A stretch of 35,472 nucleotides of DNA from Bacteroidales bacterium (lineage in GTDB: Bacteria; Bacteroidota; Bacteroidia; Bacteroidales; UBA932), in assembly GCA_017650285.1 (NCBI GenBank), contig JAGCFF010000058.1, positions 1-35,472 of the forward strand, written 5' to 3'. How positions within the stretch are numbered: position 1 is the first letter of the stretch; each line of letters opens with the position of its first letter. The notes beneath the pieces are model-generated. The model was not told the origin of the DNA and did no database searches. It worked only from the letters and a program-made list of their open reading frames with translations. Positions 1 to 35,472 of this stretch are shown here, one piece after another. Made by a program: the position numbers and the translations under genes.

Positions 1-42
1 CCACTTACGGAAGGCCTTGCTGTTTATATTATGCAGCGTGCG

Positions 43-1329
43 TCAGATCTTCGCGAGCGCCTGCTCCAGATCCTCGATGATGTCATCGATGTGCTCCGTG
101 CCGATGCTGAGACGGACGGTAGCCGGAGTGATGTGCTGCTGCTTGAGCTCCTCTTCCGACAGCTGCGAGTGAGTCGTAGTGTAGGGATGGATCACGAGGC
201 TCTTGACATCAGCCACATTGGCCAGCAGCGAGAAGATCTCCAGAGCGTCGATGAACTTCCAGGCCTCCTTCTCTCCGCCCTTGATCTCGAAAGTGAAGAT
301 GCTTCCTCCGCCGTTCGGGAAATACTTCTTGTAGAGAGCATTGTCCTGATGGTCCGCAAGAGAAGGATGGTTGACCTTCGCAACCTTGGGATGCTTGCTG
401 AGGAAATCTACCACCTTGAGGGCGTTCTCCACGTGACGCTCTACGCGCAGCGAGAGAGTCTCGAGACCCTGCAGCAGCAGGAAAGCGTTGAACGGAGAGA
501 TGGCGGCTCCGGTATCCCTGAGGATGACGGCACGGATGCGCGTCACGTAAGCTGCGGCACCCACGGCCTGTGCGAAGACGATACCGTGGTATGAAGGGTC
601 AGGTTTAGTCAGAGTAGGGTAGCGGTCAGCATTGCCCAGCCAGTCGAACTTGCCGCTGTCCACTATCACGCCGCCCAGGGACGAGCCGTGGCCGCCGATG
701 AACTTGGTGGCAGAGTGTACTACTACATCGGCCCCGTGTTCGATGGGACGGATGAGATAGGGGGTTCCGAAGGTGTTGTCCACGATGAAGACTATGCCGT
801 GACGGTGCGCCACTTCGGCCACGCCGTCCACGTCGAGCACGTCGCCGTTGGGATTGCCGAAGGTCTCGGCGTAGATGATCTTGGTCTCGGGCCTGATGGC
901 TGCTTCGAGGGCGGCCAGGTCATTGATGTTGACGATGGTGCTGGTGATGCCCTGGGTGGCGAGAGTGTGTGTTATGAGATTGTATGTACCGCCGTACAGG
1001 TTGTCTGCCGCTACGATGTGGTCGCCGGACTGGGCGATGTTCTGCAGGGCATAGGTGATGGCCGCTGCTCCTGAGGCTACTGCAAGGCCTGCGACTCCGC
1101 CTTCAAGCGCAGCCACGCGGTCTTCGAATACACCCTGGGTGGAATTGGTCAGACGGCCGTAGATGTTGCCTGCGTCGCGGAGGCCGAAACGGTCGGCTGC
1201 GTGCTGGGAGTTGTGGAAAACATAGGAAGTGGTCTGGTAGATGGGAACTGCGCGTGCATCTGTCGTGGGGTCTGCCTGTTCCTGTCCTACGTGGAGCTGC
1301 AAAGTCTCGAAGCGGTAATTCTTACTCAT
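43..1329 (-). CDS. metY: O-acetylhomoserine sulfhydrylase / aminocarboxypropyltransferase (PLP-dependent Cys/Met metabolism family)
   Basis: 428-aa ORF with ATG at 1329-1327. The N-terminus '[25 protein letters not shown]' and the PLP-lysine motif '[11 protein letters not shown]' are typical of OAH/OAS sulfhydrylases. Coordinates include the stop codon, as for all CDS here. Confidence 0.9.
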
Positions 1330-1430
1330 GGTCGTATGTTTTTAATTGTTTGTCGGTGATGTTTTTCACTGCAAAGGTGATTCTGCTTGCAACATTTGCC
1401 AACGAAATTCAAAACTTTAGAAAATATTGC

Positions 1431-1438
1431 TATATTTG
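1431..1438 (+). promoter_or_regulatory. Candidate Bacteroidota -7 promoter box (TAnnTTTG) for the Lrp/AsnC gene
   Basis: An exact 'TATATTTG' lies 39 nt upstream of the ATG at 1477, in the AT-rich divergent intergenic region 1330-1476. Confidence 0.35.
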
Positions 1439-1476
1439 CATTGTTATATAGAATATTATTCTGAATCACTCGGAAA

Positions 1477-1953
1477 ATGGCAGCTGAAAAAGAATACACT
1501 CTCGATGCGAAGGATCTCGACATCCTCAGGGCCCTGCAGAAGAACGCCCGTCTGACCAACAAGGAACTTGCGGCGCAGGTACATCTGTCCACCACGCCGG
1601 CCTATGAGCGGGTAAAGCGCCTGGAGCGGCTCGGATACATTCAGAAATATGCCACCATACTCGACGCAGCAAAGCTCAACAGGGGATTCGCGGTGTTCTG
1701 CAGCGTGAAGCTGAGGCAGCTCAGCATGGAACTGGCCGAGGCCTTCACCTCTATGATAAAGGATGTGCCCGAAGTCACGGAATGCTACAACATCTCAGGC
1801 AGTTTCGACTATCTGCTGCGCATCCAGTCTCCCGATATGAAGTACTACCAGCAGTTCCTGCTGAACGTGATAGGGCGTCACGACAACGTCGCCTCGATCG
1901 AGAGCACGTTCGTGATGGAGGAAATAAAGCACGAATACAGCGTGAGCGTCTAG
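1477..1953 (+). CDS. Lrp/AsnC family transcriptional regulator
   Basis: 158 aa. It has an N-terminal HTH 'LDILRALQKNARLTNKELAAQVHLSTTPAYERVKRLERLGYIQKY' followed by an AsnC-type ligand-binding (RAM) half. It is divergent from metY. Confidence 0.9.
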   Translation: MAAEKEYTLDAKDLDILRALQKNARLTNKELAAQVHLSTTPAYERVKRLERLGYIQKYATILDAAKLNRGFAVFCSVKLRQLSMELAEAFTSMIKDVPEVTECYNISGSFDYLLRIQSPDMKYYQQFLLNVIGRHDNVASIESTFVMEEIKHEYSVSV

Positions 1954-1960
1954 AGCCGCG

Positions 1961-2761
1961 TCAGAAGCTGAACTGGTACGACACGCACAGGGATGCGCGG
2001 AAGCCGCGGTCGTAGCTGATCGATTTCAGCGTCGTGCCGCTCTGTGCGGTATCGACGTTCTTGTCGTAGTTGTAGTCGGCAAGCAGGTAGAAATCGAAGG
2101 AATTGTGCTTGTCGATCTCCCATTCGGCGCCTATCGATCCGCGCAGGCGATTGATATAGGCGTCGGTGTAGCCGGTGAAGACATAGTCGGTGAAAGTCTG
2201 GCTGACGGAGTTCCAGGTCGCAGCGCAGGCCGGGTCGTTGAACACGTTGCGCAGTTCCAGATAGCAGTAGGGGGTGAGGGATACGAAACCCTTGTAGGCG
2301 GCCTGTACACGGCTCTTGAGCTCGAGGGAGTTGGGCGTGCTCTGGTGCTTGTATGAGTTCACGTCCTTGTGGGTGAGCTGCAGGCGCTCTTTCAGGGAGA
2401 AATTCCAGTAGCCTGACTTCAGGGTATATTTGGCATCGGCATAGACACGGTGGCGGGTCTTCCATACGTCGGAAGACGAGAGCCTCTGGATCCATATGTA
2501 TCCTGCGCCGAACTTGAAATTGTCGTTGAGCTTGTAGGTGAGTCCGAGTCCGGTGTCGAAGCGGCCGAAACTGCTGAAATTGTCGTCGAGCCTTCCTTCG
2601 CCGGACAGGGACAGGTGCACACCCCTGACTATCTTCTTGTCGACGGTCACGCCTACGCGCGCTGCCATATCTGCGTCGAGGTCGTTCACGGTTATCTGAG
2701 CCTGAGCCAGTACGGGCATCGCGGCGAGCAGTATGCAAAGCAACAGTCTTCCAGTCTTCAT
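1961..2761 (-). CDS. Outer-membrane beta-barrel protein (DUF2490-like; family assignment tentative)
   Basis: 266 aa. It has the signal peptide 'MKTGRLLLCILLAAMPVLAQAQ', alternating hydrophobic/polar beta-strand pattern throughout, and a C-terminal aromatic 'YQFSF' typical of OMP beta-signals. It starts 4 nt after the DUF4956 stop. Confidence 0.7.
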   Translation of the reverse strand: MKTGRLLLCILLAAMPVLAQAQITVNDLDADMAARVGVTVDKKIVRGVHLSLSGEGRLDDNFSSFGRFDTGLGLTYKLNDNFKFGAGYIWIQRLSSSDVWKTRHRVYADAKYTLKSGYWNFSLKERLQLTHKDVNSYKHQSTPNSLELKSRVQAAYKGFVSLTPYCYLELRNVFNDPACAATWNSVSQTFTDYVFTGYTDAYINRLRGSIGAEWEIDKHNSFDFYLLADYNYDKNVDTAQSGTTLKSISYDRGFRASLCVSYQFSF

Positions 2762-2765
2762 AACA

Positions 2766-3533
2766 CTATTGTTCTACGAAGTCCTTGGCCCTGGTGAGAG
2801 TGTCGATCGAGCCGGTCTGGCCCTTCTCCAGCGTATAAAAAATCTTGATGTAGGCGGCATCCCTGAGGAAATCCACGTGGCCGATCTCAAGGTTGTCGAC
2901 CTTGACGCCGGTGCGCTTCTCCAGGTCTGCTATCAGTTCGTCCCTCTTTTCCGGAACTATGAGCTCGATGCGGTCGTAGAGCACCAGCTTGGTGGAAGTA
3001 TGATTGAGGAACTTGCCGTTCTCGAGGAACCAGATGAGCAGTATGACGAGCAGGTTCGACAGGGCCATAATGCCGACGGTTCCCATACTGATCACGTAGC
3101 GGGGGTCGGGACCCGCCACGCCCACGATCTTGTAGACCGGAGCGAGGCCGTTGAGGGCTGCCAGTGCGATGATGACGAAGAGGTAGGTCATCTCCCTGAT
3201 GGGCACCGTCTCGGTGCGGTAGCGTATCACGCCGAATATGGCGAAGAGGCCGAGGGTGAGGCCGACACCCACTTCCACGTTGCCCATAATGTAGAGCAGC
3301 AGGAGCATCGCGGCCGAGAACACCATGAAGGTGAAATAGTAGTCGCGGCGGCGGCTCTTGCGATAGTAGAAGAACTGGACGAGGATCCAGCATACGAGCA
3401 GGTTCAGGAAGAACCTTATGCAAAGCTCTGCAACAGACTGGCCGGTGGTCATCGCGGCGTCGGTGATGCTCTGGATGTCCATTATGTTCTCGTCGGCGAG
3501 GGTGTAGTCCCCGAAGTCCTGGGCGGTAATCAT
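2766..3533 (-). CDS. DUF4956 domain-containing inner-membrane protein
   Basis: 255 aa. The strongly conserved-looking core 'FFYYRKSRRRDYYFTFMVF..GLFAIFGVIRYRTETVPIREMTYLF' is recognised as the DUF4956 signature. It has several TM helices and a soluble C-terminal tail 'LVLYDRIELIVPEKRDELIADLEKRTG'. Its ATG overlaps the VTC stop (ATGA at 3533-3530). Confidence 0.85.
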   Translation of the reverse strand: MITAQDFGDYTLADENIMDIQSITDAAMTTGQSVAELCIRFFLNLLVCWILVQFFYYRKSRRRDYYFTFMVFSAAMLLLLYIMGNVEVGVGLTLGLFAIFGVIRYRTETVPIREMTYLFVIIALAALNGLAPVYKIVGVAGPDPRYVISMGTVGIMALSNLLVILLIWFLENGKFLNHTSTKLVLYDRIELIVPEKRDELIADLEKRTGVKVDNLEIGHVDFLRDAAYIKIFYTLEKGQTGSIDTLTRAKDFVEQ

Positions 3534-4324
3534 ATCACTTCAATTTTGTCGTTTATAATCTTTTCTATGCTGCGGACCTTCTCCTTGAAACGGTTCTTCT
3601 TGGCGGAAGGGTCGGTGAGGGTCTCCGCTATGCAGTATTTGCTGACGCGCAGCGGCTTTACGCGGTGGTCGAGCAGTATGCCCTTCATCTGGCTGGCGTA
3701 GCGGCCGTCCTGTTTGAGCTCGATGATGACGGCGTCCTTCAGGCTACCTCCGAGGCCTGTGCGGTAGTTGCTGAAATGCACTCCGGTGTCGATGGTCAGC
3801 CTCTCGGTCATTGCGGCGTTGACCAGCGTGATGCGGGCGAACGAGGTGGACAGCACCGGCTGCAGCATATCTGCGGTGAAGGCGGAGTGCCTTGCCAGAT
3901 AGTCGCAGGCGTCCCCGTCGCCTCCGAAGCCGAGCAGCTCGTCGCAGGGAATGCGGGTCCTCTTCTTCCTGGTGCGTCCGTGGTTGTCCTTGCGCTTGAT
4001 CTCCAGGTAGGCCTCGCCGGAATTCTCGTAGATGCGGGTGCGGACCTTCTGGCGTACAAGACGCTTGTCGTGGTGGGCGAGATACATCTTCAGCCCGTCG
4101 GTGTCATAATACACCGTGGTATAGGGACTCAGCTTCGAGCCCGAGGTTTCCAGCGCACGGTACCCGGCTGCCCTCGCATCCTCCAGAAGACTGACAAGCG
4201 TGGTCTCGTCTGTCACGTACTTGGTGTCGGTGCGGTTGAGCAGCCTGACGGAATCCATCTCCTCCAGGCTTACGGAGGGAATGGACCCGGCCAGGGGTTC
4301 CAGTATCGTGCGGGCATTATTCAT
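3530..4324 (-). CDS. VTC-domain (polyphosphate polymerase / triphosphate-tunnel) protein
   Basis: 264 aa with no signal peptide. 'LLNRTDTKYV', 'YTTVYYDT' and the basic strand 'AYLEIKRKDNHGRTRKKRTRI' match what I recall of bacterial VTC-domain proteins, which are annotated 'polyphosphate polymerase domain-containing protein'. Confidence 0.85.
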   Translation of the reverse strand: MNNARTILEPLAGSIPSVSLEEMDSVRLLNRTDTKYVTDETTLVSLLEDARAAGYRALETSGSKLSPYTTVYYDTDGLKMYLAHHDKRLVRQKVRTRIYENSGEAYLEIKRKDNHGRTRKKRTRIPCDELLGFGGDGDACDYLARHSAFTADMLQPVLSTSFARITLVNAAMTERLTIDTGVHFSNYRTGLGGSLKDAVIIELKQDGRYASQMKGILLDHRVKPLRVSKYCIAETLTDPSAKKNRFKEKVRSIEKIINDKIEVI

Positions 4325-4724
4325 CCTGCGTGATGTATTCGAATACCTTGGTGCTGATGAGCTTGCCTTTCGGATCGTAGGTATACTGCGTCTTCTTCTT
4401 GCCGAATTCGTTGTATTCGAACCGCTTGTAGTCTACCAGGCGGTTGCGCTCGTCATAGACCAGTTCGCGCACCAGGCGGTCGCCTGCCGCCCATTCGAAT
4501 TTCTTGCGCCACTTCTGCTTGCCGTTGCTGTAGTACTCGGTCTCGTCGATTTTCTGGCCGTCGGGAGAGTAGATGGTCTGATGGTCCAGGATACGGTGGC
4601 CTCTGGCGTCCGTGTTCCACTCCTTGACCACGAGGTTCTTCTTGTTGAGCGCCTGGCTGTCCTGTGCATACGCTGTCGACAGGCAGGCAATGAGCAATGT
4701 TGTGATGACTATCAGTTTTTTCAT
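4317..4724 (-). CDS. Small secreted protein with YD/MORN-like beta-hairpin repeats (hypothetical)
   Basis: The track ORF 4317-4817 begins with an Arg/His-rich stretch that overlaps the upstream gene. The ATG at 4724 gives a clean signal peptide 'MKKLIVITTLLIACLSTAYAQ'. The mature part is repetitive ('YYSNGKQKWRKKFEW', 'VYDERNRLVDYKRFEYNEFGKKKTQYTYDPKGKL'). It overlaps the VTC start by 8 nt. Confidence 0.7.
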   Translation of the reverse strand: MKKLIVITTLLIACLSTAYAQDSQALNKKNLVVKEWNTDARGHRILDHQTIYSPDGQKIDETEYYSNGKQKWRKKFEWAAGDRLVRELVYDERNRLVDYKRFEYNEFGKKKTQYTYDPKGKLISTKVFEYITQDE

Positions 4725-4735
4725 GGCTGTATGTT

Positions 4736-7700
4736 TTAATGGGGCCATCCTCCGCTTCCGCCGGTGTAGGTGGACAGAGTGGTCTCGGTGCCTCCGCTTA
4801 TGCCGCTTGTAGCCCACATACCGGAGCAGCGCTTGCCGCTGTTGTTCACGCTGACACCGTTGAACGCCTTGTCGAGCGAAGGCGCGGTGACGACGTATTG
4901 TGATGCACCCGAAGTCGCCTGGAAGGCGGCGATGGGCGTAGTTCCGTTGAAGAGTCCGGTCCAGCTGTTCTGCGTGGCGTTTATCTGGTAGATGTTCTGG
5001 CTTGATGAGTAGCCGCGCTCGAGGCCTCCGTACGAGACGATGGTGGCTCCGTTGTTGATGTAGAGCTTGTGGCCTTCCTCGGTGTTGGCGTCGAGGGCGA
5101 CTTCAGGACTGCCCTTGGTGGTCACGGCATAGACATAGCCGCCGCTGATCTTCATATCGCCGTTGGCGTCCATAGCGTCGTTCTTGCTGGAGAATGCGTA
5201 GATGTATCCGCTCTTTATGATCATATCTCCCTGGCAGTTGATGGCGTCGTCGGCTGCGGATGTCGAGTAGGTCTCTCCGCCGTCGAAGGTGAGCTTGCCC
5301 TTGGCCTCGATGCCTTCGCTTTTCGAACTGCTGACGGTGATGATGCCGCCGTTGATGACCAGGTTTCCGGCGGAGGCCGTCACCTTGTTGCCGTTCTTGG
5401 TAACCCAGCCGACCTTGATGCCCTTCGAAGTTTCACCGTTCGATTCGGCGCCGCTCGTGGTGATCTTGAGCGTACCTCCGGAGATATAGCTGTCGGCCAC
5501 GTTGTGGCTGCTGCTGTAGTCATAGTCGCCGGCGCTGATTCCTTTTCCGCCAGTGCCGGTATTGGTGATGGTGAGGGTTCCGGAGTTCATCTCGAAATAG
5601 TTGTCGGCCTTGATGCCTGCCGAGCCCTTGTATTCGCCGTCTTCGGTTCCTACGCCTCCGCTGACGTTGATGGTTGTGGAGCCGCCCTCCACGAGGACGT
5701 AGTTGTCAGAGGAGATGCCCTTCTTGGTCGCGGCCTTCGACGTTATGCTGATGGTGCCGGCGTTTATCTGCACATATTCATTGACCTTGATTCCGTGTCC
5801 CGCGCCGCTGTTTGCGATGACCTTGACGGTGGGTTTCGACAGGAACCTTATGTAGTCGTCGGACACGATGCCGCTCTTGCCCTTGGAGTTGTTTGCAGTC
5901 ACGGTCAGTGTGCCGCGTCCGCTGAACACCAGCTGTCCTTCGGAGAAGAAGACGGCCTTCATGTCTTCGCTGCCGGAAGAATAGGAGGCTGACGAGCCGT
6001 CCGCGAGGGCGTTGGTTCCTTCCACATATACGAAGGTCCGCTTGCCGCTCTGGTTGTTGATGGCGGCGCCGCTGCTGCAGGTGAGGTTGACGTTGCTGAG
6101 CCAGATAGCCTGCTTCTTGCTGCTGTAAAGCTTGAAGTAGCCGTCCGATGCGCTGCCCTTGAGTTTGTATGCCACGTTCTCGCTTCCGCTGTATGTGATG
6201 GTCACCTTGTTGCCGCTGATGCTTACCGTGAAGTCACCGGAGGCTGAACTGTAGCCGGTGACTGAAGCCCCGCCGGAAGCATAGGTCACGGTCACCAGAC
6301 GGGTGAAGGTGGTGTTGGAAATCTCGTCGTCGCTCGAACCGCCTCCCGACGAAGCGAAGACGGTGGTGACTTCTCCGTCCTGTCCGTCGTCACCGCCACC
6401 GCCGCCTGAACCGGGGTCGGATGTTACGGTGAGGGTATATGTGGCGGATGCGGACTGGTAGTTGGTGTTGCCGCCGAACGAGGCCGTTATGTCAGTGGTT
6501 CCGGTTCCCTTGAGGGTGACGGCTCCGCTGCTGCTTACGGTGGCCACGTTCGTCTCCGACGATGTGTAGTTTATGCTGAGACCGCCCGGAGAGACGGAGA
6601 GCGTTGGGAAACTGTTTGCACTTCCGTTTTCAAGGATGGCGTTGCAGCTTGAGGAACTCCATTCCAGATGGACCGTGTTCTTGACCACGTTGAGGTTGTA
6701 TGAGACCGTCTGGGCAGGATCGTCGTCCGTAGCCTTGGTCTTCGCGTATATGACGGTGAGACCTTCTTTCTTCAAGGTCACAGTGTAGCTGTTGCCGGAC
6801 TGGCTGACCGTCGCTACGGCTTCGTTGCTGGAACTGTATTCTACCGCCAGTCTCCCGGGGTTGTTCAGCGTCGGATAGACATTGCTGCTGCTTGCCAGCG
6901 TGGCGGTATATTCCTTGGTGCTCCAGGAGATGGTAACGTTGGCCGTGCTCTTCTGAACGGTCAGCGTATAAGAGGCGCTGGACGCATTGAAGATGTCCGT
7001 TTCCTTGCTGGAGGCGGTAATGGTTGTTTCTCCCGCTTTCTTCAGGGTGACGGTGTAGCCGGAGGCAGTGGCGCTCACCGTGGCCACGGACTCGTCGGAC
7101 GAGCTGTAGGTCACCTCGAGGTTGTTGGGGTTCTTGAGTTTAGGGAAAGAATTGTTTTGCGCCCCGATGGTCGCAGAATAATTAGCCTTGCTCCACTCCA
7201 GCCCTCCGTCGGCCTTTACGACGTTCAGGGTGTAGCTGGCAGATGTGGACGCGTATGTGTCGGTAGCCACGGAAGTGGCCTTGATGGTGGTGGTGCCCTG
7301 TGACTTGAGAGTCACGCTGCAGCCTGTTTCAGTGGCAACGACGGCGGCAACCGTTCCGTCGCTCGAACTGTATTCTATCTGCTGCTTTCCCGGATTGCTG
7401 AGGGTGGGGAAAACATTGCTGTCGCTGCCGAGGGTGGCAGTGCAGGATGCGTCGCTCCAGGAAATGAAGACTGACGACTTGGAGACGGTCAGGGTGTAGG
7501 AAGCCGTCGCCGCCTTGAATCTGCCGGTCTCCTTGCTGGAGGCGGTGATGACGGTGACGCCCTCGTGACGGAGGGTCACCTTGCAGCCATTGGAGGTGGG
7601 GGTCACGGAAGCCACGTTGCTGTCGCTCGAACTGAAGGAAACCTCCAGCTTGTCAGGATTGCTCAGCGTGGGGAAACGGTTGTCTTCGCCCATTACCGCG

Positions 7701-8887
7701 GTCGCGGAGGTCGAGCTCCACGCCAGCCTCGGTTCGGCGGGCTCTACGTTGAGGGTGTAGGAGCAGCTTGAGGAGTTGTAGATGTCTGTCTCCTCCGCCG
7801 TGGCGGTGACGGTGACGACGCCCTTGGAGAGAAGGTTCACGGCGTAGCCGTCTGCAGTGGCCGAGACTGTGGCCACCTTCGCGTCGCTGGAGCTGTAGGA
7901 GATCTTCTGGCCGCCGGGGTTGATGAGTGCGGGGAAGCTGTTGTCGGCGTTTATGGTCGCAGTGCATACCTCCTCACTCCAGGAGATGGCGACATCCGAC
8001 TTCCTGACGGTAAGGGTGTAGGAAGCACTGGACGCGTTGAAGATCCTTGATTCGGGGCTGGAAGCGGTGATGACGGTGACGCCCTCGTGGAGGGGAGTCA
8101 CCTTGCAGCCGTCGGCGGTGGCCGTGACGCTTGCAACATTGCTGTCACTCGAGCTGAAGGTCACTTCCAGCCGGTTGGGATTGAAAAGTGCGGGGAAGAT
8201 GTTGTCTTCGCCCATTACGGCCAGGGCTTCCTCTTCGCTCCAGGCCAGCTGTCCGTCGGCACGCTCGACGGTGAGGGTGTATGACACTTCGGCAGCCTCG
8301 TAGATGTCTGTCTGCGGGCTGGAAGCGGTGATGACTGCGATGCCGGCGGAAACCAGGGTCAGCCTGCAGCCGGCTTCAGCGGCCTCTACGGTTGCGACCC
8401 CTTCGTCGCTGGAGGTGAATGCCACCTCCAGCTTGTTGGGGTTGCTGAGTGACGGATATTCATTGTCATTGCCCATAACTGCCGTGGCTTCGGCCGCACT
8501 CCATCCGAGTCCCGCTCCGGCGCGTACGACCGTAAGGGTATAGGAGCAGGATGACGCCAGGAACCTGTCGTCCCTTTCGCTGAATGCAGTGATCACGGTC
8601 GTTCCCGCAGCCACCGGAGTGACCTGTCCCTTGCCGTCGACGGTAGCCACCTCCTCGTTGGAGGAGAGATAACTTACGTCGACTTTCTTGAGGTTCGACA
8701 GTGTCGGGAACTCGTTGGCCTGGCCGAGTACGGCAAGCGCTTCGGCCTGGCTCCAGCTGAGCCTGGGGTCATTGAGCGTAGCGTCCGGATCCGGGTCGAT
8801 GTCGGATATAGTTATGACATCGCCCGTGCAGTCCCAGAGCAGGGGCAGCGCCAGCGCACAGATGAACAATGACAGAAGCTTACGCAT
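4736..8887 (-). CDS. Giant surface lipoprotein: 9 tandem Ig-like (Big_2-like) modules, a Gly/Asp linker, and a Cthe_2159-type parallel beta-helix carbohydrate-binding domain
   Basis: The track start at 8890 is TTG; the ATG one codon later (8887-8885) gives 'MRKLLSLFICALALPLLWDC' (lipobox Cys). Nine ~87-aa modules have the pattern 'L/I-x-WS...FP.L.NP..L.V.[FY]SSSD..VATV....G..VTL...G.T.ITAS......A.ASYTLTV'. The linker is 'PGSGGGGGDDGQDGE'. The C-terminal ~540 aa carry repeated 'KGIS/EGIEA/DDAINC/NDAMDA' turns characteristic of the Cthe_2159 beta-helix family. Confidence 0.9.
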   Translation of the reverse strand: MRKLLSLFICALALPLLWDCTGDVITISDIDPDPDATLNDPRLSWSQAEALAVLGQANEFPTLSNLKKVDVSYLSSNEEVATVDGKGQVTPVAAGTTVITAFSERDDRFLASSCSYTLTVVRAGAGLGWSAAEATAVMGNDNEYPSLSNPNKLEVAFTSSDEGVATVEAAEAGCRLTLVSAGIAVITASSPQTDIYEAAEVSYTLTVERADGQLAWSEEEALAVMGEDNIFPALFNPNRLEVTFSSSDSNVASVTATADGCKVTPLHEGVTVITASSPESRIFNASSASYTLTVRKSDVAISWSEEVCTATINADNSFPALINPGGQKISYSSSDAKVATVSATADGYAVNLLSKGVVTVTATAEETDIYNSSSCSYTLNVEPAEPRLAWSSTSATAVMGEDNRFPTLSNPDKLEVSFSSSDSNVASVTPTSNGCKVTLRHEGVTVITASSKETGRFKAATASYTLTVSKSSVFISWSDASCTATLGSDSNVFPTLSNPGKQQIEYSSSDGTVAAVVATETGCSVTLKSQGTTTIKATSVATDTYASTSASYTLNVVKADGGLEWSKANYSATIGAQNNSFPKLKNPNNLEVTYSSSDESVATVSATASGYTVTLKKAGETTITASSKETDIFNASSASYTLTVQKSTANVTISWSTKEYTATLASSSNVYPTLNNPGRLAVEYSSSNEAVATVSQSGNSYTVTLKKEGLTVIYAKTKATDDDPAQTVSYNLNVVKNTVHLEWSSSSCNAILENGSANSFPTLSVSPGGLSINYTSSETNVATVSSSGAVTLKGTGTTDITASFGGNTNYQSASATYTLTVTSDPGSGGGGGDDGQDGEVTTVFASSGGGSSDDEISNTTFTRLVTVTYASGGASVTGYSSASGDFTVSISGNKVTITYSGSENVAYKLKGSASDGYFKLYSSKKQAIWLSNVNLTCSSGAAINNQSGKRTFVYVEGTNALADGSSASYSSGSEDMKAVFFSEGQLVFSGRGTLTVTANNSKGKSGIVSDDYIRFLSKPTVKVIANSGAGHGIKVNEYVQINAGTISITSKAATKKGISSDNYVLVEGGSTTINVSGGVGTEDGEYKGSAGIKADNYFEMNSGTLTITNTGTGGKGISAGDYDYSSSHNVADSYISGGTLKITTSGAESNGETSKGIKVGWVTKNGNKVTASAGNLVINGGIITVSSSKSEGIEAKGKLTFDGGETYSTSAADDAINCQGDMIIKSGYIYAFSSKNDAMDANGDMKISGGYVYAVTTKGSPEVALDANTEEGHKLYINNGATIVSYGGLERGYSSSQNIYQINATQNSWTGLFNGTTPIAAFQATSGASQYVVTAPSLDKAFNGVSVNNSGKRCSGMWATSGISGGTETTLSTYTGGSGGWPH
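6422..8761 (-). repeat. Intragenic tandem array of 9 Ig-like coding modules (period ~261 bp, with a younger 522-bp two-module duplication)
   Basis: Module starts fall at aa 44, 128, 215, 302, 389, 476, 564, 654 and 742 of the track ORF. An identical 26-mer 'gcggtgatgacggtgacgccctcgtg' occurs at 8064-8089 and 7542-7567, an offset of exactly 522 bp. Confidence 0.85.
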
Positions 8888-11787
8888 CAATATCCGAATA
8901 TTTCTTCAAGAGTTACGTTCTGTACGGGACCGAGGGTCCTGAGGAAGTTCATGTCGAGATCAGCGGGATCGCCGAGGATTCCGTAGTAGTATGTGCGGTC
9001 CTTGACGTATTTCTGCTGGATGGCGACAATGTCGTTCATCGTCAGAGAAGGGAGTTTCTGGTATACCAGTTTCTCGACAGGCTCGTCGATGCCGAGTTCC
9101 TCAGCTGCGAGATAGCTGTTGAGCACGGCGGCGCCGGTGGTCCTGTTGGTGCGCAGCACGCCGTCGAGAGCGGTCTTGGCGATCTCGAATGCACGGTCGC
9201 TCTGCGGCATATTGTTGATGATGTCGTCGAATGCCTCGACAGCTGCCCTGAGCTTGTCGTTCTGCGAGCCGATCCTTGCCATAAAGTAGTAGTCGTCCTG
9301 CTTGTAGGTGGGAGAAGCCAGACGGGCGCCTGCAGAGTAGGCGAGAGCCCTGGCCTCACGCATCTCCTGGAACACGATGGTGTTCATTCCGCTTCCGAAA
9401 TACTCGTTGTAGAGATTGATTGCAGGTTCGTCGGCAAGCTCGTATTTCTCACCGCGGTTGGTATACTGGATGTAGTTGAACTGACGTGCGTCATAGGGGG
9501 CGACTATCACTTTCGGAGAGTCGGTGCGCACCTTCGGGGTACGGATCCTGGTGACGGGCGTGAGCGAGCCGGCAACGTCGTGGTTCTCGGCGATGAGGTC
9601 CTTGACTTCGCCTGATGAGGCGGGACCGTAGTAGAGCACCTTGTGCTTCTTGGTGAGCAGGTTGGTGACCTTGGCCAGAAGTTCCTCGGAGGTGAGGTCG
9701 ATGATCTGCTGGTTGGTGAGGGTGCGGGCCTTCACGTTCTCCGGGCCGTAGATGACATACCTGTTGAGGGCGCTTGAGCAGGAGTTCTGGTTGAACTTGC
9801 TGATGGCGCGCTGCTGGAGCTGGTCGGCCTTGAGGGCGGCGAGGATGTCCTCGTCAGCGACAGCGTTGGCGATGAGGTCTTCAGCGATTTCGAGAGCCTT
9901 GCCGATGTTCTCGCCAAGTCCTGAGACGGCAATCCTGGTCTGGTCGTCGCCGCAGGCGAAATCGAAGCTCGATGCAAGCTTGTACATCTCTATTGCAATC
10001 TCCTCGGCACTGCGGGTCTCGGTTCCGAGGTAGCTTACGTAGTTGAGAGCGAAGCTCATTGCAGGGTCGTTGAGAAGGCCTTCGTCAAAGAGGAATACGA
10101 GCTGGGCGATGTCGTTCTTCTCGTTGTTCTTGTAGATGATGTCGAGGTCAGAACGGCCTTTGAATACTGACATATCCTTTGAGAAGTCGACGAAGACGGG
10201 TTCGATGGGCTTCACTGCAGTGCTCTGCACTTCAACGAGGAAATCGCTCTGCTTGTCGCGGTTGGTGGCGATGGGGGTGATGGCGGGAGCCTCGATCTTG
10301 TGGATGTCAGGATCTACTCCGATATGCTTGTAGGCTGTAACGTGGCTGTTTTCGCCGAGATACTTGTTGGCCCAGGCGACGATGTCCTGCTTGGTGAGCT
10401 TTGAGAGCCTGTCGAGCAGCTGCACGTCATCCTTCCAGTCGCGGCCTGCGATGAACGAGTTGACGAACTGCATTGCGCGGCTGCGGTTGTTCTCGAGGCT
10501 GCTCATCTGGCTGAGCTTGAAGTTGGCGATGGATGCTTCAACGAGGTCCTCGTCAAAGTCGCCGCTGCGGAGCTTGGCAACTTCTGCAAGAAGAAGGTCC
10601 CTGACTTCCTTGAGGCTCTGTCCCTCCTTGGGGTAACCTTCGAGAAGGAACTGGCCGTAGTCAACAGAGCCGTATGCGAAGGCTCCTGCGTCGAGCGCTT
10701 TCTGCTGCTGGTTGATGTCGAGGTCGATGAGGCCTGCCATACCGTTGTAGAGGATTGCTGAAACCACGTCGGCAACGTCGCCTTCGAGGTCCTTGCTGCC
10801 GGGATAGCGCCAGCCGATCATTACGAATTCAGCCTCGGTGCCGTAAACGTCTTTCTCGACAGGGGCGGTGATGTCCTTCTCGGGAGCATATTTCAGCTCG
10901 GGAACACCTGCTGAACGCTCCCAGTCGCCGAAGTACTTCTCGATGGTCTTAACGAACTCGTCGGGCTCGAAGTCTCCCGATACGCAGATGGCGATGTTGT
11001 CAGGAACGTAGTAGGTGGCTTTCTGCTTCTTGATGGTGGTGATAGAAGGGTTCTTCAGGTGGTCCTGGGTGCCGATGACGGTCTGCTTGCCGTAAGGATG
11101 GTTCTTGAAGAGTTCCTTGGCGATGGAAGTCATGGCCTTCTCCATATCCTCGTTGAGGTTCATGTTGTATTCCTCGTACACGGCCTCGAGCTCGGTGTGG
11201 AAACCGCGGATGACCATATTCTTGAAACGGTCGGCCTGGACCTTGGCCCAGTTGTCGATCTGGTTGGAAGGGATGTCCTCCACATAGCAGGTCACGTCTT
11301 CAGAGGTGAAGGCGTTGGTGCCCTGCGAACCGATCATGGCCATCAGCTTGTCATACTCGTTGGGGATGGCGATCTGTGATGCAAGGTAGCTCACAGAGTC
11401 GATCTGGCGGTAGAGCATCCTTCTCTCCACGGGGTCGGTCTTTGTCCTGTAAACTTCATAGAGTCGTTCGATCTCGTCGAGCAGGGGCTTCTCGGCTGCA
11501 TAGTCCGAAGTGCCGAAACTTTCGGTGCCCTTGAACATCAGGTGCTCGAGATAGTGGGCGAGACCCGTGTTGTCAGAGGGGTCGTTCTTGCCGCCTGTGC
11601 GGACGGCGATCATGGTCTGAAGCCTGGGCTCGTCCTTGTTGACGGTCATGTAGATCTTCATACCGTTGTCCATCGTGTAGATCTTGGTCTGAAGAGGGTC
11701 TCCTTTCACGGTCTCATACTTGCCGGAGCAGGAGAAGAGCATCATCATCGCCGTAAAGGCGAGAATCAAATTGGTAATTCTTTTCAT
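8887..11787 (-). CDS. M16 (pitrilysin/insulinase) family zinc peptidase lipoprotein, double-length form
   Basis: The inverted zinc motif HxxEH is present in 'GLAHYLEHLMFKGT'. The ATG at 11787 gives the lipoprotein signal 'MKRITNLILAFTAMMMLFSC'. The longer track start at 11874 would run through the candidate promoter. The stop TGA (8889-8887) shares its A with the ATG of the next gene. Confidence 0.9.
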   Translation of the reverse strand: MKRITNLILAFTAMMMLFSCSGKYETVKGDPLQTKIYTMDNGMKIYMTVNKDEPRLQTMIAVRTGGKNDPSDNTGLAHYLEHLMFKGTESFGTSDYAAEKPLLDEIERLYEVYRTKTDPVERRMLYRQIDSVSYLASQIAIPNEYDKLMAMIGSQGTNAFTSEDVTCYVEDIPSNQIDNWAKVQADRFKNMVIRGFHTELEAVYEEYNMNLNEDMEKAMTSIAKELFKNHPYGKQTVIGTQDHLKNPSITTIKKQKATYYVPDNIAICVSGDFEPDEFVKTIEKYFGDWERSAGVPELKYAPEKDITAPVEKDVYGTEAEFVMIGWRYPGSKDLEGDVADVVSAILYNGMAGLIDLDINQQQKALDAGAFAYGSVDYGQFLLEGYPKEGQSLKEVRDLLLAEVAKLRSGDFDEDLVEASIANFKLSQMSSLENNRSRAMQFVNSFIAGRDWKDDVQLLDRLSKLTKQDIVAWANKYLGENSHVTAYKHIGVDPDIHKIEAPAITPIATNRDKQSDFLVEVQSTAVKPIEPVFVDFSKDMSVFKGRSDLDIIYKNNEKNDIAQLVFLFDEGLLNDPAMSFALNYVSYLGTETRSAEEIAIEMYKLASSFDFACGDDQTRIAVSGLGENIGKALEIAEDLIANAVADEDILAALKADQLQQRAISKFNQNSCSSALNRYVIYGPENVKARTLTNQQIIDLTSEELLAKVTNLLTKKHKVLYYGPASSGEVKDLIAENHDVAGSLTPVTRIRTPKVRTDSPKVIVAPYDARQFNYIQYTNRGEKYELADEPAINLYNEYFGSGMNTIVFQEMREARALAYSAGARLASPTYKQDDYYFMARIGSQNDKLRAAVEAFDDIINNMPQSDRAFEIAKTALDGVLRTNRTTGAAVLNSYLAAEELGIDEPVEKLVYQKLPSLTMNDIVAIQQKYVKDRTYYYGILGDPADLDMNFLRTLGPVQNVTLEEIFGY

Positions 11788-11827
11788 ATCTTGACGTTTA
11801 AAAATAGCCGATAGCAATTGTAACTTA

Positions 11828-11835
11828 CAAAAGTA
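11828..11835 (-). promoter_or_regulatory. Candidate -7 box (TAnnTTTG on the minus strand) for the M16-to-barrel operon
   Basis: Plus-strand 'CAAAAGTA' is minus-strand 'TACTTTTG', about 40 nt upstream of the ATG at 11787. Confidence 0.35.
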
Positions 11836-11880
11836 TAAAATATGCCCCAAAAGCGTTATCTTTACGCACATCAATTTGCT

Positions 11881-12810
11881 ATGGAAGCCAAAAGAATTTA
11901 TCTAGCAGCAGGGTGTTTCTGGGGTGCGGAACATTTTCTCCGCAAGCTTCCGGGAATCAAATCCACCCGGGTGGGCTTTGCCAACGGCAGCACACCGTCA
12001 CCGTCCTATCGTGAAGTATATACCGACACTACCGGTTACGCAGAGACCGTGGAGGTCGTCTATGATCCGGAGAAGATGCCTTTGAAATGGCTGGTGGAGG
12101 CCTATTTCGCCATCATCGATCCACTGAGCCTGAATCGTCAGGGGGAGGATGAGGGTACCCGTTACCGCACCGGCATCTTCTACGAAGACGAAGCAGACCT
12201 TGCAGCCATCGATGAAGCTTACAGCCGTGAGCAGGACTTTCAGGGCCAGGCGCTCCGCGTCGAGAAGGAGCCGCTGCGCAATTTCTATCCTGCTGAAGAG
12301 GAACATCAGGATTACCTGATAAAGCACGCCGACGGATACTGCCACGTAGACCTGAAGGCGTTCCGCTATGCCGAACTGCTCAAGGAGCTTGAGAGTATGG
12401 TAGAGGGAGTAGGCGACGAAGTTGGTGTGATGGCCAATACGGCCGCACTGATCCACGAGAGCATGCGTTTCTTCTGGACCGGTTTCTACCGGGTGGCCGA
12501 TGAAGGACATCTCGCCCTCGGCCCGTTCCAGGGACCTGTGGCCTGCTACAGCATAGGCTTCGGCAAAGGCGTGTGCGGTACGTCTTGGAAGCGTATGGCC
12601 AGCGTAGTGGTCGAGGATGTAGAGCAGTTCCCCGGACACATCGCCTGCAGCAGCGCTTCACGCTCCGAGATAGTGGTTCCCCTGTTCGATCGTTCGGGCA
12701 AGGTTAGGGCCGTTCTGGACATAGACAGCGACAGGCTGGCCACATTCGACGATATCGACCGCCGGATGCTGGAGATAGCGATGCAGATCGTTGCCCGGGA
12801 AATCTATTGA
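11881..12810 (+). CDS. msrA: Fusion of peptide-methionine (S)-S-oxide reductase MsrA and a GAF-domain free methionine-(R)-sulfoxide reductase (fRMsr/MsrC)
   Basis: The N-terminal half carries the MsrA active site 'AAGCFWGAEHF'. The C-terminal half carries fRMsr hallmarks 'GPVACYSIGFGKGVCGTSW' and 'FPGHIACSSASRSEIVVPL' (three catalytic-type Cys). The start is ambiguous: ATG 11881 ('MEAKRIYLAAGCFWG') is preferred over ATG 11842 because of a 7/8 -7 box 'TATCTTTA' at 11858-11865. Confidence 0.85.
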   Translation: MEAKRIYLAAGCFWGAEHFLRKLPGIKSTRVGFANGSTPSPSYREVYTDTTGYAETVEVVYDPEKMPLKWLVEAYFAIIDPLSLNRQGEDEGTRYRTGIFYEDEADLAAIDEAYSREQDFQGQALRVEKEPLRNFYPAEEEHQDYLIKHADGYCHVDLKAFRYAELLKELESMVEGVGDEVGVMANTAALIHESMRFFWTGFYRVADEGHLALGPFQGPVACYSIGFGKGVCGTSWKRMASVVVEDVEQFPGHIACSSASRSEIVVPLFDRSGKVRAVLDIDSDRLATFDDIDRRMLEIAMQIVAREIY

Positions 12811-13799
12811 CGGCCGATTATGTCGATCCGCCAGGTGATGCCGAGGTCGAAGTTGTCCCTTCTGAGAGAATTGTCGCGATAGTAGACTGCGTGCAGCCTT
12901 ATGTTGTCGCGTCCCAGCGGGAAGTATTCCACGCCGGCTCCGGCGTAAAGATATTCTGTGCCCGGTGCGATCACCGCGTCGAAGGGGCGTCCGTACCTGT
13001 CGACATTGTCGCGCGAGTTGGTCTCGTAACCTCCCTTGAAGCAGAGATTCCAGTCGCCTACGCTCCAGATGGTCTTGAGGATCACCGTATAGTCGGTGAA
13101 AAAGAAGTTCCTCTGCTGGAAGGAGGCCCTGTTCATAAGGTCCAGATCCAGCAGGAAGTTGTCCCACTGGAAGTGGTTGCCCAGGGCGAGGTAGTTGATG
13201 AAACGCCCGTCCAGATCCTGAACGAAGTTGGCGGTCCATATGGTGTTCCATATGTCAGTGATCTTGCCCATCCAGGCGAAGTTGTAGGCATAGACGCCCT
13301 GGTAGCCGTATGAAAGGGGAGAGGTGCAGACCTGGAACTCCAGCAGCTGCCTGTCGGTGAGCCTGTATGCCGTGCTGGCACCGAAGGTGAAACCCTGGTT
13401 TATGCTGTTGCAGAACTTGCTGTAGAAATAGACGTCGATGGGCACGGCGTCATATTCGTAGCCTCCTATCAGCACGGCGTCCTTGCCGACGCGGAAACTC
13501 CACCGGTCAGTGGCCTGCCAGTTGATGTAGAGGAAGTCCGTGGCGTTGAAGACGTAGTGCTCGTCGAACACCTGCTTGTTGAGCCTCTGCCGCAGTCGGT
13601 AGTTGATGCGGTCGTTGATGTGGCCGAATATGTTGAGGTTGAGGTGGTCGGCAAGGAACTGTGTGCTGACATCCCCGTCATCGCCCTGGAGATGGAATAT
13701 GCCTCGCGTGTCGATATAGAGCCTGTCGACTCCGCCGGCCTGGGCCATTGCGGTGAATGACAGCACTGTCAGTGCAACAATGGAAAGAATCTTTCTCAT
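12804..13799 (-). CDS. Outer-membrane porin (OprO/OprP phosphate-selective-porin-like; tentative)
   Basis: 331 aa. It has the signal peptide 'MRKILSIVALTVLSFTAMAQA' and a beta-strand-rich, aromatic-girdle composition. 'INYRLRQRLNKQ' and 'FRVGKDAVLIGGYEY' resemble Porin_O_P family blocks as I remember them. Confidence 0.65.
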   Translation of the reverse strand: MRKILSIVALTVLSFTAMAQAGGVDRLYIDTRGIFHLQGDDGDVSTQFLADHLNLNIFGHINDRINYRLRQRLNKQVFDEHYVFNATDFLYINWQATDRWSFRVGKDAVLIGGYEYDAVPIDVYFYSKFCNSINQGFTFGASTAYRLTDRQLLEFQVCTSPLSYGYQGVYAYNFAWMGKITDIWNTIWTANFVQDLDGRFINYLALGNHFQWDNFLLDLDLMNRASFQQRNFFFTDYTVILKTIWSVGDWNLCFKGGYETNSRDNVDRYGRPFDAVIAPGTEYLYAGAGVEYFPLGRDNIRLHAVYYRDNSLRRDNFDLGITWRIDIIGRQ

Positions 13800-13806
13800 A
13801 GCTTGG

Positions 13807-14910
13807 TCAGTTTTCGGGAACCAGGTTCAGCACCACATATTCGCTCCTCGTTCCTATGCGGAACTTGCCGCCCCAGATTCCCATACCCGATGTTATATAA
13901 TAGTTGGTGTTTCCTTTTGCGTAACGTCCGTATGACTTCTCGAACTTGAGACGTGTCACTATCGTCGCGGGCCAGATCTGTCCGTTGTGCGTGTGGCCGC
14001 TGAACTGGAAGTCGATTCCTGCTTCTTCGGCTTCTTCAAGATGCTCGGGCTGATGGTCGAGCAGGATCGAGAACTTGCTCCGGTCAGAGCCGGAGAGGAC
14101 GTGCCCGAGAGGCTGCCTGCTGTATTTGTTGGAGTTGTCGTCCCGTCCTATGATTACGATGCCGCAGTCTTCGGCCCACCCGTTTTTCAGAAGACGGATG
14201 CCGGCTTCCCTGTAGAAGTCTTCAGACTGGGCGATGCCTGCATAATATTCGTGATTGCCGAGGCAGGCGTAGACCGGAGCTTCGATCCTGCGGAACTCGG
14301 CGGCATCGTCGTCATCCTCGAGCGCGCGGATGGAACGGTCTATCAGGTCTCCTCCGAACAGGACCAGGTCCGGGTGCTCGGCATTGATCATATCGACCCA
14401 TTTGGCGAGATCGGCCCTGCGGTTGTGATATCCGATGTGTAGGTCGCTGGCAAATACCGCCTTGACCGGCCGGCTGATCTTCTGGGAAGTCAGGGTGATC
14501 TCTTCCCTGTATTTGTGCCTGTAATGGATTCCGCCGTAGACCAGCAGCACCGCTATGGTGCCGAAGACCAGAGCAGTCCCGGCCCAGCTGTCGGAGTGGA
14601 TGCCGGACGGCAGCACGCGGCAAAGCTGGAGCACCCTCATCAGCACGAACAGCAGCATGGCGTACAGCGAGAATATGAGGCAGGTATTGCCGGTCACATA
14701 GAGTGCTGACGCCACGCCCATCGGGAAATGGCTGACCCTTCCGCTGATGGAGATGAAGAACCCGGCGAATGCAAGCAGATAGAGGCCCACAGCCGTCCAT
14801 TTCCACAGGTTGGAAAGCGGAAGGATGCGGTAGATGCAGAAAGCTACATATCCCAATGCGGCAAAAGCTGACAACATTATGATCATTCCGGTGAGTTTTG
14901 TGAAATCCAT
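13807..14910 (-). CDS. Membrane-anchored metallophosphoesterase (calcineurin-like, YkuE/YaeI-type)
   Basis: The track start 14919 is TTG; the ATG at 14910 gives 'MDFTKLTGMIIMLSAF'. Four to five N-terminal TM helices are followed by the motifs 'DLHIG', 'GGDLID', 'GNHEY' and 'GHTHNG'. Confidence 0.85.
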   Translation of the reverse strand: MDFTKLTGMIIMLSAFAALGYVAFCIYRILPLSNLWKWTAVGLYLLAFAGFFISISGRVSHFPMGVASALYVTGNTCLIFSLYAMLLFVLMRVLQLCRVLPSGIHSDSWAGTALVFGTIAVLLVYGGIHYRHKYREEITLTSQKISRPVKAVFASDLHIGYHNRRADLAKWVDMINAEHPDLVLFGGDLIDRSIRALEDDDDAAEFRRIEAPVYACLGNHEYYAGIAQSEDFYREAGIRLLKNGWAEDCGIVIIGRDDNSNKYSRQPLGHVLSGSDRSKFSILLDHQPEHLEEAEEAGIDFQFSGHTHNGQIWPATIVTRLKFEKSYGRYAKGNTNYYITSGMGIWGGKFRIGTRSEYVVLNLVPEN

Positions 14911-14926
14911 CAAATGCAAATTTATG

Positions 14927-14934
14927 TATATTTG
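14927..14934 (+). promoter_or_regulatory. Candidate -7 box for the lytic transglycosylase gene
   Basis: An exact 'TATATTTG' lies 30 nt upstream of the ATG at 14964. A mirror 'TAAATTTG' on the minus strand (14917-14924) faces the metallophosphoesterase gene. Confidence 0.35.
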
Positions 14935-14963
14935 CTGAAGCTATGATGCAAATATTCACGACC

Positions 14964-15929
14964 ATGAAAACAATTCTCCTGCTGGCTGTCCTCGTCTCCG
15001 TCAATTTCTGTTCCTCTACGGCCTCTGCCGGCGGATCTTCAGCTGCCGCTCCCGAGCGTGTCGACCCCGATTCCCTCAGGGCCGTCATCAAGGCCGAGCT
15101 TATGGAAGAGATAGCCGACGAACTGCAGCGTCTCCATCCCGAAACCCCTTCAGTGCCCGAGTCGATAGAGTTTGCAGGGAAGACCTACAGGTTCGATACC
15201 GACTGGATGTACGAGAGGATGGACCGCGAGCTCATTGCCTTCACATATATGCACACCAATTCCACTTTGATGCTCAAGAGGTCGGCTAGGTATTTCGCCC
15301 AGGTCGTGCCGATCCTCAAGGCCAACGGAGTTCCTGAAGACCTGAAGTACCTGATGGCAATCGAGAGCAACCTTGACCCCAAGGCGCTGTCGACCTCAGG
15401 AGCCGCCGGCCTCTGGCAGTTCCTTAAGAGCACGGCACCCCAGTACGGCCTGGAGGTCTCTGCCGAAGTGGATGAAAGATACAACATAGAGAAGGAAACC
15501 GAGGCTGCCTGCAAGTATCTCAAGGAAGCCTATGCAAAGTACGGCGACTGGATGACCGTTGCCGCCAGCTACAACGCGGGGCAGGGGGGCATCAGCAGGC
15601 GCATCAGCGACCAGAAGCAGTCTTCGGCCTTCAACCTCTATCTCCCCGAGGAGACTTCGAGGTATATGTTCCGCATCCTGGTCGCCAAGATGTTCTTCGA
15701 GAATCCGGAGTCTTTCGGCTTTTCGGTGCCCGAGGAGGATTACTATCCTTACAGGGCTCCGCGCAAGGTGGTGACTGTGGACTACTCCATCCCTTCGCTG
15801 GTGGATTTCGCTGCTGACAACGGTGTTACATATGCCGATCTGCGCAATGCAAACCTCTGGCTCATAGGTACGAAGCTCACCAACACCAAAGGGAAGGCCT
15901 ACAAGATCATCATCCCTGCGACAAAGTAA
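14964..15929 (+). CDS. Lytic transglycosylase (SLT/MltD-like) domain protein
   Basis: The SLT catalytic block is 'LMAIESNLDPKALSTSGAAGLWQF' (catalytic Glu in ES) followed by 'AASYNAGQGGI'. The ATG at 14964 gives the signal peptide 'MKTILLLAVLVSVNFCSS'. The ATGs at 14943/14946 would sit within about 10 nt of the putative -7 box. Confidence 0.85.
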   Translation: MKTILLLAVLVSVNFCSSTASAGGSSAAAPERVDPDSLRAVIKAELMEEIADELQRLHPETPSVPESIEFAGKTYRFDTDWMYERMDRELIAFTYMHTNSTLMLKRSARYFAQVVPILKANGVPEDLKYLMAIESNLDPKALSTSGAAGLWQFLKSTAPQYGLEVSAEVDERYNIEKETEAACKYLKEAYAKYGDWMTVAASYNAGQGGISRRISDQKQSSAFNLYLPEETSRYMFRILVAKMFFENPESFGFSVPEEDYYPYRAPRKVVTVDYSIPSLVDFAADNGVTYADLRNANLWLIGTKLTNTKGKAYKIIIPATK

Positions 15930-15997
15930 TTTTATCAACAGGCTTTGCTGTTCAGCAGTTTTTTTCATACCTTTAGGTTAACTAAAACCTTTTTGAT

Positions 15998-16669
15998 ATG
16001 AAGAAATATTTTGCTGAGTGCGTCGGAACATTCGTTCTGACACTTCTGGGCTGCGGAACCGCAATGTTCCTCGGCTGCAACACTCCTGCCGGAGTGGTTG
16101 GTACCGCAATTGCCTTCGGTCTTTCAGTTATCGCCATGGCTTACACCATCGGCGGTGTATCCGGATGCCACATCAATCCTGCCATCACCTTCGGTGTCGC
16201 CCTCGCAGGCCGTATGAGCTGGAAGGATGCCTGCGGCTACTGGTGCGGACAGATCATCGGTGCCATCATTGCCGGTGCAATCCTGCTTCTTCTCACCAAT
16301 GTGGTTGCCGCTCCTGACCTGACAGGCGGCCTCGGAACCAACGGTGTTGCCAATGCAGGCGGAGCCGGCGGAGCATTGCTCGTAGAGTGCCTCGCTACCT
16401 TCCTGTTCGTCCTCGTTGTTCTCGGTACTACCGATCCCAAGGTAGGTGCCGGTAACCTCGCAGGCCTGGCAATCGGTCTTTCACTCATCCTGATCCACCT
16501 GGTTTGCATCAACCTGACCGGTACATCAGTGAACCCCGCCCGTTCTATCGGACCGGCTCTCTTCGCCGGCGGTGAAGCCCTCAAGAATGTATGGGTATTC
16601 ATCCTTGGCCCTATGGTAGGCGGCGCCCTCGCTGTTCCCGTATGGAATGCAATCGCTCCCAAGAAGTAG
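15998..16669 (+). CDS. aqpZ: Aquaporin Z (MIP family water channel)
   Basis: 223 aa with six TM segments and both NPA boxes, 'HINPAITFG' and 'SVNPARSIG'. Confidence 0.95.
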   Translation: MKKYFAECVGTFVLTLLGCGTAMFLGCNTPAGVVGTAIAFGLSVIAMAYTIGGVSGCHINPAITFGVALAGRMSWKDACGYWCGQIIGAIIAGAILLLLTNVVAAPDLTGGLGTNGVANAGGAGGALLVECLATFLFVLVVLGTTDPKVGAGNLAGLAIGLSLILIHLVCINLTGTSVNPARSIGPALFAGGEALKNVWVFILGPMVGGALAVPVWNAIAPKK

Positions 16670-16694
16670 AGCTCTCATCATCTTTAACATCTGA

Positions 16695-16732
16695 AACGCA
16701 ACGGGCTGCTGCAGTCCGTTGCGTTTTTTTTG
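16695..16732 (+). terminator. Rho-independent terminator of aqpZ
   Basis: A perfect 10-bp stem, 'aacgcaacgg' (16695-16704) with 'ccgttgcgtt' (16716-16725), has an 11-nt loop and is followed by an 8-T run (16724-16731). Confidence 0.75.
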
Positions 16733-16740
16733 TACATTTG
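16733..16740 (+). promoter_or_regulatory. Candidate -7 box for the patatin-Omp85 gene
   Basis: An exact 'TACATTTG' lies 36 nt upstream of the ATG at 16776, immediately after the aqpZ terminator. Confidence 0.4.
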
Positions 16741-16775
16741 TGTATTGTGTAATACCATATTCATTCAGAGGATTG

Positions 16776-22088
<5,313 letters not shown>

Positions 22089-22161
22089 GTTTTGCATTTT
22101 CATACTATCTGCGTAAATTAGTGTCCGCTAAATTCGAAATCAACCAATAACAATATCTAAA

Positions 22162-22623
22162 ATGGCAAACTTTCAAGACATTCTGCTGCAGCAAGTGAAA
22201 AAGGCTGCCGGCAACATTGAAATCCCCGCTAATGTCCAGAACACCGTTCTCAACGGCCTTTCTGACTCTATCTTCGGCAGCCTCACCCAGACTGCAATGA
22301 AGGCAGGCGGCATCGACCAGATCACAAGCCTCCTTACCGGCAAGTCAAATGCTGCTACCAGCCCTGTGACTGCACTGGCAGGCAAGCTGTTCACCAACAA
22401 CATCCTCAACAAGCTGAATCTCGGCAGCATGCTCAACGGCAAGCTCTCAGCCCTGATTCCCACCATCATCGCAGGTCTTTCAAGCATCATCAAGGACCAG
22501 GACGGTGACGGCGACATTGACCTTCAGGATGTGCTCATCACCATCAAGGGTGGCAACAAGGGCGGCAGCCGCGGTGGCGGACTCCTTGGCGGTATCCTCG
22601 GCGGTATCCTCGGAAGGAAATAG
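22162..22623 (+). CDS. Hypothetical small protein with one EF-hand-type Ca-binding loop and a C-terminal glycine zipper
   Basis: 153 aa with no signal peptide and an Ala/Leu/Gly/Asn-rich amphipathic N-terminal part. It has a 12-residue loop 'DQDGDGDIDLQD' (nt 22495-22530) and the tail 'GGSRGGGLLGGILGGILGRK'. It is bounded by its own terminator. The reality of the CDS is supported mainly by its length and isolated position. Confidence 0.6.
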   Translation: MANFQDILLQQVKKAAGNIEIPANVQNTVLNGLSDSIFGSLTQTAMKAGGIDQITSLLTGKSNAATSPVTALAGKLFTNNILNKLNLGSMLNGKLSALIPTIIAGLSSIIKDQDGDGDIDLQDVLITIKGGNKGGSRGGGLLGGILGGILGRK

Positions 22624-22643
22624 TCCCAACGACATAAGATTGG

Positions 22644-22676
22644 AATCCCTGTCTGGACAAGGCAGGGATTTTTTTA
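22644..22676 (+). terminator. Rho-independent terminator
   Basis: The stem 'aatccctgtc' (22644-22653) pairs with 'ggcagggatt' (22661-22670) with one G-U pair. The loop is 7 nt and a 7-T run follows. Confidence 0.65.
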
Positions 22677-22684
22677 TATCTTTG
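22677..22684 (+). promoter_or_regulatory. Candidate -7 box for the YidE/YbjL transporter gene
   Basis: An exact 'TATCTTTG' lies 24 nt upstream of the GTG start at 22708. Confidence 0.4.
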
Positions 22685-22707
22685 CCGCCGCAAAATGTAC
22701 CGTTGAC

Positions 22708-24381
22708 GTGAAAGATCTGTTGACACAAGGTGGCACTGCAGGCGCCATTTTCATTCTCGCGCTTGTGATCGCATCCGGCCTGTACCTGGGCAAGTTCAAG
22801 ATAAAAGGTTTGTCCATTGGCAGCGTCTGGATCCTGTTCGCGGGTATCCTTCTCGGACACCTCGGCCTCAGGGTGGATCCCGTAATGCTTTCGTTCATCA
22901 AGGAGTTCGGACTGGTGCTGTTCGTGTTCACGATCGGCCTCCAGGTGGGCCCCGGTTTCTTCCGTTCGTTCCGCCGCGACGGCCTGCCTATGAATCTGCT
23001 GGCAGTGGGAATGGTGTTGCTCGCAGTGGTCACCACCTATGTCATCCACCTCATCAGTGGTGAGAACATAGGAATAATGACCGGCATAATGTCCGGTGCC
23101 GTGACCAACACGCCCGGCCTCGGTGCCGCGCAGCAGACGCTCTATGACGCTCCGGTAGTCACCGATGAGATCGTAGCTGCGGCATCGTCCATCGGCTCTG
23201 CCTATGCCGTGGCCTATCCGCTCGGAGTGCTTGGAGCCATAGCCGTGCTGCTGTTGTCAAGGAAGCTGTTCAAGGTGGATATCGACAAGGAAAAGGAGAA
23301 ATCATCCAAAGACGAAAGCATCGATGACAATGCATACCGCCTGGCCTGCAGGGTCAAGAATCCCGCCCTGTTCGGCAAGACCATCCACGAAATAGTGGGA
23401 GAGGAGAATGCCGACCATCTGGTCATCTCCCGTATGAAACGGGGCGAATGGGTGTTCTTCCCCGATCTCGAGCTTCCCCTTAAAGAAGGAGACGAACTGC
23501 TCATAGTGACCGACGTGCACCACAAGGACAAGGCAGGCATCATTTTCGGAGAAGTCTTCCCGGTCAATATGAAGGAATGGCAGCAGACAGGTGCCAGACT
23601 GGTCACCCGCAGGCTCACCATCACGAAGCCCAATATCACCGGCGCCAGCCTCCGCAAGCTTGACGTACGCCACAAATATGGAGTTACAGTTACCCGCATC
23701 CTCCGTGCCGGTGTGGACCTCCAGGCCGATGCGGACCTGATACTCCAGGTCGGTGACAGCATCCAGGTGGTAGGCTCGGAAGAGGACATCAACAGACTTG
23801 CGAAACTTGTGGGCAACGAGCCTGAAATGCTCCAGAAACCCAATCTCATACCTATCTTCTTCGGCATAGCCCTCGGAGTCCTCGTGGGTTTGATCCCGAT
23901 CCGCTTCCCGTCGATGCCGCAGCCCCTCAAGCTCGGTATGGCAGGCGGCCCGCTCATCGTAGCCATCCTGCTCGGCGCCTTCGGCCCCAAGTTCGGAATC
24001 ACCACTTATACAGCGACCAGCGCCAACCTGATGGTGCGCGAGATAGGCATATCGCTCTTTATGGCTGCCGTGGGTCTTGATGCCGGAAAAACCTTCGTCT
24101 CCAGCCTTCTCGGGGGCGGTTATATGTGGGTGCTCTACGGTGCCCTCATCACCGTCATCCCTATGATCGTCATTGCCGTCATAGCGCGCACCGTAATGAA
24201 GTTCGATTTCTTCAAGATATGCGGTCTGCTTTCCGGCGGAACCACCGATCCGGCTCTGCTCTCGTTCTCCGAGCAGCTCTTCGGCAACGGCCGCATCGCC
24301 CTGAACTACACCACGGTCTATCCTCTGACTATGTTCCTGAGGGTCGTCGCGGCGCAGGTGATGATAATGCTGATGTTCTGA
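22708..24381 (+). CDS. YidE/YbjL family transporter (AAE aspartate:alanine-exchanger-like, duplicated membrane domain with two central RCK_C/TrkA_C domains)
   Basis: 557 aa, collinear by eye with E. coli YidE ('FVFTIGLQVGPGFF', 'GAVTNTPGLGAAQQ', 'LKLGMAGGPLIVAILLG', 'GGTTDPALLSF', 'YTTVYPLTMFLRV'). It starts at GTG, and there is no in-frame ATG nearby. Confidence 0.9.
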   Translation: MKDLLTQGGTAGAIFILALVIASGLYLGKFKIKGLSIGSVWILFAGILLGHLGLRVDPVMLSFIKEFGLVLFVFTIGLQVGPGFFRSFRRDGLPMNLLAVGMVLLAVVTTYVIHLISGENIGIMTGIMSGAVTNTPGLGAAQQTLYDAPVVTDEIVAAASSIGSAYAVAYPLGVLGAIAVLLLSRKLFKVDIDKEKEKSSKDESIDDNAYRLACRVKNPALFGKTIHEIVGEENADHLVISRMKRGEWVFFPDLELPLKEGDELLIVTDVHHKDKAGIIFGEVFPVNMKEWQQTGARLVTRRLTITKPNITGASLRKLDVRHKYGVTVTRILRAGVDLQADADLILQVGDSIQVVGSEEDINRLAKLVGNEPEMLQKPNLIPIFFGIALGVLVGLIPIRFPSMPQPLKLGMAGGPLIVAILLGAFGPKFGITTYTATSANLMVREIGISLFMAAVGLDAGKTFVSSLLGGGYMWVLYGALITVIPMIVIAVIARTVMKFDFFKICGLLSGGTTDPALLSFSEQLFGNGRIALNYTTVYPLTMFLRVVAAQVMIMLMF

Positions 24382-24388
24382 CGATAAA

Positions 24389-24424
24389 GAACGGGCGGCC
24401 TTCGAGGACCGCCCGTTTCTTTTA
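24389..24424. terminator. Bidirectional rho-independent terminator shared by convergent genes
   Basis: The stem 'gaacgggcgg' (24389-24398) pairs with 'ccgcccgttt' (24409-24418). It has a T-run on the plus strand and an A-rich flank on the other side. It abuts the stop (24422-24424) of the minus-strand regulator. Confidence 0.7.
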
Positions 24425-24712
24425 TTTACCTGCAGAGAGATATTCCTGCAGTGCCGTGACGTAAGTGCTGAAGGCTTCCCGTCCGGCCGGTGTCATCCGG
24501 CAGGTGGTCCGGGGCATCTTGCCTTTGAAGCCTTTCTCCACGGTGATGTAGCCGGCTGCGCTCAGCTTGTCGATCTGGACGCTCAGATTTCCGGATGTGG
24601 CCCCCGTCTGCTTCTTTATGTAGGTGAAGTCCGCATCTTCGACGCCGGCGAGGATTGACATCACAGCCAGCCTCAGTTCCGAGTGAAGGATAGGGTCGAG
24701 TTTCGGAAACAT
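24422..24712 (-). CDS. Small winged-helix transcriptional regulator (HTH_34/MarR-like)
   Basis: 96 aa; 'LHSELRLAVMSILAGVEDADFTYIKKQTGATSGNLSVQIDKLSAAGYITVEKGFKGKMPRT' is a classic wHTH with a wing. Confidence 0.8.
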   Translation of the reverse strand: MFPKLDPILHSELRLAVMSILAGVEDADFTYIKKQTGATSGNLSVQIDKLSAAGYITVEKGFKGKMPRTTCRMTPAGREAFSTYVTALQEYLSAGK

Positions 24713-24716
24713 TGCG

Positions 24717-25292
24717 TTATCTGTATTGGAGTTTGACGATTATACCAGTGATGACAAGCAGGAGGCCGCCAAGGGTGAAGAGCAGAAGCTGAGCCTCTGA
24801 TTTCAGCAGAACGGCAGCTACGGCTCCGCCGATGCCCATTATGATTCCGGAAATGGCTATCGGCCAGTTTTTGAGGATGACTCCGGAGATAGTCTCGGCA
24901 AGTCCCAGCATAATGACAATGATGAGAGTGATGTTCATCGGTACTGCAAATACTGCGATTGCACTCAAGGTCACTGAAAACAGACCGAAAACAGCCCAGC
25001 TAAGCCCGAGCAGACGAGAGATTTCGTTTTTCGGCTGAACTTCTTTTTTCCTGTCGATCAAAGCAGCAAGACAGTAGCCTATGACAGGCATTGCGAACCA
25101 CAGAAGGTTCCAGTTTGCGCTGCCTGTACCGTGCCAAAGGAAATAGATGAGCAGTGAAAGCACTGTGAGCAAAGCACCCCATAATACAAAATGCTTGGCA
25201 TTGTGGCTGAGGATCGCCCTGCGGCTGTTGTTCATTGTTTCTGCGATGAGAGCAAGGCTCTCGCTCGCCGTCATTTCTTTGTTCTTTTCCAT
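24717..25292 (-). CDS. Hypothetical integral membrane protein (5-6 TM), co-transcribed with the wHTH regulator
   Basis: 191 aa with a short soluble N-terminus followed by hydrophobic helices. Its stop is 4 nt upstream of the regulator ATG. Confidence 0.7.
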   Translation of the reverse strand: MEKNKEMTASESLALIAETMNNSRRAILSHNAKHFVLWGALLTVLSLLIYFLWHGTGSANWNLLWFAMPVIGYCLAALIDRKKEVQPKNEISRLLGLSWAVFGLFSVTLSAIAVFAVPMNITLIIVIMLGLAETISGVILKNWPIAISGIIMGIGGAVAAVLLKSEAQLLLFTLGGLLLVITGIIVKLQYR

Positions 25293-25355
25293 TGTTTCAA
25301 TAATTAAACTTGTTTGGGGCCAAGTACAGCTGCGCAGTCTGTCTTAACCGCAATG

Positions 25356-25363
25356 CAAATGTA
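25356..25363 (-). promoter_or_regulatory. Candidate -7 box for the membrane-protein/wHTH pair
   Basis: Plus-strand 'CAAATGTA' is minus-strand 'TACATTTG', about 63 nt upstream of the ATG at 25292. Confidence 0.3.
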
Positions 25364-25406
25364 AACAAGTTTATAATATAAACCAAATAAATTTGAAGAT
25401 TTTTTA

Positions 25407-25443
25407 CAAAAAAAGGCAGGGGCCCTTTGAGGGGACACCTGCC
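25407..25443 (-). terminator. Probable terminator of the outer-membrane receptor gene
   Basis: An imperfect hairpin, 'ggcagg' (25415-25420) with 'cctgcc' (25438-25443) plus inner ccc/ggg pairs, is followed on the minus strand by a T-run (plus-strand A-run 25407-25414). Confidence 0.45.
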
Positions 25444-25466
25444 GCACTTGATGTATTATAGGAGTG

Positions 25467-27824
25467 TTACATCCTGTTCTTGCTGTCCTGGCCTGCTCCG
25501 GTGCCCTTGTATTTGCTCTGGGCTGCATTGAAGATATAGCGGAGCGAGAACTTTACACGCTGTGTGTCCATAATGTTCGTCTGCCATACTTTGTAGCTGC
25601 CGAAGTCGGTGGATACGTCGTTGTGTCCCATTCCTGCCAGGTCGCTGCCTTCCAGGCGCAGCACCAGAGAACCGTCTTTGAGGAGGGTCTTCTGAACAGC
25701 TGCGGAGAGGTTGAAGTAGTTGTTGGTGAGATACATATTAGATGTGTAGCCTTTGCTGTAGACCACTCCGCCCAGTTCCATCTGCCAGCCGCCTTTCAGA
25801 CGCAGGGTGTTGAAGAGCTGTGCCACGAACAGAGGTTTGTCATTGAAGGACGCCTTCCTGTAGCCTGATGGCTGACTGGAGTCGGGGACGTTGATGGTAA
25901 GCCACTGGGGCTGGGCTACGAAAGTATAGTTCAGCGAGAGAGGGCCTATCGTAGGTGTAAAGTTCACATAAGCTGATAAGTTGCGGAAAGGATCATCCAG
26001 GTTGCGGGGTTTCACCAGCATCACGCCCTCGTCGTTGTAGGCGGTGGCCCAGGTGACAATGGCGTTGTTCACGTGGGAGTATGTAGCGCCGAGGGCAATG
26101 AATTTCCACACTGCGGTAAGGCTCACGTCGTGCATTGTCTGAGGCTGCAGGGCAGCGTTTCCGCTCTGCCACAGGTAGCGGCTGTTGTAGCGTACTGCAC
26201 TGGAGAGCATCGAGAAGTCCGGGCGGAGAGTCTTGGCGCTGTAGTTGAGCAGCAGCTGCACGGGACCGAAGGCGTTGGCATACGAAACGGTAGGGAACCA
26301 GTTGCCGTAGGAACGCCTGATGTCGTTCTGATGGGCCAGGGCATCCTCGTATACATAGAGGACGTGCTCGTAGCGGACTCCGGCGCTTATCTGTCCGATT
26401 TTGGGCAGATAGAAGGCGTATGATGCGAAACCTGCGATATTGTCCTCCTTCACGCTGGCGTCTGAAGCAGGCACCGTAATGCCGGTGAGGGAGTATTTGT
26501 CTGACCGGCGGGAGAATGTCTCCTCTGTGCCGAGCTGGAGCTGTCCGACGAGAACAGGATAGGACAGGACCAGTTTGGTGGCATACATCCGGTTGCGGCT
26601 GTCGGAGCTGGTGCTGACCTTTGCATCGTGTGTCATGCCGCTGGTCTCGTCAGAATTGCTGAGGGTGGTGCTGACATTGGTGAAATAGTCGGCGTTGAAG
26701 TCGATGTTCAGCTTGCCGCCGACAGTGCCGTTGTAATAGACATTGGTGCCTATGTTGTAGGGAGTGATATCTCCGAATCTGTCTTCCGTGAGGGTTCTTA
26801 TGTCGTCAACCAGCACGCCGTCGCGATGCACCTTGTCGGTGATCAGGGTACGGCTCTCCTGGCTGAGACTGCGTCCCCATTCCACCTTTCCGCCCAAGAA
26901 GTGGTTGTCTGCCATCTGCCAGTTGATGCCGGAGCTGCCGCCGAGACTGCGCACCATTCCCATACCGTCGATAGTTGCCTGGTCGAGGAACTCCGGTGTG
27001 CCGGTGGATCTCTTCTCTGCATCGCTCAGCTGCATATAATGGCTCTTGTCGTAGTTGATGCTGGTAAAGATGTCCACACCGCCGGTGCGGTAGTTAAGGC
27101 TCAGGTTGGCTGCGGGGTCGTTGAAATCCGACCTTCTCAGGGACTGGGCGTCGGAGAGCGTGAGGTTGAAACCGAATCCGTCACCCTGGCGGCGGATGGT
27201 TCTGATGCGCACCACGGAGCGGACGCTTGCGTCGTACTGGGCCCCGGGGTTCGTGATGACCTCGATGCTCTGGATCTCGTTGCTTTGCAGGCGGACCAGT
27301 TCATTCGCGTCCGTCACCTTGCGTCCGTTTATATATATCAGCGGGGAGCCCTTGCCGATGACTTCGAGGCCGTTCTGGCCGGTCACAAGACCCGGAGTCT
27401 TGGCAAGTACGTCATTCGCCGTGCCGACATTCTCCAGGACAGAGCCGCGCACATTGGTCTGCAGGCCTTCGCCAGTGAGTTTTGTGACGGGCATCACTGC
27501 AGTCACCGCGGCTCCTTCCAGCATCTGGGTGTCTTCGGCCAGCGTAACTACCATTCCGTCCACCGGTGCAAGATACTGTGTCTGGTAACCCAGCATCACT
27601 ACCATCATTATTCCGTCGGTTTCATCTGTGATTATGTTGAACGTACCGTCATCCTGCGTAACGGCTCCGCATACTACAGTTGAATCCATCCTGGACAGCA
27701 CGGCTACGTTGGCATAAGCCACGGGATTTCCGTTCGAGTCCACTACTTTTCCTCTCCAGTCTTCTTTTGCGCCGGCCGTCATCGCGGTCAGCACCATAAT
27801 CATTGCTAAAAACAATCTCTTCAT
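25467..27824 (-). CDS. TonB-dependent-receptor-like outer membrane protein (CarboxypepD_reg N-domain, plug, and OMP_b-brl_3-type barrel)
   Basis: The ATG at 27824 gives 'MKRLFLAMIMVLTAMTAGA'. The N-domain shows 'GKVVDSNGNPVAYANVAVLS', the plug-like segment shows 'GLEVIGKGSPLIYINGRKV...IQSIEVITNPGAQYDA', and a ~550-aa beta-rich region follows. There is no SusD-like gene adjacent. Confidence 0.85.
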   Translation of the reverse strand: MKRLFLAMIMVLTAMTAGAKEDWRGKVVDSNGNPVAYANVAVLSRMDSTVVCGAVTQDDGTFNIITDETDGIMMVVMLGYQTQYLAPVDGMVVTLAEDTQMLEGAAVTAVMPVTKLTGEGLQTNVRGSVLENVGTANDVLAKTPGLVTGQNGLEVIGKGSPLIYINGRKVTDANELVRLQSNEIQSIEVITNPGAQYDASVRSVVRIRTIRRQGDGFGFNLTLSDAQSLRRSDFNDPAANLSLNYRTGGVDIFTSINYDKSHYMQLSDAEKRSTGTPEFLDQATIDGMGMVRSLGGSSGINWQMADNHFLGGKVEWGRSLSQESRTLITDKVHRDGVLVDDIRTLTEDRFGDITPYNIGTNVYYNGTVGGKLNIDFNADYFTNVSTTLSNSDETSGMTHDAKVSTSSDSRNRMYATKLVLSYPVLVGQLQLGTEETFSRRSDKYSLTGITVPASDASVKEDNIAGFASYAFYLPKIGQISAGVRYEHVLYVYEDALAHQNDIRRSYGNWFPTVSYANAFGPVQLLLNYSAKTLRPDFSMLSSAVRYNSRYLWQSGNAALQPQTMHDVSLTAVWKFIALGATYSHVNNAIVTWATAYNDEGVMLVKPRNLDDPFRNLSAYVNFTPTIGPLSLNYTFVAQPQWLTINVPDSSQPSGYRKASFNDKPLFVAQLFNTLRLKGGWQMELGGVVYSKGYTSNMYLTNNYFNLSAAVQKTLLKDGSLVLRLEGSDLAGMGHNDVSTDFGSYKVWQTNIMDTQRVKFSLRYIFNAAQSKYKGTGAGQDSKNRM

Positions 27825-28017
27825 TTCTGCTTTGTTTGTGTTTTTGCACATTAGACGCAGTCCTTTCAAAAAAACTACACAATAATAACGAAAAAGTGTC
27901 TCGAAAGGTTGGCGATCTTACAATAAAAAAGACGTACTGATACGAAAAATGTTAAGGAGAGAGCGAAATCACGTGCAAATAAGTTACCTTAGTATGATTA
28001 AATGAACCACCTGACCT

Positions 28018-28902
28018 ATGAAAAGAATACTTCTGATTGTCTGCTGCGCTGCTGTTGCAGCGTGCTCCCACAAGCCGGTCATAGACGTGCAGGCCCACAG
28101 GGGAGGCGCCGGGTTGATGCCGGAGAACACGCTCTCCGCAATGAAGAACGCCCTCGACCTTCGCGTAAACACCCTTGAATTCGACCTGCAACTGTCCAAG
28201 GACTGCGACGTGGTAGTCTCCCACGACAGCTATTTCCATCCCCGCTATTCCATCAGGCCTGACGGCTCTCTCATCGCCGAAAGCGACCCGAAGGAATACC
28301 TCTTCACTATGTCTTATGACAGCATCGCCAAGTACGAGGTAGGGCTTAGACACGTGGACCGCTGGCCCACGCAGGCCAAGATACACGAGGTGAAGCCGCT
28401 CGCAGGCGACCTGATCGACTTCAGCGAAGCCTATGCACAGCAGATCGGCCTCAAGCCTGTGAACTACAACATCGAGATCAAGTCCTGGCCCGGTGACGGA
28501 GAAGGCACACTGTGGCCTGACTACAAACTTTTCTGTGACACCTGCATTCCACTGCTTCTTTCGAAGCATCTCGGCGACCGTCTCATAGTCCAGAGTTTCG
28601 ACACGCGCGCTCTCAATTATATGCACGCCAAGTGGCCGGATGTAATCCTGTCGTATCTGACCGAAGCCTATGAAGGAGGCGACATCGAGGTCCTGCTCGG
28701 CAAGCTCGAATTCAAGCCCCAATGGTGGAGCCCGGAGTCGAGCGTAGTCACTCCCGAGAATGTGAAGTGGTGCCACGATCACGGAATAGGAGTCGTGCCG
28801 TGGACAGTGGACGATCCTGACGAGATGCGCCGCCTCGTGGAATGCGGCGTGGAGGCCATTATTTCAAATTATCCTGACATACTTATTGAGACTGTAAGAT
28901 AA
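28018..28902 (+). CDS. glpQ: Glycerophosphodiester phosphodiesterase lipoprotein
   Basis: It has the lipobox 'AAVAACS' and the GDPD motifs 'HRGGAGLMPENT' and 'LEFDLQLSKDCDVVVSHD'. Confidence 0.9.
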   Translation: MKRILLIVCCAAVAACSHKPVIDVQAHRGGAGLMPENTLSAMKNALDLRVNTLEFDLQLSKDCDVVVSHDSYFHPRYSIRPDGSLIAESDPKEYLFTMSYDSIAKYEVGLRHVDRWPTQAKIHEVKPLAGDLIDFSEAYAQQIGLKPVNYNIEIKSWPGDGEGTLWPDYKLFCDTCIPLLLSKHLGDRLIVQSFDTRALNYMHAKWPDVILSYLTEAYEGGDIEVLLGKLEFKPQWWSPESSVVTPENVKWCHDHGIGVVPWTVDDPDEMRRLVECGVEAIISNYPDILIETVR

Positions 28903-30272
28903 TGCTGAAATTCCTCAAGCAACCCGAATACAAGCCTGCACAGACCGGCCCCGAGGCCGATGCCAAATTCAAGCGTCTGCGTCTGCAGGTGTTCATCGGC
29001 GCCTTCATAGGCTACGCCGGTTTCTATCTTGTCCGCAAGAACCTTTCTATGGCCATCCCGGCTATGGTGCCGCTCGGATTCCAGAAGACCGAGCTGGGTT
29101 TCGTGCTGGGTCTGAATGCAGCCGCATACGCGCTGTCGAAGTTCCTTAACGGAAGTGTTTCAGACCGCTCGAACGCCCGCGTGTTCCTTCCGCTCGGCCT
29201 GATACTGACCGCCATCTCGATGTGCTTTATGATAGTCCCCATCCAGTTCATAGGAGCTGAGAACAAGGGGCTCGCCATCCTGGTGATGGGTGTGCTGAAC
29301 TGCCTTGTCGGCTGGTTCAACGGAATGGGCTGGCCTCCCTGCGGCCGTGTGATGACGCACTGGTTCTCTCCCGGAGAACGCGGCACTATGATGAGCATAT
29401 GGAACTGCGCCCACAATGTGGGTGGAGCGCTTGTCGGCCCTATGGCTACCTACGGCGCCGCCTGGTTCGGCAGTTGGTTCTACGGCACCCACGAGGAGCT
29501 TTACTTCCTCATCGGAACCTTCGCGTTCCCTGCCGCCGTGGCCCTGTTCATAGCCCTGCTGGCATATGTGCTGCTGCGCGACACGCCGCAGTCCTGCGGC
29601 CTGCAGTCGGTAGAGGCCTGGAGGAACGACTATCCCAAGAACTACTCCGAGAAGCACGAGCAGACCCTTTCTGCGAAGGAGATATTCTTCTCTCACGTGC
29701 TCAACAACAAGTTCCTCTGGTTCATAGCCCTCGCAAACGCCTTCGTATATATGGTTCGCTACGGCTGCCTCGACTGGGCTCCGACCATCCTCACGGAGAA
29801 GGGCATAGACCTCAAGAGCGCGGGTTGGGCCTACTTCGCCTATGAGTTTGCCGCAATCCCCGGCACTCTTCTCTGCGGCTGGCTGTCCGACCATCTTTTC
29901 AAGGGAACGAGGGCTCTCCCCACTATGCTCTTCATGGCGCTCGTGATGGTGTTCGTGGTTCTCTACTGGGCGTTCATCGACAACCTTACCGTAGTGATAA
30001 TCTGCCTCATCGGCATTGGCTTCTTCATCTATGGACCGGTGATGCTCATCGGTGTCCAGGCTCTCGACCTTGCCCCGAAGAATGCCGCCGGCACTGCCGC
30101 AGGACTCACCGGTTTCTTCGGCTACTTCCTCGGAACCTTCCTGCTGGCCAACACCGTCATCGGCCTCGTGGCACAGAATGCCGGCTGGGGCTGGACTTTC
30201 GTACTTCTGATTGCAGCCTGCCTGCTCTCCATATTCTTTATGGGACTTACAATGAAAGAGGAAAAACGCTGA
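28902..30272 (+). CDS. glpT: Glycerol-3-phosphate/phosphate antiporter (MFS, organophosphate:Pi antiporter family)
   Basis: It is collinear by eye with E. coli GlpT: 'FKRLRLQVFIGAFIGYAGFYLVRKN', 'GSVSDRSNARVFLP', 'GMGWPPCGRVMTHWF', 'WNCAHNVGG', 'RDTPQSCGL'. Its ATG shares one nt with the glpQ stop (TAATG). Confidence 0.95.
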   Translation: MLKFLKQPEYKPAQTGPEADAKFKRLRLQVFIGAFIGYAGFYLVRKNLSMAIPAMVPLGFQKTELGFVLGLNAAAYALSKFLNGSVSDRSNARVFLPLGLILTAISMCFMIVPIQFIGAENKGLAILVMGVLNCLVGWFNGMGWPPCGRVMTHWFSPGERGTMMSIWNCAHNVGGALVGPMATYGAAWFGSWFYGTHEELYFLIGTFAFPAAVALFIALLAYVLLRDTPQSCGLQSVEAWRNDYPKNYSEKHEQTLSAKEIFFSHVLNNKFLWFIALANAFVYMVRYGCLDWAPTILTEKGIDLKSAGWAYFAYEFAAIPGTLLCGWLSDHLFKGTRALPTMLFMALVMVFVVLYWAFIDNLTVVIICLIGIGFFIYGPVMLIGVQALDLAPKNAAGTAAGLTGFFGYFLGTFLLANTVIGLVAQNAGWGWTFVLLIAACLLSIFFMGLTMKEEKR

Positions 30273-30276
30273 CCTT

Positions 30277-31194
30277 ATGAAAAGACTGTTGATACTGGCC
30301 GTCCTGCTGGCCCTGGCAGTTTCCTGCCGCCCCAAGGAAATAATCCCTGACGCACCGGACTATGCCAAGTCTGCGGAATGGTACATCACCGACCGCGGAA
30401 GCGACATAGACCTGTTCTACATAGCTTCGACTTCGACCTTCGACTATGAGAAGGACGGTGCGGCCGTCCACTTTGCCTGGGCATCGGACTCGGCTGCCTG
30501 CCACAGTATGCGGGAGGAAATGGAAGGGGTGGACGCCATCCTTTCAGGCGACTTGAATTACTACTCGCCGTACTACCGCCAGATTTCGATGGAGACCTAT
30601 CTCGACCCGGCCCTGATCGAAAGCCGCTTTGCGCTGACCAAGGGAGATGTGAGCGCGGCCTTCAAATACTATATCGAGAACTATAACGAAGGGAGGCCTT
30701 TCGTGCTGGCCGGCTTCAGCCAGGGCGGGCAGGCCCTCGTGGAGCTTCTCAAGGAAATGCCTGAGAGCCTCCACGAACGTATGGTCGCCGCCTATGTGCT
30801 GGGATGGAAGATAACCCAGGACGAAGTCGAGAAATACGGCTCGATAATCCCTGCCACGGGCCCTGATGACACCGGCGTTACCATCTGCTACAACTCTGTG
30901 GAAGACCCCGAGGATGCGACTCCGCTCGTCAGCGAAGGCAACGCCGTTGCGATCAATCCCGTCAATTGGGTTACCGACTCTACGCCTGCCGTCCTCTTCG
31001 ACACTTTGACCGTTACGCTGGACCAGGAATCCAAACTTCTGCTGGTGGATGGTTTCGAAGGGACAGGCTATGCCTGGAAACCCTATTTCAAGGACGGCTG
31101 CTACCACACCTTCGAGATCCGCTGGTACGGCGACAGCCTTCGCGAGAATATCAAAAACCGCTGCCAGAATTATCTGACAACGGTTTCTGAGTAA
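30277..31194 (+). CDS. DUF3089-like alpha/beta-hydrolase-fold lipoprotein
   Basis: It has the lipobox 'LAVSC' and a nucleophile-elbow-like 'FVLAGFSQGGQAL'. Its length and layout fit DUF3089 as I recall it. It starts 4 nt after the glpT stop. Confidence 0.75.
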   Translation: MKRLLILAVLLALAVSCRPKEIIPDAPDYAKSAEWYITDRGSDIDLFYIASTSTFDYEKDGAAVHFAWASDSAACHSMREEMEGVDAILSGDLNYYSPYYRQISMETYLDPALIESRFALTKGDVSAAFKYYIENYNEGRPFVLAGFSQGGQALVELLKEMPESLHERMVAAYVLGWKITQDEVEKYGSIIPATGPDDTGVTICYNSVEDPEDATPLVSEGNAVAINPVNWVTDSTPAVLFDTLTVTLDQESKLLLVDGFEGTGYAWKPYFKDGCYHTFEIRWYGDSLRENIKNRCQNYLTTVSE

Positions 31195-31214
31195 TTGTCT
31201 GAAAACCCGGCCGG

Positions 31215-32840
31215 CTATCTCAGCGGCTGGAGTTCCATATAGTCTATATCCGGAATACCGCTGCGGTCGTTGGCGATCCTGATGGTATTCAGACCGGGCT
31301 TGAGGTTCACTGTGACTTCAACGTCCTGCCATTCCTCGGCGGGAGCTACCCTGACCTGACGGGCATTGTCGGGATTGTCGGACAGGTAGATCATGCTGCC
31401 GCGGGGCTCGCTGGTCAGGCAGCGGAGGGTGAGCTTGTATTCGCCGCCTTTAGGGCTCCAGACGTCGCGCCACTGGATGTCGTTGGTGGGTTTGAAACCG
31501 AGCTGTGTGACAGCCATTCCGCCTGAGCACTCAGCAACCGGAGTGTAGGTGGCAGTCTTGAAAGCCTGGTTGTTGTAGAGCTCCTGGTAGTCGCTCAGCC
31601 AGGCGGTCTCGGCCTCGTAACGCACGCGTTCCAGCCTCTGTTTTGCTGCTACGCGGTAGATGCGTGCGCCGTGGGCGGGAACGTCAGCTTCCAGACGGTC
31701 GGTGATGTTGCCGATGTCCTTGCGCTCGAAGAGGTCGCGTACAGCGGCTCCGCCTGCGAGGTCAAGGTCCTTGAGGTCGATGCCCATATGGCAGGGCTCG
31801 TCGGCAGGGTTGTAGAAGGCCACTGCACGGACGGTGCCGAAACGCTCCTCGATGTCCTTGGTGAGAACATAGGTTTCACCTTCGTGCTGGACCACATAGG
31901 CCTGGAGGCCCAGGGGATCCTGGTCGAGAGCGATGAGGTCGCGGTTGGTCATAAGGTCGAAGGCCTCTGAACGAAGGGTAGTCATATCGCAGCCGATCAG
32001 CAGGGGAGATGACATTATGCACCATATTCCGAAATGGGTCTTGTCTTCCTCGCTGCTCATTGAGCGGCCGACCTCGAGCATATCCATATCGTTGTAGTGT
32101 CCGCCACCTGCATAAGCCGAAAGGTAGAGGCTCTGGCCGATGATGCTCTTGACAGACTGCCAGCGGTCGCCGATATCGTGGGACATACGCCAGGAGATGG
32201 CCACGTCACGAACCCATACACCCGGGAAATCCCAGCGGCATACGTTCAGCCTGACATCCTTGCGTCCGGTGTTGTCGATGGCCTTGCGGATGGCGGTATA
32301 GCGCTCCTGAGGGTCGAGGGCCAGACGGTCTGAGTTCTGGGGTGCGTTGCCGCCGCAGAAATCCACCTTGATGAAGTCGAATCCCAGCTCCTTGAAGAAG
32401 TAGTCGGCATCCTGCTGGTCGTGGCCGTAAAGGCCCACGCCTCGGGCGATGGTGTCGCGGTTGTAGTAGCTTCCGCAGGTGTTGGCTCCGGCGTCACTGT
32501 AGATTCCGGCCTTGAGGCCGAGGGAATGGATGTGGTCCACGACCTTCTTCATTCCGTTGGGGAATCGTGTGGGATGGATGAGCAGCTGGCCGGTCTGGGG
32601 ATCGCGGCCTCCGAAATAACCGTCGTCGATGTTGATGTGGTTGTAGCCGGCGTCGGCCAGTCCTGTCGATACCATCGCATCTGCCTGGCTCATGATCAGG
32701 GAGTCGGAGATGTTGACGCTGTAGGTATTCCACGAGCTCCAGCCCATAGTGGGGAGTTGTATCTCATTGGAATTGCTCTGCCTGGGGGAACAAGAGACAG
32801 CCGCAAGCAGGGTCAGAATAAGGATGTACTTAGTTTTCAT
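31215..32840 (-). CDS. GH27 alpha-galactosidase (or alpha-N-acetylgalactosaminidase-like) lipoprotein with a C-terminal CBM6/35-like module
   Basis: It has the lipobox 'AAVSC' and the GH27 blocks 'PTMGWSSWNTY', 'INIDDGYF', 'FIKVDFCGG' and 'YNDMDMLEVG'. The C-terminal ~130 aa start 'RYEAETAW' and end 'IDYMELQP', typical of CBM6/35-type sugar-binding modules. Confidence 0.9.
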   Translation of the reverse strand: MKTKYILILTLLAAVSCSPRQSNSNEIQLPTMGWSSWNTYSVNISDSLIMSQADAMVSTGLADAGYNHINIDDGYFGGRDPQTGQLLIHPTRFPNGMKKVVDHIHSLGLKAGIYSDAGANTCGSYYNRDTIARGVGLYGHDQQDADYFFKELGFDFIKVDFCGGNAPQNSDRLALDPQERYTAIRKAIDNTGRKDVRLNVCRWDFPGVWVRDVAISWRMSHDIGDRWQSVKSIIGQSLYLSAYAGGGHYNDMDMLEVGRSMSSEEDKTHFGIWCIMSSPLLIGCDMTTLRSEAFDLMTNRDLIALDQDPLGLQAYVVQHEGETYVLTKDIEERFGTVRAVAFYNPADEPCHMGIDLKDLDLAGGAAVRDLFERKDIGNITDRLEADVPAHGARIYRVAAKQRLERVRYEAETAWLSDYQELYNNQAFKTATYTPVAECSGGMAVTQLGFKPTNDIQWRDVWSPKGGEYKLTLRCLTSEPRGSMIYLSDNPDNARQVRVAPAEEWQDVEVTVNLKPGLNTIRIANDRSGIPDIDYMELQPLR

Positions 32841-32846
32841 AGTATG

Positions 32847-33821
32847 TTAATACAAGTCGTCGATCTGGAGGGTTTTTACTTTTTTCAGGAATTCCGATAC
32901 CCTGCGGGTATATTCCTCGGGATGCTTCGCATAGGCGTTTGCGTGTACGGCACCTTCGGCCACCCACATTTCCTTGTATCCTGCAGTCTTGGCGTCGTAG
33001 TTCTTCTGCAGATGCTCGAAGGGAACGAAGTCATCGGCGTCGCCGTGGATGAAGAGCATCGGCAGATAGGACTTGGCAAGCTGGTTGACAGACGAAGCTT
33101 CCTTGAAGTCCCAGCCGTAGCGTTTCCTGCAGACGATGTTGGCGCTGTTGAGGATGGGGAAGGGCGGCAGGTGGAAAGTGTCGTTAAGATTCGAAGCGAA
33201 CTGGTCCCATACTGAGCTGTAGCCGCAGTCCTCGACGAATGCCTTGATGTAGTCGGGCAGGTTGTCGCCGCTCATCATCATAGTGGTGGCTGCACCCATC
33301 GACACGCCGTGCACGACGGTGAAGTCGTCCTTGAAGATCTCGTGCGCCTTTTCGGCCCACATCTCCACGTCGAAGCGGTCGAACCAGCCCATCTGGACTG
33401 CGTCGCCCTCCGAGTAACCGTGGTACTGGAGGTCCGGAACCATCACGTTATAGTTGAGTTCGTCGCGGTACATACGCACCAGATAGAGGAATACATAGTG
33501 GTTGTCGGTGTAGCCGTGAACGACTATCGCGGTGCCGTTGGCATTCGCAGGATCCTTCGCCGGAGCGTAGACTGCGTGGACTTTCTTTCCGTGGTATCCG
33601 TCGGCATAGATGTCTTTCAGTATGCCCTGGGACTTGAGGTTGTCATACCAGGCCGTGCTGCCGGCCAGAAGGGAATCGGCCTTGTAGCGGGTGCGCTCGA
33701 TGTCGTCCACGCCGTGAGGAGTGGGCTTGAGCGCGTAGTTGCACATGAACTTGCCGGCCAGACAGCTGTTCAGGGATAGTGCGACAAGCAGCAGCAAAGC
33801 TGCGTTGAGAAGCTTTTTCAT
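32847..33821 (-). CDS. Alpha/beta hydrolase lipoprotein (serine hydrolase)
   Basis: It has the lipobox 'SLNSC' and a catalytic triad context of 'VHGVSMGAAT' (GxSxG), 'FIHGDADDFVP' (Asp) and 'GAVHANAY' (His). Confidence 0.85.
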   Translation of the reverse strand: MKKLLNAALLLLVALSLNSCLAGKFMCNYALKPTPHGVDDIERTRYKADSLLAGSTAWYDNLKSQGILKDIYADGYHGKKVHAVYAPAKDPANANGTAIVVHGYTDNHYVFLYLVRMYRDELNYNVMVPDLQYHGYSEGDAVQMGWFDRFDVEMWAEKAHEIFKDDFTVVHGVSMGAATTMMMSGDNLPDYIKAFVEDCGYSSVWDQFASNLNDTFHLPPFPILNSANIVCRKRYGWDFKEASSVNQLAKSYLPMLFIHGDADDFVPFEHLQKNYDAKTAGYKEMWVAEGAVHANAYAKHPEEYTRRVSEFLKKVKTLQIDDLY

Positions 33822-33824
33822 AGG

Positions 33825-35105
33825 CTAGAAGATGTAGTTCAGACCGATGTTGATGCCGAGGCCGGTGCCGTCGTTGGGATCGAAGCACTTGCCGAACTCG
33901 AAGTTGATGTTGAAGTTCTGGTTCATTATCACGTGAAGGCCTGAACCGGCGCTCATATGGAGCTTCTCGGGGTTGCCTGAATAGTAGAGTTCAGAGAGAT
34001 TCTTCAGCTGGTCGAGACGGTAGGGCTGTACGACCATACCGAGGTCGAAGAACGGGTTGAGGGCGAGGGTCCAGTTCTGGTTGATCCAGTGGAACTTGGC
34101 GAAGCTCCAGCGGAGCTCGTTGTTCATCCAGGCGTAGCCGTTACCCTGCAGACGGTTGGTCACCGTACCGCGGAGGGTGCAGGTAGAACCGAGGCCTTCG
34201 GTGTTGATCTGCTTCATATTGATGGCCTGGATGGTCTGGAGCATATAGAAGGGAGCGTTGCCTGCTATGATGCCCTGATAGGCCAGGTGGGTTCCGAATA
34301 CCAGGCGGTCAGCCAGCGGAACGAACTGTTTCAGGTGCACGGCGAGTTTCAGGTAGTTGTTGTCGTGCTTGGAGATGATGTCGGGGCTGCCGAACATATA
34401 GAGCTCGAGGTTGGTACCCCTGGTCGGGTTGTTCTCGTGGTCGCGGGTGTCGTATACGACTCCGGCCTTCACCTCGAGGTGCTTGCCGCCTTCCTTCTCT
34501 GCCTCGGGAATAACTCCGCCGGCCACATATGCATCATACAGCGAGAAGTCGTCGTTGTAGTTCAGGCCTTCGTTGACGGCGTGCCCGGTCTTGATGCTCC
34601 AGAAGGTCAGGCCGCCTGCCCAACCCCAATTGCTGTCGCCGATCTGGCCCTGGAGGCAGGTCTGGATGCGGAAGATGTCGCGGCGCATAAGGTAGAAACC
34701 CTGGCCGGTCTCGGTGATGAGATCCTTCGCAGGGTCATAGACCGATGCGGCGCCGTTGAATCCGTAGAAGTTGGTGGTCTTGTTGCCGAACCACGAAACC
34801 GCTGCGGAGATACGCAGGCCCGGAATGAGGTATTTGCTGTCGAAGAAACTGTGAAGGACGGTGTTGCCCTTCGAATATTTGGAAATCTCTACATTGGCCT
34901 TCCAGATATAGTCGGGGTAGGTGGAACCGTCGCCATACCAGTAGATGTCAGAGAGGGCACCGTAATGCCAGCCGAGGTCGGAAGAATAGCCGACGGCGGG
35001 CAGGGGGCCGAAGTTGAGGCCTGTTTTTACGATTTCCGTCTTTTCTTGTCCGGCTGCGCCGATGAACACGAGGAGCAGCAGGGCAGTGCTTAATAGTTTT
35101 TTCAT
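33825..35105 (-). CDS. POTRA-less Omp85/BamA-barrel-like outer membrane protein (tentative family)
   Basis: 426 aa with a signal peptide 'MKKLLSTALLLLVFIGAAGQ'. The mature protein begins directly with 'GLNFGPLPAVGYSSDLGWHYGA', an Omp85 barrel-start-like stretch. It is beta-rich throughout and ends in 'GINIGLNYIF'. Confidence 0.7.
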   Translation of the reverse strand: MKKLLSTALLLLVFIGAAGQEKTEIVKTGLNFGPLPAVGYSSDLGWHYGALSDIYWYGDGSTYPDYIWKANVEISKYSKGNTVLHSFFDSKYLIPGLRISAAVSWFGNKTTNFYGFNGAASVYDPAKDLITETGQGFYLMRRDIFRIQTCLQGQIGDSNWGWAGGLTFWSIKTGHAVNEGLNYNDDFSLYDAYVAGGVIPEAEKEGGKHLEVKAGVVYDTRDHENNPTRGTNLELYMFGSPDIISKHDNNYLKLAVHLKQFVPLADRLVFGTHLAYQGIIAGNAPFYMLQTIQAINMKQINTEGLGSTCTLRGTVTNRLQGNGYAWMNNELRWSFAKFHWINQNWTLALNPFFDLGMVVQPYRLDQLKNLSELYYSGNPEKLHMSAGSGLHVIMNQNFNINFEFGKCFDPNDGTGLGINIGLNYIF

Positions 35106-35148
35106 TTTATCGTTGTTAGGTTAATAATTGTTAACAAAAATAGTAAAT

Positions 35149-35472
35149 CTATCTGATATCGACAGCAGGCCAGCCATAATCCTGATAGTAACTGACATCG
35201 AGTCCGTTGCGCTTGCAGTAATCCCTTATGGCTTCCTTGCGGTTCGCGTCGCGCACTGCCTGGTGCGAGTGTATGTCGTGGAACGCATCGTAGTGGCTGC
35301 CGAAAATGCGCCTTGCGCTCTCGTCGTTGCCGGCTCCGTCGACGGTCTGTTCGAATGACGTGACAACCGGAACCCCGTCCTTCTCCTCTATGGTCATGCA
35401 TCCGGAGTGGTTGCCTCCGGAAACGCTCTTGAGGGTGTCGCCCTGCTGATTGTACCATTCTACCCAGAAGTC
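35149..35472 (-). CDS. Hypothetical protein, 3' portion (probably truncated by the window edge)
   Basis: The track lists 35149-35397 from an internal Met. My manual translation of 35472->35398 stays open ('DFWVEWYNQQGDTLKSVSGGNHSGC' then 'MTIEEKDG...'), so the gene probably starts beyond the window. No family was recognised. Confidence 0.5.
   Translation of the reverse strand, partial: DFWVEWYNQQGDTLKSVSGGNHSGCMTIEEKDGVPVVTSFEQTVDGAGNDESARRIFGSHYDAFHDIHSHQAVRDANRKEAIRDYCKRNGLDVSYYQDYGWPAVDIR

Follow-up and report, generated by a model that had tools for sequence, protein, structure and literature searches.

A conserved VTC-DUF4956 gene cluster in Bacteroidales, a candidate system for polyphosphate export

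Among the closest described counterparts of the gene cluster considered here is the eukaryotic VTC complex (yeast Vtc4/Vtc3 or Vtc2/Vtc1; PDB 3G3Q/3G3R, 7YTJ, 8I6V), in which a polyphosphate polymerase is coupled to a translocation channel. For specialists in polyphosphate, VTC is the polymerase of eukaryotes and PPK that of prokaryotes (e.g. PMC12526157). PPK1 and PPK2 are unrelated in fold and family to the enzyme described below, although the product would be the same (polyphosphate from a nucleoside triphosphate) if our inference is right. The products of PPKs remain in the cytoplasm, and these enzymes have no known dedicated envelope partners.

Proteins with a VTC domain also occur in bacteria, where they form a large family (3,510 clusters at 50% identity). 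In species-representative genomes, no fewer than 575 close relatives were confirmed. In Firmicutes, CotH has been linked to VTC and DUF4956 (PMC7112168, PMC2879425), and CotH-VTC-DUF4956 arrays adjoin pel operons (PMC7112168). Clusters of the form cotH-'polyphosphate polymerase'-DUF4956(-DUF4832) lie beside pel in streptococci, clostridia and bifidobacteria, and C. perfringens NELoc-2 is a comparable case (PMC7112168; PMC2879425; 10.1101/2024.04.20.589940). In Bacteroides thetaiotaomicron, the annotation gives BT3498 as a DUF4956 protein and BT3499 as a DUF2490 protein (PMC10434189). Literature searches turned up neither an experiment on a bacterial VTC or DUF4956 protein nor a published assay of a bacterial VTC member; likewise, no functional study was found of DUF2490, of VTC in association with CotH, or of BT3497-3499. 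An earlier note on the present locus had stated that bacterial VTC and DUF4956 genes lack an experimentally assigned role, and the searchable literature indeed assigns none. The cluster is widely conserved yet has never been studied.

The DNA analysed is a 35,472-nt stretch (hereafter the window) from a gut Bacteroidales bacterium (UBA932; GCA_017650285.1, contig JAGCFF010000058.1, positions 1 to 35,472 of the forward strand). Like yeast VTC, the cluster that it carries combines a Pfam VTC domain and a predicted tunnel fold with counterparts of Vtc4 residues K200, R264, R266, K281, R361, S457 and K458; in both systems a multi-pass membrane protein is the obligate partner of the enzyme, and the product would reach a compartment topologically outside the cytoplasm. 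Unlike in yeast, the enzyme is a stand-alone protein with a single VTC domain and neither SPX nor fused membrane helices, no similarity could be detected between its partner DUF4956 and the membrane domain of Vtc1/3/4, and the Bacteroidales cluster adds a periplasmic protein, an outer-membrane barrel and a surface lipoprotein. With the cotH accessory clusters it shares a tightly linked VTC-DUF4956 core and a secreted or surface accessory protein, but it lacks CotH, DUF4832 and pel genes; none of the six encoded proteins or their neighbours yielded a CotH domain, as the earlier note had said. Instead, the Bacteroidota version has a YD-repeat protein, a DUF2490 protein and a Cthe_2159 lipoprotein, as would be expected for a two-membrane envelope.

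Organization of the gene block and extent of the conserved unit

Six minus-strand ORFs are tightly packed between positions 1961 and 11787 (ORF calls, window sequence). In the direction of transcription, they encode an M16 zinc peptidase lipoprotein (966 aa; 8887-11787), a predicted surface lipoprotein with Big_2 and Cthe_2159 domains (1383 aa; 4736-8887), a small secreted, periplasmic protein (135 aa; 4317-4724), a VTC-type triphosphate-tunnel enzyme (264 aa; 3530-4324), a DUF4956 inner-membrane protein (255 aa; 2766-3533) and a DUF2490 protein predicted to be an outer-membrane beta-barrel (266 aa; 1961-2761). Direct reading of the sequence bears out the packing and the five junctions described in the earlier note: a TGATG at 8885-8889, in which the M16 stop codon overlaps the ATG of the lipoprotein gene by 1 nt; an 11-nt gap between the genes for the lipoprotein and the small protein (4725-4735); an 8-nt overlap between those for the small protein and VTC (4317-4324; ATGAATAA); an ATGA overlap between VTC and DUF4956 (3530-3533); and a 4-nt gap between DUF4956 and DUF2490 (2762-2765). 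When the six proteins were searched against Pfam, every family assignment made in that note was recovered above the curated cut-offs, and the predicted distribution of the proteins across the layers of the envelope holds as well.

The sole minus-strand match to the Bacteroidota -7 consensus TAnnTTTG between positions 1961 and 11900 is TACTTTTG (11828..11835), a candidate promoter box that lies 5' of the M16 ATG at a distance of 41 nt. Matches to the consensus over the whole window (10 found, 7.6 expected) are not above chance, and no -33 TTTG was seen at the proper spacing from the box. No terminator-like site was found on the minus strand within the six-gene block. The single upstream box and the uninterrupted block, both reported previously, thus stand.

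These features had led to the proposal of a six-gene trans-envelope machine; in such a machine, the M16 peptidase would, for example, process the giant lipoprotein. The assignment of the peptidase itself is secure (Peptidase_M16, 1.1e-16; Peptidase_M16_C, 8.9e-34; HYLEH motif; lipobox LFSC), and the stop-start overlap, the one candidate promoter and the lack of an internal terminator are in keeping with a unit that includes it. The comparison with other genomes argues otherwise. At the 56 testable loci of other species, M16 was linked to the cluster in none, bar one weak match (30% identity) on the opposite strand and 7 kb away; it is also absent near the cluster in relatives of 45% identity (L088-L090). 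Adjacency is confined to the same species (L001-L004) and to a sister species (L091). In the latter, a 10-nt gap replaces the overlap and the entire surrounding region is syntenic, so that the retained adjacency is explained by simple shared ancestry. M16 thus falls outside the conserved module, of which it is probably a co-transcribed neighbour, and a machine that requires it appears very improbable. In this genus, the remaining five genes would be read through from the unrelated M16 gene.

The conserved unit consists of five genes, not six: those for the Cthe_2159 lipoprotein, the small protein, VTC, DUF4956 and DUF2490. Linkage was scored in 80 species-level Bacteroidales genomes with a VTC relative, with testable loci as denominators; the 80 loci, found with an alignment of closer homologues, represent Bacteroidales-like relatives of 50-71% identity. 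The DUF4956 gene lies 3' of VTC at all 76 testable loci and the gene for the small secreted protein immediately 5' at 68 of 76. A DUF2490 gene is found downstream at 62 of 74, which makes the barrel the normal Bacteroidota partner of VTC rather than a local replacement for CotH, as had been supposed. A Cthe_2159 lipoprotein gene is linked upstream at 44 of 67, in line with the association of VTC and DUF4956 with Cthe_2159 genes given in the earlier note. Of the neighbourhood co-occurrence that the earlier note envisaged, the Cthe_2159 and DUF2490 parts therefore stood and the M16 part did not. Spacing of 20 nt or less, measured from maximal ORF starts, recurs at the three core junctions in other species (77/78, 60/63 and 68/70 of the loci carrying each pair), so the packing of the core exceeds what chance would give. 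Conservation drops from the inside of the unit to its outside, from median identities of 72% for DUF4956 and 61% for VTC to 56% for the small protein, 46% for Cthe_2159 and 43% for DUF2490. The presence of Cthe_2159 tends to go with that of DUF2490 (Fisher p = 0.0016, phylogeny ignored). About one third of the loci are without a Cthe_2159 gene in linkage, and DUF2490 is missing at 12 of 74; such loci must either do without these outer parts or encode them elsewhere. In some species, a LytS/LytTR pair adjoins the cluster. Two apparent fusions, of the small protein with VTC (P0092) and of a duplicated DUF4956 (P0121), were considered as evidence of interaction and set aside, as they looked like frameshift or assembly artefacts.

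The VTC-type enzyme and its DUF4956 partner

The VTC protein is a putative polyphosphate polymerase, predicted to be cytoplasmic. It scores 99.3 bits with the profile of the VTC family (PF09359; cut-off 23; E = 3.2e-28) and covers 230 of the 235 profile positions. Its AF2 model (pLDDT 95.1, pTM 0.90) predicts a closed beta-barrel tunnel fold, most like that of Vtc4: the best 13 Foldseek matches in the PDB were Vtc4, Vtc2 and Vtc3 (E 3.7e-12 to 4.7e-10; TM 0.50-0.59), followed by ygiF, CYTH 'adenylate cyclases' and thiamine triphosphatase. Sequence similarity to the yeast proteins is marginal. Identity is about 15% in the structural alignment; a single-sequence search of PDB sequences did not return Vtc4, and a profile of 38 diverse VTC sequences reached Vtc2 and Vtc4 only marginally (E = 6e-3 for Vtc4), matches that were lost with a less diverse profile.

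The Vtc4-type tunnel residues are intact. Profile-to-PDB alignment pairs R31 with Vtc4 R196, K35 with K200, R95 with R264, R97 with R266, K110 with K281, R164 with R361, S228 with S457 and K229 with K458, and all eight residues of the bacterial protein are invariant across the 38 diverse homologues. The key residues of Vtc4, according to what Hothorn and colleagues are said to have reported in 2009, are K200, R264, R266, K281, Y359, R361, E426, S457 and K458, with Lys458 and Ser457 tied to polymerase activity. E202, within an IIELK motif, is probably the counterpart of Glu426. Two positions of the tunnel differ from yeast: an invariant Asp33 stands at Vtc4 Thr198 and an invariant Phe162 at Tyr359. 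Since these substitutions are fixed and the Glu426 counterpart is only probable, a hydrolytic or other tunnel chemistry is conceivable.

In such a case the enzyme might act as a triphosphatase, a nucleotide cyclase or a producer of some small molecule and form a membrane signalling or regulatory pair with DUF4956, the barrel, small protein and lipoprotein being co-regulated with the pair and not handling its product. The tunnel fold serves many reactions, as the ygiF, CYTH and thiamine triphosphatase matches illustrate, and the faint sequence similarity to Vtc4 leaves room for a change of activity. However, VTC proteins outrank every other tunnel enzyme in the structural comparison, and the residues that distinguish Vtc4 are kept, including the catalytic Lys that the inactive Vtc2 and Vtc3 reportedly lack. 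Conserved order and spacing with three envelope proteins, together with recurring secreted partners, are also hard to square with regulation alone. We consider this explanation improbable. The intact Vtc4-type residues, along with phosphate-related neighbours in other phyla (see below), make polyphosphate a plausible product.

DUF4956 is the most conserved component of the cluster and matches its family (PF16316) at 2.1e-48, with 164.7 bits against a cut-off of 30.6. A low-confidence AF2 model (pLDDT 52; shallow alignment of 79-100% identity), read for secondary structure only and not used for a fold search, suggests about five helices plus a small alpha/beta domain at the C terminus. An invariant motif, IRYRTE..P.REMTY, lies between two of the helices. 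A DUF4956 profile run against PDB sequences found no chain of the VTC complex even at E <= 10, no solved channel and nothing else meaningful. The C-terminal domain has been described as an ACT-like, ligand-binding fold (preprint 10.1101/2024.04.20.589940), which would suit the regulatory alternative just discussed; searches of Pfam at relaxed thresholds, with the whole protein and with this domain, gave no match to ACT, DUF202 or another family.

Periplasmic and outer components

The small protein carries a predicted signal peptide ending in a conserved A-x-A|Q and has a mature pI of 9.0. No Pfam family is defined for it, and its profile found nothing meaningful among PDB sequences; weak YD/RHS-like hairpin repeats are suggested by RHS_repeat matches in 10 of 20 homologues (best 1.2e-6).

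The DUF2490 protein matches PF10677 at 8e-18 (65.3 bits, cut-off 29.8), with an additional weak match to OMP_b-brl. Its N-terminal signal ends in AQAQ and its C-terminal YQFSF is conserved as Y.FSF, and twelve basic residues are conserved. DUF2490 is listed as a putative porin family, TC 1.B.81 (PMC4827864). A buried charge network has been found in a minority of DUF2490 models (238/2,789; preprint 10.64898/2026.07.29.741452), so an open pore is only putative. Among solved porins, the KdgM/NanC type, small monomeric porins for linear acidic oligomers, and OprO/OprP offer the nearest comparison: DUF2490 is likewise a small predicted barrel with basic residues, which by this analogy would suit a linear polyanion, but it has no sequence similarity to them, and its profile identified no solved porin and nothing else meaningful among PDB sequences. 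Kinship with phosphate porins of the OprO/OprP type was considered and rejected: in a profile comparison with the Porin_O_P-like protein of the window, only the signal peptides aligned.

The 1383-aa lipoprotein (Big_2, 3.2e-28; Cthe_2159, 5.6e-38) begins with a signal peptide whose Cys20 is followed by an acidic stretch. Nine Ig-like Big_2 repeats of about 87 aa come next, then a Gly/Asp/Ser linker and the C-terminal Cthe_2159 beta-helix. Tandem Repeats Finder detected no DNA-level repeats in the Ig region; the nine repeats have thus diverged at the nucleotide level. The conserved part is the beta-helix portion, from about aa 891 to the end (4739..6217, minus strand), of which aa 891-1213 match PF14262 with 131.2 bits (cut-off 25.8). 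This part shows 29-68% identity to proteins of other species (tblastn), where the Ig region is often missing. The homologues in related loci are about 550 to 1164 aa long, with a median of 620, and almost without exception open with a lipoprotein signal followed by acidic residues. An acidic stretch after the lipoprotein Cys is the Bacteroidota surface-export signal, and the sequence of the Cthe_2159 lipoproteins fits a location at the cell surface.

Possible export of polyphosphate and alternative directions of transport

The arrangement of these proteins suggests that the five-gene unit may couple polymerization of polyphosphate to its export across the envelope. The cytoplasmic VTC enzyme would polymerize polyphosphate from ATP as yeast Vtc4 does, and the growing chain would pass through DUF4956 across the inner membrane, the role played in yeast by the unrelated Vtc1/3/4 membrane domain. 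In Bacteroidota, the chain would then cross the periplasm with the help of the basic small protein and leave through the basic-lined DUF2490 barrel, and the beta-helix lipoprotein would hold or use it at the cell surface. We hold this reading tentatively, at a little under an even chance: the sequences show the gene content, the conserved linkage, the predicted fold and the Vtc4-type residues, whereas polyphosphate as the product, its outward movement, a channel in DUF4956 and the parts given to the three outer components are proposals. Its fuller version is possible but doubtful: a dedicated, PPK-independent polyphosphate secretion system of Gram-negative bacteria, common in gut and rumen Bacteroidales, in which the VTC product, passed from DUF4956 through the periplasm to DUF2490, coats or arms the lipoprotein, with sister versions in other phyla supplying secreted CotH kinases.

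The VTC-DUF4956 pair is also found in Deinococcus, Alphaproteobacteria and Firmicutes. In Deinococcus it is accompanied by a CotH protein with a signal peptide, and phnDCE and an acid phosphatase gene lie nearby; with the Firmicutes clusters, this occurrence supports the link to CotH stated in the earlier note. In Aminobacter, the pair occurs with a phytase-like esterase bearing a signal peptide, and in Nitratireductor an inorganic phosphate transporter gene is its neighbour.

Such phosphate-acquisition neighbours could also point inward, to a system in which the lipoprotein captures an external polyanion, be it polyphosphate or another phospho-polymer. The polymer would diffuse through DUF2490, travel with the small protein and cross DUF4956, and the tunnel enzyme would draw it into the cell and act on it, for instance through phosphotransfer to ADP or hydrolysis. 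Nutrient-acquisition loci of Bacteroidota usually consist of a surface lipoprotein, an outer-membrane barrel and periplasmic and inner-membrane parts, which is the layout seen here; a Porin_O_P-like gene and a Metallophos gene lie close by in the window, and the invariant Asp33 recalls hydrolytic tunnel enzymes. The cluster has no TonB-dependent SusC/SusD pair, however, and retains the Ser-Lys pair that in Vtc4 is reportedly tied to polymerase activity. Moreover, in Firmicutes and Deinococcus the pair is accompanied by CotH, a secreted kinase, which fits an outward supply of donor better than uptake. Uptake is, on balance, unlikely, and the export reading supposes an outward direction.

If active, the bacterial VTC family would constitute a second bacterial route to polyphosphate, one always paired with one membrane protein. 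If the polymer is indeed placed outside the cytoplasm, cation binding, the biofilm matrix, host interaction and extracellular phosphorylation could all change, and this in abundant gut and rumen bacteria. Export would also provide functions for four families now without any (DUF4956, DUF2490, the small YD-repeat protein and the bacterial Cthe_2159 lipoproteins) and could account for the association of CotH kinases with VTC genes. The hypothesis is directly testable in B. thetaiotaomicron, at the BT3498-BT3499 locus.

A related idea, that exported polyphosphate or a short oligophosphate serves as a phosphoryl donor rather than as a storage or structural polymer, with extracytoplasmic enzymes or binding proteins (CotH kinases in Gram-positives and Deinococcus, the beta-helix protein here) using it to phosphorylate or otherwise modify surface proteins or glycans, is wholly inferential and seems quite unlikely. 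No kinase-like or transferase domain was found by Pfam in the Bacteroidales cluster, and the beta-helix has no known enzymatic activity. Nonetheless, it is consistent with the recurrent link to secreted CotH kinases, which would otherwise be without an energy-rich donor outside the cell (PMC7112168; PMC2879425), and with the link to exopolysaccharide (pel) loci (PMC7112168), as well as with the annotation of Cthe_2159 domains in Pfam as carbohydrate-binding.

Gene organization and extent of the module

The minus strand of the window carries six closely packed ORFs, encoding, in order of transcription, an M16 peptidase (8887-11787), a 1383-aa lipoprotein (4736-8887), a 135-aa secreted protein (4317-4724), a VTC-domain protein (3530-4324), a DUF4956 protein (2766-3533) and a DUF2490 protein (1961-2761). 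Sequence inspection showed a TGATG overlap at the M16/lipoprotein junction (8885-8889), a gap of 11 nt between the lipoprotein and small protein genes (4725-4735), an 8-nt overlap, ATGAATAA, between the small protein and VTC genes (4317-4324), an ATGA overlap between VTC and DUF4956 (3530-3533) and a gap of 4 nt before DUF2490 (2762-2765). ORFs and junctions are all as described in an earlier note, drawn from the sequence alone, which had proposed a six-gene trans-envelope polyphosphate machine. Its domain names were borne out by Pfam matches over the curated thresholds: Peptidase_M16 and M16_C in the M16 protein, Big_2 and Cthe_2159 in the lipoprotein, VTC (3.2e-28), DUF4956 (2.1e-48) and DUF2490 (8e-18). 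The same note had pointed to a single candidate -7 box upstream and to the absence of an internal terminator. The sequence TACTTTTG at 11835-11828 indeed fits the Bacteroidota -7 consensus and is the sole minus-strand match within 1961-11900 (the motif is not enriched across the entire window), and no terminator-like minus-strand site was found within the six-gene block. An AsnC-type regulator gene converges on DUF2490, the last gene of the block, with 7 nt in between. Loci identical to this one are present in several ENA metagenome assemblies; the closest genomes are those of uncultured Bacteroidales of rumen and gut, including Candidatus Cryptobacteroides.

A VTC alignment scan of one genome per species (GTDB representatives) yielded 80 loci whose VTC proteins are 50-71% identical to that of the window. 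The other components were counted by tblastn with the window proteins, using only loci with sufficient flanking DNA for each gene. DUF4956 lies directly downstream of VTC in 76/76 testable loci, and the small secreted protein directly upstream in 68/76, with four more elsewhere in the locus. DUF2490 is found downstream of VTC in 62 of 74, and a Cthe_2159 protein upstream on the same strand in 44 of 67 (three more elsewhere). The co-occurrence thus holds for VTC with DUF4956, DUF2490 and Cthe_2159 and fails for the M16 peptidase, which was detected anywhere in the locus in only 1 of 56 testable cases, at 30% identity, on the other strand and 7 kb off. The six-gene version of the system can draw on the adjacency of M16 in the same species and in one sister species (VTC 77% identical), where the entire region is syntenic and a gap of 10 nt takes the place of the M16/lipoprotein overlap; adjacency is limited to these. 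The real unit is therefore a widespread, conserved module of five genes, not six, to which M16 does not belong. The three core junctions have gaps of 20 nt or less in 77/78, 60/63 and 68/70 of the loci having each gene pair. Three more distant relatives (about 45% identity) retain VTC and DUF4956; two have an annotated DUF2490 gene, two a small upstream ORF and one a Cthe_2159 gene, located downstream. Presence of Cthe_2159 goes with that of DUF2490 (Fisher p = 0.0016, uncorrected for phylogeny). This type of cluster is common in Bacteroidales, and the window copy is an ordinary member. Minimal clusters, with small protein, VTC and DUF4956 and no linked DUF2490 or Cthe_2159, occur at loci L010, L018, L021, L022, L024, L027 and L079; in L021 (8609-9493) the next gene upstream encodes a CDF cation-efflux protein.

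The VTC protein and its DUF4956 partner

The VTC family comprises 3,510 clusters (50% identity) at E <= 1e-3. The AF2 model of the window protein is confident (pLDDT 95.1), and a PDB fold search with it places tunnel domains of Vtc4, Vtc2 or Vtc3 in the first 13 positions (E down to 3.7e-12, TM 0.5-0.6). Sequence similarity is marginal: a single-sequence search with the window VTC returned no Vtc4 match, and a diverse VTC profile matched Vtc4 at E = 6e-3. In that marginal profile alignment, invariant VTC residues fall on Vtc4 functional residues (K35/K200, R95/R264, R97/R266, K110/K281, R164/R361, S228/S457 and K229/K458). Unlike Vtc4, the bacterial protein has an invariant Asp33 for Thr198 and Phe162 for Tyr359, and lacks the SPX domain and any membrane segment. 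Predicted fold and residue conservation together suggest a polyphosphate polymerase. Some other tunnel-enzyme chemistry, serving signalling, is a rival assignment; other tunnel enzymes rank lower in the fold search. One homologue (P0092, 399 aa) joins the small protein to VTC through an out-of-frame stretch and looks like a sequencing or assembly artefact rather than a real fusion.

DUF4956 is the best-conserved component, with a median identity of 72% (VTC 61%, small protein 56%, Cthe_2159 46%, DUF2490 43%). It has about five predicted helices, two of them separated by an invariant IRYRTE..P.REMTY, and a C-terminal domain predicted, from a poor structural model, as beta-alpha-beta-beta-alpha. 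The model is of too low quality for fold comparison, and searches detected no resemblance of DUF4956 to the membrane domains of Vtc1/3/4 or to any protein of solved structure. A 384-aa homologue with an internal duplication (P0121) likewise appears to be an artefact of sequencing or assembly.

Searching annotated plasmids by tblastn revealed the VTC-DUF4956 pair in four other settings, in other phyla. The order is CotH-VTC-DUF4956 in Deinococcus taeanensis; in Deinococcus sp. QL22 the pair adjoins a HAD acid phosphatase and phnDCE; in Aminobacter DUF4956-VTC is followed by a phytase-like esterase; and in Nitratireductor msrB-msrA-DUF4956-VTC precedes an inorganic phosphate transporter and a phytase-like esterase. 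Signal peptides are present on the CotH and phytase-like partners. In Firmicutes, cotH-"polyphosphate polymerase"-DUF4956 is reported to adjoin pel operons and to occur in C. perfringens NELoc-2 (PMC7112168, PMC2879425). Because the pair recurs in other phyla with differing partners, VTC and DUF4956 form the universal core, and the accessories are lineage-specific and extracytoplasmic, with neighbours that are often phosphorus-related. Bacteroidales-type clusters, several with DUF2490, also appear in "cleanbin" records (L065, L077, L078, L083, L084, L085 and L087) labelled Ruminococcus bicirculans, Gastranaerophilales, Bulleidia, Oscillibacter, Faecalibacillus or Methanomethylophilaceae; most probably, these contigs were mis-binned rather than truly derived from those taxa.

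Outer components and a putative export route

The small protein, whose signal peptide closes with a conserved A-x-A|Q, has a basic mature form (pI 9.0), weak YD/RHS-type repeats and no Pfam family of its own. The lipoprotein consists of nine Big_2 repeats of about 87 aa each followed by a Cthe_2159 beta-helix; its homologues are mostly about 600 aa long, without the Ig stalk. Nearly all carry an N-terminal lipoprotein signal with acidic residues after the Cys, the pattern of surface-exported Bacteroidota lipoproteins. In another metagenome sample of the same species (L003), a CAG to TAG change at about 5591 (window about 8749) places a stop at about codon 47 and splits the gene call into pieces of 46 aa and 1299 aa; this may be a naturally occurring variant in which the surface protein has lost its function. 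The DUF2490 protein starts with a signal peptide, ends in YQFSF and contains a dozen conserved basic residues; the family is listed only as a putative porin family (PMC4827864).

The simplest reading of the whole, to which we give slightly less than an even chance, is that the cluster corresponds to the VTC polymerase-translocase of yeast and exports polyphosphate through the envelope. This reading builds on the polymerase fold and residues, the constant single membrane partner, and the periplasmic, outer-membrane, surface or secreted nature of the remaining partners. Polyphosphate would be made from ATP at the inner membrane by the VTC enzyme and threaded outwards via DUF4956, the putative channel; in Bacteroidota the small basic protein might aid onward passage to the DUF2490 barrel, with the surface beta-helix lipoprotein as end point. 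This mechanism is plausible. In rival readings, the direction could be reversed, with the cluster taking up an external phospho-polymer, or the cluster might supply the donor for extracellular phosphorylation. The eukaryotic VTC complex is the nearest characterised system for the proposed exporter; the catalytic domain is common to both, whereas in the present cluster the membrane partner is unrelated and three envelope components are added.

The components are already catalogued and the VTC-DUF4956 link has been noted previously. Literature on DUF4956, DUF2490, VTC with CotH, B. thetaiotaomicron locus tags and "VTC-like" yielded passing mentions and speculation only. BT3498 and BT3499 of B. 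thetaiotaomicron, annotated as DUF4956 and DUF2490 proteins, figure without significance in an iron-limitation transcriptome table (PMC10434189); a Streptococcus intermedius preprint speculates that the VTC-like protein of that species makes cytoplasmic polyphosphate (10.1101/2024.04.20.589940); and reviews still present VTC as a eukaryotic enzyme type (PMC12526157).

Neighbouring genes

Unbiased clustering of all neighbouring ORFs in the 80 loci identified a sole further recurrent neighbour: 25 of the loci have a LytS-type histidine kinase (PF06580) paired with a LytTR response regulator, in most cases oriented divergently to the lipoprotein gene (for example, L008 5270-7038, L058 7699-9509 and L043 5831-7671). 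The pair, absent from the window, is likely a dedicated regulator of the cluster.

Divergent from the window's block is an MsrA-GAF fusion gene (11842-12810, plus strand). On Nitratireductor plasmid pOM-1, msrB-msrA lies immediately upstream of DUF4956-VTC (L095 4202-5151); with two cases only, the proximity of msrA may be due to chance. Past msrA, on the minus strand, are genes for a Porin_O_P-like porin (12804-13799) and a Metallophos phosphoesterase (13807-14919), phosphate-related neighbours additional to those of other phyla and not conserved over the 80 loci. The porin is retained in the sister species (L091), and a 47%-identical homologue directly follows DUF2490 in L061. Further along, on the plus strand, an 832-aa protein (16719-19217) combines a patatin-like phospholipase with an Omp85-type barrel in a single chain, an arrangement known from PlpD-type two-partner/type Vd secreted lipases.

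Follow-up and report, generated by a model that had tools for sequence, protein, structure and literature searches.

Two overlapping genes of a Bacteroidales genome, coding for a VTC-domain protein and a DUF4956 membrane protein, may represent a two-polypeptide bacterial counterpart of the eukaryotic VTC machine, a reading to which we assign a probability of roughly 45% from sequence comparisons and structure models. Bacterial polyphosphate (polyP) is attributed to PPK1/PPK2. Because the VTC enzyme closely resembles Vtc4, and because DUF4956 always accompanies VTC in bacteria, the pair is probably a second bacterial route that makes polyP at the membrane and perhaps moves it across. A preliminary description of the window (the whole stretch of 35,472 nucleotides analysed here) had presented the pair as a split VTC analogue. 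Of this proposal, the Vtc4-like enzyme and its invariable DUF4956 partner are upheld, but a path lined by basic residues finds no support in the transmembrane (TM) helices of DUF4956, a protein with no detectable relation to the Vtc1-type channel.

The pair lies at the centre of five tightly packed minus-strand genes (positions 1961-8890, Table 1). Both reading frames of the pair, with the lengths and the ATGA overlap that had been described, were recovered, and direct reading of the junction (gtgatATGAttacc) places the ATG of DUF4956 across the TGA of VTC, which allows translational coupling of the two genes. The small lipoprotein gene overlaps the VTC start by 8 nt, and the spacer from DUF4956 to DUF2490 is 4 nt. 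The five-gene cassette around the pair had been missed in the preliminary description. A scan for promoters and terminators gave chance-level matches only, none of them on the minus strand within the cassette. An anti-phage defence system was considered and rejected, as the four small cassette proteins have no match among the PADLOC defence models at E<=0.01.

Table 1. Genes of the cassette and features of the central pair (window positions).
Feature	Position	Strand	Details	Basis
Large lipoprotein	4736..8890	(-)	1384 aa; first in cassette	Pfam Cthe_2159 and Big_2
Small lipoprotein	4317..4724	(-)	~135 aa from internal ATG	ORF and lipobox
VTC-domain protein	3530..4324	(-)	264 aa	Pfam PF09359
'Basic strand' AYLEIKRKDNHGRTRKKRTRI	3950..4012	(-)	VTC residues 105-125	Alignment to 3g3q
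ATGA overlap	3530..3533	(-)	VTC stop/DUF4956 start	Direct sequence reading
DUF4956 protein	2766..3533	(-)	255 aa	Pfam PF16316
Basic block YYRKSRRRDYY	3336..3368	(-)	DUF4956 residues 56-66; TM1-TM2 loop, predicted cytoplasmic	
Most conserved DUF4956 core	3177..3263	(-)	Residues 91-119: TM3 'GLTLGLFAIFGVI', loop 'RYRTETVPIRE', TM4 start 'MTYLF'	
DUF2490 protein	1961..2761	(-)	266 aa; last in cassette	Pfam PF10677

The VTC-domain enzyme and its active site

The Pfam match of the VTC protein to PF09359 (E=3.2e-28; 99 bits against a cutoff of 23) covers residues 30-233 and profile positions 1-230 of 235. Neither SPX nor any further Pfam domain was found in the protein, even at E<=10, and its AF2 model (pLDDT 94.4, pTM 0.90) contains no TM helix, which agrees with the earlier statement that both regions are absent. 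The best 13 PDB matches of this model by Foldseek are yeast Vtc4, Vtc3 and Vtc2 (E 1.5e-12 to 7e-11, TM scores 0.54-0.60), with YgiF and the CYTH hydrolases ranking behind them. At the sequence level, a profile made from 111 family members (50% representatives together with plasmid homologues) finds Vtc4 (3g3q, E=1.5e-5) and Vtc2 (3g3o, E=1e-4). It was the only profile to give a clear Vtc4 match: PDB searches with the VTC sequence by itself and with two shallow profiles missed Vtc4 or barely reached it, and a profile of the C-terminal half alone gave no Vtc4 match. The segments of the Vtc4 alignment in the C-terminal half are individually weak, but they are collinear and match the published residue numbers.

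In Vtc4, triphosphate is bound by K200, R264, R266, K281, R361 and S457 and Mn2+ by E426, and the residues that bind triphosphate and Mn2+ are required for polyP in yeast. The alignment to 3g3q indicates that eight of the nine such residues are kept, namely K35 (=K200), R95 (=R264), R97 (=R266), K110 (=K281), R164 (=R361), E202 (=E426), S228 (=S457) and K229 (=K458), each of them in 110-111 of the 111 diverse family members. K458 is present in active Vtc4 and is replaced by Ile or Leu in the inactive Vtc2 and Vtc3; its equivalent K229 is Lys in all 111 sequences. The ninth residue, Y359, corresponds to F162, at a position where 90 of the 111 sequences have F, 18 have Y and 3 have C, and a Y359F exchange in yeast Vtc4 leads to less polyP. 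The preliminary description had staked its reading on conservation of the tunnel residues, and this expectation is borne out for eight of nine, including K458, while failing at Y359. In addition, acidic D33 and E174 are invariant in the bacterial family where Vtc4 has T198 and V372; these could point to a different, e.g., hydrolytic, chemistry of the bacterial proteins.

The string AYLEIKRKDNHGRTRKKRTRI, quoted earlier as a basic strand, is correctly placed and corresponds to the beta4-loop-beta5 hairpin of Vtc4 (E108=E279, K110=K281, K120=K294 and R122=R296). These four residues are invariant across the 111 sequences, and the K-N-N-K-G-R-T loop between the strands is well kept (K112 in 106, N114 in 93, G116 in 87 and T118 in 108 of 111). 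The yeast counterpart of this loop (W287) docks onto the TM pore. Sequence and predicted structure assign the VTC protein to the soluble triphosphate-tunnel (TTM) enzymes of the Vtc4 type, with a polymerase active site that appears essentially complete.

Linkage to DUF4956 and architecture of the membrane protein

In 77 of 80 related Bacteroidia loci VTC immediately precedes DUF4956, and the other three are cut by contig ends, so that the two genes are adjacent at every scorable locus (77/77). The same 4-nt ATGA overlap recurs in 37 of the 77, and in most others the genes lie within a few tens of bases of each other. Among 72,556 plasmid records, 16 carry an intact VTC gene, all within the 17 that carry DUF4956 and always adjacent to it; the 17th carries a VTC remnant. 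The plasmid gene order is VTC-DUF4956 in Deinococcus and DUF4956-VTC in Alphaproteobacteria and Actinobacteria. VTC and DUF4956 are inherited as one unit in at least five phyla, and this genomic linkage provides good support for an obligate functional pair. A search for natural fusions, with the concatenated pair as query, found a single one (P0241). It was not counted as evidence, because the cytoplasmic enzyme would sit on the predicted periplasmic N-terminus of DUF4956 and because it occurs on one 2-kb contig; it is probably a read-through or an assembly error. Two further entries were left out of the analysis, P0121 as a chimeric duplication and P0092 as a frameshift fusion of the small lipoprotein and VTC.

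The DUF4956 protein matches PF16316 over the whole profile (residues 44-233; E=2.1e-48; bit score 165, cutoff 30.6), and distant plasmid homologues match this family at E 1e-45 to 1e-59. Its AF2 model is of moderate confidence (pLDDT 73, pTM 0.56) and consists of five long helices (30-59, 63-84, 88-107, 112-130 and 150-171) followed by a beta-alpha-beta-beta tail, in keeping with the several TM helices and soluble tail described before. The predicted order of parts is an acidic periplasmic N-tail, five TM segments with a periplasmic beta-hairpin at 134-148, and a cytoplasmic beta-alpha-beta-beta domain at 179-234. The basic residues lie in the predicted cytoplasmic loops 57-65 and 104-115. The TM1-TM2 loop has 5 K/R and 1 D/E, and loops 1 and 3 together have 8 K/R, compared with 2 K/R and 8 D/E for the N-tail and loops 2 and 4. 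Some homologues carry an N-terminal signal peptide. DUF4956-DUF2490 fused ORFs also exist; in these, what was a signal peptide would traverse the membrane starting at the cytoplasmic C-terminus. The positive-inside count and the homologues with signal peptides are the reasons for predicting that the basic block YYRKSRRRDYY, confirmed as residues 56-66, is cytoplasmic, as had been supposed. Overall, the predictions indicate that DUF4956 is an inner-membrane protein with five TM helices, whose basic loops and beta-alpha-beta-beta domain would face the cytoplasm.

The further suggestion that basic residues line a path through the membrane finds no counterpart in the helices, since TM2-TM5 contain no K/R and TM1 only R40; this is judged on the monomer, from which an oligomeric pore cannot be assessed. 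In yeast, by comparison, basic residues of TM1 (K24/R31 of Vtc1 and equivalents) form the lining of the pore. The basic block itself is conserved in Bacteroidia, whereas in distant homologues Y56 alone is invariant and the basic character varies. Conservation is highest in the core at residues 91-119, where G95, L96, F97, R106, Y117 and F119 are invariant in the homologues from Bacteroidia, Deinococcus, Proteobacteria and Actinobacteria; R106 is the sole Arg of the TM region that is invariant across phyla. A fold search of the PDB with the DUF4956 model gave nothing significant (best E=0.2, weak ACT-like domains only), and comparison with the VTC chains, including the Vtc1-type channel, detected no relation by sequence or fold.

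These features also bear on an alternative in which VTC is a polyP polymerase and DUF4956 tethers it and/or controls it through an ACT-like domain that binds, e.g., a phosphate-status ligand, so that polyP stays in the cytoplasm and the remaining cassette genes serve a separate envelope role. The ACT-type matches of the beta-alpha-beta-beta domain (the only structural matches, and weak ones), the ACT-like description of a Streptococcus homologue in the literature and the near lack of basic residues in the helices would suit such a role. So would the observation that outside Bacteroidia the pair often has no outer-membrane or periplasmic partner. The isolated TTM domain of yeast Vtc4 is a slow enzyme that needs the membrane part for efficiency, which fits activation by a partner without transport. 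Yet five TM helices and a TM3-loop-TM4 core that is near-invariant across phyla are more than an anchor needs. The constant linkage of the pair to a barrel, a lipoprotein and a surface protein in Bacteroidia, and to a phosphate-type porin in Pseudoalteromonas, argues for an envelope crossing. We regard the tethering or regulatory role as unlikely.

The Streptococcus homologue has also been described as MgtC-like, and the plan of MgtC/SapB/YhiD proteins, with about five TM helices and a small ACT-like cytoplasmic domain, is similar to that of DUF4956. A sequence relation to MgtC was undetectable by either method used here: DUF4956 has no match to Pfam MgtC (PF02308) at E<=10, and a 64-sequence DUF4956 alignment compared with E. 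coli YhiD by hhalign gave a probability of 0.1%, while YhiD itself matches MgtC at 5e-39.

The counterpart of the VTC machine that we favour would work as follows. The VTC enzyme, docked on a DUF4956 oligomer perhaps via the conserved beta4-beta5 loop and its basic C-terminal helix, would take the gamma-phosphate of ATP to extend a polyP chain, and DUF4956 would either thread the nascent chain to the periplasm or hold and regulate the polymerase at the membrane.

The envelope cassette and phosphate-related neighbours

The five-gene cassette is conserved among the related loci but its flanks are not. DUF2490 adjoins DUF4956 in 70 of 80 loci, and a homologue of the small lipoprotein gene immediately precedes VTC in 69 of 80. 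Most related loci also have a homologue of the large lipoprotein, as a rule just ahead of the small lipoprotein gene. The DUF2490 protein matches PF10677 (E=8e-18) and has an N-terminal signal-like sequence (MKTGRLLLCILLAAMPVLAQAQ); since this family is listed as a putative porin family (TC 1.B.81), the protein is a putative outer-membrane beta-barrel or porin. The small lipoprotein starts with MKKLIVITTLLIAC (its mechanical ORF extends to 4817) and has weak matches to YD/RHS/MORN-like repeats in Pfam and NCBIfam. The large lipoprotein combines Big_2 Ig-like repeats (E=3.2e-28), a Gly-rich linker and a C-terminal Cthe_2159 beta-helix 'carbohydrate-binding' domain (E=5.6e-38). As judged from their families, the Bacteroidia cassette would supply the periplasmic, outer-membrane and surface proteins that an export path would require, and it lends support to such a path.

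In this genome, the pair would be co-transcribed with the small periplasmic lipoprotein, the DUF2490 barrel and the surface beta-helix lipoprotein, and the cassette would form an envelope-spanning route delivering polyP to the periplasm or the cell surface. In its fullest form, the proposal is a multi-phylum, PPK-independent polyP synthase-translocase in which a DUF4956 oligomer passes the polymer to the periplasm and, in Bacteroidia, the lipoprotein, the DUF2490 barrel and the beta-helix protein pass it on to the surface; we consider this extended version rather doubtful. In other phyla, polyP synthesis by the pair may serve as a phosphate sink or store, because its neighbours there include PiT, PhnDCE, phytase-like genes, an acid phosphatase and a phosphate porin; the PHO-regulated VTC genes of yeast offer a parallel. 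On the plasmids, phosphate genes are often found next to the pair, in combinations such as PiT with a phytase-like gene and a HAD phosphatase with phnDCE, and in Pseudoalteromonas a porin O/P gene directly follows DUF4956.

The same neighbours, as genes of phosphate acquisition (porin O/P, PiT, PhnDCE, phytase-like esterase and acid phosphatase), can be read in the reverse direction: the surface beta-helix protein and the barrel would capture external polyP and let it in, DUF4956 would pass it inward, and the tunnel enzyme would hydrolyse it or use it to phosphorylate ADP. The window adds porin O/P, metallophosphoesterase, GDPD and MFS genes to this picture. TTM enzymes are mostly hydrolases, which are also the next-best structural matches, and the additional acidic pair D33/E174 and the Phe at the Y359 position point the same way. 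But the best match in structure and residues is the polymerase Vtc4, including the Lys that is missing from its non-polymerising paralogues. The yeast VTC genes (PHM genes) belong to the phosphate-starvation response and yet encode synthases, so that a phosphate context does not discriminate between the two directions. Furthermore, the flanks of the cassette in the window (M16 peptidase, MsrA-GAF, porin O/P, metallophosphoesterase, Lrp and Met gamma-lyase genes) were rejected as functional context; they are not conserved beside the cassette, and the window's phosphate genes are therefore no evidence for its function. Scavenging of external polyP thus appears quite improbable.

Comparison with known systems

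The bacterial pair shares with the yeast VTC complex (3G3Q, 7YTJ, 8I6V) the tunnel fold, the triphosphate and Mn2+ residues, the Lys of the active subunit and the production of a membrane protein along with the enzyme from one constant unit of genes; the pore-docking hairpin of the yeast enzyme is conserved as well. The differences are considerable. The bacterial pair lacks SPX and hence inositol-pyrophosphate control, its enzyme and membrane part are separate polypeptides, and DUF4956, with five TM helices and a beta-alpha-beta-beta domain, is unrelated to the 3-TM Vtc1-type subunit. Its enzyme differs at Y359 and in the two extra acidic residues, and its target would be the periplasm or cell surface instead of the vacuole. 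The dissimilarity of DUF4956 to the Vtc1 channel and to all solved structures, its few basic TM residues, the variability of its basic block across phyla, the Phe at Y359, D33/E174 and the occurrence of no more than one VTC-DUF4956 fusion were all counted against the main reading.

Compared with PPK1/PPK2, the overall reaction (NTP to polyP in bacteria) would be the same, but their fold is unrelated to VTC and they have neither a dedicated integral membrane partner nor coupling to outer-membrane genes; an active VTC-DUF4956 pair would make polyP independently of PPK. The CYTH/TTM hydrolases (E. coli YgiF, thiamine triphosphatase, CyaB-like proteins and AtTTM3) belong to the same eight-stranded tunnel superfamily as VTC, and like the VTC protein (RxDxK) they have an acidic residue two positions ahead of the beta1 Lys (ExExK). 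They differ in matching Pfam CYTH instead of VTC, in lacking the S-K motif (S457-K458) and in being soluble stand-alone enzymes with no DUF4956 partner.

The pairing of VTC with DUF4956 is already mentioned in the literature; a functional test of it was not found there, nor was any biochemical or structural test, or enzyme assay, of a bacterial VTC member. Gram-positive pel loci contain cotH, polyphosphate-polymerase and DUF4956 as accessory genes (Whitfield 2020, PMC7112168), and in Streptococcus intermedius genes of the same families are adjacent (SIR_1592-1594) and mutants have been made (PMC12345266). There, deletion of the DUF4956 gene changed Pel-dependent aggregation and deletion of the VTC gene did not (PMC12345266); this is the sole genetic evidence found, and we counted it against the main reading. 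These two papers (PMC7112168, PMC12345266) neither propose nor test a polymerase-channel unit, and the three-gene arrangement is said in them to be absent outside pel loci. The VTC-DUF4956 pair also adjoins CotH in Deinococcus and, according to the literature, in C. perfringens NELoc-2. In contrast to the pel-locus genes, the pair described here has a Cthe_2159 lipoprotein, a small lipoprotein and a DUF2490 barrel as partners, and no CotH, DUF4832 or pel gene was found in the window.

The association with CotH suggests a further alternative. The tunnel enzyme would use some other triphosphate, such as a nucleotide, a signalling compound or the phosphorylated precursor of a surface polymer, with DUF4956 as its membrane effector, and the pair would join CotH kinases or Cthe_2159 proteins in modifying exopolymers or the surface. 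Its role as an accessory module of pel loci, the altered Pel level and aggregation of DUF4956 and CotH mutants (PMC12345266) and the chemical versatility of TTM enzymes are consistent with this idea. Against it, the full set of residues that holds the phosphate chain in Vtc4 is invariant here, the recurrent neighbours outside Firmicutes are genes for inorganic phosphate instead of polysaccharides, and the window itself is free of CotH and pel genes. A substrate other than polyP is therefore, in our assessment, very unlikely.

The operon logic of the cassette is the same as in the Bcs cellulose, alginate, Pel and PNAG secretion systems, in which a polymerase at the cytoplasmic face of an inner-membrane protein is combined with a periplasmic lipoprotein and a barrel; the components share no homology and the polymer of the cassette would be inorganic, so the likeness is an analogy only. 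If the counterpart of the VTC machine is real, it would offer a two-protein model for synthesis-coupled polyP translocation and assign a function to DUF4956, and perhaps to DUF2490. In the extended version, no earlier case of an inorganic polymer secreted across the whole envelope would exist, and the membrane conduit would have evolved independently of the eukaryotic Vtc1 channel. Polyphosphate in the periplasm or on the surface could find an explanation in the pair, and its polyP role may explain why, in Gram-positive pathogens, the two genes travel with those for CotH kinases and with Pel loci. For rumen and gut Bacteroidales, the pair points to a surface phosphate polymer or store not previously sought. 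Genomes regarded as polyP-negative or ppk-less would have to be reread in the light of a second, VTC-type polyP route with its own membrane partner; the family behind this route comprises about 7,300 clusters at 50% identity.

Linkage of the VTC and DUF4956 genes

The strongest result of our analysis is the pairing of the VTC-domain protein gene with the DUF4956 gene. Among the best 80 Bacteroidia loci from a scan anchored on DUF4956 (one genome per species), VTC lies immediately upstream of DUF4956 in 77, the remaining 3 being cut by contig ends, and an ATGA overlap is retained in 37/77. When each protein was searched separately by tblastn against an independent collection of 72,556 plasmid and chromid records, DUF4956 was found in 17 and VTC in 16, every one within DUF4956's 17, with the two genes adjacent in every case. 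In the 17th record (L082:6655-8651, Pseudoalteromonas sp. CuT4-3 plasmid NZ_CP142031.1), VTC survives only as a 105-aa remnant just upstream of DUF4956, which seems to be retained there without an intact polymerase and is preceded by a lamin-tail-domain protein. The gene order is VTC to DUF4956 in Deinococcus and DUF4956 to VTC in Aminobacter, Shinella, Nitratireductor, Streptomyces and Nonomuraea. Because the linkage persists despite inverted order across at least five phyla, it provides good genomic evidence that the two proteins are likely to function jointly. VTC/DUF4956 adjacency has been mentioned briefly in earlier papers, and the enzyme already carries the NCBI name 'polyphosphate polymerase domain-containing protein'; what the present analysis adds is how widespread and strict the pairing is, the envelope cassette of Bacteroidia and a residue-by-residue argument for activity.

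The sole VTC-DUF4956 fusion found, P0241 (526 aa, from one 2025-nt NCBI contig), has the join ...DKLIITAPLMIPIDEIG... and elsewhere shares 66% identity with the window pair. It would attach a cytoplasmic enzyme to an N-terminal end with a predicted periplasmic location, so it is probably an artefact of read-through; the pair therefore has no fusion-protein ('Rosetta stone') support. Two other database proteins also look like artefacts, namely P0092 (399 aa), in which a frameshift joins the small lipoprotein to VTC, and P0121 (384 aa), a DUF4956 protein with an internal chimeric duplication that outranks the true self-match in homology searches. Single-ORF DUF4956-DUF2490 fusions are recurrent (P0298, P0300, P0250, P0299, P0302 and L043:7977-9467, with clusters of 20 and 13 member sequences), and at their junction the signal peptide of DUF2490 is still present, together with an AxA-like cleavage site. 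Such an ORF could encode a membrane protein from which signal peptidase frees an outer-membrane barrel; alternatively, these ORFs could reflect repeated stop-codon losses or sequencing errors.

Fold and active site of the VTC protein

For the AlphaFold2 model of the VTC protein (pLDDT 94.4, pTM 0.90), each of the 13 top PDB matches is the tunnel domain of a yeast Vtc4, Vtc3 or Vtc2 protein (E 1.5e-12 to 7e-11, TM 0.54-0.60), with YgiF and CYTH triphosphatases ranking below them. Single-sequence and shallow-profile searches of the PDB missed Vtc4 or reached it marginally, and only a deep profile, a 111-sequence alignment that combined exhaustively searched 50% representatives with plasmid homologues, matched it (3g3q, E=1.5e-5). 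Alignments were made in chain numbering (Vtc4 numbering minus 185), which recovers R264, R266 and E426, positions of published mutants; the segments in the C-terminal half are weak one by one, yet collinear.

Counted over the 111 family members, R31, R97, E108, K110, K120, R122, R164, E202, K204 and K229 of the window protein (Vtc4 R196, R266, E279, K281, K294, R296, R361, E426, K428 and K458, respectively) are kept in 111/111, and K35, R95, R175 and S228 (Vtc4 K200, R264, R373 and S457) in 110/111. In a cryo-EM study of yeast VTC, the triphosphate is held by K200, R264, R266, K281, R361, K458, S457 and Y359 of Vtc4 and Mn2+ by E426, each of which is required for cellular polyP, and among these only K458 is changed in the inactive paralogues, to Ile in Vtc2 and to Leu in Vtc3. 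Since all of these residues but Y359 are kept, including the K458 equivalent K229, the active site of the window protein is predicted to be of the Vtc4 type and not of the Vtc2/3 type. The caveats on activity are the weak C-terminal segments of the alignment, the acidic residues D33 and E174 described below, and Y359, which is Phe (F162) in the window protein (F in 90, Y in 18 and C in 3 of the 111); Y359F lowers polyP in yeast. Thus, conservation of the tunnel residues, on which the preliminary description depended, extends to the K/R/E/S set but not to Y359, and by all other sequence and fold criteria the enzyme counts as a member of the VTC/TTM polymerase family. Our literature searches turned up no biochemical work on a bacterial protein with a VTC domain.

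The "basic strand" (residues 105-125, found as quoted) is the beta4-loop-beta5 hairpin, which bears the K281, K294 and R296 equivalents and has a well conserved loop (K112-N-N114-K-G116-R-T118). Because the corresponding yeast loop, with W287, reaches into the pore's TM domain, this loop is a reasonable candidate docking element.

Two acidic residues, D33 (107/111) and E174 (108/111), are near-invariant in the bacterial family, where Vtc4 has T198 and V372; D33 therefore gives a beta1 motif RxDxK, between those of Vtc4 (RxTxK) and the TTM hydrolases (ExExK). These extra acidic residues hint at an inward system that scavenges external polyP, with the tunnel enzyme acting as a hydrolase or phosphotransferase, as do the phosphate-acquisition neighbors of the pair in other phyla: a PiT transporter and a phytase-like esterase in Nitratireductor, a phytase-like esterase in Aminobacter, a HAD acid phosphatase and phnDCE in Deinococcus QL22, and, in Pseudoalteromonas, a phosphate-selective porin O/P (E=2.4e-47) directly after DUF4956, in the slot that DUF2490 occupies in Bacteroidia. 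In yeast, phosphate starvation itself induces the VTC genes, so phosphate context cannot tell synthesis from scavenging. We regard an inward system as improbable.

Topology of DUF4956 and the proposed mechanism

Our best explanation, to which we assign a probability of roughly 45%, is that a Vtc4-like polymerase would sit on DUF4956 at the inner membrane, most likely for polyP synthesis coupled to membrane passage, and in this organism would supply an envelope cassette. The fold, the active site, the topology, the linkage and the cassette are what the analysis shows; from these we infer polymerase activity, docking, an oligomeric pore and the direction of passage.

The DUF4956 model is of moderate confidence (pLDDT 73, pTM 0.56), with five long helices (30-59, 63-84, 88-107, 112-130 and 150-171), a beta-hairpin at 134-148 and, at the C-terminus, a beta-alpha-beta-beta unit (179-234). 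A predicted N-out, C-in topology is backed by three concordant observations and places the basic block (residues 56-66, likewise found as quoted), as the split polymerase-channel reading needs, on the cytoplasmic face. The N-tail and loops 2 and 4 together hold 2 K/R and 8 D/E, and loops 1 and 3 hold 8 K/R. Homologues P0320, P0338 and P0355 (about 286 aa) begin with a signal-peptide-like segment followed by about 60 acidic residues before TM1, supporting the N-out orientation; they have no TM4-TM5 hairpin insert, and these features suggest a variable periplasmic module. The DUF4956-DUF2490 fusions place the former signal peptide after the C-terminal domain, in agreement with C-in.

The proposal that basic residues line a polyanion path is disfavored, as TM2-TM5 have no Lys/Arg and TM1 has R40 only; in yeast, five TM1 helices line the pore with residues of the K24/R31 type. 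The residues invariant across phyla are limited to Y56, G95, L96, F97, R106, Y117, F119 and R207; conservation centers on TM3-loop-TM4 (GLFA...RxRxE...MTYxF), and YYRKSRRRDYY is basic to a varying degree and not conserved as such. HMM searches of the PDB gave no match, and Foldseek gave nothing significant (best E=0.2), its matches being ACT-type domains on the C-terminal unit. A reading of clearly lower probability than our preferred one is that DUF4956 does no more than anchor the enzyme or regulate it in an ACT-like manner and that polyP remains cytoplasmic; the unlined helices and the missing Vtc1-like pore match weaken a split polymerase-channel, which the Vtc4-like fold and active site, the linkage and the cytoplasmic basic block favor, so that the original interpretation is partly supported. 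Kinship of a Streptococcus DUF4956 homologue with MgtC has been asserted in the literature, but our searches detected no relationship.

Unlike the eukaryotic VTC complex, the bacterial two-protein system has no SPX domain (Pfam finds no second domain in either protein, even at E<=10), no Vtc1-type subunit and no basic lining in its helices, and it is not a member of that complex. Should the pair function as VTC does, its membrane half would be of independent origin.

An envelope cassette in Bacteroidia

The gene pair and its ATGA overlap are confirmed as first described, but the preliminary description missed the five-gene cassette to which they belong. All five genes are closely packed on the minus strand, and direct reading of the junctions shows, besides the ATGA overlap, an 8-nt overlap between the small lipoprotein and VTC genes and a 4-nt spacer between DUF4956 and DUF2490.

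Features of the cassette and of other genes in the window
Feature	Position	Strand	Basis
Large lipoprotein, 1384 aa	8890..4736	-	Pfam Big_2 repeats E=3.2e-28; Cthe_2159 beta-helix domain E=5.6e-38
Small lipoprotein	4817..4317 (mechanical ORF); likely start 4724, MKKLIVITTLLIAC	-	ORF reading
VTC-domain protein, 264 aa	4324..3530	-	Pfam VTC E=3.2e-28
VTC residue D33	4219-4227
VTC residue E174	3803-3805
DUF4956 protein, 255 aa	3533..2766	-	Pfam DUF4956 E=2.1e-48
DUF2490 protein with signal peptide	2761..1961	-	Pfam DUF2490 E=8e-18
M16 (insulinase-type) peptidase, 995 aa	8887-11874	-
MsrA fused to GAF domain, 322 aa	11842-12810	+
Phosphate-scavenging genes (phosphate-selective porin O/P, calcineurin-like metallophosphoesterase, glycerophosphodiester phosphodiesterase, MFS transporter)	12804-13799, 13807-14919; 28018-28902, 28902-30272	-, -; +, +
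Patatin-like phospholipase fused to Omp85-type barrel, 832 aa	16719-19217	+

Among the 80 Bacteroidia loci, the small lipoprotein is present in 69 and DUF2490 in 70, and a Cthe_2159 protein occurs at most, usually upstream. Genes flanking the cassette are not conserved among related loci; the cassette is therefore a self-contained module, whose members reach across cytoplasm, inner membrane, periplasm, outer membrane and surface. According to published work, DUF4956 and DUF2490 genes are also neighbors in B. thetaiotaomicron (BT3498-99).

CotH lies beside the pair in D. taeanensis, Gram-positive pel loci carry cotH, 'polyphosphate polymerase' and DUF4956 as accessory genes (PMC7112168), and C. 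perfringens NELoc-2 has VTC-domain genes beside CotH, each paired with a putative membrane protein that carries a tubulin/FtsZ-like annotation. In S. intermedius, deletion of DUF4956 or CotH changed Pel level and aggregation, whereas deletion of VTC did not (PMC12345266). A substrate other than polyP, with the pair modifying surface polymers together with CotH or Cthe_2159 proteins, is the least probable of the readings considered here.

The M16 peptidase gene ends exactly at the start of the large lipoprotein gene and may be co-transcribed with the cassette; none was found beside the cassette among related loci. The phosphate-scavenging genes of the window are not conserved next to the cassette in the 80 related loci, and their clustering here may be a coincidence or peculiar to this genome. 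In Nitratireductor, msrB and msrA lie immediately upstream of DUF4956-VTC, probably by coincidence. Three contigs recorded as Gastranaerophilales (L041), Faecalibacillus (L042) and Butyricicoccaceae (L045) carry a Bacteroidia-type cassette at 55-60% identity, including the DUF2490 barrel gene in L042 and L045 (L041 stops within DUF4956), and are probably mis-binned rather than evidence of transfer into Gram-positives.
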